Part shown: in pieces, positions 1-64,000 of the stretch | How positions within the stretch are numbered: the stretch's first letter is position 1 | Layout: the number at the start of each line of letters is the position of its first letter | Source: Elusimicrobiota bacterium | GTDB taxonomy: Bacteria; Elusimicrobiota; Elusimicrobia; UBA1565; UBA9628 | Length of the DNA stretch: 64,000 bases | Assembly: GCA_016209035.1 (NCBI GenBank) | Contig: JACQWX010000029.1 | Coordinates: 1,676-65,675, forward strand | Direction of reading: 5' to 3' | Notes under the pieces: generated by a model | Seen by the model: the letters and a program-made list of their open reading frames with translations, nothing else | Database searches by the model: none | What the model was told of the DNA's origin: nothing | Translations under genes and position numbers: made by a program

Positions 1-1683
1 CTCGCCGCCGTGGCCCTCGACGATCTGCCGGGAGATGGCCAGGCCGAGCCCGGTGCCGCGGCCCGGCTCCTTGGTCGTGAAGAAGGGCTCGAACAGGCGG
101 CCCCTGAGCTCCTCCGGGACGCCCGGGCCGTTGTCCTCCACCTCGATCGTGACCCGGCGCTCGTCCGCCCGCGTTCTGATCGTGAGCCGCCTGGGGTCCG
201 GGTAGCGCGAGACGGCCGCCATGGCGTCGCAGGCGTTGCCCACGAGGTTGACCAGCACCTGGACGATCTGCTGGAAATCTCCCGCCACGTCGGGCAGCTC
301 CGCCGCGAACTCCTCGACCACGACGACGTCCTCCGTCTTGACGAGCCGGTAGCGCAGCATGTCCAACGCCGACCGGGCCGCCTCGTGGACGCGGACCCTG
401 GCGTGCTCCTTGCGGCTGCGGCGAAGGAACATCAACAGGTTGTCCACGACCTTCCGGCATCTCTTGACGTTCCTGTTGAGGTTCTCAAGGTCTGCGCGCA
501 TGCGCTCCGGACAGCCGTCCAACAGGACCATCTGGGCGTAGCCCGAGACCGCGGCCAGGGGATTGTTGATCTCGTGGGCCACGGACGAGATGAGCTGCCC
601 GGCGGCGGAGAGTTTCTCGGCCTGGACGAGCTGGTCCCGCAGCCTGGCCTCGCTTTCGCCGTGTTCCTCGAGCTTGGCCGCCATGTCGTTGAACGCCGCC
701 GCAAGGATTCCCAGCTCGTCGGTCCTCTCCCGCCCGATGCGGTGGGAGAGGTTGCCGCTCCCGATCTCCCGCGCCGCCGCGACCAACGCCGCGACCGGCC
801 GCGTGACCGAGCCCACCAGGAACAGGATGACCCCGGTCAACAACGCCAGGCCGGCGAAGGAGGTCGCGATCGCGGCGTTGCGGACCTCCTTGAGCGGGCC
901 CAGGAAGTCCTCCATGGGCGACTCCAGCACGACGGCCCACGGCATGGATCCGAGCCTGCTCTCGGCCCTGAGGACCCGGCCCGCGTCCGGTCCCGCGGGG
1001 CTGCCCAGGCGGGCCCCGGTCTCCGTCAGCAGGAACGCCCGCCCCCCGCCGCCCAGGTCGATCTGGCCCAGCATGGAGAGCAGGTGGCTGAGGTCGTAGC
1101 AGAGGACGAAAGCGCCCTTGAACCGCCCCAGCTCGTCGTGGACCGGCCGGGCGTAGTAGAGGACCGGCCCGACGCCCTCAAGCTCCCGCAGGGGCGAGAC
1201 CCACCAGCGGCCGGGCGCCAGGCCCTTGACCCGGGCGAAGCAGTCCTCGCGTCCCGCCGAGGCTCCGGGCCTCGCCGCAAGGCCGCGCTCGATGCGGCAG
1301 ACCTCGCGGCCCCGGTCGTCCAGGTAGAGGATGAGGGAGTAGGCCCGGCTTCTCCAGTAGAACGCCAGGAGGTATTTCTCCAGCTCGTTACGGTAGGTCC
1401 GCGCCTCGTTGATGAGATCGAACTCCACGGTATGGTAGTAGTCCGCGATCAGGGGGGTCTCGGAAACCGTGAAGAGATCCTCGTAGCGGCGAGCCAGGAT
1501 GTCGTCGATGCCCCCGGCCGCGCGCCTGGCCAGGAGCGCGATCTCCCGGTCGATGGCCGCGAGGATCCTGTCCCGGGCCTGGTCGTACTGCAGCCACACC
1601 ATGGCGCCGACCGCCAGCACCACCACGGGCACGATCGCCAGCAGGAGCTTCCAGTAGATGCTTCTCGGCAATACGCTCCTCAT
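1..1683 (-). CDS. Sensor histidine kinase (TM1 - ~270-aa periplasmic sensor domain - TM2 - HAMP - HisKA - HATPase_c); C-terminus runs off window start
   Basis: The reverse-strand translation begins MRSVLPRSIYWKLLLAIVPVVV at 1683. It shows two hydrophobic segments, a HAMP-like region, the H-box SVAHEINNPLAAVSGY, and a G-box ending GRGTGLGLAISRQIVEGHGGE at the window edge. The listed + strand ORF 10..1806 is its antisense artefact. Confidence 0.85.
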   Translation of the reverse strand, partial: MRSVLPRSIYWKLLLAIVPVVVLAVGAMVWLQYDQARDRILAAIDREIALLARRAAGGIDDILARRYEDLFTVSETPLIADYYHTVEFDLINEARTYRNELEKYLLAFYWRSRAYSLILYLDDRGREVCRIERGLAARPGASAGREDCFARVKGLAPGRWWVSPLRELEGVGPVLYYARPVHDELGRFKGAFVLCYDLSHLLSMLGQIDLGGGGRAFLLTETGARLGSPAGPDAGRVLRAESRLGSMPWAVVLESPMEDFLGPLKEVRNAAIATSFAGLALLTGVILFLVGSVTRPVAALVAAAREIGSGNLSHRIGRERTDELGILAAAFNDMAAKLEEHGESEARLRDQLVQAEKLSAAGQLISSVAHEINNPLAAVSGYAQMVLLDGCPERMRADLENLNRNVKRCRKVVDNLLMFLRRSRKEHARVRVHEAARSALDMLRYRLVKTEDVVVVEEFAAELPDVAGDFQQIVQVLVNLVGNACDAMAAVSRYPDPRRLTIRTRADERRVTIEVEDNGPGVPEELRGRLFEPFFTTKEPGRGTGLGLAISRQIVEGHGGE

Positions 1684-2084
1684 GTCCTCCCCAGGCCCCT
1701 CCTGGATCGTCGGGCCGCGACCGGCGCGATGTCCGGATTATTCAAGTCGAGGGCGGGAACGAAGAGCGCCAAGACCTCGGTCCCCTTGCTTCCAGCATGG
1801 AACTGATGCGCGGCGCCCCGGGGCAGGAAGGCAAAACTGCCCCGCCGCAACCGGCATCTCTCGCCGTTGATCACCGCCCTCGCGCTTCCCCCGATGACGA
1901 AGAGAAATTCCTCGGTCTTTCGATGAAGCAACGCGGGGTGGGACGTGTTGGGCTGCATGGCCAGGTGCCAAAACGAGGCGGACATCCCGCCCATGCGCCG
2001 CACGAGGGTCCTGATTCGCAGCGGGCCGATCTCCCTGGCCCGGAGGCGGCCGACATGGCCGATCTCGGCGCGGATCCGCTTCAT
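1680..2084 (-). CDS. Cupin-domain protein
   Basis: The 134-aa ORF has a cupin-2-like core (FLFVIGGSARAVINGERCRLRRGSFAFLPRGAAHQF). Its ATG overlaps the kinase start by 4 nt and its stop overlaps the SBP gene. Confidence 0.6.
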   Translation of the reverse strand: MKRIRAEIGHVGRLRAREIGPLRIRTLVRRMGGMSASFWHLAMQPNTSHPALLHRKTEEFLFVIGGSARAVINGERCRLRRGSFAFLPRGAAHQFHAGSKGTEVLALFVPALDLNNPDIAPVAARRSRRGLGRT

Positions 2085-3595
2085 GGCGCGCGGGGAGCCG
2101 AGAGATGGAAATAAGGCATGCCGGTGACGGAAGGCACGAAATGCACGGTGCGTCCCACCCCGTAGGTCTTGATCCTTTGGAACGTGAACAGGCTCAACGC
2201 CTCCTCGTGGACGTAGCGATCAAGCTCGGCGCCGAGCCGCTGCTGCTCCCCGGGGTCCAGGGTGCCGGCCATCCTCTGGAGCCGCTCGTCGAAGGCCCTG
2301 TCGCCGAGAATGCTGTACGGCGACATCGAAGACAGGAAAATGAACTGGATGAAGAAAGAATGCGCCATGGGGTCGGGGCACCCTCCGAAGGTGAAGTCCC
2401 ACCCGCCCGCCTGGATGTCGCGGATCACGTTCGCGTCGTTGGTCTCATGGATGTCGATCAGGATGCCCGCCTTCTCCAGCTGCTTGGCGATGATTTTCAT
2501 CGTCCTCATGCCTTGGGCCTTCACGACCGCCTTCAACCGGAGCCCGCCGCCGTAGCCCGCCTCGCGCAGGAGCCTGCTCGCTTTCCCGAGATCGTATGGA
2601 TACGGCCTCAGTTCTCCGTTGTGGCCGATTTCCCCCTCCATGGTCAGGCTCGCCATGGGCCTGCCGTTTCCCAGGACATCATAACGTATCAACTGGTCCT
2701 TGTCGATTGCGTAGTTGACGGCCCGCCGCACGCGCCTGTCAGCCATGGGCCCGGCCTGGCCGTTGACGCTGGAGGCCACGGTGTAGAAACTTTCCTTCTT
2801 GACGATCCCGGCGGTTCCGCTCTTCATCACCTTCAGGGTTTCCGTGCCGGGCAGTTCGGTCACGATGTCGACCTCTCCTTTGAGAAGCGCCTCGACCTGC
2901 TCCTCGACGGAAAGGAATCTGAAGACCAGCCCTTGAAATTTGGGGTTGCCCTTGAGCCAGTAGTCTTCATTGGCCTCAAGCACGATCTCCCGGCTCTCCT
3001 TGTCCCATCGCACGAACTTGAAGGCTCCGGTGCCCACCGGGTGCTCGCCGAAATACGCCTCCCCGTGCTGCGCCACGAATCCGGCCGGCATCATGGACAC
3101 GAGACCGGCCAGGCGGTGCAGGAGGACCCCATCCGGATACTTCGTCTTGATACGCAGAACATGGGTGTCAGCCGCCTCGACTTCGTCGATCGAGTCCAGG
3201 AACCCGGCGCCGGGAAATCCGCCCCGGGGATCGACGAATCGGCCGATGCTGAAGGCGGCCGCTCGGGCGTCGAAGGGCTCCCCGTTGTGAAAACGCACGC
3301 CCTTGCGGAGCTTGAACTCGAGCCTCAGCGGTTCGATCCATCTCCAGCTTTCCGCCAGGGCGGGCTCGATATCGCCTTCCGGGTCGAACCTCACCAGCCC
3401 GTCGAATATCTGCTGGATGATGGTGTGGTTTTTCTCCGAGAACTCCTTCTGCGGGTCCAGGCTGGCGGGCGGGACGACGTCGTCGCATACCCTGAGGACG
3501 GCGGATCCCGGCGACGCCGCGAAGGAAGCAAGCGCGCAAACGAGAACCAGGGGCGGGCCCGCGCGCCACGCGTCCCGGATCTTCAACAGGCGCAT
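2081..3595 (-). CDS. ABC transporter substrate-binding protein, family 5 (oligopeptide/dipeptide/nickel type)
   Basis: The 504-aa protein has a signal-peptide-like N-terminus and family-5 SBP hallmarks (NHTIIQQIFDGLVRFDPEGDIEPALAESW, RFHNGEPFDA, VRWDKESREIVLEANEDYW). Confidence 0.8.
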   Translation of the reverse strand: MRLLKIRDAWRAGPPLVLVCALASFAASPGSAVLRVCDDVVPPASLDPQKEFSEKNHTIIQQIFDGLVRFDPEGDIEPALAESWRWIEPLRLEFKLRKGVRFHNGEPFDARAAAFSIGRFVDPRGGFPGAGFLDSIDEVEAADTHVLRIKTKYPDGVLLHRLAGLVSMMPAGFVAQHGEAYFGEHPVGTGAFKFVRWDKESREIVLEANEDYWLKGNPKFQGLVFRFLSVEEQVEALLKGEVDIVTELPGTETLKVMKSGTAGIVKKESFYTVASSVNGQAGPMADRRVRRAVNYAIDKDQLIRYDVLGNGRPMASLTMEGEIGHNGELRPYPYDLGKASRLLREAGYGGGLRLKAVVKAQGMRTMKIIAKQLEKAGILIDIHETNDANVIRDIQAGGWDFTFGGCPDPMAHSFFIQFIFLSSMSPYSILGDRAFDERLQRMAGTLDPGEQQRLGAELDRYVHEEALSLFTFQRIKTYGVGRTVHFVPSVTGMPYFHLSAPRAP

Positions 3596-3599
3596 GGCT

Positions 3600-4610
3600 C
3601 TATTTCCGTCCGATCACGGCCACCGAAGGATGCAGGCTCTCTTGGGCGATCGGCATGTGGGAAACCGGCCGGAACCCGGCCTGCCGCATCCAATCCGAGT
3701 ATTCCTTCGTCGTGTAGACCGCGCCCTTGCCGGTGAACAGCAGGAGGTGCAGGCCAAGCAGGCTGGCGAACCTGGGACCGGTCCGGTCGGGCCTGACCAC
3801 GAAGTCGTGGATCACGAGCCTGCCCCCCGGCCTCAAGGCCCGGAAGGCCTTGGCAACCAGCCCGCGGTTGGACTTCTCGTCCTCCACATGGGTCACGTTC
3901 GAGATGAGCGCGAGGTCGTATTCGCCCTCCCCGAGGTCGTCCGCAAGGTAGTTCGCGGCCTTGAAGGTCATGCGCCGCAGGTCCGGATGCCCGCGGAGCA
4001 GGCTCTTGGTCACGGTCAGGGTCCTGGGAAGGTCGAGGAGCACGGCCTCGAGCCTCGGGGCGCGCTCCACGAAAGCCCGCGAATAGGCGCCGGAGCCGCA
4101 GCCTACGTCAAGGCTGCGTCCGACCCCGGTCCAGTCGAGCCCGCGGGCCAGCTCCCGCGCGGGCGTCTTGGCCACGTCGCCCATGGCCTTGACGTAGTCC
4201 CGGGTGAAGAACCCCTTGTGGATCCAGTCGAGCAAGTCCATCCGCGGCCGGCCCGTCTTGAGCACTCTCCTCAGGTCCGACCATGCGTCCCAGGTCGACT
4301 CCTGGTACTTCAGGCTGTCGCCCACGTAATCGGGGCTCGCGGACGTCAACAGTCTCCTGGAAAGCCGCGTGTTCCGGTAGCCGCCGTCACGCTTGGCCAG
4401 GAAGCCCAGGCTCGCCACCGCGTCCAAGAGCACGGCCAGGGCCCTGCGGTCGAGCTTGAGCCTGCGGCCGAGCTTCTCCGGCGAGCCGCAGCCGGCCTCG
4501 ATCCAGGAGAACAGGTCGTAGTGGAGCGCCACGAGGAGGGGCTTGGAGCTCCTATAGGCCAGCGCTACCTCGGCCAGCTTGTTGAAATCCGACTGGAACG
4601 ACGCAGGCAT
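3600..4610 (-). CDS. Class I SAM-dependent O-methyltransferase (dimerisation + Methyltransf_2 type)
   Basis: The 336-aa protein has SAM-binding motif I (LDVGCGSGAYS) and an acidic post-I loop (LLDLP); its overall layout matches plant/bacterial O-MTs. Confidence 0.75.
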   Translation of the reverse strand: MPASFQSDFNKLAEVALAYRSSKPLLVALHYDLFSWIEAGCGSPEKLGRRLKLDRRALAVLLDAVASLGFLAKRDGGYRNTRLSRRLLTSASPDYVGDSLKYQESTWDAWSDLRRVLKTGRPRMDLLDWIHKGFFTRDYVKAMGDVAKTPARELARGLDWTGVGRSLDVGCGSGAYSRAFVERAPRLEAVLLDLPRTLTVTKSLLRGHPDLRRMTFKAANYLADDLGEGEYDLALISNVTHVEDEKSNRGLVAKAFRALRPGGRLVIHDFVVRPDRTGPRFASLLGLHLLLFTGKGAVYTTKEYSDWMRQAGFRPVSHMPIAQESLHPSVAVIGRK

Positions 4611-4627
4611 GGCGGACCTCCTCTATA

Positions 4628-6358
4628 TCAGCGCGCCGCGACAGGCTCGGCCGTGAGCTCCTTTTGCAGCGATGCGACCCGCTGGCCCATGGGCGGCACG
4701 GCCTCCAGGTCCACGGCAACGTCGATGACGGCGGGCCTGGCCAGGCTCAAAGCGTCGGCCACGGCCACGCGCAGGTCTCCCGGCCTCTCGACCCGGAAGG
4801 CGGCGGCCCCCAAGGCCCGGCCCAAGTCAGCGGCCTTGAGCGGCTCGCGGTAGAGCGGGCTGGGGACCAACCCCCCGAACTGCATCCTCGCCCCGTGGTG
4901 GATCATGCCCAAGCCCCCGTTGTTGACCACGACCCACACGACCGGCGCGCCGCATTCGACGGCCGTGTGCACCTCCATGCCGTTCATGGCGAAGGCGCCG
5001 TCGCCCACCAGGGCCGCCACGGCCCTGCCGGGCCTGGCCAGGCAGCCCCCGATGCTGGCGGCCACGGCATAGCCCATGGAGGCCAGTCCCATGTTGACGA
5101 AGAAGGTCCCTTCCCGGCACACCGGGAAATGGCGGCCGGTCCAGGTCCTGATGGTGCCGTTGTCCACGAACACCAGGGCGTCGGCGGGAAGCGCCTCCCT
5201 GAGCTCGGCCAGCAGGGTCCTGGGGTGCAGGCAGCCGGCCTTGCGGTCCGGTTCCGGCCCAGGGCAGGATGCGGCGGGCAAGGCCCCTCTCCCCGCCGTC
5301 CCGGCGGCGAGGCCGGGCTCCGCGACGTCCCGGGACTTGAGGTCCCTTTCGACCTGATAGAGAAGCTCGGTCAGCACGGCCCCGGCGTCGCCGATCAGGG
5401 CCGTGGTCACGGGGTAGTTCCTGGCCACGGCCTCGGGCTCGACGTCGAGCTGGATGAGCGCCTCCTTGCGGCCCAGACGGCGGTCCCACCCGCAGGTCGA
5501 GACCTCGCCGAGCGAGCTTCCGGCCACGAACAAAAGGTCCGTCTCCGGGCCTAGGACGAACTCCCGGACCTCCGGAGCGCCGGAATAGCCGAACACGCCC
5601 AGGGAAAGCTGGTGGTCCTCCGGGAAGACGCCCTTGGCCCTGAAGGTCGTGGCCACCGGGATGGAGAGCCTCTCCGCCAGGCGCCTCAACGCGGCCCAGG
5701 CGCCCGAGAGGTGAACCCCATAGCCGGCCAGGATGACCGGCCGCTTGGCCGAAACCAGCCGTCCGGCCGCCTCCCGGACCGAGTCCCGGTCGAAGGTCCT
5801 GGCCTGGAACCTGTAGCGGCCGGCCGGGACGATGTCCTCGGCCGAAGGCGCGCCGAGGAAGTCCATGGGCAGGTTCACGTGCACCGGGCCGGGCCTGCCG
5901 CTCGTCATGACGCGCAGCGCGGTCCTGATGACGGCGGCCGCGCGCTCGGGGTGCTGGACCATGACGCTCCACTTTGTCACGGGCCGGTAGATGGAGACCA
6001 CGTCCACGGCCTCCTGGCTGCTCTCCTGGAACGCCCCCCTGCCGAACTGTCGCGTGGGCACCTGCGCGGTGAGCAGGAGCAGCGGGATGTGGTCCGCGTA
6101 CGCCACCGCCACGCCGGTCAGGGCGTTGGTCGCGCCGGGACCGGTCGTGGTGCAGCAGACCCCGAAGCTCCCCGACGCCCGGGCATAGCCGTCCGCCATG
6201 AAGGCGGCTCCTTCCTCGTGCTTGGCCAGGACGGGCCGGATGCTCCTCGACCCGGCGAGCGCGGCGTAGAGCGGCATGATGGGTCCGCCCGGGATGCCGA
6301 AGATGAACCGCACTCCTTCCTGCTCAAGATGCTTGATGAGCAGGTCGGCCGCGGTCAT
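4628..6358 (-). CDS. Thiamine-pyrophosphate enzyme, acetolactate-synthase large-subunit family
   Basis: The N-terminus MTAADLLIKHLEQEGVRFIFGIPGGPIMPLYAAL matches the TPP_enzyme_N domain. The TPP-binding motif GDGAFAMNGMEVHTAVECGAPVVWVVVNNGGLGM is present. Start was placed at the internal Met (6358), because the ORF's upstream extension overlaps the next gene. Confidence 0.8.
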   Translation of the reverse strand: MTAADLLIKHLEQEGVRFIFGIPGGPIMPLYAALAGSRSIRPVLAKHEEGAAFMADGYARASGSFGVCCTTTGPGATNALTGVAVAYADHIPLLLLTAQVPTRQFGRGAFQESSQEAVDVVSIYRPVTKWSVMVQHPERAAAVIRTALRVMTSGRPGPVHVNLPMDFLGAPSAEDIVPAGRYRFQARTFDRDSVREAAGRLVSAKRPVILAGYGVHLSGAWAALRRLAERLSIPVATTFRAKGVFPEDHQLSLGVFGYSGAPEVREFVLGPETDLLFVAGSSLGEVSTCGWDRRLGRKEALIQLDVEPEAVARNYPVTTALIGDAGAVLTELLYQVERDLKSRDVAEPGLAAGTAGRGALPAASCPGPEPDRKAGCLHPRTLLAELREALPADALVFVDNGTIRTWTGRHFPVCREGTFFVNMGLASMGYAVAASIGGCLARPGRAVAALVGDGAFAMNGMEVHTAVECGAPVVWVVVNNGGLGMIHHGARMQFGGLVPSPLYREPLKAADLGRALGAAAFRVERPGDLRVAVADALSLARPAVIDVAVDLEAVPPMGQRVASLQKELTAEPVAAR

Positions 6359-6365
6359 GAGTCCC

Positions 6366-6959
6366 TCAATCCTTTCCCTTGACCGCCGACTCCACCCCGA
6401 GCAGCTCCGCCGCCTTGGCCACGAGCCGAGCGAGGTCAAGGGGCTTCCTGATGAACGCGTCGATCCCGTGAGACTCGAGCTTCTTCTCGGTCACGGAGAG
6501 CCTCTTGCCCGTGATCGCGACGATCTTCACCCCGCGGGTCTCGGGCTTGGACTTGAGGATGCGGCAGACCTCGAACCCGTCCATCCCGGGAAGCACGATG
6601 TCGAGGATCACGAGGTCCGGAGGGGCTTGGCCGATGCGGATCAAGGCCTCGACGCCGTTGCCGCAGGATTCGGCGCGGAATCGGCCGGCGTGGCGGGCGA
6701 AGGCCCTCTCGATGAGGCGGGCCACCTCCTCCTCGTCGTCCACGATCAGGACCCGCTTGGGCCCGGCCCGAAGCTCCGGCGGCAAGGGGATGCGGAACTG
6801 CTTCAGGAAAGACAACAGGTCCTCCCGGGTGACCCTGTGATGGCCCCCGGGAGTGGCGTAGGCCCTGAGCTTGCCGGCCCGGATCCAGTCGATGACGCTG
6901 GAGGGATAGACGTCGCAGAATCTCGCGATCTCGTAGGTGGTGAAGGTCTTGTCGTTCAT
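6366..6959 (-). CDS. Response regulator with N-terminal MerR/excisionase-type HTH and C-terminal receiver (REC) domain
   Basis: The N-terminal HTH_17-like segment is TTYEIARFCDVYPSSVIDWIRAGKLRAYATPGGHHRV. The receiver domain has the acidic pocket LIVDDEEEV, the phospho-acceptor region LVILDIVLPGMDG, and KIVAITGK. Start chosen at MNDKTF (6959). Confidence 0.7.
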   Translation of the reverse strand: MNDKTFTTYEIARFCDVYPSSVIDWIRAGKLRAYATPGGHHRVTREDLLSFLKQFRIPLPPELRAGPKRVLIVDDEEEVARLIERAFARHAGRFRAESCGNGVEALIRIGQAPPDLVILDIVLPGMDGFEVCRILKSKPETRGVKIVAITGKRLSVTEKKLESHGIDAFIRKPLDLARLVAKAAELLGVESAVKGKD

Positions 6960-7045
6960 TGGATGAATCCTATGATTACTATGATTGCTGATTATACTAT
7001 TAATACTCCGTCCAGTCAACCAATATGCTAGGATGTCCCCGCCTT
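6960..7045. promoter_or_regulatory. AT-rich divergent intergenic region with short direct repeats (probable divergent promoters/operator)
   Basis: The only AT-rich stretch in the neighbourhood (tatgattactatgattgctgattatactattaatact) lies between divergently oriented regulator genes. Confidence 0.35.
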
Positions 7046-7741
7046 ATGGTCCGCCAGCGGGTTCTCGCGGTCGATGACGACGAGGAGATGCTGCGGTTCT
7101 ACCGCTGCTTCTTCGGCAAGCTCCATCCGGAGGAATTCTCGGGCGCCGTCGCGGCCGACGGGCGCGAGGCCCTGGGGCTGCTCTCCCGCGAGCGCCTGGA
7201 CCTCGCGGTCCTCGATTGGATGCTGCCCGACATCTCGGGCCTCAACCTCCTCAAGGCCATCCGCTCCCATCCGAGGACCCGGTCGGTCGGGGTCATCATG
7301 GTCACGGCCCTCGCCTCGCCGAACGACGTGGTGACGGCCCTCGAGACCGGGGCCGACGACCACCTGGCCAAGCCGTTCGACGAGGCCGTGTTGTTGGCGC
7401 GGCTGCGCAGCCTGGGCCGCAGGCAGAGTCCCGACTCCGGGCGGCGCAGGTTCCTCGTGTTCGGGGACCTGCGGCTGGACCTCGAGGCCGAGCGCCTCAC
7501 CGTAGAGGGCGTCGCCGTCCACCTCACGCCCAAGGAGGTCGACCTGCTCGGCATCTTCATGGCGCGGCCCAACATCCTGCACACGCTCTCGGCCATTTGG
7601 GACGCGGTCTGGAACCATGAATCCGAGCATTGGCAGCACATCCTGGCCGCGACCATCTCTTCCTTGCGGCGCAAGCTCGGGCCCAGCTGGGGGCCGCGCC
7701 TGAAGTCCCGCAAGGGCAGGGGCTATCTCTTCGGCGACTGA
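7046..7741 (+). CDS. OmpR-family response regulator (REC + winged-helix Trans_reg_C)
   Basis: The receiver has VLAVDDDEEM and the phospho-acceptor region LAVLDWMLPDISG. The winged helix has LTPKEVDLLGIFMARPNILHT. An alternative start at 7025 is possible. Confidence 0.8.
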   Translation: MVRQRVLAVDDDEEMLRFYRCFFGKLHPEEFSGAVAADGREALGLLSRERLDLAVLDWMLPDISGLNLLKAIRSHPRTRSVGVIMVTALASPNDVVTALETGADDHLAKPFDEAVLLARLRSLGRRQSPDSGRRRFLVFGDLRLDLEAERLTVEGVAVHLTPKEVDLLGIFMARPNILHTLSAIWDAVWNHESEHWQHILAATISSLRRKLGPSWGPRLKSRKGRGYLFGD

Positions 7742-7779
7742 CGATTCTTTGACCTTCCGAGGCTATACTATCCGGGAGC

Positions 7780-9384
7780 ATGAATCCAGACGCCCCGGAC
7801 CTCGTCCGTCCCCTCAGGACCGCCTCCGGCGCCATGGCCCGGCTGGTCATCCTGTGCGGAGCCCTGGCGCTGGCCGGGTGGCTGTTCGACGCCGAGTCCC
7901 TCAAGCGGGTCCTCCCGGGGCTGACCGCCATGAACCCGCTGACCGCGACGGTCTTCATCGTCTCCGGCGCCGCCCTCCGGCTCCTCCGGGAAGACCCCGC
8001 GCCTCCCTGGAAACGCGGCTGCGCCGGCGCCTTGGCCTCCTTCGTGATCCTCATCGGGATCCTGCGCCTGGCGGGCTGCGTCCTGGGCTGGGACTGCGGC
8101 CTGGACCAGCTCATGTTCGCGGACAAGCTCGCCGCGGGCCCGGGCCTGCCCAACCGGATGGCGCCCAACACCGCGGCGTGCTTCATTCTCTCCGGCGCGG
8201 CCCTGGCGCTGCTCTCATCCGACGGACCCGGCCGTCTCGCGTGGTCTCAGGCGCTCGCGCTGCCCGCCGCCGTCATCTCCCTGACGGCCCTGGTGGGATA
8301 CGCTTACGGCGCAAAACGCCTGTATGCCGTCGGGTCCTTCATCCCCATGGCCGCGAACACGGCGGCGGCGTTCTTCCTCCTGTCCTTGGGGACGCTCCTC
8401 TCGCGGCCCGGGCAAGGGGTCGCCCGGCCATGCGTGAGCGCCGGCCCCGGCGGCGTGCTCCTGCGCCTTCTGGCGCCTTCCACGCTGGTCATCATGGTCG
8501 CGCTCGGCTGGTTGCGGCTGCTGGGAGAGCGCGCGGGCCTCTACGGCGCGGAATTCGGGACCGCCCTGCACGTCATCCTGTGCTGGCTTGTCATCGCCTG
8601 GCTGCTGTGGCGGGTCGCCTCGGCGCTCGACCAGACGGCCGAAGTCCGCGTCCGGGCCGAGGAGCGCGTCCGGTCCTACGCGGCGCGGCTCGAGGCCGCC
8701 AACAAGGAACTCGAGTCCTTCTCCTATTCCGTGTCCCACGACCTGCGCGCGCCGCTCAGAGCCGTCGACGGGTTCAGCCAGATCCTCGCCGAGGACTGCG
8801 GCGACAAGCTCGATGACCGGGGCAGGGACCATTTGAGGCGCGTGCGGGAGGGGTGCCGGCGCATGGCGGAGCTCATCGACGGCCTCCTGGAGCTTTCCCG
8901 CGTGACCCGGCGGGAGATGCGGCGCGAACCCGTGGACCTCGCGGCCTTGGGCCGCGCCGTGGCGCGCCAGCTTTCCGGGTCCGCGCCGGAGCGCAACGTG
9001 GAGTTCATCATGCCGGACAAGCTGCCCGTCCGGGGCGACCCGACGCTGTTGCGGGCCGTTCTCGACAACCTCATCGCAAACGCCTGGAAATTCACGGGGA
9101 ACCGGCAAGGCGCCCGCATCGAGCTGGGAGTCTGCGCGAAGAACGGCGTCGAGGCATGCTTCGTACGGGACAACGGGGCGGGCTTCGACATGGCCTACGC
9201 GGACAAGCTCTTCGGCGCCTTCCAGCGGCTCCACTCCACGAGCGAGTTCCCGGGCTGGGGCGTCGGGCTTGCGACCGTTTGGCGCATCGTCGGCCGCCAC
9301 GGCGGGCGCGTCTGGGCCGAGGGCTCGGTGGGCCAAGGCGCGACATTCTACTTCACTCTGGGAGGCGGGCATGAAACCGAATGA
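7780..9384 (+). CDS. Membrane sensor histidine kinase (multi-TM N-terminus, HisKA, HATPase_c)
   Basis: About 6 hydrophobic helices are followed by the H-box FSYSVSHDLRAPLRAV, the N-box LDNLIANAWKF, and the G-boxes DNGAGF and GWGVGLATV. Confidence 0.8.
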   Translation: MNPDAPDLVRPLRTASGAMARLVILCGALALAGWLFDAESLKRVLPGLTAMNPLTATVFIVSGAALRLLREDPAPPWKRGCAGALASFVILIGILRLAGCVLGWDCGLDQLMFADKLAAGPGLPNRMAPNTAACFILSGAALALLSSDGPGRLAWSQALALPAAVISLTALVGYAYGAKRLYAVGSFIPMAANTAAAFFLLSLGTLLSRPGQGVARPCVSAGPGGVLLRLLAPSTLVIMVALGWLRLLGERAGLYGAEFGTALHVILCWLVIAWLLWRVASALDQTAEVRVRAEERVRSYAARLEAANKELESFSYSVSHDLRAPLRAVDGFSQILAEDCGDKLDDRGRDHLRRVREGCRRMAELIDGLLELSRVTRREMRREPVDLAALGRAVARQLSGSAPERNVEFIMPDKLPVRGDPTLLRAVLDNLIANAWKFTGNRQGARIELGVCAKNGVEACFVRDNGAGFDMAYADKLFGAFQRLHSTSEFPGWGVGLATVWRIVGRHGGRVWAEGSVGQGATFYFTLGGGHETE

Positions 9385-9817
9385 CGGCATCATCCTTCTG
9401 GTCGAGGACGACCCGGACGACGAGGCCTTGACCCTGCGCGCGCTCAAGACGAACAACATCTTGAACGAGGTCGTGGTGGCCCGCGACGGGGCCCGGGCCC
9501 TGGACTACCTCCGCGGCCTGAGCGCCCCAGGGACTGCCGGACGAGGAGTCTTGCCGGCCGTGGTCCTGCTGGACTTGAAGCTCCCGAAGATCAGCGGCCT
9601 GGAGCTGTTGGAGCGCATCCGGCTGGACGAGCGCACCAAGCTCCTCCCGGTGGTCATCCTCACCTCTTCCAAGGAGGAGGCCGACCTGGTCAACGGGTAC
9701 AAGCTCGGGGCCAACAGCTACGTGCGCAAGCCGGTCGATTTCGCCGAGTTCGCCCAGGCGGTGCGCCAGCTCGGGCTCTACTGGCTGATCCTCAACGAGC
9801 CGCCGCCCCCGCCCTGA
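9371..9817 (+). CDS. Single-domain (CheY-like) response regulator
   Basis: Starts at MKPNDGIILLVEDDPDDE and has the phospho-acceptor region VVLLDLKLPKISG and SYVRKP. The start overlaps the kinase stop, and GGAGG precedes the ATG. Confidence 0.8.
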   Translation: MKPNDGIILLVEDDPDDEALTLRALKTNNILNEVVVARDGARALDYLRGLSAPGTAGRGVLPAVVLLDLKLPKISGLELLERIRLDERTKLLPVVILTSSKEEADLVNGYKLGANSYVRKPVDFAEFAQAVRQLGLYWLILNEPPPPP

Positions 9818-9829
9818 CAGGAGCATCCC

Positions 9830-11377
9830 ATGGCGAAACCCCTGCGCGTATTGGTCATCGAGGACTCGGAGGAAGACACCCTCCTCCTCGTCCGCCAGCT
9901 GCGGCAGGCGGGCTATGAGCCCGCCTGGAAGCGGGTGGACGGCCCCGAGTCCATGGCCGAGGCCCTCGGCGAGGGTCCGTGGGACATCCTGATCTCGGAC
10001 CACTCCCTTCCCCATTTCAACGCTCTCAAGGGCCTCGAGATCATCAAGGAACGGGGCCTCGACCTCCCCGTCATCATCCTCTCGGGCACGATCGACGAGG
10101 CTGAGGCGGTCGCGGCCATGCGGGCCGGGGCGAGCGACTTCATCTCCAAGGAGCACACGGCGCGGCTCCTGCCCGCCATCGAGCGCGAGCTCAGGGAAGC
10201 CGAGGCCAGGCGCGCGGCCAGGCAGGTTTCGGAGCAGTTCCGGCAGTCCCAAAAGCTGGAGGCCGTTGGCCGGCTCGCGGGCGGCGTGGCCCACGACTTC
10301 AACAACCTCCTGACCACCATCATGGGCAACTGCGAGTTCCTCCTGGAAGCCACGGCGGCCGGCGACCCCAAGAGGAAGGACCTCGAGGAGATCAGAGCGG
10401 CCGGGCAGAAGGCCGCCGCCCTCACCCGGCAGCTTCTGGCCTTCAGCCGCAAGCAGATCCTGCAGCTCAAGGTGCTGGACCTCAACGCCGTGGTCGCGGA
10501 CTCCGAGAGGCTCCTGCGCCGGCTCATCGGCGAGGACATCGCCCTGAGGGTGGCCATGGGGAAGGACCTCCCGCCCATCAAGGCCGACCCCGGCCAGATC
10601 GAACAGGTCGTCATGAACCTCGCGGTGAACGCCCGGGACGCCATGCCCCGCGGCGGCAAGCTCACCATCGCCACCTCGAATTACGTCGTGGATGAGAACC
10701 ACCCCAGGGTCGAGTTCGACGTCAAGCCCGGCCCCCACGTCATGCTGTCGGTCAGCGACACGGGCTGCGGCATGGACGAGACCGTGCGCCCGAGGATTTT
10801 CGAGCCCTTCTTCACCACCAAGGAGCTGGGAAAGGGCACGGGCCTGGGGCTCTCCACGGTCTACGGCATCGTCAAGCAGAGCGCGGGCTGCGTCTGCGTC
10901 CAGAGCCGGCCGGGCGAGGGGACGACCTTCAAGATATGCTTCCCCGCGGCGTCCGGGCCGGCCGAACCGTTGGCCAAGGAGGCCGCTCCCCGGTCCCTCA
11001 AGGGCTCGGAGACCATCCTCGTCGTGGAGGACGACGAGAAAGTGCGCGCCCTCGTCAAGAGGATCCTCTCCTCGCGCGGGTACCTCGTCCTGGCCGCCGC
11101 GGACGGGGACGAGGCCCTGCGCATCAGCGCGGAGCGCCGGGACGCCATCCACCTGGTCATCACGGACGTGGTGATGCCGAGGATGAGCGGGGCGGACCTT
11201 GCCCGGGAGATCCGCAAGTCGCGGCCGATGGCAAAGGTGCTCTACCTCTCCGGCTACACGGACGACGTAATCGCCGAGCGGGGGATCCTCAAGCCCGGGA
11301 TCCGGCTCCTCCAGAAGCCCTTCGACGCGGATATCCTCTGCCGCAGGGTGCGGGAAGCAATCGAGAGCGCCCCATAG
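9830..11377 (+). CDS. Hybrid sensor kinase/response regulator (REC - HisKA - HATPase_c - REC)
   Basis: The N-terminal REC has [11 protein letters not shown] and ILISDHSLP. The kinase core has the H-box [12 protein letters not shown], the N-box [10 protein letters not shown], and the G-boxes DTGCGM and GTGLGLSTV. The C-terminal REC has [10 protein letters not shown] and [13 protein letters not shown]. Confidence 0.8.
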
Positions 11378-11446
11378 CGCAAGATTATTTTTTCTTAATA
11401 CGAGAGACCCCGCAGCGACCGTTTTTTGGTAAAATGCTTCTTTCAG

Positions 11447-12268
11447 ATGACGCGAACCTGCGTTGTCCTGTCGTCTTTTATCCTGCTGGCTTCGGTCCCG
11501 ACCAGGGCGCTTGAGCTCTCCCTGGAGGAGAACCGGGCGCAGCGCGGCTCCGTCGGCTACGTCGACATGGGCAGGGTCTTCAAGCTCAACCCCGAGACCT
11601 TCCGGGCCAAGGAGTCCTTCGAGGACGCCGTCCGCCAGGCCGAGGAGGGCGTCAACATCCGCAAGGCCGAGGTCATGCGCCTGCGCAGCGAGCTCGCCGC
11701 GCTCAAGGCGGAACGCGAAGTGCTGGCCAAGGCGGCGGCCGAAGCGGCGGCCGCGCAGGCCCGATTGGAGGCCGCGGCGCAGGCCGCCGACGCCCTTCCC
11801 GAAGGCGACCGCGACGCTCGGCCTCCGGCCTCGACCGCGGCGCAGGCGGCCATCGCCTCGACCCAGGTGCCTGGCTCCACCTTCACCGCGCCCGCGCCGA
11901 CTCTCCCCGCCGCCTCGGTCCCGGCAGCAGCGGCGGGGGTTCCGGAACCGCCGCCGCCCCCCTCCCCGAAGACCCCGTCGCCTCAGGAGACCGCGCTGGC
12001 GGACGTGGACGCCAAGATCGAGAAGAAAGCGGCGGAGTTGACGCAGAAGGAGTCGGAGTTCAAGAACCTCCAGGCGATGGCGGAAAAGAACCTCCTGGAC
12101 CTCGAGAGCCGCAAGACGGAGATCCTCCTGGGCAAGATCCACAAGGCCATCATGGACGTCGCCCGCAAGGAGGGCGTCAGCGTTGTGGTGGACAAGAACA
12201 GCATCCTCTACGGCCACGAGGCCGTGGATCTCACGGAGAAGGTCCTCCAGGCCCTGAGGGGCGGATGA
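11447..12268 (+). CDS. OmpH/Skp-family periplasmic chaperone with Ala/Pro-rich low-complexity insert
   Basis: It has a signal peptide and coiled-coil Ala/Glu-rich segments. The conserved Skp C-terminus reads LGKIHKAIMDVARKEGVSVVVDKNSILYG, and the gene sits immediately upstream of lpxD as in the classic skp-lpxD-fabZ-lpxA arrangement. Confidence 0.65.
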   Translation: MTRTCVVLSSFILLASVPTRALELSLEENRAQRGSVGYVDMGRVFKLNPETFRAKESFEDAVRQAEEGVNIRKAEVMRLRSELAALKAEREVLAKAAAEAAAAQARLEAAAQAADALPEGDRDARPPASTAAQAAIASTQVPGSTFTAPAPTLPAASVPAAAAGVPEPPPPPSPKTPSPQETALADVDAKIEKKAAELTQKESEFKNLQAMAEKNLLDLESRKTEILLGKIHKAIMDVARKEGVSVVVDKNSILYGHEAVDLTEKVLQALRGG

Positions 12269-12269
12269 A

Positions 12270-15200
12270 ATGAGCCTTTCTCTTTCCGGGCTTCTCGCCG
12301 TTCTCCTCTCGGGCGTCCCGACTGCCTCCGCGTCCACCGGCGCCATCTCGGGAACCATAATTTATGATGCCGGCTTCACCCCCGGCTCGACCATAACGGT
12401 CGTAGTCTCGACCGACATGTTTCGCGGGGAGATGATCTCCGCCACCGTCACGTCCGCCGGCGGCACGACCGTCGCCTACTCCCTGGAGCTGCCTGCCCCC
12501 GAGTCCTACGTCATCGGGGCCTTCGTCGGCGACAACCTGGATTCCCTGAGTCCCTCTACCCCGCTGGGATTCTATCAGGACTTCACCCTGGTGCCGCTCT
12601 CCGCGGGCGAGACCGTTTCCGGCAAGGATTTCTCTCTGGCGCTCGACGGCCAAAGCCCGACCTCAGGCTTCACTTCGCCCGCGGCGGGCTCGACCATCAC
12701 AGCTCTCTCCACCCTGGAAGGAACCGCAACCGACAACCTGGGCGCCGAAGCCTACCCCGACATGGCCGCCCTGGACCTGACCAACGGCAAGTGGTGGAGT
12801 CCCTGGGACCGGGTCTGGATCGCCACTACCACAACGCCGCTCTACTACGGAGTGGGGGCGGACGCAGCCGGCAAGCCGAGCACATTCACATGGACGATGG
12901 ACATAAGCACCGGCTCCGGCGGTTGGCGGTTCGGCGGCCTGGCCGGCTATCTTGCGAACAACCATCGCTACCGCCTCTACGCCAGCTTCGGCGACTATGT
13001 CGGCAACCGGCAGGCCCCGCCCGCGACGGCCGAGTTCACCTGGGACGGCCCGACCGGAGACTTGCTGCCCCCAGCCCCCGAATACGTGGACGGCTCTGCC
13101 CTCGGGACCTCGTCAATCGCCTGGCGGTGGGGAGCGGTCACGGACGCGACGGGCTACTCGGTCTATGAGTCCTCTGAGGGGCCGTTGATCGCCGCGGTCG
13201 CGACCAACACCTACACCTCGGCGGGATTCTCCACCAACACCGGGCACATGATATGCGTCTCCGCTTCCAACGAATACGGCGAGAGCCCCAGGAAGTGCCT
13301 GCCCTACTTCCTGTTCACCTTGGCCGCGGTCCCGGGAGAGCCTCGGGCGCTCGTCAGAAGTTCCACGACCATCACCTGGGAATGGGACCCAGAGACCAAT
13401 CCGGCCGCGACGTTCTACGAGCTGGCTCTCTCGACCGACGACTTCGCATCCGGCGCCGGCGCTTTGCTCGGCTTCAACTTCTCCACCGGGACCGCGACCA
13501 CCGGCCTGGAGCCGGACACGACCTACTACGCCCGGGTACGGGCGGCCAACGGCAACTTCATCCTGACCGGATTCTCGGGCTCGGGCTCGACCAAGACTTT
13601 GATCGCGGCCCCTTTGCCGCCGGTGAACCTCTCCGCGGTCTTCGACCGCGTCGATGCGGCCGTCAACCTGTCGTGGGAACCCGCTCCCACCGGCTCTCCA
13701 GCCGTCTACTTTGACATCAGCCGGAGCGCGAGCCCGACAGGCTCCTTTGTCTTGATTTCGACCGGCCTGACCGCGACTTCCTATATAGACCGGCCGCCGG
13801 CGTCGGCCGCGTATTACTATAGGGTCTATTCTGTCGGCGAATTCGGTGCGCCGAGTACCCTCCCGGCGACGGCGAACGCGCTCTTCGACGTCATACCGCC
13901 GCAGGCCGTCACGGGCCTCGGCCTGGCCGGCCTGCGGCCGGCCCAAAACGAAGTCGTTCTCTCCTGGACGGCTCCTTCGGACGACTACTCGGGCGTGAGC
14001 CGCTACCTGGTCCTCTCCTCGACCATGGCGGATTTCTCGGCCGGGGTCGCGACCCAGACCTGGGACTCCTCCGCCGTCCCAGGCAGCACGGTGACGGCCA
14101 CGGTATGGGTCAGCACGACTCAAAGCCAATACTTCGCGGTCATCGCCCAAGACGCCGTTGGCAACGAATCCAGCCGCTCGACGAGCATCCTGGTAGACGC
14201 CGTTCCTCCCGTCATTACCTCCTTCAACCTCGCCGAAGGCGAGGTGGTCTCCAGGCCCAGGCTGCTGAATGTCCAGGCCTCCGACAACCAGGGCTTCTTT
14301 GACAGCCTTTTCTACAAGATTGACGGCGTGGTGGTCAGCACCATCTCCTATGGGCAGCCCCATGCCTACTTCTGGGATACCAGGGACTACGCCCAGGACG
14401 GCCCGCATTCCGTGGAAGTCATCGTCCGGGACAACTTCGGCAACGAGGCGGCCTTGAGCCGTTCGGTCACGGTCGTCTATTCCACGCCTGCCGCGCCCGT
14501 TTTCTACGCTCCCCAAGAGGGCTTCACGACCCGGGTAGCCACGGTCAGCGTCCAGATCCTGGCCGAGCCCTATACGGCCGTCAGAGTCCTTGCTGACTCG
14601 GTGGAGATCGCCACCGCGGCCTTGGGCCAGAATGCCTGGCTCTTCACGACCGTGTCCCTGCCGGCCGAGGGAGACATCGCCCTGGCAGCGGTCACCTTCG
14701 AACCCAGGGGCGAAAGCTCGACTTCGACTCCCGTCCATGTCGCGTATTTCTCCGAGCCGCCCCTGCCGCCCGAGAGTCTCTTCGCGGCCGTTGACCTCCA
14801 GGCAAGGTCCATCACCCTTTCATGGCAGCCTGCGGCCTCGGGAACGCTTGCCACGGCCTTCAATGTCTACCGCGGCACCCAGCCCGCCGGAGCGGAGCTT
14901 CTCCGCTCCGGCGTAACGACCTTCTATTATCTGGACCAGCCCCTGCTTTCAGCTACCTATTACTACCGCATCAGCGCGACTCACGGCGCCGGGCTGGAAG
15001 GCCAGCCTTCCAGCCCGGTGAGCGCCTTCTTCGACATCTATCCGCCGCAACCTGTCAGCGACCTGCGCGCTGGAGACTACAGGCCCTCCCAGGCCCAGTT
15101 GGACCTGATCTGGACCGCGCCGCAGGATGATTTCTCGGGTCTTAGCCGCTACGTCCTGTACGATTCGACGACCGGGGTCTTCGACGCCGGCTCATCGTCT

Positions 15201-18200
15201 ACCGTCATCCAGGCCATTTCCCAGCCTGGCGAGACCGACGGCTACACGGTCAGCGTGGCTACCACCCAGACCCGCTACTTCAGGCTCAAGGCCGGGGACA
15301 GGGCCGGAAACCTCTCCACATTCTCCAACACCCTCTTCTTCGACCCGATCCCGCCGCAGATCGTCTCCGTGGACCTTGCCGAGGGCCCGGTCGTCTCCCG
15401 CCCCAGAAGCGTGACCGTCCAGGCCACGGACAACGTCGGGCTTGCCCAAGTCCTGTTCCGCGTTGACGGCGCGACCGTCGCCAGCATGGCTTCGCCGCCC
15501 TATTCCTTCATATGGGACACGCGTTTGCACTCGGACGGCATGCATGTGTTGCGGGGCGTCGCATACGATGTTGCCGGCAACACAGGAATTGCCGAGATCC
15601 CCGTGACGCTCAATTACATGCCCCCTGCGGCGCCGACCATTCTGTCTCCGGCGACCGGGTATGCCACGACGGTCGCGACCGTGAGCCTCTCAGGCATTGC
15701 GGAGGCCGGGACCACGGTTCAGCTTTTGATCAACGGCGGCCTGGCGTCGAGCGTGTGGGTCCCGCTCCAAGGAGGAATCGGAGGGTTCCAGTTTACGGAC
15801 GTGCCTCTCGCCTCGGAAGGCGTCAACACCTTGAACGTGCGGTCGTCGGACATCAAGGGAGCAAGTGCCAACTCCTCGGCCATCCAGGTGTTTCTGTATT
15901 TGGCGGCGCCTCCGCCTCCGCAGGGCGTGACGGCCGAGGCCCAGCCTGGAGGAACGGTCCGATTGGACTGGGTCGTGCCGTCCACTGGAACCGTCGCATT
16001 CTATAGGGTCTACAGAAGCACGGATGAGACCGTTTTCCTGAGCACCGAGCCCCTAGCCGCGGGCTTGAGGATCGCCGACAACGTCGTTGCCGTTCCTTTC
16101 CTGGACTCGCCGTCCACTGAAGCGGCCTACTTCTACGCCGTGACAGCCAACGATCCTGTGGGCAACGAAAGCTACTTGTCCGACATCGTATCAGCCGTCT
16201 CGGACAGGGGAGCCCCTTCCGCCTCGTTCCAGCTTGAGTCCGCCACCGGGCCTCTCGGTCCCGGGCAGCATCCTCTCCTGCTCACAGTGAGCGAGAACCT
16301 TGTCGCGATCCCCATCGTTACTTTCACGCCGCTGAACGGTTCCCCGCTTCCCGTGAACCTCGCGCCCCTTTCGCCCCTAGTCTGGAGAGGGACCGTCACC
16401 GTGACTTCAGCCATGCAGGAAGGAGCGGCAAACCTTGGCTTCCAGGGCTCCGACTATGTCGGCAACGTGGGCACTACGATAATCGCGGGAGGCACCCTGG
16501 TTCTTGACACCAAGGGCCCCTTGGGCGCGGTCTCCTTGGGCAAGGCTTCACCTGTGGGTCCCGGCCCCCTGGCCTTGACCTTGACCCTGAACGAGCCGGC
16601 AGTATCCACGCCTTCGCTTTCCTTCACGCCCTACGGCGGTTCGCCCCTGCCCATAGCCTTGGCCCAGTCCGTGGGCTCGACCGACAACAAGTCGTGGTCA
16701 GGGACAATTCTTGTCTCCTCCGGGACCGGCGACGGCCAGGCGACCTTCGCCTTCAGCGGCCAGGACCTGGTGGGCAACGCCGGAGACTCGCTCTCCGGAG
16801 GGACGACCTTCTTCGTGGTGGACGCGGTCCCGCCTGGCGCGCCCCGGTACCTGACCCCTGTCCCAGGCAAGGCGGGCGTCGTCCAATTGTCTTGGACAGT
16901 CCCCTTGGGCGAGAGGCCGTCGCGGTACACGGTCTACCGCGATGGGGAAAGAATCGCCGATGCGGTCCCTGTGAATTCCGACGGTTCCGGGACGTTCTCC
17001 GACCTCCCTGCCGAAGGCTCCCATGAGTACGCCGTAAGCGCCCTGGACGCCGCTGCCAACGAGGGTTCGCTCTCCGACCCCGTTTCCGCGACTTCGGACG
17101 CGACGGCTCCGCCTGCGCCCGCGAATCTGACTGCCGTACTCTACGGGTTCGGCCAAATTCAAATCACCTGGGAGCCTGGAGCCGGCGAGAGCCTTGCAAG
17201 CTACCGCCTCTACCGGACCACACACTCCATTTCGACCTTGGCCGGGCTGACACCCAGGCCTGCAGCCTCGCCCTACCTCGACTCGCCCACGGAGGACGCC
17301 ACCTACCATTATGTCGTGACCAGCCTGGACTCAGCCGGCAATGAGAGCCCCCCATCCTCCGAGGTTTCGCTCCTCTTTGACAAGGCCGCGCCGAGGATAG
17401 CTGTCTCAGGGGTGGCGGAAGGCGGGTTCTATAACGGGCCCGTGCTGCCTTCCTGGACCGTCGCGGACGGCAACCTTGATCCGTCGAGCGCGCGAGGCGC
17501 GCTCGATGGGAATCCGTTCGTTTCAGGTTCCATGGTTTCCGCCGAAGGCGGGCACGTTCTCTTGGTCACGGCCTCGGACACTGAAGGCCACGCCTCGACC
17601 GCGACGGTCTCCTTCACCCTGGACCTGACAACGCCGGCTATCAACATCTCCGGGGTCCAGGAAGGCGGGGTCTACCGCGGCACTGTGGCCGCGGTGATCA
17701 CGGCAACGGACCTGCATCTCTTGTCCACAAGCTACCTGCTCACGAACCTCACCCTGAATACCACGGTTCCCTATTCGTCCGGGGAGCCCATGGCGAGGAA
17801 CGGGTCCTATGTCCTGCGAGCCCAGGCCCAGGACAGGGCCGGGAATGATAGGACATCCGAGGTCTCCTTCACTCTGGAGGTTGGGCCGATAGCGCCCTTG
17901 AACCTTGCGGTGGAAGCGGCCAAAAGCGCTGGAGCGCGGTTGACTTGGCAGAAGCCCGAGCCCGGCGTGATCGCCTACCGGGTCTACCGTGACGACGCCA
18001 GGATCAGCGCGAGCCTTTACCAGGAGACGAGCTTCCAGGACAGCGGGTTCATCGCAGGGACAGAGCGCGTCTATGAAGTGTCGGCCGTGGACTATTCCGG
18101 GATAGAGGGTCCGAAGGCCAGAGTCACCGTGCCTGCGGTCTCCCTTGAGCTTGCGGGCTACGGCACGGCCAGGGATGGCAAGCAGTACCTGACCAGGGGC

Positions 18201-20921
18201 TTCTTCGACTCGGTGCGGTTCTCAGTGGCCAATGCGGGCTCCGAGTCCCTGAGCATGGGCCCAGCGTCCCTGGAGTTCGTCGATCAGCCCATGATCCAGA
18301 CCGTGCCTGCGTCTGCGGTCTCCCTGGCCTCTGGGGAGTCCGCCCTCCTGACCGGCATCGTTGCCACGCCTCCCAGCCTGCCCGGTTCCGTAAGCCTCAA
18401 GGCCCGGCTTCCCGTCCCTTCGGAGCCTGGGACCTCGCTCGCGCTGGTCCGCTCCTTCACCCTGGAATCCTCCGACCCGGTGGAGCCGGTCGTGGAGATA
18501 CTGCCAGGCGTGATGACTCCCGGGGCCATGGCCGACGTCCAGGTCAGGCTCCACAACCGCGGCTCTGCCGCGATGGACTTGCTGACAGGGCAGATGATCG
18601 GGGCCTCGCCTGCGCCGGTGGACTCCCTGGTGGCAAGGCTCAAGACCCCTGAAGGCACGCTTCTGGCGCAGGGAGGCGTTCTACAGACCGGAGGCGGAGC
18701 TTCCGGTCTGTACTTGGACGGGAAGCAGTGGTATTTCGTCTCGATCCCTGCCGGCTCGAACTTCCTGTTCGAGCCCATCGAGCTTTTGGTCCCGGATGCG
18801 GCAGGCTCGTCGGCCAAGGTGTCGGTCGTGGTCGCAACGCCCTCCTACAGCCTGGCCTTCAACCCTGTCCCAGGGACACGGAGGTTCGAGGGACTCTCTT
18901 CGCAGGTGCTGGTGAGCAGCATCGCCTACACGGCGACGGTCTCGGTGGAACGGGCCTATTACGACCAGGGGTCCTCAATGACCTTCACCGGCACGGCGAA
19001 GGACTCCCTGGGAGGACTCTTGCCCTACTCCACGGTGACGGTGCACGTGCTGAACCGTGGCTACGACCGTCACCTGACCACGGTGACGGACGAAGCCGGA
19101 GCCTACGCGGCGGTGTTCTACCCTCTTCCAAACGAAGCCGGCATCTACCAGGTAAGCGCCACGCATCCCGACATCGTAACGCACCTGATGCAGGCGAGCT
19201 TTACCATCGTGGACCTTGAGTACCAGTACCGGGAGTTCACCGCGAGCATAGCGCAGAACTCCCAGATGTTGTTTACGGTGAGGCTGACGAATACCGGCGA
19301 GGCTGCGTTGACCGGTCTCGCCGGAGAGGTGGTGCTCTCGACATCGGCTCCGGGAGTCCGGTTGTCGCTAGATCCCGCGAGCCTGCCCGGCATGCTCTCA
19401 GCAGGAGCGCAGGTAGAGCTTAGGCTGACGGCCTCGGCAGAACCCACAGCGCAGGTAGGCGCGGCCTATCTTTTCCTTGTCGTCAGCGAGTCCCACGGCT
19501 TCACGAGGACGCTTCCGGTCAAGGTCAAGGTAGGCGCTTCGCTGGCAATACCCACAGCCACGCCCCAGATGTTCGAGCTTGGCATGGCAGCGGGCGAGTC
19601 CAGGACGCAGGCGGTCACGCTCAAGAACGAAGGGTTTGCCCCGTGGCTTCAGGTCAGGCTCTCCCAGCCGACGCTGGGGTGGGTTCACATAGACGGTCTG
19701 ACCGACCTGGGGGACATCCAGCCTGGAGGCAACTCCAACTTCAGTCTGAGGATCGAGCCTCCGTCCAGCCTGCCCAATCAATCCTACGCGCAGAACCCGC
19801 TCTTGGAGGTCTATTCGCTCAACGCCGCGACCGTGTCCATCAATGCGGGGATCGTGGTGACCTCTTCCAAGCAGGGCGGCCTCGTCTTCCAAGTCATCAA
19901 TGCGGACGAGCAGAGGGACGCCAACGACAATGGCGTGCCTATCGCGGGCGCGGTAGCCACCCTGACGAGCCTTGACATCGCGGGGCTCGCCTTCAAGATC
20001 ACCGGGGACGCCAACGGGATCATTGAGTTCCAGAACGTTCCCAGCGGCAAGTACGCCTGGACCGTGGAGGCCCCGGGGTTCCTGGCCGAGTCGGGGACCA
20101 CGGACATCCAGCCCGGGCTGACCAAGACTATCGAATCGGTTATGGCCACGGCCACGGTAACCTACGAATGGACGGTGACGCCGACCACAATCACGGATGT
20201 CTACCAGATCACGCTTCAACAGACCTTTAAGACTGATGTCCCGGCCCCAGTAGTGGTGCTTGACCCACCCATCATCCATTTGAACGTTGAATCACACGTC
20301 GAGGTTTCCGGTCAGTTCACGGTGTCGAACAAGGGAATCGTTTCGGCGTTCGACGTGACGCTGCAACCCAGCAGCCCGGACGGGGAGGTCAAGATCGATC
20401 TGCCGTTCACCAAGATTCCCGAGCTAAGGCCAGGGGAGACGGTTGTTGTTCCTTACAAAATCAGCCACGGACAGTTGGCGGGGCCGGCCTGTCACAATCA
20501 TCCCGCTGCCATCGGGGCAGTGTTTGTCCGTCCATGCGCGGCCGGTATCATCATAAACGGGACGTGCGTGCCGATAAAGATTACTGTTGCCAGTGAGTTG
20601 AAGTCCTGTGCCGTCGGCGACGGCAGTGTGGGCGGCGCACGACCTCCCACCGGAGGCGGCGGCATCTGGGAGGCCACGAAACAGTGGATCAGCGCGATGT
20701 TCGGGACGCAGGTAGTCAAGAAACAATGTAGACCTCGCTGCAAACTCAAACGGGAAAGGAAATTTAAAGAATCAGACTTGCCTGATTCACGGTGGGAAAC
20801 GGAGTGCATGTATGAATGTGACGATGGGTACCTTTTTTATGATTACCTGATTGGGACAGCAGATGTCGCGTATGACTGTGAATTCTACGCCCCTGATCCC
20901 CGGGGCCCTCCGCCACGGTGA
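12270..20921 (+). CDS. Giant (2883 aa) secreted cell-surface multi-domain protein: repeated FN3-FN3-Ig-like modules, CARDB-like and carboxypeptidase-regulatory-like domains, Cys-rich C-terminal tail
   Basis: It has a signal peptide MSLSLSGLLAVLLSGVPTASAS. At least three repeated modules carry FN3 signatures (SWxxP, YYYRV), and Ig-like units begin DAVPP/DPIPP. A CarbopepD_reg-like segment (TVHVLNRGYDRHLTTVTDEAGAYAAVF) follows. The final ~150 aa contain 12 Cys and the coding composition drops to low GC. Confidence 0.8.
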   Translation: MSLSLSGLLAVLLSGVPTASASTGAISGTIIYDAGFTPGSTITVVVSTDMFRGEMISATVTSAGGTTVAYSLELPAPESYVIGAFVGDNLDSLSPSTPLGFYQDFTLVPLSAGETVSGKDFSLALDGQSPTSGFTSPAAGSTITALSTLEGTATDNLGAEAYPDMAALDLTNGKWWSPWDRVWIATTTTPLYYGVGADAAGKPSTFTWTMDISTGSGGWRFGGLAGYLANNHRYRLYASFGDYVGNRQAPPATAEFTWDGPTGDLLPPAPEYVDGSALGTSSIAWRWGAVTDATGYSVYESSEGPLIAAVATNTYTSAGFSTNTGHMICVSASNEYGESPRKCLPYFLFTLAAVPGEPRALVRSSTTITWEWDPETNPAATFYELALSTDDFASGAGALLGFNFSTGTATTGLEPDTTYYARVRAANGNFILTGFSGSGSTKTLIAAPLPPVNLSAVFDRVDAAVNLSWEPAPTGSPAVYFDISRSASPTGSFVLISTGLTATSYIDRPPASAAYYYRVYSVGEFGAPSTLPATANALFDVIPPQAVTGLGLAGLRPAQNEVVLSWTAPSDDYSGVSRYLVLSSTMADFSAGVATQTWDSSAVPGSTVTATVWVSTTQSQYFAVIAQDAVGNESSRSTSILVDAVPPVITSFNLAEGEVVSRPRLLNVQASDNQGFFDSLFYKIDGVVVSTISYGQPHAYFWDTRDYAQDGPHSVEVIVRDNFGNEAALSRSVTVVYSTPAAPVFYAPQEGFTTRVATVSVQILAEPYTAVRVLADSVEIATAALGQNAWLFTTVSLPAEGDIALAAVTFEPRGESSTSTPVHVAYFSEPPLPPESLFAAVDLQARSITLSWQPAASGTLATAFNVYRGTQPAGAELLRSGVTTFYYLDQPLLSATYYYRISATHGAGLEGQPSSPVSAFFDIYPPQPVSDLRAGDYRPSQAQLDLIWTAPQDDFSGLSRYVLYDSTTGVFDAGSSSTVIQAISQPGETDGYTVSVATTQTRYFRLKAGDRAGNLSTFSNTLFFDPIPPQIVSVDLAEGPVVSRPRSVTVQATDNVGLAQVLFRVDGATVASMASPPYSFIWDTRLHSDGMHVLRGVAYDVAGNTGIAEIPVTLNYMPPAAPTILSPATGYATTVATVSLSGIAEAGTTVQLLINGGLASSVWVPLQGGIGGFQFTDVPLASEGVNTLNVRSSDIKGASANSSAIQVFLYLAAPPPPQGVTAEAQPGGTVRLDWVVPSTGTVAFYRVYRSTDETVFLSTEPLAAGLRIADNVVAVPFLDSPSTEAAYFYAVTANDPVGNESYLSDIVSAVSDRGAPSASFQLESATGPLGPGQHPLLLTVSENLVAIPIVTFTPLNGSPLPVNLAPLSPLVWRGTVTVTSAMQEGAANLGFQGSDYVGNVGTTIIAGGTLVLDTKGPLGAVSLGKASPVGPGPLALTLTLNEPAVSTPSLSFTPYGGSPLPIALAQSVGSTDNKSWSGTILVSSGTGDGQATFAFSGQDLVGNAGDSLSGGTTFFVVDAVPPGAPRYLTPVPGKAGVVQLSWTVPLGERPSRYTVYRDGERIADAVPVNSDGSGTFSDLPAEGSHEYAVSALDAAANEGSLSDPVSATSDATAPPAPANLTAVLYGFGQIQITWEPGAGESLASYRLYRTTHSISTLAGLTPRPAASPYLDSPTEDATYHYVVTSLDSAGNESPPSSEVSLLFDKAAPRIAVSGVAEGGFYNGPVLPSWTVADGNLDPSSARGALDGNPFVSGSMVSAEGGHVLLVTASDTEGHASTATVSFTLDLTTPAINISGVQEGGVYRGTVAAVITATDLHLLSTSYLLTNLTLNTTVPYSSGEPMARNGSYVLRAQAQDRAGNDRTSEVSFTLEVGPIAPLNLAVEAAKSAGARLTWQKPEPGVIAYRVYRDDARISASLYQETSFQDSGFIAGTERVYEVSAVDYSGIEGPKARVTVPAVSLELAGYGTARDGKQYLTRGFFDSVRFSVANAGSESLSMGPASLEFVDQPMIQTVPASAVSLASGESALLTGIVATPPSLPGSVSLKARLPVPSEPGTSLALVRSFTLESSDPVEPVVEILPGVMTPGAMADVQVRLHNRGSAAMDLLTGQMIGASPAPVDSLVARLKTPEGTLLAQGGVLQTGGGASGLYLDGKQWYFVSIPAGSNFLFEPIELLVPDAAGSSAKVSVVVATPSYSLAFNPVPGTRRFEGLSSQVLVSSIAYTATVSVERAYYDQGSSMTFTGTAKDSLGGLLPYSTVTVHVLNRGYDRHLTTVTDEAGAYAAVFYPLPNEAGIYQVSATHPDIVTHLMQASFTIVDLEYQYREFTASIAQNSQMLFTVRLTNTGEAALTGLAGEVVLSTSAPGVRLSLDPASLPGMLSAGAQVELRLTASAEPTAQVGAAYLFLVVSESHGFTRTLPVKVKVGASLAIPTATPQMFELGMAAGESRTQAVTLKNEGFAPWLQVRLSQPTLGWVHIDGLTDLGDIQPGGNSNFSLRIEPPSSLPNQSYAQNPLLEVYSLNAATVSINAGIVVTSSKQGGLVFQVINADEQRDANDNGVPIAGAVATLTSLDIAGLAFKITGDANGIIEFQNVPSGKYAWTVEAPGFLAESGTTDIQPGLTKTIESVMATATVTYEWTVTPTTITDVYQITLQQTFKTDVPAPVVVLDPPIIHLNVESHVEVSGQFTVSNKGIVSAFDVTLQPSSPDGEVKIDLPFTKIPELRPGETVVVPYKISHGQLAGPACHNHPAAIGAVFVRPCAAGIIINGTCVPIKITVASELKSCAVGDGSVGGARPPTGGGGIWEATKQWISAMFGTQVVKKQCRPRCKLKRERKFKESDLPDSRWETECMYECDDGYLFYDYLIGTADVAYDCEFYAPDPRGPPPR

Positions 20922-20925
20922 GACT

Positions 20926-21978
20926 ATGGTTGCGAGATTGATTGCCTTGGAGGAAGGCTGGCAACTGTGCAGGCGTATCGTTGCGCCAGAATGGTTATTG
21001 TCGTTGTCAGTAGATACTGAGAAGCAACGATTGATTTGGTCCTATCTTGATTTAGACAAGAATGTCATCAACAGACTGCGCACAGAAGCACCCCCACTCC
21101 CTTGCGATCCCGCGGTAATACTCCCCACCTGTGACCTCGTCTTTGCCAGCACACGCGGCATTTCATCTTTTCGGTTGTCTACATATGCAGAACAATTGCT
21201 CGTGCCAGCAGATAACAATTACATGGTTCGCAATCTATGGGTGTCCCCGAAGGATGATTTGGAACTGCTCTTCATTCAATCTGATCTGGGCATGTTATCA
21301 GATGCCTCCACTGCGGGAAAGGACATTGTTCATATCGTAAGAGAAGAAGCCGTCCTTGTCTCGTGGCATGCGAACACGGGACGATCCCGAATTGTTTCGA
21401 AGTTTTCGAGTATTCCGGTTTTTGCGGATGTGGCATGGGAACATGGAGCGTTTTTCGCCTCTCTAGCAAATGGCGAAGTAATCAGATGCGATTTGGAATC
21501 GGGTGTTGTATCCTTACGGGAGAGCCTAAAAGCCTATAGCTCGGTTGCCGTTTCTCCCAGAGGGACATTGCTGACCTGGGATGATATGGATTCAGGTGTT
21601 GTGGAGACTTGCCAAGATGGAACTTGTTCACGCCTGACGCCGTTCGGAGGATTTCCGGCCTTTTCACCGGGTGGCGAGGCAATGGCTTTCTTGCGACAGA
21701 ATAGTGAGTTGTGGCTAAAATCATCCGATGGGCAACTCCATCGAATCGTGGCATTCCCAAAAACGGACTCGAAAATATTTGATTTCCCCACATGGTGCCA
21801 TTGCGGCAATCATCTCGCCATCAATCTGGTTATTTCAGGACTAGGCCCTGTCAGGCAGATGCTGGTTGTTGCTGATTTCTCTCAGCGCTTAGTGTGTATG
21901 CAGGAACGTTCCTCGCCTGCGTCGTCTGGAGGACGTGCTTGGATTCCCAAGATTGCCCTATGTCGCCAACATTGTTGA
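20926..21978 (+). CDS. Hypothetical cytoplasmic protein (~350 aa), possibly degenerate TolB/PD40-like beta-propeller; low-GC
   Basis: The ORF begins immediately after the giant-1 stop. It has no signal peptide and blade-like motifs (FPAFSPGGEAMAF, SVAVSPRGTLLTW). GC is about 40-53%, against ~68% in the flanks. The first 25 codons of the listed ORF (from 20851) overlap giant 1 in another frame and were rejected. Confidence 0.5.
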   Translation: MVARLIALEEGWQLCRRIVAPEWLLSLSVDTEKQRLIWSYLDLDKNVINRLRTEAPPLPCDPAVILPTCDLVFASTRGISSFRLSTYAEQLLVPADNNYMVRNLWVSPKDDLELLFIQSDLGMLSDASTAGKDIVHIVREEAVLVSWHANTGRSRIVSKFSSIPVFADVAWEHGAFFASLANGEVIRCDLESGVVSLRESLKAYSSVAVSPRGTLLTWDDMDSGVVETCQDGTCSRLTPFGGFPAFSPGGEAMAFLRQNSELWLKSSDGQLHRIVAFPKTDSKIFDFPTWCHCGNHLAINLVISGLGPVRQMLVVADFSQRLVCMQERSSPASSGGRAWIPKIALCRQHC

Positions 21979-22162
21979 GGTTTAATGAGACACTTCGGTC
22001 GTTGCCGGAGTTTGCGGTTTAGGCCGTGCCTTGGTCTGGTAGAATAGCCAAGGAGGCTGACATGGAGACGACGATGGAGCAGGTGGCGGACCATGTCGTT
22101 GTCTGGCGGTCGCATTTGGTTGCCTAAGCAATGCTTCACCCGAATGGGGCAGGAATGATCTG

Positions 22163-22987
22163 ATGTCTGTGAACATGCTGAATGCGCAATCGAGAAGTCA
22201 AGAGTGCAGCTCCGATCCAATGAATTTCATTCCCGCGTGGAAGGGATGCCGAGTCCACGGCTGGAGTTGCAGATGGGTACTGGTGTCACTGCTAGTCATG
22301 ATTCATTCGGTGCAACTTCCGGCGACAGAACCCATCGCCAAGATAACCCCACCCCTCGCGCGCGAGATTCAGAAGAACGAGCGAAGCATCGTCTTTGTCG
22401 ACGTTCGGTCACCCGCAGAATATGTTAAAGGGCATATCAAGGGGGCCCTTAATGTTCCTGTTGCAGACCTCCGCACTAGCACCATTCCGCAAGCCGATTT
22501 GGTGGTGGTCTATTGCCCCGACGAGGGATGTGCTCGTAGCGACCGTGCTGCATATGAATTGCTCGGCCTAGGCATCGCCAATGTGCGTGTGCTTGAGGGT
22601 GGCTTGGCCGGATGGCAACAGTACCGGTACCCTGTGGAACCTGCGCCTGCCGCAGCCCGCGTTGTCAGGATGTTGCCCGCGGAATTGCGTCGCTTGCTTG
22701 TGTCCTCTAAAATGATCGTGATTGACACCCGGCGCCATGATGAGTTCGTCGCCGGGCATGTTCCAGGGGCGGTGAATCTGCCGTTGGAAGGTCTGCCCGA
22801 GAGCTTGGCGTCAATGGAAAACAAAGGGCCCTGCGTGGTCTATGACCGGCTGCAGGAGCGCGCGCGCCAAGCAGCCATGATCTTGGCGGAGTCGGGGCGC
22901 GAAGCCCGCGAGCTTGTCGGCGGCATCGGGGCGTGGTCCAAGAAGGGCTATCCGATGGCGGTGGGGAATCAGTCCGAGGTGAAATGA
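22163..22987 (+). CDS. Tandem rhodanese-domain (sulfurtransferase-like) protein
   Basis: There are two rhodanese modules. The first has VFVDVRSPAEYVKGHIKGALNVP ... VVYCPDEGCARSD, with the CPDEGC active-site loop. The second has VIDTRRHDEFVAGHVPGAVNLP. Start is uncertain (an alternative is 22222). The stop overlaps the giant-2 ATG. Confidence 0.65.
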   Translation: MSVNMLNAQSRSQECSSDPMNFIPAWKGCRVHGWSCRWVLVSLLVMIHSVQLPATEPIAKITPPLAREIQKNERSIVFVDVRSPAEYVKGHIKGALNVPVADLRTSTIPQADLVVVYCPDEGCARSDRAAYELLGLGIANVRVLEGGLAGWQQYRYPVEPAPAAARVVRMLPAELRRLLVSSKMIVIDTRRHDEFVAGHVPGAVNLPLEGLPESLASMENKGPCVVYDRLQERARQAAMILAESGREARELVGGIGAWSKKGYPMAVGNQSEVK

Positions 22988-25900
22988 GGATCTGCATGCC
23001 GGGCGGTTGGCTGAGATTGTGGCGGGCGTTGATATTGGCGTCCGCCGTGATTCCTTCGTGGCAAGGGCTGTTGTCGGCCCAGGACGAGACGGTTTGCGCG
23101 GTTGTCAAGCTGGAGATCAAGCAGGAAGCCACGCTGGAGAGGGAGGCGTTCGACGCCCGCCTGCTGCTTAACAACAACTCGACGACTCAGCCCCTACAGA
23201 ATCTTTTCGTCAACTTTACAATCACCGATATCGACGGCAATCCGGCTGACATCCTTTTCTTCGTCAAGATCAGCTCGCTCAGCAACACCAACGCCATAGA
23301 CGGCACCGGCGTGGTCCAGTCCAGCAGCACGGCGGATATCCACTGGCTGATTATCCCTTCGACCGGCGCGGGCGGGAGCAATCCGCTGGGGCTGCGCTAT
23401 GCCATCCGGGCGAACATCTCCTACACGGCTAACGGCATCCCCCAGTTATTGAGCACTTTTGACGCTTTCATTACGGTGAAGCCTCAGCCTTCCACGAAGC
23501 TCGAATACGTCCTGCCCTACGAGGTGTTCTCTGACGAGCCCCTGACCGTTGAGATTGAGCCCATCGAGCCTTTCCCCTTGGGCGTGCGGGTGACCAACGT
23601 AGGCTATGGCACGGCCAGGAACTTCCAGATCGACTCAGCCCAGCCCAGGATAGTCGAGAACAAGCAGGGTTTGGCCGTTGACTTCAAGCTCCTGGGAACG
23701 GTGGTGGCTGGGAATACCATTCCTGATACCCTGCTTGTTCCTTTCGGCGACGTGGCTCCTGGGGGTGTTGGCCAAGCATCCTGGATCATGTCTACGACGC
23801 TCTCAGGCCGGTTCATCGAGTTCACCTCGACGTTTACCCACGCGGCCGAGCTTGGGGGTGCCCTCACATCCCTTATCCAGAGCGTGACGACCTACACCTT
23901 GCTCAAGGACGTTCTCGTGGACCTGCCTGGAAGGGACCGCGTGCCGGACTTCCTGGTCAACATGGGGCAGCCCAGGGGCGAGGGGATGCAGGCCCTGTTG
24001 GATTCTGGAGGAACCATTGCGGCTGAGTACATCCTGGAGTCCGACCAGCCGACACCGATCCAGGTTACCGAGGTTCCGGCGGCCGTTTCGGGAACCTTGG
24101 CAGGGACCAATGCGAGCCTGACGCTCTCGTTCGCGCAGCCGGTAGGATCCAATGTATGGGCCCATTCCTCCGTCCCGGTCGTGTTGCCGGCCGGAGTCAG
24201 CCTTGTGTTCGTAACGCGGTCGGACGGAAAGGCGCTCAATCCCGCCAACGGCTGGATATCCAAACACTTTCGGAAGTCAGACCGGTCCGTACTGCGCCGG
24301 CTCAACGTCATTGACCTGACATCGAGCGCGACGGCCTACGTTTTTAACTTCAGCGCCGCGGGCCTGGAGCAGGCGCCCGGCGCCGTCGCCGACCTGGCGG
24401 CTGCGACCGGCCAGCGTGGGGGTGAGCTCGCGTTGTCCTGGACCGCTCCTGGCGAGGACGGCCAGACAGGAGCGATACTGGGCGGACGGTATTTGATCCA
24501 GCACGAGGTTGACCAGAGCGCATCGTTCGCGCCCGCGGCGGCCCTGGTGGTCTTCGCCACCTCGACCGCTCCAGGCAGGATCGAACGCTATGTCCTGACC
24601 GGCGCGATCGGCAATACGACCAACTATCTCAGGCTCTGGACCCAGGACACGGGCGGCGCGATGTCCGGCATATCGAACGGCGCGACTGCATATGCCCTGC
24701 CCAATCCTCCGGCTCAAAGTGCTTTCGTGGCCGTCAGCTCGGAAGCGTTGGGAGTCTCCTGGGTAATCGGCAACAATAGCCTTCCGATCGAATATCAAGT
24801 GGTCGTGAACACGGACTTGGCCGAGCCTTTCGTGAGTTCAAGCCCGTTCTTCGGTTCCTTCCAGAACAGCTTCACTTTCGCTGGTCTTGCGCCCAATACC
24901 GCCTACACTCTCTTCGGCTTTGCCCGCAACCCTGAGACTGGGGCCAGGTCCGAGATGGCGGTCCTTGGGAGCACGACGACCTTGGCTACCCCGCCAGTTG
25001 CCCAGCCGTTCGCTGACCTGTCCACGAACAGCCTGACCGCTGCCTGGGCCATAGGGAGCAACCCTGCCGGGACCGAGTACTGGGTCGAGCTTTCGACCCT
25101 TCCTGAGCGAGCGCCGGTCATTGCCCAGAGCGGCTGGATCAGGGCCGGCAGCTTCACATTCTCCGGGCTTGCGTCCGCCACGACCTACTATGCCCGGGCC
25201 AAAGCGAGGAACCTGGGGCTGGTGGAGACTGGGTTCACGGACCTCGGGGCGGCATGGACGAGTTCCGCGGACAACATGCCTCCGAGGACCGGCCTTGTCG
25301 TGGGACTGCCCAGATTCGGCGCCGCCCCGGTCTTCGTTACTGACAAGACGACCTTCAGCTTTACGGTGGCCGACGACCTGGAGACGGTTGGGGACGGCGC
25401 GGGCTTGGGCGCGGCGTACACTATGGTGTCCGTGGATACCGCTCCTTTCTTCAACTTTGCCGCGGCCTTCAGCCTGGTCGAGCCCGGGATGCATACGATC
25501 CGGTACTACAGCGTGGACTACCTCAACAATGTCGAGACGGAACGTCAGGCTGCGGTGGTAGTCGACGCAATCGCTCCCGCAACCTCATTGGAAGTGTTGG
25601 GAAGCTCGAGGGTCGTGGGCGGGATGATTGAACTCTTTGAGGGGTCCAACATCACCTTGACAGCCAGTGATCCAGAACCTGTCGGTGTCGGCTCAGGGGT
25701 TGGAAGGACGATCTTCTTGATTGACACGGCTCCTGAGAACTGCATCGGGGGTGCGCCTGCTTGGCCGCCTGACCCTTCCTTTCCGCAAGGGAGTTGCCGA
25801 AACCCCGTCTTCACCGCTCCTTTCGCGCTCTCGAAAGGAACTCACACCGTCCTCTATTATTCAGTGGACCACGTCGGGAATACCGAGGTACCGGGATCAA

Positions 25901-28900
25901 TCGCTTTGAGTGTGTCGCGGCCTCCGGGGGATATCACGGAGACCGGGCGGGTTGATTTCAGGTTCTCATTCGGCGGCCAGGGAAGCGCGCCAGGGCAGTT
26001 CAATTTCATGTCAGACGTTAGCGTAGATCAGGAGGGCAACGTCTACGCGGCGGACTCTGGGAATGCGCGAATCCAGAAATTCAACCCCGCAGGGGGTTTT
26101 CTGCTGGCGTGGGGCAGCTATGGCAGCGGTCCAGGGCAGTTCTCCGGCTTATGGGCGATCAATGTGTGCGCAGGCTTCGCTGAACAACGCGTGGTTGCCG
26201 TTGACAACCCGAACCGGCGCGTCCAGATTTTCACCAGCACGGGCGGTCTTCTTGGGCAAATTGGGCCCGGTATCGGCGGTTCGACCTTCACCCTCAGCTA
26301 TCCAGTCGGCGTAGCCTGTGACGGGGCGGGACATGTCTATATTGGAGATCAGGGTCTGCGCTTGATCTTGAAAACGGACCAGACCGGTCGGCTCCTGGGT
26401 TCTTGGTCCATTCCCGAGGGGGGCATCGGCCGTATCGCTGTTGACATGTCCGGGATGGTCTATGTTTCCGTCGGACGAGCAGTCTTCAAATTCACGGCCG
26501 ATGGCACGCTGCTTCAGCGTTTCGGGGACCCGAATTCAACGCTAGGCAACCTGAGCCGCTCCCAAGGCATGGCCTTCGACATCTTCAACAACCTCTATGT
26601 AGGCGACAGTTGCACGGGGGGACAGGGTGTTCAGGTCTTCGCGCCTTCAGGAACCTTTCTTGCGAAATTCGGCGAACCTGGGACTGCGCCTGGGCAGTTC
26701 TTGAGTTACGTGGTGCAAGGCGTCGGGATCGACCGGTGGACGGGCAGGATTTTTGCGACCGATACCAGCGAGAATCGCGTTGAAGTGTTCGATGTCGCAG
26801 TCCCGACCACGGATATCAAGGCCCCGCTGACGAAGCTGCTGGTTCTGGGCCCATCCGGAGCAACCGGGGACGGCAATTTGATTGTCACTACGACCACCTT
26901 GCTCTCATTTGAATCCGTTGACTCGGCGCATCCTGGCATCGCTCCCTCCGGGGTCGCTTTCACCGAATATCGTTTGGATGAGACTGGTCCTTTCCAGCGG
27001 TTCACCACGCCCTTTGCGCTTGAATTCGTAGTGGCCGGATTCCCATATCGCGGTATCGAATACCGAAGCACGGACCATGCAGGCAACGTAGAGCCGGCCA
27101 GGCTCGTTCATGTCTATTTGGACTTCACGCCTCCTCGCTCCGCCCTCTTCTTCGATGAGAACCAAGTGACCCAGATGTTCGGCCCTGAGAGCATCGCTCT
27201 GCCCGGCGATCTGGCATTTCCGGAGACAGAATTCACCATTGTGGCGCATGATCCTGGGAATCCGTTTTCCGCCGGCGTCGGCACGGTCACCGCGGCCCTG
27301 GATGGGATGCCGGTAGAGCTGGAACGTAAGCCTGAGACCTCGCCATGTCCAGAGCCTCTGCATGGTTGGGACTGCGTCAGGCTGGATGTTCCTGGCCAGG
27401 AGCGGCCGCTCGCGGAAGGCCTGCATTTACTCACATGGCAGAGCGGCGACAAGACCGGCAATTTCGACATACCGCGGACAGTGTCATTCAATGTGGTGCG
27501 CAGGCCGCCAAATGTCGTCAACAACCCGGCGCACAAGTTCCTGACGGCCTTGCAAAGTCCTGAGCCTGACGGGTTCTTCGGCTTGACCGATTTGGCAGTC
27601 GACTTTTTCGGCAACGTGTACGTGGCCAACCTCGGCCCATACAAAGCAACGATATGGCGATTCTCCTCGGATGGCGCGCTGCTTCAGCAATTCCCGATTG
27701 ACGCGCAAGGCATGGATGTCGGGGTCAGTCCTGTTCGGCTGGCCATCAACCCGACACTTGACCGCAAGCTCCTGGTGACCGCGGGATACCATGTCGGTTT
27801 CTATACAACCGAGGGTTCGGTTCAGTACTTTCCGAGCACCTTCGGGGGCTTCAGCTTCGTCAACGCCTCCGACGCCGCCTTTGACTCCGCGGGAAACATC
27901 TATGTGGCGGATTCGGCGCAGGGCAAGATCTTCAAGTTCTCCCCGTCTCTTGAGTTCATCATGGCGTTCGGCGAGCGCGGAGGCGGTCAGTTCGTCACCG
28001 GCCCCGGTCGACTGGCGTCTGACCGGAACGGGCACATTTTTGCGACAGACACCAACCCGGGCCGCATCCTCAAATTCTCATCGGCGGGCGAATTCATCGG
28101 GAGCATCTCCGGCCCGATGGCGGAGCCCGACGGTCTCAGCACGGACATCTATGGCAATGTCCTTGTCGCGGACAGGAGTCTCAACGTCATTCATCTATTC
28201 AGCAGCACCGGCGCATTGGTGGGGCAAATAGGCTCTCCCGGCTCCGGTCAAGGCCAACTGGCGTCGCCCAGAGGATTGGACATCCATCTGCAAAGAGGAC
28301 GGGTCTATGTCGCGGACAGAGCCAATCAGCGTGTCCAGATATTCGCTCCGGATCTTCTCCCCGACACGGTCATGAACTTGCACGCCACGGCAACCATGGA
28401 GGGCGAGGTGCTCCTTTCCTGGACGGCTCCTGGGGAGGATGGCGGCACGGGCCAAGCCGCGAGCTATGAGCTGCGTTATTCTACGATGCCCATCACGAAC
28501 ATTTCGGAGTATCTCGAAGCCTCCACGGTCACGACGCCATCGCCTGGACCGGCCGGCTCGACCGAAACGCTGAGGATTGCCGGGCTGGCTGGGAACACGA
28601 GCTTCTACTTCGCATTGCGGGCATTTGACTCCGCCGGCAATCCGTCCGCCCTATCCAATACAGCCGTCGTCCGCACCCCATTCATCGTAAGAAGCGCCGC
28701 TATGATCAACGGCAATCCTGAGCTGTTGATGATAGCGTCGAACATCGAGCCTGCCGTTGTCTTGATCGACACCACCTCATCCGCCGGAGGTTTCGTGTTG
28801 GCCGCAGCCTCCAGCCAAACCCTGGAGCTGGCAAGCAACCTGTACGACGTAGGCCCTCCCGGCGCGGAATTCTCTCCTTTGGCCAGCCTTACCCTCAGGT

Positions 28901-31900
28901 ATTCCACGAAGACCCTGGCAGACCTTGGGCTGGCTGAGGCCCAGCTTGGCATCTACCGTTTCCACCCGCCTGCGGACCTTGTGAAAGTTCCGGGCCAGAC
29001 CTTGGACATGCAGGGAAGATTCCTGCGCGTGCCGATTGGGAGGGTGACCTCGATTTTCGGCATATTCGGCCCCATTCCGGACCGGACGCCGCCCCTTACC
29101 AGTCTCAGGGTGATTGGGGGCGGCCGGTTCGTGGACACTGAGGCCCGGCTCCTTGTCTCCTCAGACGCAGCCCTTGGGTTTGACGCCTTTGACCCCGTGG
29201 TGCGCGGAACCGCGTCTGGCGTGGCCTTCACCGAGTTCAGGGTGGACGCCGCCGCCGCCACTGCTCCATATTCGGTCTTTGTCTCGACATTCGGGCTGGC
29301 TGAAGGCGGCCACCTCATCGAGTTCCGCAGCCAGGATCATGCGGGCAACCTGGAAGTCACCAGGTCGAGCCAAGTGTTCGTCGACGCTGTCGCGCCGGCT
29401 ACGTCCCTTCTGGTCAACGGAACGGCTGTGGGTGCCGCGGAGGCCGTCATCATCTCCACCGACATCTTATCCTTCGCGTCTCAAGACGCGGGCTCCGGTG
29501 TCTCGGAGACCCTGTTCAAGATCGACGAGATGCCTGAACAGGTCTATGCCAGCACATTCACCCTGGCCGCAGGTACACATACCGTGACGTTCCGCAGCCG
29601 CGACAACGTGGGCAATGTCGAGTCTCTCAAGACCGCTCTGGTATCATCGCTGGCTCCGGATACCACGGCGCCGAGCCTGGCTTTCGTCCCGGTGGACGGC
29701 AGCACGCTTGCGACCTCGCGGCCCACCATCGCGGCGCTCTACTCGGACGAGGGGCGGGGGATCGACTTGACCTCGGTGAGGCTTGCCTTGGACGGGTTGG
29801 ACGTGACCAGCCAGGCCGTGGTCACGACATCCTCGGGCAGTTTCGTGCCGGCCGCCTCGCTGGCCCAAGGGAGCCACACCATCAATGCGTCCGTGACGGA
29901 CATGGCCGGAAACCTCGCGGCCGCGGCCGCGACTTTCATGCTGGACGTCACCCCGCCCTCGGTCGTCATTGAATCGCCCAATGGAGGCGAGGTCTATTTG
30001 GCCGGCGCAAGCACGATCCAGGTCCGGTTCGGGGTGACGGACAACGTTGACCCGGCTCCAGGATTCTACGCTTCCCTGGTTCAGCTGGAGGATCGAGGCA
30101 GTCCGCGCGGGAACCGGCCCGGGTTTGTCCCCGCGACTACGGGCCAGACGTTTGACCCGCTGGACTTGGATGACGGTTTATGGCGGCTCAAGGTTTCGGC
30201 GGCGGACTTCGTCATGAACTCCACTGCCCATTACTCCGGGGCGTTCGAGGTGATCCACGACACCCTTGCGCCGCGGACGCTCATGACAATCAGCGCCCCA
30301 CAGGCACCGGGCGGGCCCGGGGGAGCGGAATTTGTAAGCTCCAGGACCATGATCAACCTAAGCTCCGTGGACGACCTGGTCCTGGCGGGCGACGGCCAGG
30401 GGCTTGGGGTGGCTTGGCAGGCGTTGTCCGTGGATGGGATATTCAGGACGACCTTCACCAACCTAAGTCCGGCCTCCAGGCAGGTCTTTTCATCGAGCTT
30501 CACCCTGGCCACGGAACCTGACGGAATCCATGCATTGGCGTTCTTCGGCCAGGATGTGGTGGGCCATGTGGAGGCGCTCGGGTCCAAGGCCGTGGCTTTG
30601 GACGACACCCCGCCGTTGACCGGGCTTGTCCTCTCCACGCCCAGCTTCAACGGGTTCGTTTCTTCCAGGACGCTGCTGACCCTTGTCGCGGAGGACCCGG
30701 TGGCAGGCGGTGTCGCGTCGGGCGTTGAGTTCACGAGCTATCGGATCGGCGGCGGGGACTTCGTGCGGATGCCATTGAGCTTGAGCCTCGCGGGGCCGGA
30801 TGGCGCCTATGTCCTTGAGTTCCAAAGCCGGGACCGGGTGGAGAACCTGGAGGTGCTGCATTCTACCACGGTCTTACTGGACCAGACGCCTCCGGAGACC
30901 ACATTGAGCCTTGAAGGCCCTGTCTCAGGGGATTTCGTCACCTCGCAGGCCACCGTCGCCTTGGTATCTCATGACCCGGGGACGCTTCCCTCGGGAGCGG
31001 CGCTGACGCGCTACAAGATCAACGACGGCGCGTTTGTGATAGGCAGCCCGCTGTCGCAGTTTGGCCTCTCCGGGTCTGACGGGAACTATAGGATCCAATA
31101 CCAGAGCGAGGACCATGTGGCGAATCTGGAGGTTCTCCTGGAGAGGGTCCTAAAGCTCGACAATACGCCCCCCAAAACCGAGGCCGTCATTCAGGATACG
31201 GTATTCTTCGGCGTGGACGGCTCAACGTATGCGTCTCACGCGGCCGGACTGGGCCTGATCGCCGTTGACGCAGGCTCAGAGGTCGAGCGCACCGAGGCGG
31301 CTGTGGACGGCGAACCATTTGAGCCTTACAGCGCCCCGCTCACATTGGCCGAGGGCGTCCATGTGGTCCGGTACAGGTCTGTGGACAAGCTGGGAAACGT
31401 GGAAACCGAGCGCTCCCTCTCCCTGAAAGTGGACGGGACACCACCGACCACCACGGCCCAGGTCGGCGAGCCTTCCTTTATGGATGCGCAGGGGAAGCAT
31501 TACGTTACCCCGGCCACCGCGGTTTCCTTCTCGGCTCTCGACCCTGGTCTGGCTTTTAGCACCGTCCCTGGCTCTGGGCTGAGCCTGATCGAAGTCGCCA
31601 TGGACACCGGGCCATTCAGCGCTTTTACGAGAAGCTTGACGTTCACGGAGGGCAGGCACACGGTCTTCTTCAGGGCTGTCGACCGGGTGGGCAACGTCGA
31701 GGTAATCCGCACGCTGAGCCTGCGATCCGACGCCACGCCGCCGATCACGGCCATGAAGCCAAGCGGAGAGTTCTTCACGGCCGGGGCCAGGGATTTCGCT
31801 CCTGGGCACTTCACCTATTCCCTGCCCGCCGAAGACCCTGCGGCCAAGGACGTGGCCTCAGGCGTGGCCTGGACGCGCTTCGGCCTTGACCATGGCCCCT

Positions 31901-34900
31901 TGGCCGCCTTCACTTCCGCCTTCAGCCTGACCGAGGGCATCCGGCTCGTGAGCTTCCAGAGCCAGGACAACGTGGAGAACCTTGAGCTTCTCAAGAATTC
32001 CACGGTCTACGTGGACGCCACCGCGCCCGCGACGGCCTTGGCCATCGGAGGCCCGAGCTTCGACCCAGGAGAGGGCCGGCCCGTGTTCGTGGCCTTGAAG
32101 ACCATGCTTGGTTTGCCTTCCATCGATCCTGAGGTCTTGGGCGCGGCCTCAGGCGTGCGGGAAGCGAGGTTCCGACTGGATTCGGGCGCTTTCCAGATCT
32201 TCGCCGCGCGGTTCACGGTCCCTCTTCCTGAGGGACCGCACCAGATCGAGTGGTTCGGTACGGACAACGTGGGCAACGCCGAGGTCCTCAAGTCTACGGC
32301 CATAGCCTTGGACGACACTGCTCCCTTGACCAGCCTGGCTGTCCTGGCAGGCCGGCAAGCGCGCGCGCCGGAGCCTGAAAGCTTCTTTGCCTCTTCGGAT
32401 ACGGCCTTGGCCTTCGTATCCACCGACCCTGCGGCAGGCTGGCCGGCCTCGGGCCTGGGCTTGACCGAGTTCCAGGACAATGCCGGCCCGTTCGAGGCTT
32501 TCAGCGCGGCATTCAGCCTTACTGAAGGCGTCCACAGGCTCGGCTACCGAAGCCGAGATCGGGTGGACAACCTCGAGGTCCTGGCTAGCACGACCGTCTT
32601 GGTTGACGCGACCCCGCCTGTCTCGATCCTTGCCATCGGCACGCCCCAGGCCAAGGTGGTCCCCGGGCAGGGTCATGGCCCCATGGGGCTGACCATTGTT
32701 TCCAGCATCGCGCCTTTGGTCGTCATTTCCACGGACCCGGTTTCCCGGGAAGTCAACTCCGGGCTGGAGCAAGTCCATGTGAGCACAGGTTTTGGTTTCT
32801 CCACCTCGACCGCTGCTTTCAGGCTTGACGGGGTTGACGGGATCAAGACGGTATCCTTCTACGCCTTCGACCGGGTGGGCAACACGGAGGCTTTCCAGAC
32901 GGGCGAGGTCGGGTTGGACAATACCGCGCCTCTGACTTCACTCGCGTATGTGGGCGGGCGCCAGTTCAGGACTCAGGACAAGGTCTTTGCGTCCACCACC
33001 ACCGCCTACCGGTTCGACGCGGGCGATCCTGTGGCGGGCGGGATAGCTGCCGGGGTGGACTTCACGGAATTCTCGATCGACTCCGGCCCGCTTTCCAGGT
33101 TCGCGTTCGACTTCACGCTCGCAGAAGGCGTTCGGACGATTGCATGGCGCTCGCAGGACCGCGTCGCGAACCTGGAGACCCTGGTCTCGACAGCGGTGCA
33201 TGCGGACGCGACTCCTCCCATATCGTCCACGACCCTCACGGGCCCAAGGTTCCTGTCCGCGGGCCAGGCCGGCACGGTCGGCGGGCCGCTATTCATCGCG
33301 TCTTCCACCCTGGTGGGTTTGAGGTCCGAGGATCCGATGTCGAACGGGGTTGCCTCAGGCTTGAACCGGATCATGGCAGCCTTGGACGGCGGGACCACGA
33401 GCGTCTTCTGGTTGGACTCCCCCATTGTCGCTGAGGGCACCCACACCCTCGTCTACCAGGGGTTCGACAACGTTGAGAACGCCGAGACTTCCAGGGTGTT
33501 CAAGGTGAGTGTGGACTCGACCCCGCCGGTGACCGATATCTCATTCCTGGGTGTCGCATCCTTCCTGCCCGGCCTGCCTGAGCAGGCCCGTGTCTTCATC
33601 GCATCCGGCACCAGGGTCGCGCTCGCGGCACAAGACCCCGTGTCGCGGAACACAGCCTCCGGCGTGCTTCTCACCCGCTACCGGATCGGCCAAGGCCTGG
33701 GAGGCCACCCTGGCCCTTGGACCGCAACCCAAGGTCCCTTCTTGCTGCCAGGTGAGGGCCTGCATCTGGTCGAATGGCAGTCCCAAGACAAAGTCGAGAA
33801 CCTTGAACAGGCCAAGGTCATGCTCATCGCGGTGGACCAGACCCCGCCCGAGACCTCGGTCAGCTTCGGCGAACCCGGATTCAGGGGCTTCGGCTTCGAC
33901 CTCATAGCGTCCGACACGCCCATAACCCTCACCAGTCAGGACCCATTGTCGAGCGGCGTGGCATCGGGAGCCGCGGAGATCACATACCGGGCTGACGGCG
34001 GTCCGCTCCAGGTCTACGTCAGTTCCTTCACGCTTCCCCAGGGCATGCACACCCTGGAGTACGGAGCCGTAGACCGCGCGCAAAACGCCGAGACGCGCAA
34101 GACCGTAGGCGTGGCGGTGGCGGACTTCGTGCTGGGAGCCGTTGCGGGGGTGGACGGGATTTCCGGCTCCGGGACCTCGGACATCACAGGGCTGGTGCAG
34201 TCCAATGGCAACGTGGACCTCTCGGGGAACGTGGCGGTTGTAGGGGACGTCACGGCCTATTCCGTGACCCTGAAGGGCCAGGCAACGGTTTCCGGCAATA
34301 TCATCCAGGGGGCCTCCCCGCTCGTGGCCGAGTCGATCGACCTGGCGCTGATTGAGCAGTTGGCCCAGGCTTCAAGCTCGAACATCCTCATTCCTGAGAG
34401 CTTCCTCAAGAACGGGGCGCTGAGCATAAGCGGTCAGAAGACCTTGACGCTCAGCACGGGCGTCTATGTGGTGGAGGGTCTTGAGATAAACGGCGGCGCA
34501 AGCCTTAGAACACAGGGCCCCGTGAGCCTGCTGGTGCGCGGGCCCGTGAAGGTCGAGGGAGGCGGAGCCTTGAACGCGGACGGACGAGCCTCCCAGTTCG
34601 TGGTATTCTCCAATGGGAGCCAAGGCGCGTTCTTCGGAGGCGGGGCCCGGGTTCTGGGACTCTTCTATGCGCCTCACGCGGCGCTGCTCATCGCGGGCAA
34701 CAGCCAGATCGGAGGGCACCTGTTTGGAAAGACTGTGGCCTTGAGCGGCACCTCCAACATCGTCCAGTCCGGAGAAACCCTGCCTCAGCTGGTTGCAAGC
34801 TCGGGAGGGAAAGACAAGAAGCTCTCCTTGGCCAGAACGGCCATGGCAGGCTTGGGCCCCGATCCCGCCTTCCGCTATCACGACCACTATGCCTTCCCCA

Positions 34901-35181
34901 ATCCCTCGAGGGGGACAAATCCTACAATACGGGTGCAGGTGGGCATGGCGGACTCGGTTCAGGTGCAGATTTACGACGCAGCCGGGAGCATGGTACATAA
35001 CGACTTCTTCGGGGTTCCAAGGGTCCTTGACGACAGCAACGGCAAGGGCGACCAGTACACTTACGACTATGTCTGGAACGTGGGCCGCATGGGCTCCGGA
35101 GTCTACATCTACGTCATCACCGCGACCAAGGCCGGTGAGAAGCCCATCCGGAAGACCGGAAAAGCAGGAGTGATCCGCTGA
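22984..35181 (+). CDS. Giant (4065 aa) T9SS-type secreted cargo: N-terminal novel domain, FN3s, two NHL six-bladed beta-propellers, ~17-19 tandem Ig-like (HYR/Big-like) repeats, DUF3494 ice-binding-like beta-helix, C-terminal Por/T9SS sorting domain
   Basis: The signal peptide is MRICMPGGWLRLWRALILASAVIPSWQG. NHL blades include DQEGNVYAADSGNARIQKFNPAGGFL and GNVLVADRSLNVIHLFSSTGALV. FN3 units include LSWTAPGEDGGTGQAASYELRYS. Periodic D-x-T-P/A-P-x-T ... SGV ... YRSxDxVGNxE units recur every ~300 nt. The beta-helix segment reads TLSTGVYVVEGLEINGGASLRTQGPVSLLVRGPVKVEGGGAL. The CTD reads YAFPNPSRGTNPTIRVQV...VQIYDAAGSMV...SGVYIYVITATKAG. Confidence 0.85.
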   Translation: MRICMPGGWLRLWRALILASAVIPSWQGLLSAQDETVCAVVKLEIKQEATLEREAFDARLLLNNNSTTQPLQNLFVNFTITDIDGNPADILFFVKISSLSNTNAIDGTGVVQSSSTADIHWLIIPSTGAGGSNPLGLRYAIRANISYTANGIPQLLSTFDAFITVKPQPSTKLEYVLPYEVFSDEPLTVEIEPIEPFPLGVRVTNVGYGTARNFQIDSAQPRIVENKQGLAVDFKLLGTVVAGNTIPDTLLVPFGDVAPGGVGQASWIMSTTLSGRFIEFTSTFTHAAELGGALTSLIQSVTTYTLLKDVLVDLPGRDRVPDFLVNMGQPRGEGMQALLDSGGTIAAEYILESDQPTPIQVTEVPAAVSGTLAGTNASLTLSFAQPVGSNVWAHSSVPVVLPAGVSLVFVTRSDGKALNPANGWISKHFRKSDRSVLRRLNVIDLTSSATAYVFNFSAAGLEQAPGAVADLAAATGQRGGELALSWTAPGEDGQTGAILGGRYLIQHEVDQSASFAPAAALVVFATSTAPGRIERYVLTGAIGNTTNYLRLWTQDTGGAMSGISNGATAYALPNPPAQSAFVAVSSEALGVSWVIGNNSLPIEYQVVVNTDLAEPFVSSSPFFGSFQNSFTFAGLAPNTAYTLFGFARNPETGARSEMAVLGSTTTLATPPVAQPFADLSTNSLTAAWAIGSNPAGTEYWVELSTLPERAPVIAQSGWIRAGSFTFSGLASATTYYARAKARNLGLVETGFTDLGAAWTSSADNMPPRTGLVVGLPRFGAAPVFVTDKTTFSFTVADDLETVGDGAGLGAAYTMVSVDTAPFFNFAAAFSLVEPGMHTIRYYSVDYLNNVETERQAAVVVDAIAPATSLEVLGSSRVVGGMIELFEGSNITLTASDPEPVGVGSGVGRTIFLIDTAPENCIGGAPAWPPDPSFPQGSCRNPVFTAPFALSKGTHTVLYYSVDHVGNTEVPGSIALSVSRPPGDITETGRVDFRFSFGGQGSAPGQFNFMSDVSVDQEGNVYAADSGNARIQKFNPAGGFLLAWGSYGSGPGQFSGLWAINVCAGFAEQRVVAVDNPNRRVQIFTSTGGLLGQIGPGIGGSTFTLSYPVGVACDGAGHVYIGDQGLRLILKTDQTGRLLGSWSIPEGGIGRIAVDMSGMVYVSVGRAVFKFTADGTLLQRFGDPNSTLGNLSRSQGMAFDIFNNLYVGDSCTGGQGVQVFAPSGTFLAKFGEPGTAPGQFLSYVVQGVGIDRWTGRIFATDTSENRVEVFDVAVPTTDIKAPLTKLLVLGPSGATGDGNLIVTTTTLLSFESVDSAHPGIAPSGVAFTEYRLDETGPFQRFTTPFALEFVVAGFPYRGIEYRSTDHAGNVEPARLVHVYLDFTPPRSALFFDENQVTQMFGPESIALPGDLAFPETEFTIVAHDPGNPFSAGVGTVTAALDGMPVELERKPETSPCPEPLHGWDCVRLDVPGQERPLAEGLHLLTWQSGDKTGNFDIPRTVSFNVVRRPPNVVNNPAHKFLTALQSPEPDGFFGLTDLAVDFFGNVYVANLGPYKATIWRFSSDGALLQQFPIDAQGMDVGVSPVRLAINPTLDRKLLVTAGYHVGFYTTEGSVQYFPSTFGGFSFVNASDAAFDSAGNIYVADSAQGKIFKFSPSLEFIMAFGERGGGQFVTGPGRLASDRNGHIFATDTNPGRILKFSSAGEFIGSISGPMAEPDGLSTDIYGNVLVADRSLNVIHLFSSTGALVGQIGSPGSGQGQLASPRGLDIHLQRGRVYVADRANQRVQIFAPDLLPDTVMNLHATATMEGEVLLSWTAPGEDGGTGQAASYELRYSTMPITNISEYLEASTVTTPSPGPAGSTETLRIAGLAGNTSFYFALRAFDSAGNPSALSNTAVVRTPFIVRSAAMINGNPELLMIASNIEPAVVLIDTTSSAGGFVLAAASSQTLELASNLYDVGPPGAEFSPLASLTLRYSTKTLADLGLAEAQLGIYRFHPPADLVKVPGQTLDMQGRFLRVPIGRVTSIFGIFGPIPDRTPPLTSLRVIGGGRFVDTEARLLVSSDAALGFDAFDPVVRGTASGVAFTEFRVDAAAATAPYSVFVSTFGLAEGGHLIEFRSQDHAGNLEVTRSSQVFVDAVAPATSLLVNGTAVGAAEAVIISTDILSFASQDAGSGVSETLFKIDEMPEQVYASTFTLAAGTHTVTFRSRDNVGNVESLKTALVSSLAPDTTAPSLAFVPVDGSTLATSRPTIAALYSDEGRGIDLTSVRLALDGLDVTSQAVVTTSSGSFVPAASLAQGSHTINASVTDMAGNLAAAAATFMLDVTPPSVVIESPNGGEVYLAGASTIQVRFGVTDNVDPAPGFYASLVQLEDRGSPRGNRPGFVPATTGQTFDPLDLDDGLWRLKVSAADFVMNSTAHYSGAFEVIHDTLAPRTLMTISAPQAPGGPGGAEFVSSRTMINLSSVDDLVLAGDGQGLGVAWQALSVDGIFRTTFTNLSPASRQVFSSSFTLATEPDGIHALAFFGQDVVGHVEALGSKAVALDDTPPLTGLVLSTPSFNGFVSSRTLLTLVAEDPVAGGVASGVEFTSYRIGGGDFVRMPLSLSLAGPDGAYVLEFQSRDRVENLEVLHSTTVLLDQTPPETTLSLEGPVSGDFVTSQATVALVSHDPGTLPSGAALTRYKINDGAFVIGSPLSQFGLSGSDGNYRIQYQSEDHVANLEVLLERVLKLDNTPPKTEAVIQDTVFFGVDGSTYASHAAGLGLIAVDAGSEVERTEAAVDGEPFEPYSAPLTLAEGVHVVRYRSVDKLGNVETERSLSLKVDGTPPTTTAQVGEPSFMDAQGKHYVTPATAVSFSALDPGLAFSTVPGSGLSLIEVAMDTGPFSAFTRSLTFTEGRHTVFFRAVDRVGNVEVIRTLSLRSDATPPITAMKPSGEFFTAGARDFAPGHFTYSLPAEDPAAKDVASGVAWTRFGLDHGPLAAFTSAFSLTEGIRLVSFQSQDNVENLELLKNSTVYVDATAPATALAIGGPSFDPGEGRPVFVALKTMLGLPSIDPEVLGAASGVREARFRLDSGAFQIFAARFTVPLPEGPHQIEWFGTDNVGNAEVLKSTAIALDDTAPLTSLAVLAGRQARAPEPESFFASSDTALAFVSTDPAAGWPASGLGLTEFQDNAGPFEAFSAAFSLTEGVHRLGYRSRDRVDNLEVLASTTVLVDATPPVSILAIGTPQAKVVPGQGHGPMGLTIVSSIAPLVVISTDPVSREVNSGLEQVHVSTGFGFSTSTAAFRLDGVDGIKTVSFYAFDRVGNTEAFQTGEVGLDNTAPLTSLAYVGGRQFRTQDKVFASTTTAYRFDAGDPVAGGIAAGVDFTEFSIDSGPLSRFAFDFTLAEGVRTIAWRSQDRVANLETLVSTAVHADATPPISSTTLTGPRFLSAGQAGTVGGPLFIASSTLVGLRSEDPMSNGVASGLNRIMAALDGGTTSVFWLDSPIVAEGTHTLVYQGFDNVENAETSRVFKVSVDSTPPVTDISFLGVASFLPGLPEQARVFIASGTRVALAAQDPVSRNTASGVLLTRYRIGQGLGGHPGPWTATQGPFLLPGEGLHLVEWQSQDKVENLEQAKVMLIAVDQTPPETSVSFGEPGFRGFGFDLIASDTPITLTSQDPLSSGVASGAAEITYRADGGPLQVYVSSFTLPQGMHTLEYGAVDRAQNAETRKTVGVAVADFVLGAVAGVDGISGSGTSDITGLVQSNGNVDLSGNVAVVGDVTAYSVTLKGQATVSGNIIQGASPLVAESIDLALIEQLAQASSSNILIPESFLKNGALSISGQKTLTLSTGVYVVEGLEINGGASLRTQGPVSLLVRGPVKVEGGGALNADGRASQFVVFSNGSQGAFFGGGARVLGLFYAPHAALLIAGNSQIGGHLFGKTVALSGTSNIVQSGETLPQLVASSGGKDKKLSLARTAMAGLGPDPAFRYHDHYAFPNPSRGTNPTIRVQVGMADSVQVQIYDAAGSMVHNDFFGVPRVLDDSNGKGDQYTYDYVWNVGRMGSGVYIYVITATKAGEKPIRKTGKAGVIR
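29080..34110 (+). repeat. Intragenic tandem array of ~17-19 diverged ~300-nt (100-aa) Ig-like repeat units inside the giant-2 gene
   Basis: Unit boundaries are marked by DxTPPxT/DxTAPxT at ~29080, 29390, 29660, 29950, 30260, 30600, 30880, 31160, 31430, 31730, 32010, 32310, 32610, 32920, 33200, 33510 and 33830. Each unit shares SGV.., Y..DGG.F and (Y)RS.D.VGN.E motifs. Further isolated units occur at ~25560 and ~27120. Confidence 0.7.
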
Positions 35182-36197
35182 TGAAAGTCATCCATCCGTC
35201 GCGCCCCCTGCCGCCCACGCCTTTCCTGACGGCGCAGGGGACCTGGCCCTCCAATCTCCTGGAAGGCCAGGGCCTCCGGCCTGGACCGCGCCTTGCGCTC
35301 GTGGCCGTGGCGCTCGTGGTCGCGTGCTTGCCCGCCCGGGCCGGCGAGACCGCCCAGTTCTTGAAGATAGGGGTGGGAGCCCGTGCAGTAGGAATGGGAG
35401 GCGCCTACACCGCGGCAGGTGATGACTTGAACTCCATGGCCTGGAACCCCGGGGGCATGGCGAGCCTGACCAAGCGCGAAGCGGGCGCCATGTACGCCAA
35501 CTTGGTGGCTGAGACGCACTACAGCTTCATGGGCTACGGCCAGCCGACGAAGTACGGCACTTTCGGGGCTGGGATCATGTACCTGGGCCAAGGCTCGCTG
35601 GATGGCAGGGATTCCCAGGGCAGGGCCAATGGTGGATTCACGGCCTCGGACATGGCATTGGGCGTATCGTACGCCAAGACGGTGCTCCCGAGGCTGGGCT
35701 TAGGCGTCAACGTCAAGTTAGTCAGGACGAACGTCGGCTCGGACACGGGCTATTCCGTTGCTTTCGACCTGGGCTCAAGGTACGACCTGGGCAGGATGGG
35801 GCCAGGGAGCTTGGCGGCTGGGTTGGCGGTGTTGAACCTTGGGCCCGGCATCAGGCTGCACGAGCAAAGCTCGGACTTGCCGTTGGTGTTGGCGACCGGA
35901 CTTGGGTACAATCTTCCTTTCGGCTTGAACTTCGGGCTGGACTTCAGGAACAGGCCCTATGCCGGAAGCTCGGAGGTGAGCCTTGGGACTGAGCTTGCGG
36001 TGGTTCCCCAGTTGGCCTTGAGGATGGGGTATGCTTCGACTCATGGGCTCATCTCAGGGGCGTACAAGACGAGCGACTTGATGGGGCTGGCTGCCGGGTT
36101 CGGGGTGAAGGCCTACGGGATGAGCCTGGATTACTCCATGACGCCCTTTGGGGGGCTGGGGAACAGCCACAGGATTAGTCTAGGGAGCAGATTTTAG
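35181..36197 (+). CDS. PorV/PorQ-family-like outer-membrane beta-barrel protein (putative T9SS cargo shuttle); ATG shares a nucleotide with giant-2 stop
   Basis: It has a hydrophobic signal-like segment and the N-terminal motif [31 protein letters not shown], typical of the PorV/UPF0164-type barrel family. The rest is an alternating Gly/aromatic beta-strand pattern with a C-terminal Phe. The family assignment is made from memory of the motif and has not been searched. Confidence 0.55.
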
Positions 36198-36208
36198 AGG
36201 ACATTCTC

Positions 36209-37348
36209 ATGCGCAAGACCCTAGCCGAGATCGCCGAGTTGGTCGCGGGAACGCTCGAGGGAGACGGCTCCTTCGTAGTCACGGGCGCCGCCGGCCTCCA
36301 GGAGGCCGGCCCCGAGGACATCTCCTTCCTGGGCAACCCGAAATACGCGGCTTCGGCCCAGGCATCCAACGCGGGGTGCCTGCTCCTGCCCGCGCCCGGC
36401 GTTTCTGGCGCGGGCGTGCCGCCTCGACCCGAACGGGAAAGCGGCCTGCCCGCGCCCGGCGTCTGCCCGCCAGGGCGTGGCGCGGGGGCTCCGGGCAAGG
36501 CCAAGAACCGCATCTTCGTCGAGGACCCCCAGTACGCCTTCTCCCAGGTCCTCTGGCTCATCCATGACGAGCGGCCCAAGCCCCCGCCCGTCATCGACTC
36601 CAAGGCCTGCGTCCACTACCAGGCGAGGCTCGGCCCCGGAGTGAGCGTCGGCCCCTTCGCCGTGGTCGACCGGGGGTCCCTGGTCGCCGAGGGCGCCGTC
36701 ATCGGCGCCCAGTGCTATGTCGGAGAGAACGTCCGCATCGGCCGCTATTGCCTCCTCCACCCCCGGGTGGTCATCCGCGAGGACTGCGTCATCGGCGACC
36801 GGGTCATCGTCCAGCCCGGGGCCGTCATAGGGGGGGACGGGTACGGCTTCTCAACGGACAAGAAGACCGGCCGGCACCGCAAGATCCCCCAGATCGGCAA
36901 CGTCGTGGTGGGAGACGACGTGGAGATCGGCGCCAACGCCGCCATCGACCGCGCCACCACCGGCTCGACCGTGATCGGCCCCGGGACCAAGATCGACAAC
37001 CTGGTCCAGCTCGGGCACAACGTGAAGACCGGCAAGGACTGCCTCATCGTGGCCCAGACCGGGGTCTCGGGCTCCACCACCCTGGGGGAGCGCGTCATCC
37101 TGGCGGGACAGGCCGGCCTGGTCGGCCACATCAAGATCGGCGACGGGGCGATCGTGACGGCCAAGACCGGGGTCATGCACGACATCCCCAAGGGCGAGGT
37201 CCACTTCGGCATCCCCTCGCGCCCGCACCGGGAGGCCATGAAGCTCCAGGCGCTCTTCGGCAGGCTCCCCGACATCCACGACGCCGTGAAGGCGATCAAG
37301 AAGAAGCTCGGGCTGCACGAGGACCACGCCAAGGTCCGGGAGGGCTGA
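36209..37348 (+). CDS. lpxD: UDP-3-O-acylglucosamine N-acyltransferase LpxD (with ~38-aa in-frame low-complexity insertion)
   Basis: The N-terminal domain reads ...[12 protein letters not shown]. The left-handed beta-helix hexapeptide repeats ([44 protein letters not shown]) and the catalytic LGHNV are present. It follows skp. Confidence 0.9.
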
Positions 37349-37350
37349 CC

Positions 37351-38232
37351 ATGGACGCACAGACGACCGTCAAAAGAGCGATTTCCCTGAGCGGCATCGG
37401 ACTGCACACGGGCAACGCATCCACCGTCACCTTCAGGCCCGCCCCCGCCAACGTGGGCATCCGCTTCTTCCGCACGGACCTCGTCGGCACTCCCATGATC
37501 CCGGCGAGGCTCAACTTCGTGGTCACCACGGTCCGGGGCACCAACCTGGGCTTGAACGAGGCCAAGGTGCACACGGTCGAGCACGTGCTCTCGGCCCTCA
37601 CCGGGCTGGGGATCGACAACATCGACATCCTCGTCACGGCGAACGAGCCTCCCATCATGGACGGCTCGTCCATGCCGTACGTCAAGACCCTGCTGGAGGC
37701 CGGCATCCAGGACCTCGCCGCCCCCAAGCGGGTCCTGCACCTCTCCCAGGAGGTGCGCTACGAGGACGGCAAGGCCAAGTACCGGGCGTTCCCGGCCCGG
37801 GGCTTCGAGGTCAAGGCCGTGCTCCTCCACGACCACCCCATGCTGCGCAGGTCGGCGATCACGGTGCGCATCGACCGCGACTCCTACGTCGGGGAGCTCG
37901 CCCGCAGCCGCACCTTCTGCTTCGAGCACGAGGTGGCCTACCTCCGATCCCAGGGGCTGGCGCAGGGAGGCTCCCTGGACAACGCCATCGTGATCGCCAA
38001 GGACCGCTTCATGACCAACGCCGAGGGCCTCCGTTACCCCGACGAGTTCGTCCGGCACAAGGTCATGGACCTCGTCGGGGATCTCACGCTCACCGGCAGG
38101 CCCCTCTTCGACATGCGCGTCGAGGCGGAGTGCCTCGGCCACGGCCACAACGTCGAGTTCGCCAAGAGGCTCTGCGAGGCCGCCAAGGCGATGAGGAAGC
38201 CGAAGACAAAAACGGAGAAGGTGGAGGTCTAG
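37351..38232 (+). CDS. lpxC: UDP-3-O-acyl-N-acetylglucosamine deacetylase LpxC
   Basis: Conserved blocks include ISLSGIGLHTGNASTVTFRPAPANVGIRFFRTDL, TVEHVLSAL, EPPIMDGSSMPYV and HKVMDLVGDL. The ATG at 37351 follows the lpxD stop; the listed long ORF's upstream part is out of context. Confidence 0.9.
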   Translation: MDAQTTVKRAISLSGIGLHTGNASTVTFRPAPANVGIRFFRTDLVGTPMIPARLNFVVTTVRGTNLGLNEAKVHTVEHVLSALTGLGIDNIDILVTANEPPIMDGSSMPYVKTLLEAGIQDLAAPKRVLHLSQEVRYEDGKAKYRAFPARGFEVKAVLLHDHPMLRRSAITVRIDRDSYVGELARSRTFCFEHEVAYLRSQGLAQGGSLDNAIVIAKDRFMTNAEGLRYPDEFVRHKVMDLVGDLTLTGRPLFDMRVEAECLGHGHNVEFAKRLCEAAKAMRKPKTKTEKVEV

Positions 38233-38736
38233 ATGACTGAAGAAACGGCGTCGACCCCCCCGGCTTCTCCTCCCCCCGCGGGGGGGAGGAGAGAACTTGA
38301 CATCTCCGCCATCCGCAAGGCCATCCCGCACAGATACCCCTTCCTCCTGGTGGATAAGGTCGAAATCCTGGAGGAGGACAAGAAGGCCGTGGGCACCAAG
38401 TGCGTGACCGTCAACGAGCCGTTCTTCGCCGGCCATTTCCCGGAGCATCCCATCATGCCGGGAGTGCTCGTGGTCGAGGCCATGGCCCAGACCGCGGCCG
38501 CGATGCTCCTCTCCAAGGATTCCCCGGCGCACAAGAACAAGCTCGCCTACTTCATGGGCATCAACGAGGCCAAGTTCCGCGCCCCGGTCCTGCCCGGGAC
38601 CGTGCTCAAGCTCCATGTCGAAGTCCTCAGGCTGGGCCGGGTCGGCAAGTTCCGCGGGGAGGCATTCGTGGAAGGCAAGCTCGTCGCCGAAGCGGAGATG
38701 ACTTTCGCGTTGGTTGAGCCTCGCGAGAATGCGTAG
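38233..38736 (+). CDS. fabZ: 3-hydroxyacyl-ACP dehydratase FabZ
   Basis: Conserved motifs are IPHRYPFLLVDKV, EPFFAGHFPEHPIMPGVLVVEAMAQ and FMGINEAKFRAPVLPG. Confidence 0.9.
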   Translation: MTEETASTPPASPPPAGGRRELDISAIRKAIPHRYPFLLVDKVEILEEDKKAVGTKCVTVNEPFFAGHFPEHPIMPGVLVVEAMAQTAAAMLLSKDSPAHKNKLAYFMGINEAKFRAPVLPGTVLKLHVEVLRLGRVGKFRGEAFVEGKLVAEAEMTFALVEPRENA

Positions 38737-38769
38737 CATTCTCGCAAAAATATCGAGGAGTCCATTCCC

Positions 38770-39579
38770 ATGAACGCCAATATCCATCCTTCGGCGGTTG
38801 TTGACACAACCGCCGAGATTGACCCCGCCGCGGTCGTGGGCCCCTTCGCCGTCGTCGGCCCGAAGACCGTCCTGGGTCCGGGGTGCGTCGTAGGGGCCCA
38901 TGGCGTGGTCGAGTACGCCGTCCTCGGGCGCGACAACCGCATCCATCCGAACGCCTTCGTGGGCACCCCGCCGCAGGACCTCAAGTACGCCGGCGAGGAG
39001 ACCCTCCTGGTCATGGGCGACAACAACATCGTGCGCGAGGGCGCGACTCTAAACCGCGGCACTGCCGCGAGCGGCAAGACCGTGATCGGGAGCAACTGCC
39101 TCTTCATGACCAACACCCACGTGGCGCACGACTGCCGCCTCGGCAGCGGCGTCATCATGGCCAACCTCGCCACCCTCGCGGGGCACGTCGAGGTCGGCGA
39201 CTTCTCCGTCTTTGGCGGCTTCGTCGGGGTCCACCAGTTCGTCCGCATCGGCCGCTACTGCATGATGGGAGCGGGCTCCAAGGTGGGCAAGGACATGCCC
39301 TCCTTCTGCATGTGCCAGGGAGACCGCGCGACGCTGCGGGGTTTGAACCTCATCGGCATGCGCCGCGCCGGGCTCCACCGCGACGTCGTCTCCGCCGTCA
39401 AGGAGGCCTACCGGACGCTCTTCCTCTCCGGCTTAAGGGTGGAGGAGGCGGCAGCCAAGCTCAAGACAGGCAGCCCGCCCCCCGAAGTCCTCGAGATGGT
39501 CGCCCAGGTCGAGACCTCCAAGCGCGGCGTGACCCGCCCGCCGACCGGCGCCCCGGTGGAGGAAGAGGTGACGCTCTGA
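38770..39579 (+). CDS. lpxA: Acyl-ACP--UDP-GlcNAc O-acyltransferase LpxA
   Basis: Starts IHPSAVVDTTAEIDPAAVVGPFAVVGP and has hexapeptide repeats, the catalytic block HVAHDCRLG and the C-terminal helical domain. Confidence 0.9.
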   Translation: MNANIHPSAVVDTTAEIDPAAVVGPFAVVGPKTVLGPGCVVGAHGVVEYAVLGRDNRIHPNAFVGTPPQDLKYAGEETLLVMGDNNIVREGATLNRGTAASGKTVIGSNCLFMTNTHVAHDCRLGSGVIMANLATLAGHVEVGDFSVFGGFVGVHQFVRIGRYCMMGAGSKVGKDMPSFCMCQGDRATLRGLNLIGMRRAGLHRDVVSAVKEAYRTLFLSGLRVEEAAAKLKTGSPPPEVLEMVAQVETSKRGVTRPPTGAPVEEEVTL

Positions 39580-40409
39580 AGAAGCTCGGCCTCATCGCGG
39601 GGTCCGGGGATTTCCCCCTCCTCTTCGCCAAGGAGGCGCGGCGCCAGGGAGTCGCCGTCGTGGCCCTGGCGCTCGATGGGGTGACGGACCGGTCCCTCGC
39701 TACCCTGGTCGACCAGGTCGAGTTCTTCAAGCTCGGGCAGATCGACGCGCCCATCAATATCTTCAAGGAGGCCGGCGTCACCCAGGCCGTGATGGCGGGC
39801 AAGGTCCAGCACTCCTCGCTCTTTGGCGGCTTCCTGCCCGACTGGCGCGCGGTCAAGCTCCTCGCCCGGATAGCGGACCGCCGCACGGACACCATCCTCA
39901 GGGCCGTCGCGGATGAGTTCGCCAAAGAGGGCATCCAGCTCATCTCATCCGCGACGTTCCTCTCTCATCTGATCCCCCCGGCGGGCGTTCTGACCCGACG
40001 CAAGCCCGACGCGGCCCAGCGCGCGGATTTCGCCCTCGGCTGGAAGGCCGCCAAGGCCGTGGCCGGATTCGACATCGGGCAGACCGTCGCCGTCCTGGAC
40101 GGCGCCGTCATCGCGGTGGAGGCCATGGAGGGGACCGACGCCTGCGTCCGTCGGGCGCGGGACATCCTCAACCGTCAGGGCACGAACCGCCCCCTGGTGA
40201 TCGTCAAGGTCGCCAAGCCCGGGCAGGACCCGCGCTTCGACCTCCCCGTGCTCGGGCTGGACTCTCTGCCGGTCTTCGCCGAAGCCAACGCCGGCGCGGT
40301 CGCGATCGAGGCCGGCTCCACCATGATCTTCGATATGGACGCTTTCGTGCGTCAAGCGGACCAGCAAGGCCTCGCCGTGGCGGCCATGGATGAGAAAGGA
40401 GTGCCTTGA
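39576..40409 (+). CDS. lpxI: UDP-2,3-diacylglucosamine hydrolase LpxI (DUF1009 family); no canonical in-frame start codon, so start is approximate
   Basis: Typical LpxI blocks are LGLIAGSGDFPLLFA, GVTQAVMAGKV, GFDIGQTVAV and VIVKVAKPGQDPRFDLPVLGLDS. The in-frame upstream stretch to the previous stop has no ATG/GTG/TTG, and the first plausible initiator is CTG at 39576, overlapping the lpxA stop. Confidence 0.7.
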   Translation: MKKLGLIAGSGDFPLLFAKEARRQGVAVVALALDGVTDRSLATLVDQVEFFKLGQIDAPINIFKEAGVTQAVMAGKVQHSSLFGGFLPDWRAVKLLARIADRRTDTILRAVADEFAKEGIQLISSATFLSHLIPPAGVLTRRKPDAAQRADFALGWKAAKAVAGFDIGQTVAVLDGAVIAVEAMEGTDACVRRARDILNRQGTNRPLVIVKVAKPGQDPRFDLPVLGLDSLPVFAEANAGAVAIEAGSTMIFDMDAFVRQADQQGLAVAAMDEKGVP

Positions 40410-41437
40410 TCAAGATCAAGTTCGCGGTGATCGGCGCCGGCAAGATCGGCAGCCACCACGCGCGCATCCTGAGCAAGCTCCCCGAGGTGGACCTCGTCGG
40501 CGTGTGCGACGTCAACCTCTGGAGGGCCCAGCTCGCGGCCTGGAAAACCGGCTCCGTCGCGGTCCGCGACTACCGGGACCTCCTCGGCAAGGTCGACGCC
40601 GCGGTGATCGCGGTGCCCACTCCGCTGCACTTCGAGGTCGGGGCCGCCATCCTCGGAGCCGGCAGCCACTGCCTCATCGAGAAGCCATTGGCCTCCTCCC
40701 TCGACGAGGCCAAGGCGCTCCTGGCGCTCTCCGAGTCCAAGCATGCGGTCCTGCAGGTCGGCCACGTGGAGCGGTTCAACCCGGCGGTGCTCGAGGCCAT
40801 CCCCTACGTCCGCAGTCCGCGCTTCATCACGGTTGAGCGCCTGGGCCCTTACGACCCGCGCATGAGCCACATCGGCGTAGTGCTCGACCTCATGATCCAC
40901 GACCTCGACATCCTGCTGACCCTCGTCGGCTCGGAGGTGGAGGCCATCGAGGCCGTCGGCGCCCACCTTATCTCGCCCCACGAGGACATCGCCAACGTGC
41001 GGGTGCGCTTCCGCGGCGGCTGCATCGCGGACCTCACCGCCAGCCGGATCACGTTCGAGAAGTGCCGGAAACTCCGCATCTTCCAGAAGGACTCCTACAT
41101 CTCCCTGGACTACGCCAACACGACGCTCAAGATCTACCGGCGCAAGGTGCCCGTGATCAAGAGCCTCAGGGACGTCGAGGTCATCCGCCCCAAGCTCACG
41201 CAGGCCGAGCCCCTGAGGAACGAGCTCGTCCACTTCATCGACTGCGTCCGCCACAGCCGCAAGCCCTGGCCGAGCGGCGAGCACGGAGTGGAGGCCTTGA
41301 AGCTGGCGCTCCAGATCTCCGACGAGCTCGAGCGCTACGAGGTCTCCGGCCACCGGGCGGTGCGGCCGCTCGTCCCCAGCTGGATGCAGGACCTCAAGGC
41401 CATCGCCAAGGACGTGGGGAAGGATCTGCTGCCATAG
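40406..41437 (+). CDS. Gfo/Idh/MocA-family NAD(P)-dependent oxidoreductase (candidate GnnA-like UDP-GlcNAc 3-dehydrogenase)
   Basis: The Rossmann N-terminus reads IKFAVIGAGKIGSHHARIL. EKPLA and the C-terminal alpha/beta domain are present. A TTG start overlaps the lpxI stop. It sits between lpxI and lpxB. Confidence 0.75.
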   Translation: MIKIKFAVIGAGKIGSHHARILSKLPEVDLVGVCDVNLWRAQLAAWKTGSVAVRDYRDLLGKVDAAVIAVPTPLHFEVGAAILGAGSHCLIEKPLASSLDEAKALLALSESKHAVLQVGHVERFNPAVLEAIPYVRSPRFITVERLGPYDPRMSHIGVVLDLMIHDLDILLTLVGSEVEAIEAVGAHLISPHEDIANVRVRFRGGCIADLTASRITFEKCRKLRIFQKDSYISLDYANTTLKIYRRKVPVIKSLRDVEVIRPKLTQAEPLRNELVHFIDCVRHSRKPWPSGEHGVEALKLALQISDELERYEVSGHRAVRPLVPSWMQDLKAIAKDVGKDLLP

Positions 41438-41439
41438 GC

Positions 41440-42615
41440 ATGGCGCCCGCGGCGGCCAGCCCCCCCGATGCTCGCCCCCCCGCGGGGGGGGCTCGCGACT
41501 CCTGGTGCATCGTCGTGGCCGGCGATCCCTCCGGCGACCTGCACGGCTCCCATCTCATCCGGGAGCTCAGGGCGGAGGAGCCGGGCCTTAAGACAGCCGC
41601 CGTGGGCGGCCCCTGCATGAAGCGCGCCGCCGACGAGTTCCTCGAAGACCTCTCCTCCCGCGGCTTGACCGGCTTCTGGGAGCCCCTCAAGTCCCTCGGT
41701 TTCTTCGCGAAGCTCGCCTTGCGCCTCAAGCGCTTCATGCTGCGGCGCTCTCCCCAGGCGGTCGTCTGCATCGACTACTACGGCTTCAACAGCCTCGTGC
41801 TGCGGATCGCCCGGGGGCTCGGCATCCCGTCGTACTACTACATAAGCCCCCAGGTCTGGGCGACGCGGCCCGGCCGCGTCGCGGTCTTGAAGAGGCTCAT
41901 CCGCAAGATGCTGGTCATCTTCCCCTTCGAGGAGCGGCTCTACCTCAAGGCGGGAGTCCCCTGCCTCTTCGTGGGCCACCCCCTCATCGACGTCATCCCT
42001 GACGCGCGGCCCCACCACGGCGTCGGCTCCACGCTGCGGCTCGGACTCCTGCCCGGCAGCCGCCCCGCCGAGGTGGCGCGGCACTTGCCCCTGTTCCTCG
42101 ACGCCGCCCGGCGCATCCGCCGGCACTTCCCCGACATGGAGGCCCGCGTCTTCGCCCCGGAATCCCTCGCGGACGAGCACTACGCCGCGGCGGCCGCCGC
42201 GGCGGTCCCCGTCATCCGCGAGTCCGACTACGCCGAGCGCAGCAGGCTCGACTTCGCAATCAGCTCGTCGGGCACCGCGACCCTGGAGAACGCGCTGCTG
42301 GGCATCCCCATGGTCGTCGTCTACAAGCTCTCCTGGCCGACCTACCTCATCGCCCGGGCCCTCATCCGGGTCCGGCACATCGCCATGGTCAACATCCTGG
42401 CCGGGAGGCGCCTGGTCCCCGAGCTCGTCCAATACGACGCGACGGCCGAGAGCACGGCCAAGAAGGCCCTGAGCCTGCTGGAGAACCCCAAGCGCTACGC
42501 CGCCCTGCGGCGCGAGCTCACGGCCCTGCGCCCCATGCTGGGCAAGCCCGGCACGGCACGCCGAGCCGCGCGGGAGATCATCAACGAGATGGTGCGGGCG
42601 AGGCGCGTCCCGTGA
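41440..42615 (+). CDS. lpxB: Lipid-A-disaccharide synthase LpxB
   Basis: Starts at MAPAAAS...WCIVVAGDPSGDLHGSHLIRELR. Conserved blocks include YISPQVWATRPGR, AGVPCLFVGHPL and SGTATLENALLGIPMVVVYK. The listed ORF's upstream 126 codons lack homology. Confidence 0.85.
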   Translation: MAPAAASPPDARPPAGGARDSWCIVVAGDPSGDLHGSHLIRELRAEEPGLKTAAVGGPCMKRAADEFLEDLSSRGLTGFWEPLKSLGFFAKLALRLKRFMLRRSPQAVVCIDYYGFNSLVLRIARGLGIPSYYYISPQVWATRPGRVAVLKRLIRKMLVIFPFEERLYLKAGVPCLFVGHPLIDVIPDARPHHGVGSTLRLGLLPGSRPAEVARHLPLFLDAARRIRRHFPDMEARVFAPESLADEHYAAAAAAAVPVIRESDYAERSRLDFAISSSGTATLENALLGIPMVVVYKLSWPTYLIARALIRVRHIAMVNILAGRRLVPELVQYDATAESTAKKALSLLENPKRYAALRRELTALRPMLGKPGTARRAAREIINEMVRARRVP

Positions 42616-43337
42616 TCCTGGTCCTCATCGCCGCGCTCGCCTTTGGAATGACCTTCGTGGGGGGCATGGTCCCCTCCGCGGTCGTCACCCGCGTAGGGAT
42701 GCGGCGGCTATTCGCCGTGCGCGCCGGCATCCTCCTGGCCGTGGCCTTCACGGAGATCCTGCCCGAGGGGCTCGCGCTCGACCGCGCCCTCGCGGGCTGG
42801 ACCGCGCTGGGCGCCTTCGGCCTTCTCTACGCGCTGGGCTCCCTGGCCATGCTCGACACCTGCCCGGAGTACCTCCAGGAGTGCCGGGTCCACTACCTCG
42901 GCGCCGCGGCCCTGCTCGCCCTGTCCCTGCACTCCTTCCTGGACGGGTTCAACCTGTCCGTGTCGTTCGGCGCGGGCCAGGCGGCGGGCGTCGCGGTCGG
43001 CGCGGCCGTGGTCCTGCACAAGGCCGCCGACGGCTTCACGCTCACGTCGCTCCTGCGCCAGTCCGGCCTTTCGGCGGCCCGGACCTGGACGACCCTGGCG
43101 TTCGTGGCCGCGGCCACCCCCTTGGGCTGCGCGCTGAGCAGCCTGGGCCTGGCGGACCTCCCCCCCCGGGCCGAGGCGGCCCTCCTCGGGTTCGCGGCCG
43201 GCAGCTTCGTCCACATCGGGGCGACCGACGTCCTGCCGCTGGTCCACCGGCGCGAGGACCGGCTTTCCATCCTGTTCTTCGCCCTGGCGCTCGCCGGGGT
43301 CAGCCTCCTTAAGTTCCTTCCGCGCGGCCATGGATAA
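42612..43337 (+). CDS. ZIP-family metal cation transporter (ZupT-like)
   Basis: There are 7-8 TM helices and the conserved ZIP signature LHSFLDGFNLSVSF. The GTG start overlaps the lpxB stop. Confidence 0.7.
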   Translation: MILVLIAALAFGMTFVGGMVPSAVVTRVGMRRLFAVRAGILLAVAFTEILPEGLALDRALAGWTALGAFGLLYALGSLAMLDTCPEYLQECRVHYLGAAALLALSLHSFLDGFNLSVSFGAGQAAGVAVGAAVVLHKAADGFTLTSLLRQSGLSAARTWTTLAFVAAATPLGCALSSLGLADLPPRAEAALLGFAAGSFVHIGATDVLPLVHRREDRLSILFFALALAGVSLLKFLPRGHG

Positions 43338-44772
43338 GCGCGCCATCCTCCAGAAGTTCGCCTCCTACGCCCCCTACGTGGACACCCAGATGCTGGAGAA
43401 GGCCTTCGACTACTCCATCAAGGCCCACGCCGAGCAGGCGCGCGCCTCGGGCGAGGACTACTTCGTCCACTGCCTGGCGGTGGCCGAGTCGCTCCTCGAC
43501 TGGAAGATGGACCTCCCCACGATAGCCGCGGGTCTCCTCCACGACGTCATCGAGGACACCTCGGTCACCGCCGAGAAGCTCCGGCAGTCCTTCGGCGAGG
43601 AGATCATGCGCCTGGTGGTCGCGCTCACCAAGCTCGACAAGGTGCAGTTCTCCTCGCGCGACGACGCCCAGGCAGAGAACTGGCGGCGCATGATCCTGGC
43701 CACGGCCCAGGACATCCGCGTCATCATCATCAAGCTCGCCGACCGCCTGCACAACATGCAGACGATCTCCTACCTCCCGCCCGACAAGATCGAGCGCATC
43801 GCGCACGAGACGCTCTCCCTCTACGCCCCGCTGGCCCACCGGCTCGGCATGTTCGAGATCAAGGGCTACCTTGAGGACCTCTCCTTCGCGGTCCTCCACC
43901 CCGAAGAGCACCAGGACATCGAGGCCAAGGTGCTCGCCCGCCTGCCGGCCAGAGAGGCCATGCTCTCCGAGTTCCGCAAGATGCTCGAGCACGCCCTCTC
44001 CAAGTCGGATTCGCCGCACCGCGTCCTGGCGCGCACCAAGAACCTCTACTCCATCTACATGAAGATGCAGCGCCAGAAGAAGCCCTTCGAGGATATCCAA
44101 GACGCCCTCGGCGTGCGCCTCATCACCGACACCGTCGCCGACTGCTACGCGCTGCTCGGGCTCCTCCACACCCACTTCCAGCCCGTGCCGGACACCTTCA
44201 CGGACTACATCGCCCACCCCAAGCTCAACCTCTACAAGAGCCTCCACACGACGGTCATAGGTCCCAAGGGTGAATGCATCGAGGTCCAGATCCGGACCGA
44301 GGACATGCACCGCACCGCGGAGTACGGCATCGCGGCCCACTGGCGCTACAAGACCGGGGAGGCATCCAAGGACGCGCACCTGGAGGAGAAGCTCAACTGG
44401 CTGCGCCAGTGGATCGAGTGGCTCCAGGACCTCGACAGCCCCCGGGAGTTCCTAGACAGCCTCAAGACCGACCTCGACCTCTACCAGGTCTTCGTCTTCA
44501 CCCCGCTGGGCGACGTCAAGGCCCTGGTCCAAGACGCCACCCCCATCGACTTCGCCTACGCGGTCCACACCGACATCGGCCACTCCTGCGTCGGCGCCCG
44601 GGTCAACAACAAGATGGTCAAGCTCGACACCCATCTCAAGTCCGGCGACATCGTCGAGATCCTCACCAAGAAGAACTCGACCCCCAAGAGGGACTGGCTC
44701 AAGGTGGTCAAATCCGCCCGCGCCCGCTCCAAGATCCGCCGCTGGCTCAGGGAGAAGGGGATCGCCGCCTAG
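43330..44772 (+). CDS. rel: RelA/SpoT-homolog (p)ppGpp synthetase/hydrolase, short form (HD + synthetase + TGS; no C-terminal ZFD/ACT region)
   Basis: The HD hydrolase has HCLAVAESL...LLHDVIEDT. The synthetase has RTKNLYSIYMKMQRQKKPFEDIQDALGVRLI and YKSLHTTVIGPKGECIEVQIRTEDMHRTAEYGIAAHWRYK. The TGS has YQVFVFTPLGDVKALVQDATPIDFAYAVHTDIGHSCVGARVNNKMVKL. The protein ends ~40 aa after the TGS. Confidence 0.85.
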   Translation: MDKRAILQKFASYAPYVDTQMLEKAFDYSIKAHAEQARASGEDYFVHCLAVAESLLDWKMDLPTIAAGLLHDVIEDTSVTAEKLRQSFGEEIMRLVVALTKLDKVQFSSRDDAQAENWRRMILATAQDIRVIIIKLADRLHNMQTISYLPPDKIERIAHETLSLYAPLAHRLGMFEIKGYLEDLSFAVLHPEEHQDIEAKVLARLPAREAMLSEFRKMLEHALSKSDSPHRVLARTKNLYSIYMKMQRQKKPFEDIQDALGVRLITDTVADCYALLGLLHTHFQPVPDTFTDYIAHPKLNLYKSLHTTVIGPKGECIEVQIRTEDMHRTAEYGIAAHWRYKTGEASKDAHLEEKLNWLRQWIEWLQDLDSPREFLDSLKTDLDLYQVFVFTPLGDVKALVQDATPIDFAYAVHTDIGHSCVGARVNNKMVKLDTHLKSGDIVEILTKKNSTPKRDWLKVVKSARARSKIRRWLREKGIAA

Positions 44773-44803
44773 ACCCCATGAAGCCCGACCACCCGAGGTT
44801 CAT

Positions 44804-44980
44804 GTGCTCTACAAGATCCCGGTCGTGGTGATGGGCGAGAACCGGACTTTCAAAGGCCCGGAGAGCTACTCCCGCAAGCGCGTCGAGCTCGTCAACCTGG
44901 ACCTCAAGGGATGCCGGGACATGATGGCGGACTTCATCAGGCGCCGGCCCGAGCTCTGGAACGAGGACATCGGGGTCTGA
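44804..44980 (+). CDS. Small hypothetical protein (58 aa, GTG start), not in ORF track
   Basis: The translation is VLYKIPVVVMGENRTFKGPESYSRKRVELVNLDLKGCRDMMADFIRRRPELWNEDIGV. GC3 is above 90%, as in genuine genes of this genome. It lies between the rel gene and a convergent gene, with no recognised family. Confidence 0.35.
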   Translation: MLYKIPVVVMGENRTFKGPESYSRKRVELVNLDLKGCRDMMADFIRRRPELWNEDIGV

Positions 44981-44992
44981 AATAGGACCCAT

Positions 44993-45385
44993 CTACGCTT
45001 TGCGCGAGCGGAGCCTGTCTTCGAACTCGGAGAAGCGAAGCACGCGCGCGCCCTCCGAGCGCGCCTCGTCCGCCAGGGCGCCGTCCTCGGTCACCACCAC
45101 GGCCCCGCGGCCGGAGAACCCCAGGAGCCTAACCACGCCCAGGATCATGTCGTCGGCCCGGGCCTCGGCGGAGAACCTGATGCGCAGGCCCGCGTAGGGC
45201 CCGCCCACGTCCCTGGCCCGGCCGTCGAAGAAGACCTCCACCTGGAACTTCCCCAACGCGCCCCCGGAGAGTCGGTCGAGCCGCGAGAGCCAGGTCAGGG
45301 TCCTGCGCTCCTCGACCGCGGGGAAGCGCGGGTCATAGTCGTGCCGCCGCACCGCGTTCGAGCCGTCGACCAGGTATGTCCTCAT
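44993..45385 (-). CDS. NYN-domain (YacP/Rae1-like) predicted ribonuclease
   Basis: The 130-aa protein has MRTYLVDGSNAVRR, an acidic residue pattern and VVVTEDGAL, which are typical of YacP-like NYN/PIN-like proteins. Confidence 0.6.
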   Translation of the reverse strand: MRTYLVDGSNAVRRHDYDPRFPAVEERRTLTWLSRLDRLSGGALGKFQVEVFFDGRARDVGGPYAGLRIRFSAEARADDMILGVVRLLGFSGRGAVVVTEDGALADEARSEGARVLRFSEFEDRLRSRKA

Positions 45386-47133
45386 AGCCGCGTCGCCCGC
45401 AGGCGGGCGACCTCTTCATCATGACGTCTCCGTTCGATGGCGACCTTGTCGGCCGGGATCTCCTTGCGCTCGAGCGCCTCGGCGAAGGCGTCGTCGTCGA
45501 AGGGCCGGACCCAGCGGTATTCGTGCTCCGCGAGCCACTGGACCGGCGCCTTGCGGCGGTCCACGAACAGCAGGGCAGCCTCGTCCCAATACACCAGGGC
45601 CCAGCGCTCCTTGGGGAAGGTGAAAAGGTACCAGGGCCTGAGGAACCTCTTGGTCGAGCCGTCGCGGTAGGCCTTGCGCGTGGCGAACCAGGACTTGATG
45701 TTGCGCAGGAACAAGCCGTCGAACCCTTGTTTGTCCACGTAATCCTTGGTCTTCTCCACGGACTTGACCGCCTCGCCGATCTCGGGCAGGTGCCCGTGGA
45801 AGATGTAGCGGCCGTCGTCGAAGACCTTGTGCCAGGGACCGAGCCTCCAGCCGAGGTAGCCTCCCCATTCCCACGGGTTGTAGAGGCGCAGACCCTCGAA
45901 GGCCTTCCTCTCCTCCGCCACGAACTCGGCCGCAGCCACCGGGACGAAGCGGCCGTCGAAGAATCCGGGCCAGACGAGGCGCGGCGCGATCCCCCACCCG
46001 AGGAAGACGGCGTAGCACAGCCCCGCGGCCAGCAGGGCCTTGGAGGCCCTGGCCGCCGCGAGCCAGCCGGCCTCGTGCGCGACCTGGAAGATGAGCGCAA
46101 CGCCCAAGGGCACGAAGAAGGCTCCCACGCGGACATGGCGCACCGCGCCCAAGCCCAGCGCCAGGGCCGCCAGCACCGGCCCTGACGGGAACCTCGCCGG
46201 ATGCCGGGCCGTCGCAGGCCTTGATGCGCCCTGGCGCGGGCGTCCTCCGCTCGCCAGGTGCCTTGGGCGAATATGGGAAGCCGCCCAAGGTGCCGAGCGC
46301 AGCCGGACGACGACCACCGCCAGGAACGCGAGCAGGATCGCCCAGAAAGGCTGATGGAACCTGTTTGAGAAGGTGGTCGCGGACCACTCCTGGATGTGCC
46401 TCGAGAGGTCCGCCCTGCTCCACCAATGCTCCAGCATGACGAGATACGGGCCAACGCCGCTCGGATTGACCAGGGTCCCTAGGAACGCGGCCGCGGCCAC
46501 GCCCGCAAGCGTTATCGCCTCGGACCACCTGCGCTCGGCCGCGGCCGCCAGGACGCAGCAGGCCAGCAGCAGGAACCCGAACAGACAGCCTGCGTGGAAG
46601 TTCGTCCACAGGGCGAATCCCACGAACGCAGCGGCGATCCCGCGGGGGCCGACCCGGCGGCGTTGCAGCCGCACCCTCTCCACCCCCAGATAGAGCAAGC
46701 CGAAGCCGATGACGGAGAACTGATCGGGCCTGAGGTCCGCGCGCGGGAGGTTCCCGGCGGACCAAGCCACCACCGCGGCCGCCAGGGCCGGACCGGGGAC
46801 GCCGTGGAGCCGCAGGGTTCCGACGAGGACCGCGGCAGAGACGGCCATGAGCGCGGCCTTGAGCAGCCAGAGGCCCGCCATGCCGCCGAGCGCGTGCACG
46901 CCGTAATAGAAGACCTGGGAGAGCCATTCGAAGTCGGCCCAAGGAGCGCCTTGCATCGTGTAGGAAAGGAAATCCTCGCGGACGAGCCTGCCGTGCTCGA
47001 CCATCCACCGTCCCGCGGATAGGTGCCAGAAGAGATCGGGGTTATAGAGCGGCAGGAGGAACGGGAGGCACGACAAGAGCGCCGCGCCCAGCCAGAGCCA
47101 GAGCGCACCACCCTCGTTGAGAGGGTTCCTCAC
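45382..47133 (-). CDS. Polytopic integral membrane protein of unknown function (glycosyltransferase-like topology: ~10 TM + C-terminal soluble domain)
   Basis: The 583-aa protein has an N-terminal motif PDLFWHLSAGRWMVEHGRLVREDFLSYT followed by multiple hydrophobic helices. A C-terminal soluble region reads LYNPWEWGGYLGWRL. An internal Arg/Pro-rich low-complexity insert is present. It overlaps the NYN gene by 4 nt. Confidence 0.55.
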   Translation of the reverse strand: MRNPLNEGGALWLWLGAALLSCLPFLLPLYNPDLFWHLSAGRWMVEHGRLVREDFLSYTMQGAPWADFEWLSQVFYYGVHALGGMAGLWLLKAALMAVSAAVLVGTLRLHGVPGPALAAAVVAWSAGNLPRADLRPDQFSVIGFGLLYLGVERVRLQRRRVGPRGIAAAFVGFALWTNFHAGCLFGFLLLACCVLAAAAERRWSEAITLAGVAAAAFLGTLVNPSGVGPYLVMLEHWWSRADLSRHIQEWSATTFSNRFHQPFWAILLAFLAVVVVRLRSAPWAASHIRPRHLASGGRPRQGASRPATARHPARFPSGPVLAALALGLGAVRHVRVGAFFVPLGVALIFQVAHEAGWLAAARASKALLAAGLCYAVFLGWGIAPRLVWPGFFDGRFVPVAAAEFVAEERKAFEGLRLYNPWEWGGYLGWRLGPWHKVFDDGRYIFHGHLPEIGEAVKSVEKTKDYVDKQGFDGLFLRNIKSWFATRKAYRDGSTKRFLRPWYLFTFPKERWALVYWDEAALLFVDRRKAPVQWLAEHEYRWVRPFDDDAFAEALERKEIPADKVAIERRRHDEEVARLRATRL

Positions 47134-47141
47134 ATTCTGTA

Positions 47142-47336
47142 TTATCTGGAGGGACGGACCACGCGCCCCGACTTGATGCAGACGGAGCAGGCATAGGCCG
47201 TCACGGTCCGGCCGTCCAGGACGAACTTCTGCCGCTGCAGATTGGGCCGGAAGACACGCTTGGTGGCGCGATGGGAGTGGCTGTAGCTGAAGCCCGAGAC
47301 CGGGCCTTTACCGCAGATTGCGCATTTGAATGCCAT
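47142..47336 (-). CDS. rpmB: 50S ribosomal protein L28
   Basis: MAFKCAICGKGPVSGFSYSHSHRATKRVFRPNLQRQKFVLDGRTVTAYACSVCIKSGRV matches the L28 pattern (C-x-x-C-GK-x-P..G...SHS...TKR.F.PNL). Confidence 0.85.
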   Translation of the reverse strand: MAFKCAICGKGPVSGFSYSHSHRATKRVFRPNLQRQKFVLDGRTVTAYACSVCIKSGRVVRPSR

Positions 47337-47412
47337 GATGGTGCCTTACCGTCATTATACTAAAAGCGCGCCTCATCCTCAATCAGGGGGGCCCAAGCCG
47401 CTCGGGGAGCAT

Positions 47413-49479
47413 TTGAGCCGCGTCCTGACCGGGGTCGGCCCCAAGCGCAGCCGTCAACTCGCCCTCCTGGGCATCGAGACCCCCCAGGACATCCTGTACC
47501 ATTTCCCCCGCGACTGGCAGGACCGCAGCGCCGGCACGGACCTCTCCAAGCCTCCGGTCGGGCCGGTGGTCTTCCAGTGCCGCGTGCTGAGCTCCCGCCT
47601 CATCCGCACCAACCCGCGCCTGGGCATCTTCAGAGCGCGGGTCGCCACCGGGGACCGCAAGGTGGACGTGCTGTGGTTCAAGCACCTGAGTTTCCGCTAC
47701 GACGTCTTCGCCACCCTCAAGAAGGACATCACGCCGGGCGCGGACCTCTGGATCGTGGGCCGCGCCGAGGGGGATCTCCTCGGGGTGCGCGAGGTGCGGG
47801 CGGAAGAATACTACCTCATGACGGACCCCCGGCGCTCCCTGCATGTGGGACGCATCGTGCCCCTCTACCACCTGACCGAGGGCATCAGCCAGCACCTGAT
47901 GCGCGAACTCACGCACCAGGCCGTCGCCGCCGGGATCGCATCGCTGCGGGAACCCCTCCCGCCCGCCCTTCTCCACAAGCGGGGCCTCTTGTCCCTGCCG
48001 CAGACCCTCTCCGCCGTGCATTTCCCAAGGTCCTTCGCCGAGCTCGAGGCGGCCCGCACGCGCCTCGCCTACGAGGAGTTTCTGCTCCTCGAGTTCGCCT
48101 GGATCTTCAAGCGCCGGCAGACGCGGGGCCTGGCCAAGAACTTCACCTACGAGGTCAAACGCCACCTCCTCACCCCCTTCCGCGAGGCGCTGGGCTTCGA
48201 GCTGACCCGCGCCCAGAAGCGGGTCATCAACGAGATCTTCGACGACATGCGCCGGCCCTACCCCATGACCAGGCTCCTGCAGGGCGACGTCGGCTCGGGC
48301 AAGACCGTCGTCGCCCTCTCGGCGCTCCTGTTGGCGGTCGAGAACGGCTGCCAAGGCGCCTTCATGGTCCCCACCGAGATCCTCGCCGACCAGCACATGG
48401 TCACCCTGTCGCAGTTCCTCAAGGGCCTGCCGGTCCGGTGCGCCATGCTCACCTCCCGGCTCAGTAAACGCGAACGGGACCGCACCATCGAGGCGGTCCG
48501 CCGGGGAGAGGTCGCCATCCTCGTCGGGACCCACGCCCTGCTGGAGAGCGACGTCTCGTTCCCGAGGCTCCGGCTGGCGGTCATCGACGAGCAGCACCGC
48601 TTCGGCGTGCGCCAGCGCACGACCCTGCGCCAGAAGAGCGCGCTCCTCGACCTCCTGGTCATGACCGCGACCCCCATCCCGCGGACGCTCGCGCTCGCCC
48701 TCTACGGCGACCTCGACGTCTCCACGCTCGACGAGATGCCCCCCAACAAGAGCACCGCTCAAACCTTTCACCGCAGCGAGGGGGAAGCCCTCGCCGCGGT
48801 CAAAGCCGAGGTCGCCAAAGGTCATCAGGCCTACATCGTCTACCCCATCATCGAGGAGTCCGCCAACCTCGACCTCCAATCGGCCAAGGCCGAGTACGCG
48901 CGCCTGCGCGCGGGGGAACTCGCGGGCCTGCGCGTCGCCCTGATCCACGGCGCCATGCCGGGCAGGACCAAGGCGAAGATCATGGCCGAGTTCGGCAAGA
49001 AGCTCTGGGACGTGCTGGTGGCGACCCCCGTCATAGAGGTCGGCATCGACGTGCCCAACGCCACCGTCATGGTCGTCCAGAACGCGGACCGCTTCGGCAT
49101 GGCGAGCCTGCACCAGCTGCGGGGCCGCATCGGCCGGGGACCGTACGCCTCGACCTGCTGCCTCGTCGCGGACCCCAAGACCGATGACGCGCGCCTCCGC
49201 ATCGAGACCCTGGTCGCCACCTACGACGGCTTCCGCATCGGCGAGGAGGACCTGAAGATCCGCGGGCCAGGCGAGTTCATGGGCACTGCCCAGCACGGCG
49301 AACTGACCCTGAAGATCGCGGACCTCTTCCGCCACGCCGGGCTCCTGCGCCAAGCCCGGCAGGACGCCGAGGAGGTCCTCCAGGGAGACCCGCGCCTGCT
49401 GGCCGCCGAGAACCAGCCCCTGCGGGAGAGGCTCCTGAGCCTCTATAAGGAGAAATGGAATTGCATCGATTTGGCATGA
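47413..49479 (+). CDS. recG: ATP-dependent DNA helicase RecG
   Basis: The wedge and N-terminus read LTGVGPKRSRQLALLGIETPQDILYHFPRDWQDR. Helicase motifs are motif I (LLQGDVGSGKT), motif II (DEQHRFGV), ATATPIPRT and the TRG motif (QLRGRIGRG). The start was moved to in-frame TTG 47413, because the ATG at 47326 would overlap rpmB and encodes non-conserved residues. Confidence 0.8.
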   Translation: MSRVLTGVGPKRSRQLALLGIETPQDILYHFPRDWQDRSAGTDLSKPPVGPVVFQCRVLSSRLIRTNPRLGIFRARVATGDRKVDVLWFKHLSFRYDVFATLKKDITPGADLWIVGRAEGDLLGVREVRAEEYYLMTDPRRSLHVGRIVPLYHLTEGISQHLMRELTHQAVAAGIASLREPLPPALLHKRGLLSLPQTLSAVHFPRSFAELEAARTRLAYEEFLLLEFAWIFKRRQTRGLAKNFTYEVKRHLLTPFREALGFELTRAQKRVINEIFDDMRRPYPMTRLLQGDVGSGKTVVALSALLLAVENGCQGAFMVPTEILADQHMVTLSQFLKGLPVRCAMLTSRLSKRERDRTIEAVRRGEVAILVGTHALLESDVSFPRLRLAVIDEQHRFGVRQRTTLRQKSALLDLLVMTATPIPRTLALALYGDLDVSTLDEMPPNKSTAQTFHRSEGEALAAVKAEVAKGHQAYIVYPIIEESANLDLQSAKAEYARLRAGELAGLRVALIHGAMPGRTKAKIMAEFGKKLWDVLVATPVIEVGIDVPNATVMVVQNADRFGMASLHQLRGRIGRGPYASTCCLVADPKTDDARLRIETLVATYDGFRIGEEDLKIRGPGEFMGTAQHGELTLKIADLFRHAGLLRQARQDAEEVLQGDPRLLAAENQPLRERLLSLYKEKWNCIDLA

Positions 49480-49523
49480 TGGACGGCCAATCATTCCTTG
49501 CCGAAAGGAGAGCGTTCAACGCC

Positions 49524-50381
49524 ATGAAATTCAGCCGTTTTCTGAAGTGTTTTCTCCTCCTGAATTCCATGGCGTTTCCGCTGGCTGCCCAAGTCGACCG
49601 CGAAAGGCTCTCCATCATCGGCTGGTCCAAGGGCTGCTCGGTCGCCGTCGAGTACTACGGGTACCCCGGGCTGGGCGCCGGCATCTTCAACGAGCCGATC
49701 TCGATCCAGATCGGCTCCATCTCCCTCAAGCAGCCGGCCAAGACCGCCGTCACGGACTGGGTCATCAACGCGGAAGGCAAGGCCGTCTGGGACCAGGGCA
49801 AGGCGCGCAAGGCTGTCGACAAGCTCAAGAAGTCGGGCTACGCGCTCCTCGGCTCCTCGGAGACCGTGCCGGCGGCTCCCTCCGGCTGGCCGGAGATCGA
49901 CGAGGTCCTGCTCACCACCCGGTCCCTGGGCGCGCTCTCGCCCTCGGGCTGGCCGGTCGCGGATTTCCGCCTTCACCAGATACACTACTCGCCCATGGGC
50001 ACCTGCACGCTCCTGGTCTACCGCTGGACCGGCTCCTCGGACCGGGACTTCTTCCATTTCGTCCTCGCGCGGATGCTCAACCCCAGGGCGCGCGTCAACC
50101 GCGCCGCCGCTCACCTGGACCTGGCCAACCGTCTCTTCGACCGCGGCGACCTAGCCGGAGCGCTCGCCGAGTCTGCGCTCGCGGCCGCGGGCGCCCAGCG
50201 CGACGCCGAGGCCCGCTACAAGCACGCCGCGTACCTGGCCCTCTCCGGCTACCCGGAGGACGCCCTCGACGAGCTGGCCGAGGCGGTCCGCTACGACAAG
50301 AAGAACAAGGACCGCGCCCGGCAGGATCCGGACTTCGAGAGCCTGCGCAAGAACAAGAGCTTCCGCCGCCTGACGCGATAG
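49524..50381 (+). CDS. Hypothetical secreted protein with C-terminal TPR-like helical region
   Basis: The signal peptide MKFSRFLKCFLLLNSMAFPLAAQ starts at the third Met. The C-terminus has Ala-rich helices (LANRLFDRGDLAGALAESALAAAG...YKHAAYLALSGYPEDALDELAEAVRYD). No family was recognised. Confidence 0.5.
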   Translation: MKFSRFLKCFLLLNSMAFPLAAQVDRERLSIIGWSKGCSVAVEYYGYPGLGAGIFNEPISIQIGSISLKQPAKTAVTDWVINAEGKAVWDQGKARKAVDKLKKSGYALLGSSETVPAAPSGWPEIDEVLLTTRSLGALSPSGWPVADFRLHQIHYSPMGTCTLLVYRWTGSSDRDFFHFVLARMLNPRARVNRAAAHLDLANRLFDRGDLAGALAESALAAAGAQRDAEARYKHAAYLALSGYPEDALDELAEAVRYDKKNKDRARQDPDFESLRKNKSFRRLTR

Positions 50382-50588
50382 ATGCCGCCGGGGACACTCT
50401 TCGCCGTCTTCGTGGCCGCGGCCCTGCCCGCGCTCTCGGCCGACGCGTCCCGCGCCTATCCTTGGCTGCGGGGCAGGCCGGCCTCGGACTCCGTGGCGAC
50501 GCGCTTCCCCTCGTCCGAGGGCTTCGCAAGGACTCCCGTCGCGGCCGGCTCCTTCGGGGAGTTTCCCTCCGGCGTTTCTAGCCGGGCC

Positions 50589-50622
50589 TTGACGATCTTG
50601 CTGGTCGCTTGTATAATTATAC
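50589..50622 (+). promoter_or_regulatory. Consensus sigma70-type promoter (TTGACG-17nt-TATAAT) with perfect 12-bp palindrome GTATAATTATAC overlapping the -10; likely autoregulated TetR operator
   Basis: The -35 is 50589..50594 and the -10 is 50612..50617, with a 17-nt spacer. The palindrome is 50611..50622. An AGGAGG RBS lies at 50640..50645, 7 nt before ATG 50653. Confidence 0.6.
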
Positions 50623-50652
50623 TATCGGCTAATCACAATAGGAGGCGCGCCC

Positions 50653-51291
50653 ATGAGCAGGCCGTCGCGCAACCAGGACAAGCTCCTCATCCAGGCGGGA
50701 CGAAAGCTCCTGCCGGAGACCGGCATCTCGGGCTTGAGCGTCCGCAAGGTCGCCGCCGAGGCCGGGGTCAACCCCGGCATGTTCCACTACCACTTCAAGA
50801 CCAAGCGCAGGTTCGCCCGGATGGTGCTCCAGGAGATCTACGAGGAGTTCTTCAAGGGCTTCAGCGTGGAATCCGGGGGCGGGTCCCCCCCGCTCGAGCG
50901 CCTGCGAAGGGCCCTCCTGGCCCTGGGCAGGTTCGCCCGGGACAACCGGCGGCTCTTCATCATCCTGCTCCATGACGTCATCGAGGGCGAGGCCGAGGTC
51001 ACGAGCTTCGTGACCGCCAATTTCCCGCGCCACATCGGCATCCTCCTCGGGCTCATCCGGGAGTGCCGGGGCCGTGGTCTTCTCAAGAAAGCGCCCCTGC
51101 CCAACACGGTCGCGTTCCTGGCCGGCGGCGCCATCGCGCCCAATGTCGGGTTCGGCCTTCTGGAGCGGGTATCCAGCCGCAAGCCCCTGGGGCTCGCGAT
51201 GCGCTTCATCGAGCCCATGCTAGTGTCCGACGCGGCCATCGCTTCCCGGGTGGACTGGGCCTTGGCCGCCCTCGCCAAGGAGGCCGCATGA
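50653..51291 (+). CDS. TetR/AcrR-family transcriptional regulator
   Basis: The N-terminal TetR HTH is LLIQAGRKLLPETGISGLSVRKVAAEAGVNPGMFHYHFKTK, and it has an all-helical C-terminal domain. Confidence 0.8.
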   Translation: MSRPSRNQDKLLIQAGRKLLPETGISGLSVRKVAAEAGVNPGMFHYHFKTKRRFARMVLQEIYEEFFKGFSVESGGGSPPLERLRRALLALGRFARDNRRLFIILLHDVIEGEAEVTSFVTANFPRHIGILLGLIRECRGRGLLKKAPLPNTVAFLAGGAIAPNVGFGLLERVSSRKPLGLAMRFIEPMLVSDAAIASRVDWALAALAKEAA

Positions 51292-52649
51292 ACGCCCTGC
51301 TGCTGTCTCTTCCTTTAATAGTCGCTTCCCCGGGCTCGGCCCTTGGCCGCGCCCAGGCCGCTCCAGAGCTCCGGGCGACCCTGGCCGAAGCCGTCGCCTC
51401 CGCGGAGGCGGATTCCCCGGCTCTGCGCTCCGCGCAGGCCGAATGGAAGGCCGCGGTCAGCCGCAGCGAGAGCCGCTGGAGCGGCCGTTGGCCTGAGCTG
51501 ACGGCCGAATCCTCCTATAAGTTCGCCGGCGAGGTCCCCTCGCTCTCCGTCATCCCGGGCCGCACCCAGTCCCTGGGCGACCATCACAACTACTCCCTGG
51601 GCCCCTCCCTGAGCTGGACGCTCTGGGACCAGGGCGCCCGGCGCGACGCCTGGCTGGCCGCCGTTTCCGCGGCGCGCGCCCGGGCAGAGGACGTCGATGC
51701 CCAGCGCAGGCAGGCGCGCTTGAAGACGCGGCTCGCCTATTTCCAGGCCCAGCTCGCGCTCGAACAAGTCCGGCTCCTGGCGGATTCGCTCAAGCTCGCG
51801 CAGTCGCAGTACGGCGACATCGAGAAGCGCCGTCAAGCCGGGGCATCGAGCCGCCTGGACTCGCTCTCGGCCCATCAGGAGGTGCTCGCTCGGCTGCGGC
51901 AGTTCCGTCAGGCCAGGTCCGACCTCGCGGCCGCTCTGCGCGACCTCTACGCATTGACCGGGAAAGAGCCTTCCGAGGACCTCTCCCTCCCTCTCGACGG
52001 CAGGACCGCGCCCCTGCCCGAGGACGTCGAGCCCGCCAGCGTCTTGATCGCGCTCGACCCCCTCGAGGATTCGCTGAAGTCCTTGGCCGCGGTCGAGGCC
52101 GGGGCCCTCGACGCGGGCCACCCGGGCGTCGCGGCCCTGCGGGAGTCGGCGCGGTCCTACAAGCTCTCCGCCGGCGGGACCCGCGCGGGGCTCTGGCCGA
52201 GGCTGGGATTCACCGGCCGCACCAGCCTCGAATATCCCAACGGCCCCGTCCTGGAAGCCTTCCATCAGAACACGGTCGGGGTCTTCGCCAGCATGCCCCT
52301 CTTCGAGTTCGGCCGCACCCGCCGGGAAGCGGCCTCCTTCGAACGCCAGGCAGAAGCCGCGGACGAGCGCGCCGAGGCCGCGCGGCGCGACCTCGCCCGC
52401 GATTGGCGCAAAGCCAAGGACCAGCTCCTCGGCCTCAAGGCGCAGAAGACGCTCTGCCTCCAGGCCGTGTCCGAAGCGCGGGAGGCGGCGGACCTCACCT
52501 ACGAATCCTACAAGGCGGGACGGGTCACCTTCATCGAGGTGCAGTCCGCCAACCTGCGCGAGATCGAGGCCCGAGTCCAGGCGGCCCGCATCGATGCCCA
52601 AGCCCTCATGCAGCTCGCCTCCCTGGCGAGCCTCGCGGAGAAGGAGTGA
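51288..52649 (+). CDS. TolC-family outer-membrane efflux protein
   Basis: A signal peptide is followed by two repeats of the OEP coiled-coil/beta pattern, with an Ala/Leu/Gln-rich heptad-like sequence and SLEYPNGPVLEAFHQNTVGVFASMPLF beta segments. The ATG overlaps the tetR stop (ATGA). Confidence 0.75.
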   Translation: MNALLLSLPLIVASPGSALGRAQAAPELRATLAEAVASAEADSPALRSAQAEWKAAVSRSESRWSGRWPELTAESSYKFAGEVPSLSVIPGRTQSLGDHHNYSLGPSLSWTLWDQGARRDAWLAAVSAARARAEDVDAQRRQARLKTRLAYFQAQLALEQVRLLADSLKLAQSQYGDIEKRRQAGASSRLDSLSAHQEVLARLRQFRQARSDLAAALRDLYALTGKEPSEDLSLPLDGRTAPLPEDVEPASVLIALDPLEDSLKSLAAVEAGALDAGHPGVAALRESARSYKLSAGGTRAGLWPRLGFTGRTSLEYPNGPVLEAFHQNTVGVFASMPLFEFGRTRREAASFERQAEAADERAEAARRDLARDWRKAKDQLLGLKAQKTLCLQAVSEAREAADLTYESYKAGRVTFIEVQSANLREIEARVQAARIDAQALMQLASLASLAEKE

Positions 52650-52653
52650 CCCC

Positions 52654-53243
52654 ATGAAGCCGCGAAATATCGCCGTCCTGCTGGTCCTGGCGGCCGCGGC
52701 GGGGAGCCTCCTGCGCAAGGGGGAGTTCCTCTACGCGGGCACGGTCGAGGCCACGGAGATCGACATCTCTTCGCGCCTCAGCTCCACCATCGCCTCCTTC
52801 GATGTCAAGGAAGGCCGGCCCGTGAAGGCCGGCCAGGTCATGGTGCGGCTGTCCTGCGAGGACGTCAAGCTCGCCGCGGACATCGCGGAACGGGACTTCA
52901 AGCGCGCCCAGAAGCTGCGCGACGGCGCCATGACAGAGGAGGCCTACGACCGCCTCCGGTACAAGCGGGACGACGCCCAGCTCAGGCTCGACTGGTGCGC
53001 GGTCAAGGCGCCCCTGGACGCCACGGTCCTGGCCGTCTACCACGAAGCCGACGAGTCGGTCTCCCCGGGCGCCAGGCTCCTCACCCTGGCGGACTTGAGC
53101 GAAGTCTGTGCCATGGTCTACGTCCCCCAACCCCAGACCCGGGAGGAGCGCACCCGCCTGGTCTACGGGGTGAAGGTCTCCTGTCCCCAACCAGGACCGC
53201 GTGCTCAAGCCCGGCATGACCGTCGAGGCGCGCCTGCCGCGAT
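52654..53243 (+). pseudogene. HlyD-family periplasmic adaptor (membrane fusion protein), apparent 1-nt frameshift near 53175-53188
   Basis: An N-terminal TM is followed by a lipoyl-like FDVKEGRPVKAGQVMVRL segment. In the ATG frame the conserved C-terminus degenerates after RLVYGVKVS. Another frame encodes the expected ending NQDRVLKPGMTVEARLPR-stop (53243..53245). The shift falls in a C-run (ctgtccccaacc). Confidence 0.55.
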
Positions 53244-53255
53244 AGCGGCGACCCC

Positions 53256-53952
53256 ATGGTCGGCATCGAGACCTCGGCCGTCGCCAAGAGGCTGGGCCGC
53301 AACCAGGCCCTGGCCGGCGCGTCGCTCGATTTCCCGGCCGGGACGCTCAACGGGCTCATCGGCCCGGACGGCGCGGGCAAGACGACCCTGATGCGCGTGC
53401 TGGCCGGGCTGCTCAAGCCCGACTTGGGGCGCGTGCGCTACAGCGACGAGGGACGGGAGGTCCCCTTCGACCGCGGCCCCCCTCTCATCCGGGGAGATAC
53501 TGCTTGGCAAGACCGTCCCCTTCATCCTCCTCGGCATGGTGGATTGCTTCCTCGTGCTCCTGGCCGGCACGCTCCTCTTCAGCGTCCCCCTGAGAGGTCC
53601 GCTCTGGATGCTGGGGGTCGCGAGCGCGGCCCTCGTCGTCACCACCGTGTCCGTCGGGACCCTCATCTCCACGGTCGCGCGCAGCCAGCAGCAGGCCATG
53701 ATGGGGAGCTTCATCTTCCTGTTCCCCGCGAACCTCCTCTCCGGCATCATGTTCCCGGTGGAGAACATGCCGGCCGCCATCAGGTGGGTCGCCTACCTCG
53801 ACCCCCTCAAGTATTTCGTGACATTGGTGCGGGACGTCATGCTCAAGGGAGGCGATCCCGGCGTGTTCGCCTCCCACGTCGGGGCGCTGGCCGCGATGGC
53901 TGCTTTCACGGCCGCTCTCAGCTACAAGCGGTTCAGACAGACGCTCAATTGA
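53256..53952 (+). pseudogene. Deletion remnant fusing the 5' ~200 nt of an ABC transporter ATPase gene to the 3' ~480 nt of an ABC-2-type permease gene
   Basis: The ATPase N-terminus with Walker A (LNGLIGPDGAGKTTLMRVLAGLLKPDLGRV) loses homology after ~70 aa. From ~53470 another frame encodes GEILLGKTVPFILLGMVDCFLVLLAG...AIRWVAYLDPLKYFVTLVRDVML, the C-terminal half of an ABC-2 permease. The intervening ~170 aa of the ATPase and the N-terminal half of the permease are absent. Confidence 0.6.
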
Positions 53953-54016
53953 GGGTCGCAGGCTGAAAAATGCACTATAATCGTGCAGTCCAGTCGCTAC
54001 GGGACAGGAGGTCCTC

Positions 54017-54460
54017 GTGAAGTGTCCCAATTGCCAGGCCGAGGTTGCGGACCAAGCCACCGAGTGCCCGAATTGCTTCATCGTGTTCTATAAATGGAAA
54101 CAGGCACAGCGTTCCCGCGCGCAGGCCGCATCGGATCAGCCCGCCGGAGTTCAACGGCCCGTCGGCGATGTCACGGTCAAATGCTATGGATTCATCGAAC
54201 TCACCAAGGGGGGGTATCTGTTCTTGCAGACCCTGACCTTTCTCATGATCATCGCGGGGCTGGTATCGGCCTACTACATATCCGACGCGACCCTGCAATC
54301 CTTCATGCCTTCCGGCGGAGAGCCCGGCTTGTCGGTCGGCCAGGTGCGCCGCTACATGAAGATCTTCTGGTGGGTGGGTGCCGTCTACGAAAGCATCGAG
54401 GCCTGGGTCATCCTGGGCAGGTTCCGGGAGAAGGAAGAGGCCCTGTCTCGGCCGACCTGA
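54017..54460 (+). CDS. Hypothetical zinc-ribbon membrane protein
   Basis: The GTG start is preceded by AGGAGG 6 nt upstream. The N-terminus has CPNCQAEV...CPNCFIVF (a CxxC...CxxC ribbon), followed by two hydrophobic helices. Confidence 0.5.
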   Translation: MKCPNCQAEVADQATECPNCFIVFYKWKQAQRSRAQAASDQPAGVQRPVGDVTVKCYGFIELTKGGYLFLQTLTFLMIIAGLVSAYYISDATLQSFMPSGGEPGLSVGQVRRYMKIFWWVGAVYESIEAWVILGRFREKEEALSRPT

Positions 54461-54529
54461 ACCAGGCTGCCGGAGGGTGCGTTGCCCTCGGCCGCTTATG
54501 CGTCTGCGAGGAGGAGTGAGGAGGTCATC

Positions 54530-54877
54530 ATGGCACACGTTCAGACCGGAAAGACGAAAGAGGACCTTCGGGGCCGCGTCCTCAGGATGGATGAGCTGGT
54601 CGCCTACGAGAAGGGCTCGGTCGTGAGCCGCACCATCGTGGAGCGCGAGAAGGGGACGGTGACTCTCTTCGCCTTCGAGAAGGGCGAGGGCTTGAGCGAG
54701 CACACCGCGCCGTTCGACGCGCTGGTCCAAGTCCTGGACGGCGAGGCCGAGATCCGCGTCGACGGCAGGCCCCACCGGGTCAAGGCGGGGCAGTTCATCA
54801 TCATGCCCGCGGACAAGCCCCACGCCCTGCGCGCGGTCGAGCGGTTCAAGATGGCCCTGGTGATGATCCGGTCGTAG
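54530..54877 (+). CDS. Cupin-domain protein
   Basis: The 115-aa protein has a small cupin barrel signature (VQVLDGEAEIRVDGRPHRVKAGQFIIMPADKPHAL). GGAGG precedes the ATG at 54530, and the listed ORF's upstream extension was rejected. Confidence 0.65.
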   Translation: MAHVQTGKTKEDLRGRVLRMDELVAYEKGSVVSRTIVEREKGTVTLFAFEKGEGLSEHTAPFDALVQVLDGEAEIRVDGRPHRVKAGQFIIMPADKPHALRAVERFKMALVMIRS

Positions 54878-54908
54878 GGGGGCGGGCGCATTTCGTAGAA
54901 TATAGCTC

Positions 54909-55361
54909 ATGTTCAGGAGCTCGAGTTCCCCCAGCTCGTACCACAACCCCATCCGCCTGCGCCGCGCCTTCGGCGAGGAGAGGCAGGCCAAGCGGGTGTA
55001 CGAGCGCTTCTCCTGCGACCTGCGGGTCGCGGTGTGGTCCTATGACGCCAGGACCCGGGTCGGGGTTGGGCGCCTGCGCAACCTCAGCATGGGCGGAGCG
55101 TTCCTCGAGTGCGTCATGGGGCTCGAGAAGGGAGCCCTCTACCACTTCCAGATCGCCCGCGGCAACATCCCCATCGTCGTGGCCGGCCATGTCGCCCGCG
55201 TGATCCGCGTCGGGAGCATCCGCTCCAACCAGTACGGCATCTCCTTCACCCTGGGCGCCAAGCAGCAGAACCTGCTCAAGGCGATCATCGACCCCATGCG
55301 CGCCCGGGCCGCCAAGCCCGCCGTCGACGACGAGAAGGTGAAGTGGTACTGGGGCATGTGA
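54909..55361 (+). CDS. PilZ-domain protein (putative c-di-GMP receptor)
   Basis: The RxxxR motif (RRAFGEERQAKRVYER) and the D/NxSxxG motif (LRNLSMGGAFL) are present at PilZ-typical spacing. Confidence 0.6.
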   Translation: MFRSSSSPSSYHNPIRLRRAFGEERQAKRVYERFSCDLRVAVWSYDARTRVGVGRLRNLSMGGAFLECVMGLEKGALYHFQIARGNIPIVVAGHVARVIRVGSIRSNQYGISFTLGAKQQNLLKAIIDPMRARAAKPAVDDEKVKWYWGM

Positions 55362-58300
55362 CCAAGAAGACGGCCGCCGACAACGGCAGACGCGACGAGC
55401 TCGTCGAACTGCTGCGGACCCGCATCCTGGTGCTCGACGGCGCCATGGGCACCGAGATCCAGGCCAGGAACCCCGCGGCCGCGGATTTCGGCGGCCCCGA
55501 GTTCGAGGGCTGCACCGACCATCTGTCCCTCACCAAGAAGGACGTCATCGCTTCCATCCACGACGCCTACCTCCAGGCCGGCGCGGACATCATCGAGACC
55601 AACTCCTTCGGCGCGGTCCCCTGGGTGCTCGAGGAATACGGGCTCGCGGCCAAGGCCTCCGAGATCAACCGGGCGGCGGTGGAACTGGCGCTCAAAGCCG
55701 CCAAGAAGCACTCGACCCCCAAGAAACCCCGGTTCGTGGCGGGCGCCATGGGGCCGGGCACCAAATCCATCTCGGTGACGGGCGGCATCTCCTACGACGA
55801 GGCGCGCTGCGGCGCGGCCGGCTGGGCGTTCGACCTCGTGGACGCCGGGTGCGACATCCTCCTCATCGAGACCCAGCAGGACACCCTGAACCTCAAGGCG
55901 TCCCTGGCGGGCGTCGACGACTCCTTCCAGCGGCTCGGCCGCAGCGTCCCGGTCATGGTGTCCGTCTCCATCGAGAACTCGGGCAAGATGCTCGGGGGCC
56001 AGTCCATCGACGCCCTCTACGCCTCCCTCCAGCACCGGGACCTCCTCGCCCTGGGGATGAACTGCGCCACGGGCGCCGACTTCATGACGGACCATTTGCG
56101 CACGCTCTCCGCCTTGAGCCGCTTCCCCACGCTGTGCTACCCCAACGCGGGCCTGCCAGACGAGCGCGGCAAGTACTCCGAGACCCCCGCCCTGCTGGCC
56201 AAATCCATCGAGCGGTTCTGCTCCCAGGGTTGGGTCAACCTGGTGGGCGGCTGTTGCGGCACGACCCCGGCCCACATCAGGCTGGTCGCGGCCATGGCCG
56301 CGGGCGTCCCTCCCCGCCGGCCCAGCCGCAAGAGGGTGTCCCTGGTCTCGGGCCAGGAGGCCCTCGTGATCGAGGGCCGCAACCGGCCCGTCCTGGTCGG
56401 GGAGCGCGCCAACGTCCTGGGCTCCAAGGCGTTCAAGGAGCTCGTCGTCAAAGGCGCCTTCGAGGAGGCGGCGGAAACCGGGCGTCGCCAGGTCAAGTCC
56501 GGCGCGCAGATCCTCGATGTCTGCCTCTCCAACCCGGAGCGCGACGAGATTCTCGACATGACCGCGTTCCTGGGTCACCTCCTCAAGAAGGTCCGGCTGC
56601 CCATCATGATCGACTCCACCGACCCCGCGGTCGTGGAGGCGGCGCTCAAGCTCTGCCCCGGCAAGTGCATCATCAACTCGGTCAACCTCGAAGACGGGGC
56701 GGGCGAGCCCGGCCAGGCGGCCGAGCTCGCCCGCCGGCACGGCGCGGCCTTGGTCGTGGGCGCCATCGACGAGGACAAGGCGGCCGGCATGGCCGTCACG
56801 CGCGAGCGCAAGGTCGCCATATGCCAGCGGGCGCACGACATCCTCGTGAAGAAGCACGGCATGGCCCCCGAGGACCTCTACTTCGACGGCCTGGTCTTCC
56901 CCGCCGCCTCCGGGGACAAGGGATATTATGGCTGCGCGATGGAAACGATCGAAGGAATCAGGCTGATCAAGAAGGCGCTGCCAAGGTCCAAGACCATCCT
57001 GGGGATCTCGAACGTTTCTTTCGGCCTGCCGGGGGCAGGCCGAGAAGTGCTCAACGCCGTCTTCCTCTATCACTGCGTGCAGGCGGGACTCGACCTAGCC
57101 ATCGTGAACACCGAGAAACTCGCGCGCTACTCCACCCTGGGCGAGGCTGACCGCAAGCAAGCCTTGGCCCTCCTGTCCTGGAAGGGCCCCGGCGACCCCG
57201 CGCATCCCGCGGGCTTCGACCCGCTCTCCGAGTTCGCGGCGCGGTTCAAGGCAGTCCGGGCGGTTGCCGGCGGCGCCCGGCCGGAGGAGGGCCCCTCCGG
57301 CGCCCCCCTCACGCCCGAGGAACGCCTCGCGCGCCGCGTCGTCGAAGGCTCGAAGGAGGGGCTCCGCGAAACCATCACGGAGCTGCTCTCGACCCTCAGG
57401 CCCCTCGAGCTCGTCAATGGCCCGCTCATGAAGGGCATGGCAGAGGTCGGCCGGCGCTTCGCGGCCAACGAGCTCATCGTGGCCGAGGTCCTCCAGTCCG
57501 CCGAGGTCATGAAGGCGGCCGTCGAGCTCCTCGAGCCCCATATGGACCGCTCCGAGTCCGCCAGCCGCGGGAAGATCGTGCTGGCCACGGTCAAAGGCGA
57601 CGTGCACGAGATCGGCAAGAACCTGGTGCACATCATCCTCAAGAACAACGGCTTCGAGGTCGTGGATCTCGGCATCAAAGTCCCTCCCGAATCCCTCGTG
57701 GAGGCCGTCAAGAAGCACCGGCCGGACGCGGTCGGCCTTTCGGGCCTGCTGGTCAAGTCCGCCGAGCAGATGGCGACGACGGCCGAAGACCTGGCGCACG
57801 CCGGCATCGGCGTCCCCCTGCTCATCGGGGGCGCCGCGCTCTCTGCGAAGTTCGCCTCCACGAAGATCGCGCCCCGCTACAAGGGCCCGGTCCTTTACGC
57901 GCGGGACGCCATGAAGGGGCTCGACCTGATGAACGCGCTCTCGGACCCGGCCAAGCGCGAGAAGCTCCTTGCCGCGGCCCGCACCCCGGGCTCCGCTGAC
58001 CGAGCCCCGGCGGCCAGCGCCATCCCCGAAGGGCCGCCGGGACGCTCGGGCTCCGCCCTCGACCGCGCCCCGGCGGCCGACATCCCGGTCCCGCCGGACC
58101 TCAACGTCCACCTGGCGTCGGACGTCTCCATCGAACAGGTCTTCCCCTACATCAACCCGGTGATGCTCTACGGCAAGCACCTGGGCCTCAAGAGCGTGGA
58201 GAAGTCGTTCGCCGGGGGCGAGCCCAAGGCCGCGGAACTCCGGGCCAAGGTCGAAGCCGTGCGGGCCGAGATCGCGGCCAAGGGCCTCATCAAGCCCCGC

Positions 58301-58906
58301 GGGGTGTACCGGTTCTTCGCGTGCAATTCGGACGGCGACTCGATCCTGCTCTACGAGAACGCCACGGGCCGCAAGGTCGTCGAGACCTTCGCCTTCCCCA
58401 GGCAGGCCGGGCCCGAGAGGCTCTGCATCGCCGACTGGGTCGCCCCCAAGTCCGGCGGCAGGATGGACTACGCGGCTCTTTTCGCCGTCACAACCGGCCA
58501 CGGCGTCTCGGCCCTCGCGGAGAAGCGCGTGAAGGCCGGGGACTACTTGAGATCGCACATCATCCAGGCGCTGGCCATCGAGAGCGCCGAGGCCTTCGCG
58601 GAACTCCTCCACGAGAGGCTGCGCGCCATCTGGGGCATCGCCGACGCTCCCGGCATGACCCTGCGCGAGAAGTTCCAGGCCAAGTATCGGGGCCTGAGGG
58701 TGAGCTTCGGCTATCCCGCCTGTCCCGACATCTCGGACCAGAAGAAGCTCTTCGCGCTCCTCGATCCCGCCCGGCACGCGGGCATCGCCCTGACCGAAGG
58801 CTGCATGATGGACCCAGAGGCGAGCGTCTCCGCCCTCGTCTTCCACCACCCCGCGGCCAAGTATTTCTCCGCCGGACCCCAAGAGGCCTCGGCCGTAGGA
58901 GGCTGA
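55358..58906 (+). CDS. metH: Cobalamin-dependent methionine synthase MetH (all four modules; low-complexity insert near B12/AdoMet junction)
   Basis: The Hcy-binding barrel has ILVLDGAMGTEIQ...CYPNAGLP...GGCCGTTP. The pterin-binding module follows. The B12-binding module has VKGDVHEIGKNLVHIIL with the DxHxxG motif, then GLSGLL. The AdoMet reactivation domain has FPRQAG...RLRAIWGI...FGYPACPD. The GTG start at 55358 overlaps the PilZ stop. Confidence 0.9.
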   Translation: MTKKTAADNGRRDELVELLRTRILVLDGAMGTEIQARNPAAADFGGPEFEGCTDHLSLTKKDVIASIHDAYLQAGADIIETNSFGAVPWVLEEYGLAAKASEINRAAVELALKAAKKHSTPKKPRFVAGAMGPGTKSISVTGGISYDEARCGAAGWAFDLVDAGCDILLIETQQDTLNLKASLAGVDDSFQRLGRSVPVMVSVSIENSGKMLGGQSIDALYASLQHRDLLALGMNCATGADFMTDHLRTLSALSRFPTLCYPNAGLPDERGKYSETPALLAKSIERFCSQGWVNLVGGCCGTTPAHIRLVAAMAAGVPPRRPSRKRVSLVSGQEALVIEGRNRPVLVGERANVLGSKAFKELVVKGAFEEAAETGRRQVKSGAQILDVCLSNPERDEILDMTAFLGHLLKKVRLPIMIDSTDPAVVEAALKLCPGKCIINSVNLEDGAGEPGQAAELARRHGAALVVGAIDEDKAAGMAVTRERKVAICQRAHDILVKKHGMAPEDLYFDGLVFPAASGDKGYYGCAMETIEGIRLIKKALPRSKTILGISNVSFGLPGAGREVLNAVFLYHCVQAGLDLAIVNTEKLARYSTLGEADRKQALALLSWKGPGDPAHPAGFDPLSEFAARFKAVRAVAGGARPEEGPSGAPLTPEERLARRVVEGSKEGLRETITELLSTLRPLELVNGPLMKGMAEVGRRFAANELIVAEVLQSAEVMKAAVELLEPHMDRSESASRGKIVLATVKGDVHEIGKNLVHIILKNNGFEVVDLGIKVPPESLVEAVKKHRPDAVGLSGLLVKSAEQMATTAEDLAHAGIGVPLLIGGAALSAKFASTKIAPRYKGPVLYARDAMKGLDLMNALSDPAKREKLLAAARTPGSADRAPAASAIPEGPPGRSGSALDRAPAADIPVPPDLNVHLASDVSIEQVFPYINPVMLYGKHLGLKSVEKSFAGGEPKAAELRAKVEAVRAEIAAKGLIKPRGVYRFFACNSDGDSILLYENATGRKVVETFAFPRQAGPERLCIADWVAPKSGGRMDYAALFAVTTGHGVSALAEKRVKAGDYLRSHIIQALAIESAEAFAELLHERLRAIWGIADAPGMTLREKFQAKYRGLRVSFGYPACPDISDQKKLFALLDPARHAGIALTEGCMMDPEASVSALVFHHPAAKYFSAGPQEASAVGG

Positions 58907-58908
58907 GG

Positions 58909-60087
58909 ATGCCGCGCCGCGCCGGGTCGAGGGTCGTGCCCCTCGCGCTGACGACGCTCCTCTTTTCGGCCTCGTTGGGAGAGGCGGCAAGGCAGAATGC
59001 GGCGCCGACCGCGCCCGCCCCGGCTCCGGCGCGGGTCGCCCGCCCCGCCGCCCCGCCCACCCCCTGCGAGACCATCAATCAGATCTTCCTGCGCATCGAC
59101 GCGCTGGTGGCCGAGCAGGCCCGGCACGACGCCCGGACCATCTCCCGGGTCGACAAGGTCGTCCAGCAGTACAAGGCCCCGGTGACCGGGTTGGGGGCGG
59201 CCGCGGTGCCGTGCCTGGCAGGCATCGCCATGGACCCCATCCGGCCTGAGAAAAGCCGCCTCTGGGCGCTCACCTTCCTGTCGCTGATCAAACACTACTC
59301 CGTGTTCTACCCCGTCAAAGCCGTCCTGGCGGACAGCGGCGCCCCGGGGGAACTGCGCTCGGCCGCCGCGTCCTACCTGCCTTTGCTCAAGGGCCTTTGC
59401 GAGGACAATCAAGGCGCCTGCGTCACCCAGAAGGTCATCGAAGCCGCGCTCTGCTCGAGTCTCGAGGACAAAGCCCTCCCGGAACCGGCCCTGCGCGAGG
59501 TCCTCTCGCGCGCGTCGCGCTACGGCTGCGACGACGCCGGCCCCCTGGAGGGCTGGATCAAGGGCTTCGGCGACCATCCCAAGGGCAAGGACTGGCAGAA
59601 CGCCTACTTGGCCATCCTCGCCTTGACCAGGGCCAAGACCCTCCCCTCCACGCGCGTGCTCCTGCGGCTCTTCAACCACTACCCTCCGGGCTCGCGGGGC
59701 CGCAAGCTCCTCTATAAGGCCCTGCTGGACAAGCCCGGGGACCTCATCGCGCTCAAGGAGTCGGCCACGCCCATGCTGACCTGGGCGCTCCGGGCCGAGC
59801 CCGGTCCCGTAGGAGAGGTCATGGCCCTGCAAGCGCTGGCCATGGTCAAGAATCCGGACTCCGCCTCGGTCTTCGAGCGCTACCTGTGGGACGAGGACCC
59901 GGAGGTCGTGGCCGAGGCCGCGGCGGGGCTGGCCGCCATCGGGGCCAAGCAGGCCATCCCCGCCCTCGAGAAGCTCCTCGACGGCCTCGCCGGCGACCCC
60001 CGGTTCGCCGCCAACGCCAAGCGCGACCGGCCGCGCGACGCCATCGGCAAGATCCGCCTCGCCGTGGACTCCCTCTGGGCCCAGTAA
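58909..60087 (+). CDS. Secreted HEAT/PBS-lyase-repeat protein (hypothetical)
   Basis: It has a signal peptide, MPRRAGSRVVPLALTTLLFSAS, and a Pro/Ala-rich linker. The C-terminal HEAT-like repeats read EDPEVVAEAAAGLAAIGAKQAIPALEKLL. The start was moved to ATG 58909, because the upstream part of the listed ORF is metH 3' sequence in another frame. Confidence 0.5.
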   Translation: MPRRAGSRVVPLALTTLLFSASLGEAARQNAAPTAPAPAPARVARPAAPPTPCETINQIFLRIDALVAEQARHDARTISRVDKVVQQYKAPVTGLGAAAVPCLAGIAMDPIRPEKSRLWALTFLSLIKHYSVFYPVKAVLADSGAPGELRSAAASYLPLLKGLCEDNQGACVTQKVIEAALCSSLEDKALPEPALREVLSRASRYGCDDAGPLEGWIKGFGDHPKGKDWQNAYLAILALTRAKTLPSTRVLLRLFNHYPPGSRGRKLLYKALLDKPGDLIALKESATPMLTWALRAEPGPVGEVMALQALAMVKNPDSASVFERYLWDEDPEVVAEAAAGLAAIGAKQAIPALEKLLDGLAGDPRFAANAKRDRPRDAIGKIRLAVDSLWAQ

Positions 60088-60104
60088 TTTGGTAGATTAG
60101 CTCC

Positions 60105-60614
60105 GTGACCAAACGGCATTCTTCTCCGGGCGGCCGGGGGCTCGCCATCTACCCGGGCAGCTTCGATCCGTTGACCCGCGGGCATCTGGACGTCGTCCAG
60201 CGGACCAGCCGCATCTTCGACTCGGTGGTCGTGGCGGTCGCGCACAACCCGGCCAAGAAGCACACCTTCAGCGTGGCCGAGCGCCTCGGGATGGTGGAAG
60301 ACGCGGTGCGCCACATCCCGAACGCCCAGGCCGACACCTACTCCGGCCTCCTCGTGGACTACATCAAGGCCAGGAAGGCGCGGGTCCTCATCAGGGGCCT
60401 GCGCGTCGTCTCCGACATGGACTACGAATTCCAGCTGGCCGCGATGAACCGGCGCCTCTGGAGCGCGGTGGAGACCGTGTTCCTCATGCCGGACGAGAAC
60501 TATGCCTACCTGTCCTCGTCCATGGTCAAGGAGGTCGCGCGGCTCGGGGCGTCCGTGGACGAGTTCGTGACCCCCTTCGTCGCCCGCCAACTCGCCAAGA
60601 AGTTCGGAGCCTGA
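60105..60614 (+). CDS. coaD: Phosphopantetheine adenylyltransferase CoaD
   Basis: AIYPGSFDPLTRGHLDVVQR matches the nucleotidyltransferase (H/T)xGH motif, and it ends LSSSMVKEVARLG. Start is GTG. Confidence 0.85.
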   Translation: MTKRHSSPGGRGLAIYPGSFDPLTRGHLDVVQRTSRIFDSVVVAVAHNPAKKHTFSVAERLGMVEDAVRHIPNAQADTYSGLLVDYIKARKARVLIRGLRVVSDMDYEFQLAAMNRRLWSAVETVFLMPDENYAYLSSSMVKEVARLGASVDEFVTPFVARQLAKKFGA

Positions 60615-60617
60615 CCG

Positions 60618-61469
60618 ATGCAGCGCGGCCCGCTGCCGGCCCGGCTCGGTATCGGCTTGGCCGCCGGCCTGGCGGGCGTCCTCGTCATCCTGGCGGCACG
60701 CAAGCTGACGAGCCCTCCCGCGTCGGACTTCAAGGAACTCACCCCCGACATCCTGCCGGCATTTTCGACCGCATCCGTGACGGACAGAGGGTACATCGCT
60801 CCGGACACGAGCCCCGACCCGACCACGCTCATCCTGCCGGACGGGACCGCCCCTCCCAAGGGGAGTCCTCAACCCCCGGTGGGCATCCTGGTCGACGCCG
60901 ACGACGACCCCTCCATGTTCACGGAACGGGCCCTCGCGCCCGTCGAGCATGTCACCGTCGACGAGCGACGAGCGCGCTTCAAGGCCTACATCGAGCAGCT
61001 CAAGGCGCTGCGCGAGGCCCTCATAGGGGACGGGCATCGTCCCGTGCCCATCTCGGGGAACACGGCGAAGCTCCTGGCCGCGCCCCCCAAGGACGCGGGC
61101 CCCCTCGCCGACGGCGAGGCCCCCGCCGGCTGGTCCGGGTCCTACTCGGGTTCCCACGAGGCCGGCACCCGGACCGTGAGCGACGCGGACGCGTGGCGCA
61201 AGTTCTGGACGCGCCTCTCCCAGGAACCCATCCCGCGGGTGGACTTCTCCCGCCATCGCGTCGCGGCGGTCTTCATGGGGCACCGGCCCACCACGGGCTT
61301 TCGCGTTGAAATACTCGGAGCGTCCCCGTCCCCCTCCGCCTTGGTCGTGCGCTACCGCGAGACCGTGCCCGCTCCAGGCGACCGGCCCCGGGAGACCGCG
61401 ACCTCGCCGTACGCCCTGCTGGCCGTCCCGGCAGGCCCGCTCCCCGTCAGGTTCAAGAAAGAGAAATAG
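60618..61469 (+). CDS. Hypothetical membrane-anchored periplasmic protein
   Basis: An N-terminal TM (LGIGLAAGLAGVLVILAA) is followed by a Pro-rich linker. The C-terminal ~100 aa (FSRHRVAAVFMGHRPTTGFRVEILGA) form a small beta domain. No family was confidently recognised. Confidence 0.45.
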   Translation: MQRGPLPARLGIGLAAGLAGVLVILAARKLTSPPASDFKELTPDILPAFSTASVTDRGYIAPDTSPDPTTLILPDGTAPPKGSPQPPVGILVDADDDPSMFTERALAPVEHVTVDERRARFKAYIEQLKALREALIGDGHRPVPISGNTAKLLAAPPKDAGPLADGEAPAGWSGSYSGSHEAGTRTVSDADAWRKFWTRLSQEPIPRVDFSRHRVAAVFMGHRPTTGFRVEILGASPSPSALVVRYRETVPAPGDRPRETATSPYALLAVPAGPLPVRFKKEK

Positions 61470-61510
61470 GACTTTGGGCCTAGGCGCATCTAGGACTAAA
61501 GTCCCTTTTT
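61469..61510 (+). terminator. Putative rho-independent terminator (imperfect nested hairpin followed by CTTTTT)
   Basis: GGACTTT...AAAGTCC is a 7-bp outer stem with an inner CCTAG/CTAGG stem, followed by the T-tract cccttttt at 61503..61510. It lies directly after the upstream stop. Confidence 0.35.
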
Positions 61511-61512
61511 GC

Positions 61513-61541
61513 TTGACGCCCTCCGAGGTATGGTCTATAAT
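61513..61541 (+). promoter_or_regulatory. Consensus sigma70-type promoter TTGACG-17nt-TATAAT ending 8 nt before the ATG (predicted leaderless transcript)
   Basis: The -35 is 61513..61518 and the -10 is 61536..61541. The ATG is at 61550, so the predicted TSS is at or within 1-2 nt of the start codon and no RBS is possible. Confidence 0.55.
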
Positions 61542-61549
61542 ACCACGGC

Positions 61550-62959
61550 ATGAGATCCCCCGCCGAGATTCTCATCGTCCTCCTCTGCGCGCCCGCGCTT
61601 TCATGGGCGTCGGCGGACGCGCCGTTCGACGGCGGCGGCAAGCCTTTCGAGATCGATCTCGGCAGGATGACGACCGCCTCCCGCTCTCTTGCGGCCGAGG
61701 TGGACGACCGGCTCTGGGTGACCGCGCTCGCGCCCGACAAGCGCAGCCGCACGCTCGCCTCCGAAGCGGGGTTCGCCATCGAGGAGATCCGCGGCGGCGC
61801 CATCATGGGCGTGGCGCTCCCCGAGACCGTGGACGCCCTCAAAGCCGCGGGCATCGAGGTCCTCGCGGCCGTCCCGCTCCTCAAGCAGTTTAACGCCAAG
61901 GACTTCCCCAAGGAGGACGGCGCCTACCACAACTACGCGGAGGCGGCTGCGCTCCTCAACGAGCTCGCGGCTGCCGCCCCCAAGCTCGCATCCGCCTTCT
62001 CGATCGGCAAGAGCCTGCTCGGCCGGGACATCCCCGCCTTGCGCCTCAATTCCAGCGCCAGGGGACCTGCGCCCAGCTCCAAGCCGGGCATCGTGTTCCT
62101 GGGCACCCACCATGCCCGGGAGCACCTCTCGACCGAGATCCCCCTTCTCCTGGCCAAGCACCTGGTCGACAACCGCGACAAGCCCGACATCGCGGCCCTG
62201 CTCGAGTCCCGCGACATCTTCGTCATCCCGCTGGTCAACCCCGACGGCTCGGAGTACGACATCGAGGGCGACCGCTACCACATGCACCGCAAGAACATGC
62301 GCGCCAACTCCGACAAGTCCGTGGGCGTGGACTTGAACCGCAACTACGGCTTCCACTGGTGCGAGAGCGGCGCCTCCTCCAACCCCAGGTCCGACACCTA
62401 CTGCGGGACCGCGGCCTTCTCCGAGCCCGAGACCGCGGCCGTCAAGGCCTTCCTCGAGGCCCGGACCAACGTCAAGATACTGCTCACCTACCACACCTTC
62501 AGCGAGCTCATCCTTTACCCGTGGGGCCACACGGAAAGCCCCATCCCCGACGCGCCGGCCCTGGCCGCCTACAAGAGCATGGCAGACGCCATGGCCAAGA
62601 TGAACGGCTACACGCCCCAGCAGTCGAGCGACCTCTACGTCGCCTCGGGAGACACGACCGATTGGGCCTGGGCCGTCCGCGGGATATTCTCCTTCACCTT
62701 CGAGCTTTCCCCCAAGTCCCTCTGGGACGGCGGCTTCTACCCGGGCGTCCCGGCCATCGCCACGACCTTCGCGGCCAACCTGCGGCCCGCCCTCTACCTC
62801 ATCGGCCTCGCCGACGACCCCCTGCGCGCCCCGGCCGCCGACGCCATTTCCGAGAGGCGGCCGGGACGATCGGGCTCCGCCCTCGACCGCGCCCCGAGCG
62901 TTTCCGGCGACGGGGTCGCGGGCGAGGACCGGCCGGTCGCCGCCTTCGGCAGCCGCTGA
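61550..62959 (+). CDS. M14-family zinc carboxypeptidase, secreted, with ~45-aa Pro/Ala-rich C-terminal extension
   Basis: It has a signal peptide. The zinc-binding block is FLGTHHAREHLSTE (HxxE). LVNPDGSEYD, NRNYGFHW and TYHTFSELILYPWG are M14 hallmarks. Confidence 0.8.
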   Translation: MRSPAEILIVLLCAPALSWASADAPFDGGGKPFEIDLGRMTTASRSLAAEVDDRLWVTALAPDKRSRTLASEAGFAIEEIRGGAIMGVALPETVDALKAAGIEVLAAVPLLKQFNAKDFPKEDGAYHNYAEAAALLNELAAAAPKLASAFSIGKSLLGRDIPALRLNSSARGPAPSSKPGIVFLGTHHAREHLSTEIPLLLAKHLVDNRDKPDIAALLESRDIFVIPLVNPDGSEYDIEGDRYHMHRKNMRANSDKSVGVDLNRNYGFHWCESGASSNPRSDTYCGTAAFSEPETAAVKAFLEARTNVKILLTYHTFSELILYPWGHTESPIPDAPALAAYKSMADAMAKMNGYTPQQSSDLYVASGDTTDWAWAVRGIFSFTFELSPKSLWDGGFYPGVPAIATTFAANLRPALYLIGLADDPLRAPAADAISERRPGRSGSALDRAPSVSGDGVAGEDRPVAAFGSR

Positions 62960-63084
62960 CCCCGCCCCTGCGCCCCCAAGCCCTTGACAAAAGCCACCGT
63001 ATCCGCACGAACGTGGAGAATCAGACTCGCCCATCCGCGCCGACAGACCGCGTTGCCCGCCGGTTCCTTGCCGTCCTGCCGCGT

Positions 63085-64000
63085 AATGGTCTTTAATCCC
63101 TTCGTGACCGTGCGATCCCTCCTTCTGCGTTCCCTCCTGTGCGGCCTCTGCGCCGCCGTCCCGCCTGCCGTCTGTCCTGCGCAGGGACGCTCGCCCTCGG
63201 GCCTCGACTTCGCCGCGCCGGCCAAGCGGCTCGTCAAGGAGTGCCGCAACGCGATCTCCCGGTCCGAGTCAGCGCTGGCGGCCGTGCTCAGCGTGTCGGA
63301 GGGGAGCCCGGATTTCACCAACACTCCGGAGGCCGTGGAGAACACCCTGGCCGACTGCCGCGAGGCTACGGCCGCGCTCTCTTTCTTGAGGTTCGTCTCG
63401 ACCACGAGCGCGGTCCGCGACGCGGCCCTCGCCTGCGATCGAGCGCTCCGACAGTTCGAAGAGCGAACCTTCTCCCGGGCCGACCTCCATGCCGCGGTCC
63501 TGCGCTACACGGACCTCAAGGCGCCCCTGGCGGGAGAGCCCGAGCTCCTGGTGGAGACCCAGCTCAAGGACTTCAAGGCCGGCGGCGCGGCGTTGAGACC
63601 GGGCGACCGCGAGAGCCTGACGCGCTTGAGGACCCAGATCGCGGACCTCGAAACCTCCTTCATGGAGAACATCGCGGCCGCCGACGCCGCGGACCACCTT
63701 GATGTCTCGACCGACGAACTCGCGGGGCTGCCCGCGGAGTTCCTGGAGGGCCTGCCTGCGGAGCAGGGACGCCGCCGAGTGGGGGTGTCCCTCGACCAGT
63801 ACTCCCCGGTCATGACGCTCGCGAGGGCCCCTTCGACCCGTCGGTTCCTCGCCACCCTGCGCGAGAGCCGGGCCAAGGAGAACCTCCCGGTCCTCGACCG
63901 CCTGCTGACCCTGCGCAGGGAGGAGGCCGGGCTCCTCGGCTACCCGTCCTTCTCCCATCTCATGCTCGAGGGCCGCATGCTCGGCAATCCCCTGGCGGTC
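63085..64000 (+). CDS. M3-family oligopeptidase (Dcp/OpdA/thimet-like), N-terminal 305 codons; continues beyond window
   Basis: The open frame from ATG 63085 to the window end has no stop. It has a signal-like N-terminus and M3 N-terminal helical-domain features (FLRFVSTTSAVRDAALACDRALRQFEE, LLTLRREEAGLLGYPSFSHLMLEGRMLGNP). It was not reported by the ORF track, which lists an Arg-rich alternate frame instead. Confidence 0.7.

What the first reader, a model, noticed from the sequence alone, without database searches (positions are those of the whole stretch)
20150..24300. ~4-kb low-GC island spanning the junction of the two giant surface-protein genes
GC by hand count is ~38-55% here, against ~65-72% in the flanks.

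The island is not a discrete gene insertion. It covers:
- the last ~250 aa of giant 1, including a 12-Cys C-terminal tail with no recognisable sorting signal;
- a 350-aa cytoplasmic hypothetical (20926..21978);
- the AT-rich spacer 21979..22162, which has a CCTTGG...CCAAGG hairpin;
- a tandem-rhodanese gene whose stop overlaps the giant-2 ATG;
- the signal peptide plus first ~430 aa of giant 2.

Both giants are therefore compositionally chimeric. Possible explanations:
- a horizontally acquired or recombined variable cassette at the business ends of two adhesins;
- a polymorphic C-terminal effector domain on giant 1 with a cognate immunity-like cytoplasmic partner;
- a locus-specific hypervariable region.

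No integrase or transposase is present.
Basis: seen in the sequence. Interest (0 to 1): 0.7.

Follow-up and report, generated by a model that had tools for sequence, protein, structure and literature searches.

The report
Swappable toxin-like tail cassette on adhesin
The low-GC patch is real but smaller than reported: it is a foreign-looking two-part cassette (a 66-residue cysteine tail on giant protein 1 plus a cytoplasmic beta-propeller gene) at a site where related Elusimicrobia carry Rhs toxin tips and immunity genes.

Summary
The GC trough is real and is the deepest in the window (z about -4), but it is narrower and milder than reported. The core is about 20,721-22,160 at 49-52% GC. No window of 300 nt or more falls below 47%.

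By third-codon-position GC, giant 2's N-terminus is native (0.80). It is 53-72% identical to orthologues in six relatives, so only giant 1 is chimeric. The sharpest break, at nt 20,721, marks the start of a 66-residue Cys module.

"ORF350" is not an orphan. It belongs to a rare family of about 40 full-length members and folds as a 7-bladed PD40-like propeller (pLDDT 91). In all 12 contexts examined, its gene directly follows a secreted protein ending in the same Cys motif, and the carrier proteins differ.

At the same position, giant-1 orthologues carry one of:
- RHS repeats plus divergent tips, small low-GC genes (one matches Pfam Imm32) and orphan RHS modules;
- PLA2-like Cys-rich tails.

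Best reading: a polymorphic-toxin-type C-terminal cassette with a cognate binder, probably an immunity protein. Toxicity is untested. The tail/propeller pair matches no described family.

The parts
12270..20921 (+). Giant 1 (2,883 aa). Sec-type signal peptide, then fn3 / Ig-like / CarboxypepD_reg arrays. No RHS repeats and no T9SS C-terminal domain.
   Evidence: ORF list and translation; Pfam. GC3 is 0.80 up to codon 2817.
19674..20564 (+). Conserved 'pre-tail' region of giant 1: CarboxypepD_reg, the TVTYEWTVTPTTI...KTDVPAP motif, a CARDB-like Ig domain and the C...CAAG motif. It is shared with all orthologues, and homology with RHS-type orthologues ends here.
   Evidence: Alignments A1 and A4. 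23 genome loci were recovered with its two motifs, with matches ending at query residues 263-315.
20565..20720 (+). Linker part of the tail: a Gly-rich stretch plus the amphipathic IWEATKQWISAMFG. It is conserved only with the closest tail relative (L004, which shares the GGGGI..A.KQWIS stretch); L002 aligns over the start of the tail.
   Evidence: GC3 is 0.67-0.73.
20721..20921 (+). Terminal Cys module (aa 2818-2883, KKQCRPRC...TECMYEC...YDC...PPPR, then stop). Motif: C-x(12-25)-xxC[TLME][YW]xC-x(14-22)-C-x(5-12)-end. Putative effector, or the epitope bound by the partner.
   Evidence: GC3 change point at nt 20,721, 0.80 to 0.455. The module's GC (0.49) matches ORF350's (0.50), not the carrier body's (0.64). 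The same motif ends the upstream gene in 12 of 12 ORF350-family contexts (alignments A6-A8).
20926..21978 (+). ORF350: cytoplasmic 7-bladed PD40/TolB-like beta-propeller. It starts 4 nt after the giant-1 stop. Putative cognate binder (immunity-like) of the tail.
21979..22162 (+). Spacer. Contains inverted repeat 22029-22034 / 22048-22053 and a 21-codon ORF (22062-22127) behind AAGGAGG. No evidence of function.
   Evidence: Sequence; fold z -0.15; no terminator or promoter excess; no Rfam match.
22163..22987 (+). Tandem rhodanese with an N-terminal hydrophobic anchor or signal. It is syntenic and directly upstream of giant 2 in six relatives, so it is not part of the swappable cassette. Its first ~220 codons have depressed GC3 (0.61).
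   Evidence: Pfam Rhodanese, two stretches. Homologues at 30-39% identity in L012-15, L022 and L023, directly upstream of giant 2. Change point at 22,826.
22984..35181 (+). Giant 2 (4,065 aa): NHL, Big_13, fn3, DUF7305 and a weak T9SS-type C-terminal domain. The N-terminal 440 aa (22984-24300) form a conserved domain with native composition.
   Evidence: Pfam. GC3 0.80-0.82 at the 5' end. 53-72% identity to six orthologues.
35181..36197 (+). PorV/PorQ-family outer-membrane protein, overlapping the giant-2 stop. Likely partner of giant 2's C-terminal domain.
   Evidence: NCBIfam NF033709, 164 bits against a cutoff of 90.

Best explanation
The trough marks a horizontally exchanged two-part cassette grafted onto the 3' end of giant 1. 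The cassette is the last ~66 codons of giant 1 (a small Cys-stabilised module) plus the next gene (a cytoplasmic 7-bladed PD40-type beta-propeller).

**Setting.** The site is the C-terminal diversification point of a conserved Elusimicrobia surface-protein pair. Sister genomes carry Rhs-type polymorphic toxin tips with immunity genes and orphan modules there, or PLA2-like tails.

**Proposed mechanism**
1. Giant 1 is exported by Sec and displays or releases its C-terminal module as an effector against neighbouring cells.
2. The propeller binds that module 1:1 in the producer's cytoplasm and neutralises it, acting as immunity.
3. Recombination in the conserved pre-tail region swaps alternative endings.

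**Shown**
- Composition break and its position.
- Family membership and fold of the partner.
- 12/12 tail-partner linkage on different carriers.
- Alternative endings, an immunity gene and orphan modules at the orthologous site.
- Giant 2 and the rhodanese are conserved.

**Inferred**
- Physical tail-propeller binding.
- Toxicity of the tail and the immunity role of the propeller.
- The recombination mechanism.
For: **1. Cassette boundaries**
- GC3 change point at nt 20,721, which is the first residue of the conserved terminal module (0.80 to 0.455).
- Tail and propeller share their composition (0.49 / 0.50) against 0.64 for the carrier body. The same pattern holds in L004, L030 and L035.

**2. 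Obligate pairing**
- Every ORF350-family gene whose upstream DNA could be read follows an ORF ending in the C...xxC[TLME][YW]xC...C motif. These are the window, L004-6, L030-32, L033, L034, L035/L042, L037, L039, L040, L041 and L043.
- Where gene calls are available, the start lies 2-15 nt after the carrier stop or overlaps it by 4 nt; in L043 the called start is about 60 nt downstream.

**3. Shuffling onto different carriers**
- Giant fn3/Ig protein.
- 800-aa Trypsin_2 + Big_1 protein with a signal peptide.
- 802-aa dockerin + Big_5 + Big_1 + CarboxypepD_reg protein.
- 309-aa small protein.
- Tandem module in L042.

**4. Co-divergence**
- Tail and propeller identities correlate: Mantel r 0.255, p 0.02.

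**5. Orthologous site is a polymorphic-toxin locus**
- RHS_repeat E 1e-81 to 1e-104 in L013-15 and L018-20, with the last ~100-150 aa divergent.
- The downstream low-GC ORF in L013 matches Pfam Imm32 at 37 bits against a cutoff of 27.
- L019 and L020 carry 5'-truncated RHS copies, 75-86% identical to their own giant, with new tips and new small ORFs.
- L005 has a giant-1-like fragment after the propeller gene.
- L022, L023 and P0003 have PLA2G12-like Cys-rich tails.

**6. Partner looks like a binder, not an enzyme**
- Generic peptide-binding-type propeller.
- The invariant or near-invariant residues (W, G, L, A, F, C, D) include no recognisable catalytic set.
Against: - No toxin, immunity or defence family matches the window's tail or ORF350 (Pfam, NCBIfam and PADLOC).
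- The shared module is only ~55-66 aa and its invariant positions are three Cys, which is small and non-catalytic for a polymorphic toxin domain.
- The partner (350 aa) is large for an immunity protein. Zhang et al. 2012 state that beta-propellers had not been found among immunity proteins (PMC3482391).
- No orphan propeller gene without a tail was seen. 12/12 pairing fits an obligate chaperone or partner equally well.
- L040 has two tandem copies of the motif, which is unusual for a toxin domain.
- The window itself has no orphan module.
- The tail structure could not be modelled: single-sequence pLDDT 36.
Confidence: 0.55

Rival explanations
1. The tail and propeller are a non-toxic substrate/partner pair. 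The propeller would be a dedicated cytoplasmic chaperone, export-holdase or maturation-recognition factor for a Cys-rich C-terminal tag. The tag may later be released as a disulfide-rich peptide, or may dock the carrier on the surface.
For: - 12/12 strict pairing with no orphan partner genes seen.
- The motif always sits at the extreme C-terminus of Sec-exported surface proteins of many architectures, as sorting tags do.
- The motif is duplicated in tandem in L040.
- Only Cys are invariant.
- Beta-propellers are unreported as immunity proteins.
Against: - The tag has no hydrophobic anchor, and the partner has no signal peptide or TM segment, so it cannot act on an exported protein.
- Known sorting systems use one enzyme for many substrates, not one partner gene per substrate.
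- The propeller has no conserved catalytic residues.
- The cassette occupies exactly the slot that holds Rhs tips plus immunity genes in orthologues, and it shows the low-GC signature and the orphan or tandem arrangements of conflict systems.
Confidence: 0.25
2. ORF350 is an unrelated foreign gene that landed between two adhesin genes. The Cys tail of giant 1 is native or read-through sequence with no functional link to ORF350.
For: - The low-GC composition of ORF350 fits recent horizontal acquisition.
- No known family matches either part.
Against: - The tail motif is conserved upstream of every family member examined, on unrelated carriers (12/12).
- The compositional break lies inside giant 1 at the start of the motif.
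- Tail and propeller co-diverge.
Confidence: 0.05
3. The trough is an artefact: a metagenome-assembly chimera, or amino-acid bias with no foreign origin.
For: - The source is a MAG.
- For giant 2's N-terminus the lower GC is indeed amino-acid bias: GC3 0.80 with GC1/GC2 0.50/0.40.
Against: - An independent Logan contig is 100% identical across both edges.
- The core shows GC3 of 0.45-0.49 against 0.80-0.9, so synonymous sites deviate.
- The same architecture, giant-like C-terminus plus tail plus propeller, is found in other samples (L004-6).
Confidence: 0.03

Closest known systems
Rhs/YD-repeat polymorphic toxin loci (GC-rich core, AT-rich C-terminal tip plus immunity gene, downstream orphan tips)
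   Same: - Orthologues of giant 1 at this exact site are Rhs proteins with divergent tips, small low-GC downstream genes (one Imm32) and 5'-truncated orphan modules.
- The window shows the same low-GC tip plus downstream gene on a GC-rich scaffold.
- The AT-rich-tip pattern of Rhs elements is established knowledge, recalled rather than tested here.
   Different: - The window's giant 1 has no RHS repeats and no DPxGL-type core end.
- The tip is a ~66-aa Cys module.
- The downstream gene is a 350-aa beta-propeller rather than a small immunity protein.
Polymorphic toxin systems in the sense of Zhang, de Souza, Anantharaman, Iyer and Aravind 2012 (PMC3482391)
   Same: - Conserved secreted scaffold.
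- C-terminal domains swapped between unrelated carriers.
- Tightly linked downstream gene.
- Standalone or tandem cassettes.
   Different: - The tail and partner belong to no described toxin or immunity family.
- That survey noted that beta-propeller immunity proteins had not been found.
- Toxicity has not been shown.
TolB beta-propeller binding short disordered epitopes (Pal, colicin TolB boxes)
   Same: - ORF350 is a PD40-type propeller. TolB structures, including TolB-colicin peptide complexes, are the top Foldseek matches and also match the family profile.
- This gives a precedent for a propeller of this type binding a short peptide.
   Different: - No signal peptide, so cytoplasmic rather than periplasmic.
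- No TolB N-terminal domain.
- 7 blades as predicted here; TolB's propeller is 6-bladed (recalled, not tested).
TANFOR-domain polymorphic toxins of Bacteroidetes (Jana, Salomon and Bosis 2020, PMC7073777)
   Same: Large Sec-exported proteins with variable C-terminal toxin domains and a downstream immunity gene, in neighbourhoods enriched for T9SS cargo (section list).
   Different: - No TANFOR domain is detected here.
- Different phylum.
- The T9SS-like C-terminal domain and the PorV/PorQ gene belong to giant 2, not to the toxin-bearing giant 1.

Membership tests
Polymorphic toxin system | Homologous scaffolds carry unrelated alternative C-terminal domains | tested here: met
   After the shared pre-tail domain, orthologues end in one of:
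- RHS plus divergent tips (L007, L012-15, L018-21);
- PLA2G12-like tails (L022, L023, P0003);
- the Cys tail (window, L004-6, L002);
- another short tail (P0002).
Polymorphic toxin system | Cognate immunity gene immediately downstream of the toxin domain | tested here: inconclusive
   - A gene starts 4 nt after the stop (ORF350) and is always linked to the tail motif (12/12).
- An Imm32 gene sits in the same slot in L013.
- ORF350 itself matches no immunity family, and protection was not tested.
Polymorphic toxin system | Standalone or orphan toxin cassettes near the main gene | tested here: not met
   None in the window (184-nt spacer, then the conserved rhodanese). It is met in relatives: L019 and L020 carry orphan RHS modules, L005 a giant-1-like fragment after the propeller, and L042 a tandem module.
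Polymorphic toxin system | C-terminal domain is toxic and is neutralised by the partner | not testable with these tools
   Needs expression and neutralisation assays.
Rhs / YD-repeat toxin | RHS/YD repeat shell ending in a DPxGL-type core motif before the tip | tested here: not met
   No RHS_repeat hit in the window's giant 1. Orthologues score E 1e-81 to 1e-104. L013 shows ...NNPLLLSDPFGL.
Genomic island / mobile element | Integrase or transposase, tRNA target, flanking direct repeats | tested here: not met
   - No such ORF in 20-24 kb.
- No tRNA in the window.
- Only short chance-level repeats.
- One relative (L022) has an rve integrase ORF in the same gap.
T9SS cargo (C-terminal sorting domain) | Por_Secre_tail-type C-terminal domain, with PorV-family partner | tested here: inconclusive
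   - Giant 1: no C-terminal domain, so not met.
- Giant 2: Por_Secre_tail at 17.6 bits, below the cutoff of 27.
- The adjacent gene is PorV/PorQ family at 164 bits against a cutoff of 90.
PD40 / TolB-like beta-propeller | Propeller fold built of PD40-type blades | tested here: met
   - AF2 pLDDT 91, 28 strands making 7 blades.
- Foldseek top hits are TolB.
- Pfam PD40 hits 10 of 33 family members, but not the window protein itself.
Group XII-like secretory phospholipase A2 tail | CxxHDxCY catalytic motif in a Cys-rich domain | tested here: not met
   The window tail has ECMYECDDGY with no His-Asp dyad. The motif is present in L022 (CNEHDKLY), L023 (CDGHDACY) and P0003 (CDQHDKCY; precomputed Pfam PF06951).

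The most novel reading that the evidence does not exclude
The Cys tail and the PD40 propeller form a previously undescribed two-component system that is not classical toxin/immunity. A C-terminal disulfide-rich mini-domain would be appended to many kinds of Sec-exported surface proteins, each with its own dedicated cytoplasmic propeller. The propeller would hold or license the tail before export: a private chaperone or gatekeeper, or the recognition subunit for release of a peptide.

Alternatively, if it is toxin/immunity, this would be the first beta-propeller immunity family and a minimal ~60-aa non-enzymatic effector.
Probability: 0.25. Interest if true: 0.75.

Novelty: new variant of a known kind. 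Interest (0 to 1): 0.55.

Why it matters
- It turns an anonymous low-GC patch into a defined, testable two-gene module, a 66-aa Cys tail plus a 350-aa propeller. The module recurs on unrelated secreted proteins and matches no model in Pfam, NCBIfam or PADLOC.
- It shows that uncultivated groundwater Elusimicrobia carry polymorphic-toxin loci on giant adhesin-like proteins: Rhs-type tips, PLA2-like tips and this new type. The swap point lies exactly where a single giant protein of Planctomycetes corresponds to two genes in Elusimicrobia.
- If the propeller is an immunity protein, it widens the known structural repertoire of immunity. If it is not, the pair is a new kind of tag/partner system.
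- For scanning practice, in-frame GC3 separates true foreign DNA (the giant-1 tail and ORF350) from amino-acid bias (the giant-2 N-terminus).

Tried and rejected
- **Word-indexed search with ORF350** found only itself. The apparent orphan status was overturned by full HMMER.
A5 worked on metagenomes and gave 4 loci.
- **Profile search with the 10-tail alignment** against 5.8 billion proteins gave nothing at E <= 10. The motif is too short.
- **AF2 of the tail.** The single-sequence model was useless at pLDDT 36, so no fold search was run on it. A tail-propeller complex cannot be predicted with these tools.
- **No matches for ORF350** in PADLOC or in plasmid and phage tblastn. **No Rfam or tRNA hits in the region**.
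- **Mobile-element boundaries.** No meaningful direct or inverted repeats.
- **Spacer hairpin or riboswitch idea** rejected: z -0.15, no terminator.
- **Considered and rejected:**
  - methylamine / quinohemoprotein amine dehydrogenase-like pairing of a Cys-rich small subunit with a propeller: only generic propeller similarity, and ORF350 lacks a signal peptide;
  - a sortase-type C-terminal sorting signal: no hydrophobic segment, and the partner is cytoplasmic;
  - PLA2 activity for the window tail: no His-Asp motif.

Full report
**Source and layout**

The window comes from an Elusimicrobia MAG. ORF350 is NCBI 'HY748_04105 [Elusimicrobia bacterium]', on a contig of 76,429 nt.

Gene order on the + strand:
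- two-component genes (7025-11377);
- skp/OmpH (11426-12268);
- giant 1 (12270-20921);
- ORF350 (20926-21978);
- a 184-nt spacer;
- tandem rhodanese (22163-22987);
- giant 2 (22984-35181);
- a PorV/PorQ-family gene (35181-36197);
- lpxD, fabZ, lpxA.

**Checking the observation**

The trough is real and is the strongest compositional anomaly in the window. Minima are 0.467 (300 nt), 0.491 (1 kb) and 0.518 (2 kb), all centred at 20.7-21.2 kb with z near -4. Tetranucleotide distance peaks at 20,501-22,500 with z 3.8.

It is not an assembly join. A Logan contig from run SRR12113406 is 100% identical over 19,520-23,525.

It is shallower and narrower than described. The stated interval averages 0.562 GC, and 37-40% is reached only in 60-100-nt windows.

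In-frame GC3 separates foreign DNA from amino-acid bias:

| Segment | GC3 |
|---|---|
| Backbone genes | 0.88-0.96 |
| Giants, whole-gene average | 0.76-0.79 |
| Giant 1 at 19.9-20.1 kb, just upstream of the decline | 0.87-0.93 |
| Giant 1 from ~20,110 | 0.63-0.77 |
| Giant 1 after the change point at codon 2818 (nt 20,721) | 0.455 |
| ORF350 | 0.48 |
| Rhodanese until ~22,826 | 0.61 |
| Rhodanese after ~22,826 | 0.85 |
| Giant 2, first codons | 0.80-0.82 |

Giant 2's lower total GC at its 5' end sits in codon positions 1 and 2. Only giant 1 is chimeric.

The tail holds 9 Cys, not 12. These are 9 of the 11 in the whole protein. The spacer hairpin exists but is not unusual: fold z -0.15, no terminator, no Rfam hit.

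**ORF350**

The word-indexed search found only the protein itself. An exhaustive HMMER search found 162 hits. About 40 are full-length proteins of 326-397 aa at 22-43% identity.

- Ten of 33 members hit Pfam PD40.
- With the family alignment, AF2 gives a confident 7-bladed propeller: pLDDT 91.2, pTM 0.88, 28 strands.
- No family member has a signal peptide. The invariant or near-invariant residues (W, G, L, A, F, C, D) include no recognisable catalytic set.

I read it as a binder rather than an enzyme. This is inference.

**The tail-propeller pair**

I read the DNA upstream of every family member I could reach. In all 12 contexts the preceding ORF ends with the same module: an upstream Cys, then xxC[TLME][YW]xC, 14-22 residues, a last Cys (usually CP), and 5-12 more residues to the stop. 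Where gene calls are available, the propeller start lies 2-15 nt after the carrier stop or overlaps it by 4 nt; in L043 the called start is about 60 nt downstream. The contexts are the window, L004-6, L030-32, L033, L034, L035/L042, L037, L039, L040, L041 and L043 (alignments A6-A8).

The carriers are unrelated extracytoplasmic proteins:
- the giant fn3/Ig protein;
- an 800-aa Trypsin_2 + Big_1 protein with a signal peptide;
- an 802-aa dockerin + Big_5 + Big_1 + CarboxypepD_reg protein;
- a 309-aa protein.

L042 shows the module in tandem, and L040 has two motif copies in one tail.

In the window, L004, L030 and L035, the last 66 codons of the carrier share the propeller's lower GC rather than the carrier's. 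In the window, the GC3 change point falls on the first residue of the module. Tail and propeller identities co-vary: Mantel r 0.255, p 0.02.

So the tail and the propeller are one inherited unit that moves between carriers.

**The orthologous site in relatives**

Two motifs of the conserved pre-tail domain (TVTYxWTVTP, TFKTDVPAP) recovered 23 genome loci. Sixteen are labelled Elusimicrobia-type MAGs, and L009-L011 ('bacterium' or Myxococcota MAG labels) match at similar identity.

*What is conserved.* In six of these loci the rhodanese (30-39% identity) and giant 2 follow as in the window. Giant 2's N-terminal 440 aa are 53-72% identical. These two genes are therefore fixed parts of the locus, not cassettes.

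*What varies.* The variable part is everything between the pre-tail domain and the rhodanese.
- In L007, L012-15 and L018-21, giant 1 continues for about 1,200-1,350 aa (L007 is cut at the contig end). RHS repeats, scanned by Pfam in L013-15 and L018-20, score E 1e-81 to 1e-104. The last ~100-150 aa diverge.
- Small ORFs follow at 0.30-0.51 GC, and they differ in each genome. The one in L013 is Pfam Imm32.
- L019 and L020 carry 5'-truncated RHS copies, 75-86% identical to their own giant up to the core end, each with a new tip and a new small low-GC ORF.
- L022, L023 and P0003 lack RHS and end in Cys-rich PLA2G12-like tails. L022 also has an rve integrase ORF in the gap.
- In L005, a fragment 55% identical to giant-1 aa 1925-2004 follows the propeller gene.

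This is the anatomy of a polymorphic-toxin locus. The window carries one of its alternative endings.

**Mechanism**

*Best-supported reading (about 0.55).* The tail is the effector end of giant 1 and ORF350 is its cognate cytoplasmic neutraliser. New endings are installed by recombination in the conserved pre-tail region.

Against a classical toxin/immunity reading:
- the module is short and only its Cys are invariant;
- the partner is large and is a propeller, a fold Zhang et al. 2012 noted as absent from immunity proteins;
- no orphan partner genes were seen;
- no known toxin or immunity model matches.

*Main rival (about 0.25).* A non-toxic tag with a private cytoplasmic chaperone or gatekeeper.

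Random insertion and artefact explanations are contradicted by the 12/12 linkage, the position of the break and the independent contig.

**A further inference**

In Sedimentisphaerales and Thermoguttaceae (Planctomycetes), a single ORF contains a segment homologous to giant-1 aa 2162-2747. It is followed 160-390 aa later by a segment homologous to giant-2 aa 30-444.

The giant-1 / giant-2 boundary therefore corresponds to an internal point of one polypeptide elsewhere. This suggests that giant 1, which has no anchor, docks on giant 2, which has a weak T9SS-type C-terminal domain and a PorV/PorQ neighbour. This was not tested.

**Verdict**

The 'both giants chimeric' idea is rejected.
- Rhs-type polymorphism at this locus is a known kind of system.
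- The Cys-tail/propeller module is an undescribed variant whose function still needs experiment.

Noticed in passing
window 11426-12268 and 36209-39579: The ~24-kb block (giant 1, ORF350, rhodanese, giant 2, PorV/PorQ-family gene) lies between skp/OmpH and lpxD-fabZ-lpxA, which are classic neighbours in outer-membrane biogenesis clusters. The block's GC3 (0.76-0.81) is below the backbone's (0.88-0.96). No skp, lpxD or PorV homologue was found in the flanks fetched for relatives, where response-regulator-like ORFs lie upstream.
   Followed up: partly
L027, L028, L029 (Planctomycete loci) against window 18753-20510 and 23071-24315: Single ORFs contain homologues of giant-1 aa 2162-2747 and giant-2 aa 30-444 in that order, 160-390 aa apart. 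The two Elusimicrobia giants therefore look like a split version of one architecture, with the toxin cassette and the rhodanese at the split.
   Followed up: partly
window 25534-27300: A second, milder GC3 dip (0.63-0.68 against 0.75-0.85 elsewhere in giant 2) covers the first NHL / beta-propeller repeat region of giant 2. Tetranucleotide z is 1.3-1.7.
   Followed up: no
window 22050-22127: A 21-codon ORF (METTMEQVADHVVVWRSHLVA) sits 5 nt behind a strong AAGGAGG in the spacer, just after the inverted repeat. There is no evidence that it is expressed or conserved.
   Followed up: no
window 6931-7030: The global GC minimum at the 60-100-nt scale (0.32-0.38) is not in the island. It lies in the short gap between divergent genes 6366-7019 (-) and the response regulator 7025-7741 (+), probably a promoter region.
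   Followed up: no
L041 1-140: The Cys-tail reading frame upstream of propeller P0013 has an in-frame TGA five codons before the CTYDCC motif. This could be a sequencing error, a very short separate ORF, or recoding.
   Followed up: no
L022 12594-13511: An rve-type integrase ORF (Pfam rve, E 1e-15) sits in the giant-1 / rhodanese gap of a relative, so the same gap also accepts insertion sequences.
   Followed up: no
L003 1140-1697: In a lower-GC relative, the giant-1-like protein P0002 ends in a different short Cys-rich tail. It is followed 7 nt later by a 185-aa hydrophobic, probably multi-pass membrane protein (by eye; not run through a TM predictor), which is another candidate tail/partner pair.
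   Followed up: no
window 22163-22987: In the tandem rhodanese, only the first domain keeps a Cys in the active-site loop (VVVYCPDEGCARS). The second has Asp at that position (VVYDRLQERA). An N-terminal hydrophobic stretch suggests export or membrane anchoring. The weak NCBIfam match 'rhoda_near_glyco' is below its cutoff.
   Followed up: no

Follow-up and report, generated by a model that had tools for sequence, protein, structure and literature searches.

In a 64-kb window of an Elusimicrobia MAG (the window being the whole stretch of DNA analyzed here), a 4,065-aa surface protein, giant 2, is encoded between a rhodanese-like gene and a gene for a PorV/PorQ-family outer-membrane beta-barrel, with overlapping codons at both junctions. 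We lean toward the view that giant 2 is a fibrillar adhesin with a dedicated barrel-tail anchor and a thiol-handling partner for its tip. Because the barrel gene tracks the C-terminal tail of its neighbor whatever the passenger, and the rhodanese gene tracks the N-terminal domain whatever the anchor, sequence comparisons present the trio as two separate gene pairings that meet in a single protein. Each of the two is found in many further genomes, and both were hitherto undescribed. The genes of the window that bear on this proposal are as follows.

12270..20921, + strand: giant 1, a 2,883-aa secreted protein (Pfam FN3, Big and CarboxypepD_reg; signal peptide; Cys-rich C terminus)
20851..21978, + strand: orphan ORF, at most 375 aa (low GC, ~0.53; no signal peptide)
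22163..22987, + strand: exported or membrane-anchored tandem rhodanese-like protein (N-terminal hydrophobic segment)
22984..35181, + strand: giant 2, whole gene including the stop codon, a predicted 4,065-aa fibrillar surface protein (NCBI MBI4676746.1)
35181..36197, + strand: PorV/PorQ-family (FadL-like) outer-membrane beta-barrel (NF033709; fold search)

Overlapping gene junctions are conserved across related loci

The first-pass annotation described the three genes as chained by overlapping stop and start codons, and both junctions are present in the sequence. The rhodanese stop overlaps the ATG of giant 2 (22984) in the ATGA at 22984-22987, and the giant 2 TGA (35179-35181) has one base in common with the ATG of the barrel gene in the TGATG at 35179-35183. 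NCBI starts giant 2 at GTG 22933 (4,082 aa, "hypothetical protein"), and the open reading frame is uninterrupted from there to its stop (22933..35181). Given that the overlap with the rhodanese stop recurs in related loci (as aaATGA in 5 of them, and as TAATG, TAGTG or an 8-nt overlap in 4 more), the start codon is probably ATG 22984. ATG 22996 is a further possible start. At the other junction, tail/barrel overlaps (ATGA, GTGA, TAATG or TGATG) are found in the window and in all six closest loci. The tight coupling proposed earlier for the three genes is conserved in evolution and is therefore no accident of one genome. Promoter and terminator scans gave no signal above chance, and from the overlaps alone we infer that the chained genes are co-transcribed.

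Giant 2 has distinct end modules separated by a long repetitive stalk

The domains of giant 2, from the N terminus to the C terminus, are as follows.

22984..23079, + strand: signal peptide, aa 1-32, predicted cleavage after LSA (read from the sequence; equivalents in orthologs)
23080..24393, + strand: conserved N-terminal "tip" module, aa 33-470, a beta-sandwich stack of ~440 residues
24394..25308, + strand: about three FN3-like units, aa 471-775 (Pfam fn3; repeat matches in related loci)
25315..25944, + strand: two OmpL47-type Ig-like units, aa 778-987 (self-profile search; NF047446)
25966..26793, + strand: NHL beta-propeller 1, aa 995-1270, six blades (Pfam NHL, SGL and DUF5128; blade count)
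26851..27534, + strand: two OmpL47-type Ig-like units, aa 1290-1517 (self-profile search)
27565..28353, + strand: NHL beta-propeller 2, aa 1528-1790, six blades (Pfam; blade count)
28366..28647, + strand: FN3 domain, aa 1795-1888 (Pfam), followed by ~155 aa without assignment
29122..34128, + strand: stalk, 16 OmpL47-type Ig-like units in one run, aa 2047-3715 (NF047446; self-profile search)
34129..34773, + strand: DUF7305 beta-solenoid, aa 3716-3930 (PF23981, 47 bits)
34861..35178, + strand: predicted C-terminal sorting/anchor domain of the T9SS type-A kind, aa 3960-4065 (profile matches, motifs)

The FN3 units and two NHL propellers of the first-pass annotation were recovered by Pfam (NHL, 74 bits). 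Each propeller has five blades by self-profile search and a divergent sixth, seen by eye, in the gap, so that both are six-bladed. Where about 17 to 19 tandem Ig-like repeats had been counted, self-profile search found 20 units in total, of which 16 are consecutive (aa 2047-3715); NCBIfam names them OmpL47-type (NF047446, 491 bits over 15 stretches). The stalk also carries one different Ig-like insert at ~aa 2335-2445. The segment that follows the stalk had been read as a DUF3494 ice-binding-like beta-helix. We rejected this assignment: the isolated segment did not match PF11999 even at E 0.1 and instead matched DUF7305. The FapA solenoid matches the segment weakly, and the DUF7305 solenoid is kept in loci L009 and P0125-P0127.

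In its OmpL47-type beta-sandwich units, the stalk is similar to Leptospira OmpL47 and to fibrillar Ig-repeat adhesins. Unlike OmpL47, whose 336-position model has few units, giant 2 combines its 20 units with other end modules, and it is no OmpL47 ortholog because the equivalog cutoff is reached only by summation of repeats. We suggest that giant 2 should lose its "hypothetical" label.

The tail and the adjacent barrel resemble components of the T9SS attachment complex

That a PorV-like barrel follows giant 2, as proposed earlier, is upheld both by profile and by fold. The protein scores 164.4 bits against the NCBIfam PorV/PorQ family NF033709 (cutoff 90), and NCBI labels the gene "PorV/PorQ family." Its AF2 model (pLDDT 87.8) has the predicted 14-strand FadL-like fold, and the top PDB folds are the Flavobacterium johnsoniae PorV chains 8gl6_F and 6h3i_F (E about 3e-13, TM 0.68-0.69), followed by FadL/TodX. 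The Pfam PorV score falls just under its cutoff (25.8 versus 27), and the scores against narrower models are far lower than their cutoffs (PorQ NF033711, 113.3 bits versus an equivalog cutoff of 220; PorV NF033710, 67.7 versus 250; PorV2, 67.4 versus 325). These profile scores place the barrel as a family member and as no ortholog of PorV, PorQ or PorV2. Homologs of the barrel are ~301 aa long, and the n-region of its signal peptide has an insertion of ~37 aa.

The C terminus of giant 2 had been called a Por_Secre_tail sorting domain. By itself it lies below the curated cutoffs of Por_Secre_tail PF18962 (24.6-25 bits, cutoff 27) and TIGR04183 (17.5 bits, cutoff 23), but 12 of the 13 members of its family match Por_Secre_tail at E ≤ 0.01 (best E 5.7e-10), and the L022 tail exceeds the cutoff at 35.4 bits. 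At the extreme C terminus we sought the type-A motifs aromatic-PNP, I/V-x-I/V-Y-D-x-x-G, G-x-Y and a terminal K-x-x-V/I. In both location and motif the tail agrees with type A, with YAFPNP, V-x-I-YD-x-x-G, SGVY-x-Y and, at the very end, K-x-GK-x-GVI-K/R in alignment A2/A3; the giant 2 domain has an extra DDGNGKG loop. The best solved match of the family profile is the uncleaved tail of Porphyromonas gingivalis PorU (6za2 residues 1055-1154; E 2.6e-6), with an end-to-end alignment, and related tails match the PorZ tail. The family clearly belongs among T9SS type-A-like sorting domains, and these profile and motif matches support assigning the giant 2 tail to it. Given a barrel with a higher PorQ than PorV score and a tail nearest to the uncleaved PorU and PorZ tails, we find a dedicated anchor more fitting than a general shuttle.

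Tails and barrels are paired across loci with unrelated passengers

The tail and the barrel are paired, with overlapping stop and start codons, in the window and in the 10 related loci that we examined, where the passengers are otherwise unrelated. In particular, in Elusimicrobia loci L002-L010 the ORF that immediately precedes the PorV-like gene ends in the giant 2 tail (phmmer, E 1e-36 to 1e-21). Weaker tail matches occupy the same position in L022 and L023, and the tail also occurs in the ortholog loci L085, L086, L092 and L096. The proteins upstream of the barrels range from 379 to 5,827 aa and carry NHL, Kelch or PQQ propellers, LamG, TIG, ZU5 or deacetylase domains. Across 14 pairs, sequence identity between tails rises with that between barrels (Spearman 0.77, Mantel P 2e-4), a correlation that co-inheritance alone could explain. 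The layout had been thought to lack precedent. However, the canonical porU-porV arrangement has this same order, a tail-bearing protein and immediately after it a PorV-family barrel, and we observed it in Coatesbacteria and Caldithrix loci, with overlapping genes in the former.

We propose that giant 2 is an adhesin-like surface fiber with two partner-dependent end modules and a long variable stalk between them. Its type-A-like tail would dock non-covalently onto its own PorV/PorQ-family barrel, the product of the overlapping downstream gene, with one cargo per barrel. The docked, uncleaved tail would keep the fiber on the outer membrane, as PorQ holds PorZ and PorV holds PorU. The NHL propellers, FN3 domains, 20 Ig-like units and DUF7305 solenoid may act as spacer and binding surface.

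The PorZ-PorQ and PorU-PorV pairs of the Bacteroidota T9SS attachment complex are alike in that a surface protein with a type-A-like tail is held by a 14-strand PorV/PorQ-family barrel (from an adjacent gene for PorU-PorV), and the giant 2 barrel and tail score against the barrels and tails of both pairs. They differ in that their passenger is a sortase or an LPS-delivery protein and not a giant adhesin-like fiber, in that each of many Elusimicrobia cargos apparently has its own barrel, in that Elusimicrobia are not known to have a T9SS, and in that the giant 2 barrel is below the PorQ and PorV equivalog cutoffs (113 versus 220 and 68 versus 250). The one-cargo-one-barrel logic is shared with SprB-SprF and PG1035-PorP, in which the gene for a large adhesin with a type-B C-terminal domain lies beside that for a dedicated PorP/SprF barrel that binds and anchors this domain (PMC9143113). 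There, the barrel is of the PorP/SprF and not the PorV/PorQ kind, the tail is type B and not type-A-like, and the known cases need the T9SS translocon.

How the 430-kDa giant 2 crosses the outer membrane is accounted for only with a translocon encoded elsewhere. It is possible, if doubtful, that giant 2 is an ordinary T9SS cargo, such that a full T9SS (Sov/SprA, PorKLMN and PorU) is encoded elsewhere in the genome, the barrel is one more shuttle of the PorV type, and a lipid or LPS anchor takes the place of the cleaved tail. The Por_Secre_tail matches of the tail family, the family membership and PorV fold of the barrel, and the porU-porV pairs with the same layout in Coatesbacteria and Caldithrix are all in keeping with this scenario. 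However, we found no report substantively linking the T9SS with Elusimicrobia in the literature that was searchable, and 0 of the 14 Elusimicrobia-type upstream genes that were scanned against domain libraries encode a PorU sortase. Bacteroidota use a single PorV for dozens of cargos, whereas each barrel in the Elusimicrobia loci has its own cargo gene. The scan of ten other large ORFs in the 64-kb window also revealed no T9SS core gene, in agreement with the first-pass annotation.

Alternatively, the barrel itself could be the export device, forming with the tail a self-contained, BAM-assembled two-partner secretion and anchoring pair that is independent of the T9SS. Strict one-to-one, translationally coupled pairs in Elusimicrobia and some other non-FCB candidate phyla would be expected from such a device, as would the varied contexts of the cassette, which lies beside a relaxase or a recombinase in different genomes. 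We consider this quite unlikely, since 14-strand FadL-type barrels are not known to pass folded 400-kDa proteins, and since the solved translocon complexes (6h3i and 8gl6) show PorV in an accessory role beside the 36-strand SprA. If tail-barrel pairs are instead dedicated anchors, as we favor, in a phylum without a recognized T9SS, then type IX anchoring would be separated from translocation, which would bear on T9SS evolution, and surface display would gain a compact handle made of two genes.

The N-terminal module is linked to exported thiol-type partners

Neither Pfam nor NCBIfam has a model for the N-terminal module, and in that sense the earlier description of it as novel is correct, but it is not unique: its family comprises ~2,670 clusters, and it is widespread in Proteobacteria, Desulfobacterota and Elusimicrobia. 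A Cys located a few residues past the signal cleavage site is invariant in 145 of 145 representatives, and Gln, His and Asp positions are likewise invariant. Because the module resembles only generic beta-sandwiches, we describe it as a putative "adhesive tip" on the basis of topology.

The rhodanese-like protein (NCBI annotates a shorter, 229-aa form) has two rhodanese domains (PF00581, 126 bits). Domain 1 contains YC-x4-C (YC-PDEG-C), with a Cys at the catalytic position, and domain 2 has an Asp there; the fold and the catalytic Cys make the protein a predicted sulfurtransferase. All 13 close loci have a rhodanese gene next to the N-domain gene and on its strand, and in 9 of them the junction overlaps. 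Among the 69 distant loci, 26 have such a neighbor (9 of 14 when only fully assessable loci are counted), and the linkage is independent of the type of C-terminal anchor. Other loci have alternative neighbors, namely an exported CxxC glutaredoxin-like protein (9 loci and Chitiniphilus purpureus) or a transglutaminase-like protein (22 loci). Of the 82 loci, 52 have one or more of the three partners, and rhodanese and glutaredoxin partners hardly ever occur together.

Could the rhodanese gene simply be a small gene of redox or sulfur metabolism, sharing a mobile cassette with giant 2 but functionally unrelated to it? PorV-like loci with other cargos never carry a rhodanese nearby, and most distant rhodanese partners are without the catalytic Cys, both of which would agree with an incidental linkage. 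Yet the adjacency is always on one strand, often with overlapping codons, and follows the N-terminal domain whichever anchor is present, and its occurrence by chance is well under 1% by a rough estimate. We regard an incidental linkage as highly improbable. Since the catalytic Cys is missing from most distant homologs, the earlier label "sulfurtransferase-like" suits the protein of the window but does not name a conserved role, which may lie in binding or chaperoning and not in thiol chemistry.

Returning to the proposed adhesin, the 440-residue module with its invariant Cys would form the distal tip of the fiber. The co-translated, membrane-anchored rhodanese-like protein (C-x4-C) would service this tip in the periplasm and, while giant 2 is being exported, keep the tip Cys in the state that is needed (reduced, persulfidated or in a mixed disulfide). 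The PspE rhodanese and DsbG are periplasmic thiol-handling proteins for single cysteines and are general housekeeping factors. As a lead, they share with the giant 2 partner a small exported rhodanese or thioredoxin fold that possibly acts on one exposed cysteine. The partner here differs from them in being genetically dedicated to a single client family, and in that loci often have a catalytically dead version of it or, in its place, a glutaredoxin-like or transglutaminase-like gene.

A bolder conjecture, which we think unlikely, is that giant 2 unites two undescribed systems. The first would be a translocon-free tail-barrel display device of Elusimicrobia and neighboring candidate phyla that operates without Sov/SprA and the PorKLMN motor, and that could be an ancestral form recruited into the T9SS attachment complex. 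The second would be a tip with a reactive cysteine; the rhodanese-, glutaredoxin- or transglutaminase-like partner would set up its chemistry (covalent capture through a thioester or disulfide, or transglutaminase cross-linking).

The N-terminal module, for which there is no family model, heads thousands of large secreted proteins, some of them in cultured Proteobacteria, and the regular presence of an exported partner of the thiol type beside it is a testable clue to the function of many uncharacterized surface proteins.

Other genes nearby

The orphan ORF has no Pfam or NCBIfam match and no homolog in any of the 82 related loci, and it is probably outside the functional cassette. Giant 1, which has no T9SS-like tail or other C-terminal sorting domain, is the first gene of the cassette and starts 2 nt past the skp stop. 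In L085, L090 and L095, too, the rhodanese gene has a giant 1 homolog upstream of it, and C termini related to that of giant 1 occur in distant loci.

Gene order of the giant 2 cassette

The most plausible reading of giant 2, the 4,065-aa protein encoded at 22984-35181, is a surface fiber whose two ends each depend on a partner. Its gene lies in a run of same-strand genes between skp/OmpH and the lpxD-fabZ-lpxA genes.

Genes of the cassette and its flanks
11426-12268, + strand, skp/OmpH
12270-20921, + strand, giant 1, a 2,883-aa secreted protein
20851-21978, + strand, orphan ORF
22163-22987, + strand, tandem rhodanese-like gene
22984-35181, + strand, giant 2 (4,065 aa from ATG 22984)
35181-36197, + strand, PorV/PorQ-family outer-membrane gene (the barrel)
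from 36209, + strand, lpxD, fabZ and lpxA

The first-pass annotation had described two overlapping junctions, and both are present as claimed: ATGA at 22984-22987, between the rhodanese-like gene and giant 2, and TGATG at 35179-35183, between giant 2 and the barrel gene. Promoter and terminator scans returned no signal exceeding shuffled expectation, and Rfam gave 0 matches across the entire window.

Between a signal peptide and the tail (the T9SS type-A-like C-terminal domain), giant 2 consists of a conserved N-terminal module, the N-domain, followed by a long series of Ig-like and propeller units.

Domain architecture of giant 2
aa 1-32, signal peptide
aa 33-470, N-domain (conserved; no model in Pfam or NCBIfam)
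after the N-domain, about three FN3-like units
between these and propeller 1, two OmpL47-type Ig-like units
aa 995-1270, six-bladed NHL propeller 1
between the NHL propellers, two more Ig-like units
aa 1528-1790, NHL propeller 2
after propeller 2, FN3 domain
aa 2047-3715, 16 further OmpL47-type units (20 in total; NF047446, 491 bits)
between the OmpL47-type run and the tail, DUF7305 beta-solenoid
protein end (aa 3960-4065), C-terminal domain of 106 residues

The DUF3494 ice-binding-like helix proposed in the earlier annotation was unsupported, the domain in question being the DUF7305 solenoid. Several other Elusimicrobia cargos (L007, L009, L086; P0128, P0129) have a ZU5 domain directly before the tail, at the position that the solenoid occupies in giant 2. 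ZU5 is autoproteolytic in some eukaryotic proteins. When the last 426 aa served as query, a word-indexed search gave 5 homologues only, too shallow a set for use.

The tail of giant 2 is paired with its own barrel

The giant 2 tail alone scores 25 bits on Por_Secre_tail (cutoff, 27), with the characteristic type-A motifs present. The same model is matched by 12 of 13 tail-family members (best E = 5.7e-10), and the tail-family profile matches the P. gingivalis PorU C-terminal domain end to end (6za2; E = 2.6e-6); related tails also match the PorZ tail. The barrel, deposited identically from the MAG contig as "PorV/PorQ family protein [Elusimicrobia bacterium]" (MBI4676747.1), scores 164 on the PorV/PorQ family model (cutoff, 90) and higher on PorQ (113) than on PorV (68), below every equivalog cutoff. 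The nearest fold to its AF2 model (pLDDT 87.8) is F. johnsoniae PorV in translocon structures, followed by FadL/TodX. At 338 aa the barrel is longer than its homologues (~301 aa): about 37 extra proline/glycine-rich residues separate its MKVI start (MKTI in homologues) from the hydrophobic core of the signal peptide (35181-35345). In the part of this insertion that was read, no alternative in-frame start codon was seen.

Species-representative genomes were scanned with a barrel alignment, and the flanks of the matches were then searched with profiles. In Elusimicrobia loci L002-L010, a homologue of the giant 2 tail ends the ORF directly 5′ of the barrel gene (E = 1e-36 to 1e-21), and a weaker tail match lies upstream of the barrel in L022 and L023. 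The upstream passengers, of 379 to 1,901 aa, are otherwise unrelated (NHL, Kelch or PQQ propellers, LamG, TIG, ZU5, DUF7305). Cargo and barrel genes overlap at stop and start codons in the window and in all six of the closest loci, and sequence identity among the tails correlates with that among their barrels (14 pairs; Spearman 0.77; Mantel P = 2e-4). Upstream of other Elusimicrobia barrels, too, are proteins whose tails are PorZ-like or of TIGR04183 type; one is a polysaccharide deacetylase and none is a PorU sortase. A search of the loci with two PorU queries returned self-matches only. A genuine PorU does precede the barrel in loci of Coatesbacteria (429 bits) and Caldithrix (608 bits), which makes the layout a generalized form of the canonical porU-porV arrangement.

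On one Elusimicrobiota contig (L005, 9480-15839), three PorV-like genes occur within ~6 kb. Tail-bearing genes accompany two of the three, and one such tail-bearing gene encodes a polysaccharide-deacetylase-like protein with "choice-of-anchor Z" repeats. A Latescibacteria locus (L055, 6552-9887) adds another barrel with one particular tail-bearing partner: the protein encoded upstream of this PorV/PorQ-like barrel resembles a "T9SS-dependent M6-like inactivated metalloprotease" (NF052323, 204 bits; cutoff, 600).

We propose that giant 2 is anchored through its tail by its own, dedicated PorQ/PorV-like barrel; PorZ-PorQ and PorU-PorV would be the analogues, and the logic is also similar to that of type-B cargo with PorP/SprF (PMC9143113). 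The first-pass annotation had noted no other T9SS core genes in the window, and none turned up among the ten further large ORFs that were scanned, all of which are either housekeeping genes or without a family match. Our literature searches found no T9SS described for Elusimicrobia, and a giant-gene preprint names the group as a data source only. An ordinary T9SS encoded elsewhere in the genome, which would carry giant 2 across the outer membrane, is a serious rival, if on balance an improbable one. A tail-barrel pair acting independently of any translocon would be more interesting and is less likely.

The N-terminal module is linked to rhodanese-like and alternative partners

The N-domain belongs to a family of 2,672 cluster representatives (E ≤ 1e-3). 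In nearly every case it is the N-terminal part of a large protein, and the C-terminal ends of these proteins vary (dockerin-like, hydrophobic or PEP-CTERM-like, or a T9SS-like tail). Cultured members include Chitiniphilus, Jeongeupia, Pelomonas, Kangiella, Methylomonas, and Desulfonema. A Cys three to five residues past the signal cleavage site is invariant (145/145), as are Gln, His, and Asp positions. The AF2 model (pLDDT 88) shows stacked beta-sandwiches, and its structural neighbors are generic only.

No rhodanese gene was found near PorV-like paralogues (0/84 loci), from which we first concluded that the linkage in the window was incidental. That test was misleading because the paralogue loci hold different cargos, and the true orthologues of giant 2 reversed the conclusion. 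These orthologues, the nearest N-domain family members, carry the same tail, and their loci repeat the gene order of the window.

Gene order in two orthologous loci
L085: giant-1-like gene, 548-aa gene, rhodanese, 4,151-aa giant, barrel
L086: rhodanese, 2,197-aa giant, barrel

A metagenome scan with an N-domain alignment added 80 more loci. All 13 close loci have a rhodanese-like gene as a same-strand neighbor, and in nine of them it overlaps the giant gene (ATGA, TAATG, TAGTG or 8 nt). Because of these overlaps, we favor ATG 22984 as the true start of giant 2; the NCBI record (MBI4676746.1), a 4,082-aa hypothetical protein, begins at GTG 22933 and overlaps the rhodanese gene by 55 nt. The NCBI rhodanese record (229 aa) starts at an internal Met and thereby loses the hydrophobic N-terminus.

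Of the 69 distant loci, 26 have a rhodanese-like neighbor (9 of the 14 in which both flanks are long enough); alternatives in the distant loci are a transglutaminase-like gene (n = 22) and an exported CxxC glutaredoxin-like gene (n = 9, plus C. purpureus). Overall, 52/82 loci have one or more of the three partners. The rhodanese catalytic Cys, as YC-x4-C, is kept only in the close group and is N, D or G elsewhere. In several distant loci (L100, L106, L107, L109, L120-L123, L152, and others), the conserved neighbors are an inactive rhodanese-like protein without this Cys and a ~330-aa transglutaminase-core protein, in variable order around the N-domain gene.

The cysteine-bearing tip of giant 2 would be served by a dedicated exported partner of thiol type. 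Both gene linkages, tail with barrel and tip with rhodanese, are statistically solid; function and mechanism are inferential, including the contacts between partners, what becomes of the tail, and how the cysteine reacts. All components are of familiar types (type-A-like tail, PorV/PorQ-family barrel, rhodanese, Ig/NHL adhesin stalk). Three features appear to be undescribed: the use of one barrel per cargo in a phylum outside the FCB group, the N-terminal family, which has no name, and the conserved pairing of that family with rhodanese-, glutaredoxin- or transglutaminase-like partners. We found no paper tying rhodanese plus transglutaminase to large surface proteins.

Possible mobility of the cassette and its remaining genes

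The genes skp and lpxD usually adjoin in Gram-negative bacteria. Here, they are separated by the ~24-kb, five-gene cassette (12270-36197), whose GC content is 0.53-0.65 versus 0.68-0.70 in the flanks, and cassette orthologues adjoin a TrwC relaxase (L085) or a serine recombinase (L086). Together, these observations suggest that the cassette is horizontally mobile.

The orphan ORF (20851-21978; up to 375 aa, GC ~0.53) lacks a signal peptide, a family match, and any homologue among the 82 related loci, and at its counterpart position L085 has the 548-aa gene, which is unrelated. The orphan ORF may have been inserted recently or be a pseudogene; searches did not support a hidden barrel or transglutaminase.

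We rejected giant 1 as a second T9SS cargo, as it has no sorting domain and the window holds no second barrel. Its C-terminus (19700-20918) is Cys-rich. Since homologues of its final 600 residues adjoin N-domain genes in distant loci too (L105, L110, L112, L166), a second large secreted protein of the giant 1 type may be part of the N-domain system.

Follow-up and report, generated by a model that had tools for sequence, protein, structure and literature searches.

A probable copy of a small interspersed repeat inserted in frame into lpxD of an Elusimicrobia bacterium

Introduction

Repeats which colonise protein-coding genes in frame are textbook knowledge for Rickettsia and, to our knowledge, have rarely been documented outside Rickettsia. 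Two further classes of small bacterial repeats are delimited by location and by their ends. REPs are short GC-rich hairpins that occur in many dispersed copies, are non-autonomous and are mobilised by RAYT proteins (IS200/IS605-like Y1); they are by definition extragenic and usually arranged as inverted pairs. MITEs, on the other hand, derive from a parent IS, and their defining marks are terminal inverted repeats and a target-site duplication of fixed length and variable sequence. The Rickettsia palindromic elements (RPEs) are short interspersed hairpin-forming repeats of approximately 150 bp located inside unrelated housekeeping genes, which are inserted in frame so that a peptide is added and the ORF is not destroyed, with several families per genome (PMC10969869). 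Bacterial MITEs occasionally form in-frame fusions with host ORFs as well (PMC10969869).

The insert considered here lies in the lpxD gene, which encodes an enzyme of lipid A, of a groundwater Elusimicrobia bacterium, within a 64-kb stretch of metagenome-assembled DNA that was analysed as a whole (the window), and is assigned to a repeat designated family A; a second, distinct repeat of the window is designated family B. By analogy, the closest known counterpart of family A would be the Rickettsia palindromic element, with which it shares hairpin repeats in unrelated genes, in-frame insertion and the occurrence of several families (A and B). Family A differs from RPEs in its occurrence in another phylum, its base composition of approximately 78% G+C, its approximately half length (60–78 nt versus approximately 150 bp), its ends, which are direct repeats with a central complement and no overall palindrome, and its use of both orientations and three frames; it is set apart from RPE proper by length, and a sequence relationship is not expected. 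With REPs and REPINs, family A has in common the short, GC-rich dispersed hairpins, and recognition of the hairpin in single-stranded form is a plausible route of movement. Unlike these, all seven family-A copies are intragenic single units, no conserved 4–5-nt motif is found directly 5' of the copies, and a Pfam scan of 30 window ORFs recovered neither a transposase nor a HUH-type/RAYT-like domain. Like the MITEs, including Correia, ERIC and BOX, family A is a small non-autonomous repeat in frame with host ORFs, but its termini are direct, and the sequence complementary to the 5' end is central rather than located at the 3' end; no terminal inverted repeats and no clear, variable target-site duplication were found for family A, nor is a parent IS known for it. 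By its length family A thus falls outside RPE proper, by its direct termini outside the MITEs and by its intragenic location outside the REPs, and no report of such repeats in Elusimicrobia was found in the literature searched.

Results

The host gene, located at 36209..37348 on the forward strand with an intact ORF of 379 aa (ORF list), is lpxD, encoding UDP-3-O-acylglucosamine N-acyltransferase, an enzyme marked by a uridine-binding N-domain, a left-handed beta-helix of hexapeptide repeats, a C-terminal helix and homology to solved structures. Pfam matches cover the N-terminal domain (PF04613) and Hexapep (PF00132), LpxD chains of the PDB are matched with E 1e-61 to 1e-45 (phmmer), and the best 25 Foldseek matches are LpxD throughout (25/25), with a query model that is globally poor. 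The invariant residues of the LpxD family are retained, as judged by orthologue alignment, PDB search and Pfam. In a Pfam scan of the window ORFs lpxD is the first gene of the order lpxD-lpxC-fabZ-lpxA-lpxI-(GFO oxidoreductase)-lpxB. The protein is 100% identical to P0001, an NCBI Elusimicrobia MAG protein from the same assembly.

With respect to its closest orthologues P0002, P0003 and P0004 (77–80% identical), the window gene carries 81 additional nucleotides (27 codons), visible as a clean 81-nt gap in the DNA alignment with each of the three; the closest LpxD relatives comprise 349–352 aa. The same segment is missing in 12 further Elusimicrobia LpxD proteins, and in the 16-sequence alignment it is present in the window protein alone. 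The preliminary description had estimated approximately 115 nt and 38 aa, a figure that included part of the ancestral loop, as the end of the quoted peptide (..GAPGKAKN) belongs to the latter. Since the segment is absent from all 15 aligned orthologues, among them the three at 77–80% identity, sequence comparison identifies the lpxD insert as a presumably recent, lineage-specific insertion and not as an old loop; homologous inserts in close relatives, which the preliminary description had named as grounds for abandoning an insertion, are not observed in the alignment (15/15). Deletion of 77–81 nt starting at 36385/36386 gives the best fit of lpxD to the orthologues, and a 78-nt deletion in silico leaves 18 residues where the nearest relative has 17. 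Presence/absence polymorphism between related genomes is thereby documented for lpxD only; the empty lpxD site reads CTGCCCGCG in L003, matching bases 2–10 of the terminal repeat 'a' described below, and CTGCCGCCCG in L001.

The insert had been placed between the UDP-binding domain and the beta-helix; it lies, instead, inside the uridine-binding N-domain, because the Pfam match to the LpxD N-domain ends at residue 62 (profile position 42 of 70), confidently predicted strands flank the insert and the alignment to P. aeruginosa LpxD is broken at residues 67/92. In the AF2 model, strands 57–61 and 100–104 and helix 107–121 enclose a coil of residues 62–99, with pLDDT below 50 for 67–93. This coil speaks for a loop, but not for a position in three dimensions, for which the model is too poor (pTM 0.47; TM approximately 0.25 to crystal structures); therefore the placement relies on secondary structure and sequence alignment, and no distance to the active site is claimed. 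The insert is thus predicted to form an unstructured, low-confidence, Pro/Gly/Ala-rich loop inside the N-domain. As orthologues differ in the length and sequence of this loop, which is where their alignment is least conserved, LpxD most likely stays functional despite the insert.

The full family-A copy spans 36385..36462 on the forward strand (78 nt, 26 codons). It is bordered by a direct repeat 'a' (CCTGCCCGCGCCCGGCGT) at 36385..36402 and 36445..36462, the two being identical at 18/18 positions; start positions and the spacing of 60 nt are as previously noted, while the length is 18 and not 17 nt. The 5' repeat holds the 5' arm of hairpin 1 (36388–36396), which pairs with the central arm a' (GGCGCGGGC; 36407..36415, complementary to 'a' and separated from the 5' repeat by a 4-nt loop) in a 9-bp stem, GCCCGCGCC/GGCGCGGGC. 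This stem and the 8-bp stem CCCGCGCC/GGCGCGGG (36449–56/36479–86), the second hairpin of the preliminary description, are both found as given there. The structure here termed hairpin 2 (36418..36445) is GC-clamped by an outer stem, GCCGC/GCGGC (36418–22/36441–45), within which lpxD has a small inner stem, CCC/GGG. Two alternative folds are open to the central arm GGCGCGGGC(GTGCCGC): it can pair either with the 5' repeat, forming hairpin 1, or with the 3' one, as the arm 36407–22 is also complementary to the second repeat over 16 nt (88%); the latter pairing of a' creates a long hairpin with hairpin 2 inside. The element is followed by a stretch at 36463..36490 (forward strand), junction and remnant of the ancestral loop, which holds CTGCCCGCCAGGGCGT and GGCGCGGG and to which the remaining extra length of approximately 3 nt is attributable. 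The boundaries of the element are ambiguous by a few bases, and the exact junction is not fixable, as CTGCCCGC is present three times, at 36386, 36446 and 36463. CTGCCCGCCAGGGCGT, a third, degenerate a-like motif after the 3' repeat, is probably a remnant of the original target of insertion.

The 131-nt region around the insert folds better than shuffled sequences, at −84.7 kcal/mol (z = −3.2); 2 of 200 shuffles were equally good. No Rfam match with E ≤ 10 overlaps the element on either strand of 36200–36700, and no terminator-like site (GC hairpin followed by a T-run) is present in 36100–36800. The design itself, direct repeats of at least 11 nt located 45–90 nt apart with a complement between them, occurs three times in the window, in lpxD, in metH and in a giant ORF, versus 0–1 times in 20 block shuffles.

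The window holds no second family-A copy (17-mer with up to 3 mismatches, blastn-short, nhmmer profile), so that the anticipated dispersal of the 17-mer does not apply to these 64 kb, while the sequence does recur in related genomes. A scan of the 18-mer in one genome per species, in which many GC-rich phyla gave chance matches, placed at least four exact copies, among the matches listed, in the sister genome JACRDT01, which encodes the closest LpxD, and at least one in another close relative, JACRNU01. These five sister-genome copies are similar over 69–76 profile positions with nhmmer E of 1e-15 to 3e-19; the window copy scores E 2e-17 by construction, the profile having been built from it together with the five. 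Approximately 117 other 18-mer matches listed, one of them in another Elusimicrobia MAG (L015), reach only E ≥ 0.03 over approximately 20–30 nt with no extension beyond the 18-mer and thus act as an internal negative control. Six sequences matched a looser hairpin pattern: four terminator-like hairpins in unrelated genomes, one other unrelated sequence and a seventh copy, on a groundwater contig from Hainich, Germany (L126; E 2e-13). A strict DNA pattern for the 3' half retrieved nothing from JGI metagenome contigs or IMG/VR. Family A hence counts at least seven copies in four assemblies, at least four of them in JACRDT01; multi-copy status refers to the relatives, the window's own genome being represented by 64 kb. 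The copies are 60–78 nt in length; the five sister-genome copies, in which similarity continues over approximately 70 nt, have the sequence CCTGCCCGCGCCCGGCGT-TnnT-GGCGCGGGCGTGCCGCyTC-(variable)-GGnnAnCGGCCTGCCCG in common. The 3' terminal repeat of the other copies matches over 8–15 nt only.

All seven copies found are intragenic, located in unrelated ORFs and in keeping with the host frame. Forward relative to the gene are the copies in LpxD (window, 36385), in a FIST/guanylate-cyclase protein (L036), in a GT4 glycosyltransferase (L050, plus strand), in an M48-like membrane protein (L050, minus strand) and in a small secreted protein (L126), for which no Pfam family was matched; reverse are those in SucD (L051) and in a HemN/W-like radical-SAM protein (L009). 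Host domains are recognised on both sides of the element in the LpxD, SucD, HemN/W-like and GT4 proteins, Pfam support being limited to these four and the cyclase. SucD contains exactly 20 extra residues with respect to E. coli SucD, a net gain of one 60-nt period, and its 3' 'repeat' resembles host sequence (12/18 matches). In the hemW-like gene the net gain is 60 + 15 nt, as loop 1 of this copy contains an additional 15-nt palindromic piece, also a multiple of three.

Family B occurs in the window in metH (57998–58078), in an M14 carboxypeptidase gene (62825–62903) and in ompH (11772–11857), always in frame, as detected by self-comparison of the window, with the host identities derived from Pfam; a protease ORF of JACRNU01 carries a further copy in its C-terminal tail. 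Like family A, family B combines a direct repeat (18–23 nt, 63 nt apart) with a central complement able to pair with either copy, and it encodes an in-frame, Pro/Ala/Gly-rich peptide; the repeat cores of the two families are one C apart (CCGCGCCCGGCG versus CCGCGCCCCGGCG). Unlike in family A, a' pairs with another part of the repeat and the period is 63 instead of 60 nt. That both belong to one sequence family was considered and rejected, with Smith-Waterman z of −0.65 to 2.5 against dinucleotide shuffles; the best piece shared between A and B is 28 nt at the carboxypeptidase tail. The earlier suggestion that the lpxD insert is of the same class as the metH/carboxypeptidase element holds for architecture and in-frame location and not for the sequence family, so that, on the basis of sequence comparison, A and B appear to represent the same class of phenomenon in different sequence families. 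Among ompH orthologues the linker is highly variable, too much so to call an insertion.

Discussion

We consider it likely, with a probability of roughly 0.8, that the lpxD insert is a copy of a small non-coding interspersed repeat that spreads in a groundwater clade of Elusimicrobia. After the split from the sequenced relatives, a family-A copy would have landed in lpxD, at a target that already resembled the terminal repeat of the element (CTGCCCGC...), adding 26–27 codons with zero stops that persist as a Pro/Gly/Ala-rich disordered loop. The preliminary description's view of a structured repeat inserted in frame without disruption of lpxD is in agreement with the absence of the segment from 15 orthologues, with the six or more copies elsewhere and with the intact ORF. 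Family A would be mobile now or would have been so recently, surviving only where tolerated. As to the mechanism, our preferred guess is insertion beside, or recombination with, short a-like sequences, either through a trans-acting transposase with a specific target or, with no transposase, through template switching in which short homology links a copy already present to an a-like site. All copies share the repeated end sequence (CCTGCCCG...), which must accordingly belong to the element or represent a strict target; the lpxD site is the one empty site for comparison.

A bolder and, in our estimation, doubtful extension is that families A and B constitute a class of tiny elements adapted to coding sequence that copy themselves without a dedicated transposase. 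The terminal repeat would pair with look-alikes in target genes, followed by template switching or short-homology gene conversion, each event adding a stop-free unit of 20–21 codons, and the a/a'/a design with its two mutually exclusive hairpins would promote the switch.

Apart from spread of an interspersed repeat, the hairpins might be kept for a role of the mRNA or DNA itself: they could, for instance, make translation pause between folding units, be bound by an RNase or another protein, or act as a signal for recombination or uptake, the family then being domesticated and not merely selfish. Such a role agrees with the conservation of stems and the variation of loops across four assemblies. 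Among the seven copies, eight of the nine pairs of hairpin 1 are identical throughout, a' is identical in six, with one G:U change in L009, and in the outer stem of hairpin 2 four of five pairs are identical in all copies while the fifth is unpaired in one, whereas hairpin 2 differs between copies in its interior, as do the loops. In the stems, 96.8% of cells are paired. Two of the three inner-stem pairs of hairpin 2 have changed on both sides, and 12 of 500 shuffles attain the observed covariation score, although seven related sequences are too few for a claim of covariation. The folding of the lpxD region (z −3.2) and the two alternative, switch-like pairings of a' can also be brought forward; single copies, however, fold only modestly better than GC-matched shuffles (z of −0.4 to −2.3, one at +0.1), and neither an Rfam match nor a terminator-like tail accompanies the element. 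Both orientations occur in genes, so that the transcribed strand differs between copies. We regard a functional nucleic-acid structure as an unlikely explanation of the insert. Such a function would be compatible with a mobile origin.

The conservation of the 5' part is partly a selection effect, because six of the seven copies were found with exact-match patterns there; conservation of a' and hairpin 2 is no such artefact, because these were absent from the first search pattern. As a' and hairpin 2 are kept while the middle of the peptide is variable and reverse copies encode unrelated peptides, the data argue for recent copying or for a constraint acting on the nucleic acid, and not for one acting on the peptide. 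This bears on the alternative that selection acts on the protein, with LPAPGVxGAGVP serving as a functional linker or motif which proteins have exchanged by recombination. The five forward copies indeed translate as LPAPGVxGAGVP...SGLP with the N-terminal 12 peptide residues conserved, and five of seven copies in a single frame correspond to a binomial probability of approximately 0.01 for any one of six frames, in a tiny sample; a probable reason for the frame preference is that some translations are tolerated and others are not. However, the two reverse copies use two different frames, and the middle of the peptide diverges (PRPERES, PRSRLDS, LRSGLEN, LRSKRES, PPEPIGS) while the nucleotide stems do not. 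The segment is predicted to be disordered, and a HMMER search with the 36-aa window peptide against 1.84 billion representative proteins returned one spurious eukaryotic repeat protein and no real relative. Six-frame concatenated and tandem LPAPGV profiles gave nothing at E ≤ 10 among 5.8 billion proteins and missed the source protein too, probably owing to low-complexity/bias correction and a swamped word index. Selection as a protein module is accordingly a very improbable origin.

Slightly less credible still is a purely local origin, in which the Pro/Gly-rich loop grew because a 60-nt unit of lpxD itself was multiplied by replication slippage or in tandem, with no outside element. In its favour, the direct repeats match at 18 of 18 positions with a spacing of exactly 60 nt, a third degenerate a-like motif immediately follows, GC-rich hairpins are established to favour slippage, and the window is devoid of another copy. 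Against this, the 60–78-nt unit recurs in six unrelated genes of other genomes including its non-repeated middle (GGCGCGGGCGTGCCGCyTC...GCGGCC), for which the orthologues possess no precursor, and those copies do not stem from contaminating lpxD reads, embedded as they are in different intact ORFs. The dispersed copies largely refute local duplication. Least probable of all is an artefact of metagenome assembly or binning that spliced a repeat into lpxD: the source is a MAG, and P0001, the sole protein record identical to the window LpxD, belongs to that assembly, but both flanks are contiguous lpxD in frame with a length that is a multiple of three, repeat-induced misassembly joins different loci and does not insert a complete unit, and the same kind of in-frame copy occurs in three other independent assemblies.

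An interspersed repeat of this kind, in lpxD and in unrelated genes of related genomes, recalls the 'selfish DNA inside genes' of Rickettsia. Because two such families, A and B, occur in a free-living, GC-rich and uncultivated phylum, our observations suggest that in-frame gene-colonising repeats are more widespread and have been missed in MAG annotation as odd low-complexity loops. Direct-repeat ends, central complement and a-like target sites do not fit the models for MITEs and REPs, and a different mode of spreading is possible. The copies also show which surface loops are permissive in conserved enzymes, among them LpxD, SucD, MetH and radical-SAM proteins, and provide presence/absence markers at strain level. 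They can, furthermore, confound homology-based domain calls, as Pfam matches break at the element: the Guanylate_cyc match of the cyclase ends just before it and the match of the GT4 protein stops at it, while that of the radical-SAM protein stretches across the element, extending over 186 residues for 159 profile positions.

In-frame repeats with an a / a' / a design

The a / a' / a design of the lpxD element, a direct repeat followed by its central complement and the direct repeat again, is common to a second repeat family, family B, in which the direct repeat has a spacing of 63 nt with the complement in the centre. Its copies lie in frame, in metH (window 57998-58078), in the C-terminal tail of the M14 carboxypeptidase (62825-62903) and in the ompH linker (11772-11857), with 81-86% identity between these window copies. 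The sister genome JACRNU01 has a fourth copy (L051:3671-3739, minus strand), placed in an ORF for a trypsin-like protease, at its C-terminal tail.

In the carboxypeptidase tail, the family-B copy is immediately followed by CCGCGCCCCGAGCGTTTCCGGCGACGGG (APSVSGDGV; window 62886-62925). The 5' part of family A, to which the 78-nt hairpin-forming repeat in lpxD belongs, encodes APGVSGAGV and shows a weak likeness to this stretch, with a score of z = 2.5 only. A hybrid or nested element is one possible reading of this part of the tail. In the family-A copy of a hemN/W-like gene of a sister Elusimicrobia genome (L009:3748-3840, minus strand), an extra 15-nt palindromic piece, ACGCGAGCACTGCTC, is present in loop 1, by which the hairpin is longer and the length still a multiple of three.

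Other repeats in the window

The third match of the architecture scan, which searched the window for direct repeats of at least 11 nt located 45-90 nt apart with a complement between them, is CCACGGTGACGG, a 12-nt direct repeat whose two copies have a spacing of 48 nt and a central complement (window 19030-19089). It is situated within an ORF of 2883 aa and could be no more than a repeat of the coding sequence. Upstream of the insert in lpxD, the 10-nt arms GCCGGCCTCC/GGAGGCCGGC, separated by one nucleotide, form a perfect inverted repeat (window 36290-36318), which overlaps a 15-nt tandem repeat. This inverted repeat is largely kept in the DNA of the three closest lpxD orthologues and, for this reason, probably represents just the codons of a conserved 10-residue stretch.

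Gene neighbourhood of lpxD

In all three sister genomes ompH is located directly upstream of lpxD; the gap between the two genes in the window amounts to ~24 kb (12270-36197). This interval harbours a rhodanese-domain ORF (22163..22987), a PorV-like beta-barrel ORF as a weak assignment (35181..36197), and two giant ORFs, one of 2883 aa and one of 4082 aa. It has the appearance of a large insertion, specific to this lineage, of genes for giant surface proteins.

The LpxB-containing ORF (window 41062-42615) comprises 517 aa, with the Pfam LpxB match starting at residue 149; either the true start is located downstream, or the protein possesses an N-terminal extension which overlaps the GFO-type oxidoreductase gene.

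Follow-up and report, generated by a model that had tools for sequence, protein, structure and literature searches.

The match between metH and the carboxypeptidase gene

Why should metH (55364..58906, + strand; 100% identical to the 1153-aa NCBI protein P0001) and the gene of a secreted M14 carboxypeptidase (61550..62959, +; 469 aa, orthologues 446–447 aa) hold a stretch of almost the same DNA? In the window, by which we mean the whole stretch of 64,000 nucleotides analysed here, a sequence-only reading had matched 58013..58072 to 62837..62896 with 52 of 60 positions identical, and recomputation returned the same 52/60 without gaps. The single difference described within the 3' 37 nt was also recovered, whilst the core itself, CCGGGACG[C/A]TCGGGCTCCGCCCTCGACCGCGCCCCG, measured 36 nt: it occurs exactly twice in the window, the two occurrences differing by one base, and gave a mean of 0.00 matches in 100 dinucleotide-preserving shuffles. 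Both copies are in frame and, as the translations confirm, encode the peptide AAxAIxExxPGRSGSALDRAP.

The match is part of something larger than the pair of 60-nt copies first reported. Using nhmmer, four solid copies were identified in the window (11773-11844, 35199-35294, 58006-58072 and 62829-62901, all on the + strand) together with two weak matches (63182-63214 and 52432-52461), and the unit proved to be 63 nt long, reaching ~10–15 nt further on the 5' side and being accompanied by flanking direct repeats. Including both of these repeats, the metH copy spans 57998..58079 (+) and comprises one 63-nt unit at ~58005-58067; it is read in frame +2 as PAASAIPEGPPGRSGSALDRAP within the linker between the B12-binding and activation domains, and its direct repeats occupy 57998-58016 (left) and 58061-58079 (right, both +), with the sequence GACCG[A/C]GCCCCGGCGGCC at 57998-58015 and 58061-58078. 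The M14 copy occupies 62825..62905 (+; core 62865-62891), with direct repeats CGCGCCCCG at 62825-62833 and 62888-62896 (+). A third copy was found in the gene of a Skp/OmpH chaperone (ORF 11426-12268) at 11772..11851 (+; core 11813-11839), where it is read in frame +0 (ADALPEGDRDARPPASTAAQ) between the direct repeats CCGCGGCGCAGGC[C/G]GCC at 11772-11788 and 11835-11851 (+). The fourth, at 35200..35290 (+; nhmmer E = 2e-6), is a long variant of 87 nt whose core encloses an additional nested hairpin, CTGGCC(C)TCC-n8-GGA(A)GGCCAG; it lies where a porin-like ORF (35181-36197) is annotated to begin and may belong to a 5'-UTR or be intergenic. Of the weak matches, 63182..63214 (+; E = 0.014) is a partial core match in the N-terminal part of an M3 peptidase gene and may be a decayed copy.

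Counting the core beyond the window brought the number of exact matches to 60, with 57 in six other Elusimicrobia MAG assemblies and the rest in the window, although part of the core's invariance in this main sample follows from the pattern used in the search. Metagenome loci contributed nine more core matches in eight loci; viral contigs searched for the element gave zero copies, and ~54 kb from the two closest relatives gave no matches. Such repeats have two practical side effects: they break assemblies, with copies sitting at contig ends in L001, L022, L025 and L037, and they produce spurious "shared motifs" between unrelated proteins.

Anatomy of the unit

The unit is ~80% G+C and consists of a 10-bp hairpin (H1; stem of ~10 bp, all G/C, with a loop of 15–16 nt), an adjoining GACG and a conserved 27-nt core that includes a 4-bp mini-hairpin (H2). 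In the metH copy, H1 extends over 58006..58041 (+), with its 5' arm CCCGGCGGCC(A) at 58006-58016, a 15-nt loop and its 3' arm GGCCGCCGGG at 58032-58041 (+); the core GACGCTCGGGCTCCGCCCTCGACCGCG follows at 58041..58067 (+), within which H2 (GGGC-TCC-GCCC) lies at 58048-58058 (+). The corresponding H1 arms of the M14 copy are found at 62830-62839 and 62856-62865 (+). GACG on the + strand is CGTC on the minus strand, which therefore reads CGTC and then the H1 stem; Three of the four copies in the window have GACG; in the wider sample the search pattern required it, and its invariance there is hence not independent. Tandem copies are strictly head-to-tail with a spacing of exactly 63 nt, and the long variants measure 87 nt (63+24): in those of L028, L030 and L040, the H1 3' arm beside GACG has given way to another perfect hairpin.

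Alignment of the copies shows that they belong to one family and that the predicted hairpin covaries: judged from sequence, the H1 arms vary between subfamilies yet remain complementary. Across 52 copies, 84% of the H1 cells are paired and 65 cells carry double changes, where shuffles gave 25.5 (0/500); the stem occurs in no fewer than six fully complementary haplotypes, and the metH and M14 arms themselves differ by a compensatory G/C swap. For the whole structure, the 88.7% of cells that are paired fall to 30–54% when the partner is slid, and at the middle pair of H2 four of the five variant copies are compensatory (CG:47, GC:2, UA:2, other:1). We placed the weight on covariation because the folding energies of single copies (z from -1.3 to +0.5) are no better than those of shuffles in such G+C-rich sequence. 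Against the Rfam 15 covariance models, the window yielded nothing at the gathering threshold, and a sensitive search around the metH copy yielded nothing at E <= 1.

The flanking direct repeats are copy-specific, ~3–20 nt long and present around most copies, and the 5' and 3' repeats of a given copy agree at 7.56 of 12 positions, compared to 6.03 +/- 0.17 against the repeats of other copies. The only inverted repeat is the internal H1. Integron attC, CRISPR and DGR were dropped upon sequence inspection, which showed neither R'/R'' core sites nor adenine-specific variation, and tandem units that match even in the "variable" part.

Insertion relative to orthologues

Comparison with orthologues shows the element as extra sequence in M14, Skp and M3 peptidase genes, and the alignments indicate insertion. 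In the M14 gene the insertion could be delimited to 62840..62905 (+), 66 nt or 22 aa (DAISERRPGRSGSALDRAPSVS), which is missing from the two closest orthologues (L051 and L052): these read ...LRAPAA|GDAVAG..., while the window reads ...LRAPAA[22 aa]GDGVAG, and their empty site already holds CGCGCCCCC. The Skp orthologues P0122 and P0123 (loci L061 and L063) are ~63 nt shorter at the element site, and a Peptidase_M3 protein carries, within its domain, 21 aa that orthologues lack. The native PPPSTAA of the Skp orthologues was considered as a decayed older copy, for which nhmmer gives no support. The orthologue pair L034 and L047 was too diverged for a clean empty site.

In the case of MetH, alignment of 19 Elusimicrobia sequences gave a different picture: the linker is hypervariable and of similar length in 19/19, with the element peptide in none. 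Since the metH linker is no longer than that of the orthologues, a net insertion is not demonstrable there, and its DNA is too diverged from that of L051 and L052 to delimit one. The proposal that Pro/Ala-rich extensions of both proteins are absent from orthologues hence stands for the 22 extra residues of M14 and falls for MetH, where the linker itself is ancestral and only the element peptide is missing. The idea of a short mobile or copy-pasted DNA behind the match, on the other hand, gained from the comparison: the core recurs at 57 further sites, and the closest M14, Skp and MetH orthologues lack the element, so that the match is neither restricted to two sites nor explained by a peptide that orthologues share.

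Location in genes and reading frames

Inside called ORFs lie 53 of 70 copies (76%; coding fraction of the element loci 0.90); the remaining ones are intergenic (12) or at ORF edges (5). The intragenic copies are 25 in sense and 28 in antisense to the host gene and are read as AVEAGGRAS (26), DARPPASTA (17) or GRSASGLDRA (7). They have passed a strong frame filter: 50 of the 53 fall into three of the six frames, on both strands (p = 5.5e-12), and the reading frame is identical on both sides of the copies. The earlier placement in linker regions was too narrow, as copies also occupy N- and C-termini, with one inside a Peptidase_M3 domain. Since host genes read the unit in three different frames and from either strand, the repetition is, on the evidence of these readings, one of DNA and not of protein. 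We judge the ~21 extra residues that each copy adds to linkers, termini and loops to be a harmless selfish passenger and not a functional peptide.

Orientation and GC skew

The copies are co-oriented: non-tandem copies in one locus share their orientation in 11 of 11 pairs (window and genome loci), and six of seven multi-locus contigs have uniform element orientation. This orientation follows GC skew. In 41 of 51 loci the C-rich element strand coincides with the C-rich strand of the genome (9 G-rich, 1 zero; p = 3e-6, with loci that are short, at 8 kb, and several of which share a contig), and a gene-independent skew component of ~-0.033 persists after splitting sense and antisense genes; in the window, GC skew is negative throughout. 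Translating this into replication polarity assumes that in the Elusimicrobia phylum the G-rich strand is the leading strand.

Origin of the copies

Taken together, the copies probably represent a dispersed, non-autonomous selfish repeat family of some high-GC groundwater Elusimicrobia with a 63-nt unit and 87-nt variants. A new copy would add about one period (63–66 nt in the three cases measured) at a landing site that would already resemble the unit junction (GAC)CGCG-CCC(C/G)GGCC, and the junction sequence would end up on both sides as the copy-specific direct repeat of 3–20 nt. Intragenic copies would survive because their length is a multiple of three, because the consensus is free of stops in all six frames and because the peptides encoded in three of the six are flexible and rich in Ala, Pro, Gly and Ser. 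Against current mobility we weighed that the copies are 80–90% alike and that no presence/absence polymorphism was seen.

As for the copying step itself, we tentatively suggest a route through single-stranded DNA at the replication fork, catalysed in trans, where the enzyme could be of the HUH/Y1 type (RAYT or IS200-like) or another structure-specific enzyme recognising the CGTC-tagged hairpin. The variable length of the direct repeats differs from the predictions for IS200/IS605 or RAYT, and microhomology-driven copying fits it at least equally well. Neither a transposase nor any other candidate enzyme linked to the element was found at the loci examined: the neighbours of intergenic copies are housekeeping genes without transposase domains, tblastn with the L051 protein detected no Y1_Tnp homologue in ~0.45 Mb of element-containing loci, and no cognate autonomous IS with common ends turned up among the 58 loci that pattern scans retrieved. 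The only Y1_Tnp gene seen, that of L051, is an unrelated AT-rich insertion located between a HEAT-repeat gene and a CTP-transferase-like gene; it has AT-rich flanks with its own 21-bp inverted repeats and was rejected as the mobilising enzyme, with no element copies nearby and no counterpart in the window.

A far more speculative extension, by analogy to the pairing of guide and cleavage site in IS200/IS605 or to bridge-RNA, would make the variable 3' arm of H1 a guide that pairs with the genomic target, so that the element would programme its own target choice. Two observations hint in this direction, namely that the 5' flank, the internal arm and the 3' flank covary and that the single G/C difference between the otherwise nearly identical metH and M14 copies agrees with what the orthologues natively have at the corresponding empty sites. 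If such guiding were true, the element would be self-targeting and codon-periodic and would write 21-residue modules into proteins.

Copying may also have required no enzyme at all, which we regard as rather unlikely: replication template switching, slippage or homology-facilitated gene conversion would act between junction-like, GC-rich stretches coding for Pro and Ala, with the hairpins merely stalling forks and their stems being perfect through quasi-palindrome correction instead of selection. Such a process would account for direct repeats of 3–20 nt of which one copy pre-exists at empty sites, for arrays that are strictly head-to-tail with a 63-nt period, for a metH linker that did not lengthen and for the lack of a transposase at the loci examined, and the strand bias is likewise expected for hairpins on the lagging-strand template. 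However, it would demand ectopic switching to dozens or hundreds of chromosomal sites on 9–18 nt of homology, and we know of no precedent for ectopic template switching on this scale with so little homology. Furthermore, the conserved GACG tag beside two unrelated hairpins resembles a recognition module, and the family occurs in several diverged genomes while being absent from the ~54 kb of the two closest relatives.

Stem covariation and the strong replichore-like polarity would also suit a cis element in RNA or DNA that the host keeps for its function, be it an mRNA stabiliser, a ribosome pause site, a binding site for gyrase or a nucleoid protein, or a polar motif of the KOPS or Chi type, and such roles have been proposed for REPs (PMC3733652). 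We find this improbable: sense and antisense copies are equally frequent, which leaves no consistent RNA, and the 13 G-T/T-G pairs against 13 A-C/C-A mismatches provide no signal of an RNA strand. The absence of an Rfam match and the unremarkable folding energies point the same way, element positions differ between relatives instead of being conserved, and the known polar motifs, as 8-mers, are much shorter than the 63-nt unit.

That the two copies first reported share both frame and peptide could suggest a conserved peptide module or ancestral linker whose 21 residues have a function, for example as a processing or sorting signal, and yet we hold this to be very improbable given that the same DNA serves in three frames on either strand, with twelve intergenic copies, orthologues that lack the peptide and hosts as different as cytoplasmic MetH and secreted or membrane proteins. 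Chance similarity of two low-complexity, GC-rich coding stretches, which a window of 66% G+C and a region encoding Pro/Ala-rich sequence might favour, can be dismissed practically altogether with matches in 0/100 shuffles and dozens of further copies of the same architecture.

Relation to known repeat families

The selfish repeat family favoured here is closest in behaviour to the RPEs of Rickettsia and to CGTC-tagged REPs, and it lies outside all described families, from which their own descriptions set it apart. RPEs are short non-coding palindromic repeats found in frame in unrelated housekeeping genes (Ogata et al. 2000 Science 290:347, summarised in PMC10969869 and PMC3733652), and they end in CGTC (PMC3733652). 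Both they and the present element add a peptide in frame without destroying the protein, have no known transposase and carry CGTC, which in the element adjoins the hairpin. RPEs, however, are ~100–150 bp long, AT-rich and known from obligate intracellular alpha-proteobacteria, with one conserved peptide per family, whereas the element is 63 nt long, ~80% G+C and at home in free-living groundwater Elusimicrobia, with three frames on both strands, head-to-tail arrays and strand polarity. Judged from composition and length alone, homology to RPE-1 to RPE-10 is unlikely.

With the superfamily of CGTC-tagged REPs (Di Nocera et al. 2013; PMC3733652) the element shares a CGTC tag beside a G+C-rich stem-loop, high copy number, the occurrence of some copies inside ORFs and, at the loci examined, the lack of a dedicated transposase. 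CGTC-1 to CGTC-4 have 8–9-bp stems starting with A/T pairs, loops of 4–5 nt and a CCA tail, and they are mostly extragenic and often inverted dimers (PMC3733652); the element, in contrast, has a 10-bp all-G/C stem, a 15–16-nt loop, no CCA tail and an extra 27-nt module after the hairpin, its arrays are head-to-tail only, and 76% of its copies are intragenic, whereas REPs in general are predominantly extragenic. REPIN-RAYT systems (Bertels and Rainey 2011, PMC3116915; PMC3337134) resemble it in that hairpin repeats persist as intragenomic populations with stems that are kept complementary, and their mobilisation is proposed to proceed via single-stranded DNA by a Y1 HUH transposase. REPINs, on the other hand, are inverted REP doublets with a GTAG tag, located outside genes and accompanied by a single-copy RAYT flanked by REPs, none of which was seen at the loci examined, where neighbouring copies are all in direct orientation.

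The co-orientation of the copies and their link to GC skew recall IS200/IS605 and derived palindrome-associated elements, which depend on hairpins and, in work ascribed to Ton-Hoang et al. 2010 (Cell), are reportedly oriented to the lagging-strand template. IS200/IS605 insert 3' of a fixed 4–5-nt target without duplication, unlike the element with its direct repeats of 3–20 nt and with no TnpA found at the loci examined. Finally, bacterial MITEs such as ERIC, Correia/NEMIS and RUP (reviewed in PMC10969869) are likewise small non-autonomous repeats that are occasionally intragenic with in-frame fusions, but their terminal inverted repeats, target duplications of fixed length, size of 70–300 bp and cognate IS were not found at the loci examined, which makes the label "MITE-like" of the sequence-only reading only loosely apt.

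Significance

This 63-nt hairpin repeat is previously undescribed. The colonisation of genes in frame by selfish palindromic DNA has hitherto passed for essentially a peculiarity of Rickettsia, next to scattered intragenic REPs elsewhere, and the present family extends it to free-living, high-GC, uncultured bacteria with copies that are mostly intragenic and of a codon-tuned length (63 and 87 nt). It provides a second, independent system for studying how proteins tolerate, and perhaps recruit, such inserts, it is a possible marker of replication polarity in MAGs, and it offers a tractable case for asking what mobilises CGTC-type REPs that have no known transposase.

Copies of the repeat and their empty sites

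The sequence-only reading had reported a 60-nt stretch shared between metH and the M14 carboxypeptidase gene, and this was borne out: the two stretches (58013–58072 and 62837–62896, within copies at ~57998–58079 and ~62825–62905) are identical at 52 of 60 positions in the same register, and both are in frame with the peptide AAxAIxExxPGRSGSALDRAP. The window holds two occurrences of the 36-nt core, which differ from each other at one position; 100 dinucleotide-preserving shuffles yielded no match. A sensitive self-search of the window revealed a third copy within the Skp/OmpH gene (11782–11839), and a profile search a fourth, longer copy (35199–35294) plus two weak partial matches; every window copy is carried by the + strand. 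The longest metH ORF begins ~85 codons upstream of the start of the NCBI protein, and this Arg/Pro-rich stretch (55109–55363) is probably untranslated. Two giant ORFs (12270–20921, 2883 aa; 22933–35181, 4082 aa), with many repeated surface-type domains, fill one third of the window and exhibit lower G+C (0.60–0.62) and a GC skew near zero when compared to the rest.

The two closest relatives, JGI Ga0376277 (loci L051, L063) and JACRDQ01 (L052, L061), match the window in gene order, and their MetH is ~77% identical to that of the window; ~54 kb of their sequence display no recognisable copies, versus four in the 64-kb window. M14 orthologues lack exactly the element, which adds 66 nt (22 aa) in the window, and their empty site reads ...CGCGCCCCCGCCGCT/GGAGAC...; Skp orthologues are shorter by ~63 nt at the element site, and the M3 peptidase of locus L046 exhibits a 21-aa insertion compared to its homologues. 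In the case of MetH, the 19 aligned orthologues lack the element peptide, but all of them have a hypervariable linker that is just as long, so that a net insertion is not demonstrable there; the earlier claim that the extension is absent from orthologues fails for metH. At each empty site, the target was already similar to the element junction sequence. The element-free Skp orthologues (L061:3001–3756; L063:3001–3690) contain a native CCTCCGCCGCCCTCGACTGCGGCCGCC (PPPSTAA) resembling the 3' half of the core, either by chance, as a microhomology that drew the insertion in, or because it is left over from an earlier copy.

Anatomy and covariation of the unit

Oriented as in the window, the 63-nt unit reads CCCCGGCCGCC / AACGCCTTTCCCGAG / GGCGGCCGGG / GACGCTCGGCCTCCGGCCTCGACCGCG, with the first and third segments forming a 10-bp hairpin (H1) and the final 27 nt a conserved core that holds a 4-bp mini-hairpin (H2; GGNC-TCC-GN'CC). 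Read on the other strand, H1 comes directly after CGTC. Most single copies are bordered by copy-specific direct repeats of 3–20 nt, comprising (GAC)CGCG and the first 5'-arm bases; a copy's own 5' and 3' repeats match at 7.56 of 12 positions, versus 6.03 ± 0.17 against the repeats of other copies. Long variants measure 87 nt (63+24). In three of these from JACRDT01 (L028, L030, L040), an unrelated perfect 11-bp hairpin substitutes the H1 3' arm in the same place beside GACG, and the H1 5' arm is left without a partner; in the long window copy (35200–35290), the exactly 24 additional nucleotides accompany a different hairpin nested within the core.

Both hairpins are real constraints. In 52 copies, whose stems were unconstrained by the search pattern, 84% of H1 cells are paired and double-change cells number 65, compared to 25.5 in shuffles (0/500 reaching this), whilst sliding the partner by 1–3 columns reduces paired cells of the whole structure from 88.7% to 30–54%. 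The fully complementary 7-bp stems comprise at least six distinct haplotypes, with one further from L055. At the sole free pair of H2, 47 copies have C-G, two (metH and M14) have G-C, two have T-A and one has a mismatch. The 3' flank also covaries with the H1 3' arm; where the flanks differ, this arm complements the 5' flank threefold more often than the 3' flank (68 vs 23). G-T/T-G pairs are as frequent as A-C/C-A mismatches and hence give no pointer to a one-strand RNA; fold energies of single sequences were unremarkable, and an Rfam search returned no matches.

Distribution and location in genes

Scanning one GTDB genome per species with the core as pattern (three positions free) afforded 57 matches at 50 loci, exclusively in Elusimicrobia MAGs: most from NC_groundwater_1679 (JACRDT01), the remainder from JACRNU01, DATLUA01, CAYJXJ01, JBAZSR01 and JAJZCM01. 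A further 8 loci came from the JGI/ENA metagenome collection, and the viral contigs scanned gave no core match. Several loci contain tandem copies spaced by exactly 63 nt. At loci L001, L022, L025 and L037, element arrays occupy the extreme ends of contigs, which suggests that MAG assemblies break at the repeats and that the copy counts are too low; in L001 and L025 the tandem units are identical.

A codon log-odds gene caller, for which the window served as training set, placed 53 of the 70 copies within ORFs, 12 in intergenic DNA and 5 at ORF edges, in loci that are 90% coding. The intragenic copies are antisense (28) or sense (25), and 50 of the 53 are read in three of the six frames (p = 5.5e-12), giving the peptides AVEAGGRAS (26), DARPPASTA (17) and GRSASGLDRA (7). 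Translation of the core in the three avoided frames yields Arg-rich peptides; on inspection, none of the six frames of the consensus contains a stop codon. Host proteins are unrelated (MetH, M14 and M3 peptidases, Skp, a COX2-cytochrome c fusion, a glycosyltransferase, Kelch/TPR giants and others), with copies positioned in linkers and termini and that of L046 within the Peptidase_M3 domain. One ORF (L049:644–2536) combines a complete glycerate kinase domain (aa 5–373), the element (aa 388–412) and TPR repeats (aa 469 onward); here the element may have made one gene out of two or have spanned an intergenic stretch.

Polarity

Non-tandem copies of the same locus are co-oriented in 11/11 pairs (window and genome loci), the metagenome loci agree, and orientation is uniform in 6/7 contigs with several loci. 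With copies masked, the C-rich strand of the element lies on the C-rich genomic strand at 41 of 51 loci (G-rich 9, zero 1; p = 3e-6). GC skew is negative across the whole window, and separating sense from antisense genes gave a gene-independent component of ~-0.033 and a coding-strand component of ~-0.023. In most bacteria the G-rich strand is the leading strand; if this assumption holds here, the CGTC-tagged strand is the lagging-strand template. An intergenic copy (L041:1359–1432) is flanked by rnpA and yidC, a pair usually found beside the replication origin, and could help to anchor the polarity analysis.

Relation to known elements and mode of spread

The behaviour of the element matches that of Rickettsia palindromic elements (RPEs), which are in-frame, palindromic and without transposase (PMC10969869, PMC3733652), and its tag-plus-hairpin module matches the CGTC-tagged REP superfamily, a group that takes in RPEs and likewise lacks a transposase of its own (PMC3733652). 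However, the element does not have the structure that defines any of the four described CGTC families, and its copies are neither mainly extragenic like REPs, nor inverted doublets like REPINs, nor in keeping with the TIR/TSD definition of MITEs. A search of one literature collection found no paper pairing Elusimicrobia with such repeats.

The replichore-like polarity, the hairpin requirement and the conserved tag beside two unrelated hairpins point to a single-strand, fork-associated, structure-specific process, of the kind suggested for REP/RAYT and demonstrated for IS200/IS605; such an enzymatic single-strand copying step is a tentative reading, less likely than not. Template switching or homology-facilitated copying would account equally well for two features, namely the variable direct repeats and the fact that no transposase was found linked to the element. 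Separately, locus L051 of the closest relative, Ga0376277, contains a gene for a 282-aa Y1_Tnp protein (PF01797; 6329–7177, minus strand) between HEAT-repeat and CTP-transferase-like genes, in an AT-rich island with ~21-bp inverted repeats GGTGTCACACCTCAACTTATG / CATAAGTTGAGGTGTGACACC at its flanks (6200–6335, 7170–7260); this insertion is missing at the syntenic site of the window and of L052.

Irrespective of the copying step, the element is quite probably a non-autonomous selfish repeat: new copies would arise by addition of one period where a target offers junction microhomology, and selection would then sieve them for frame, position and a length divisible by 3.
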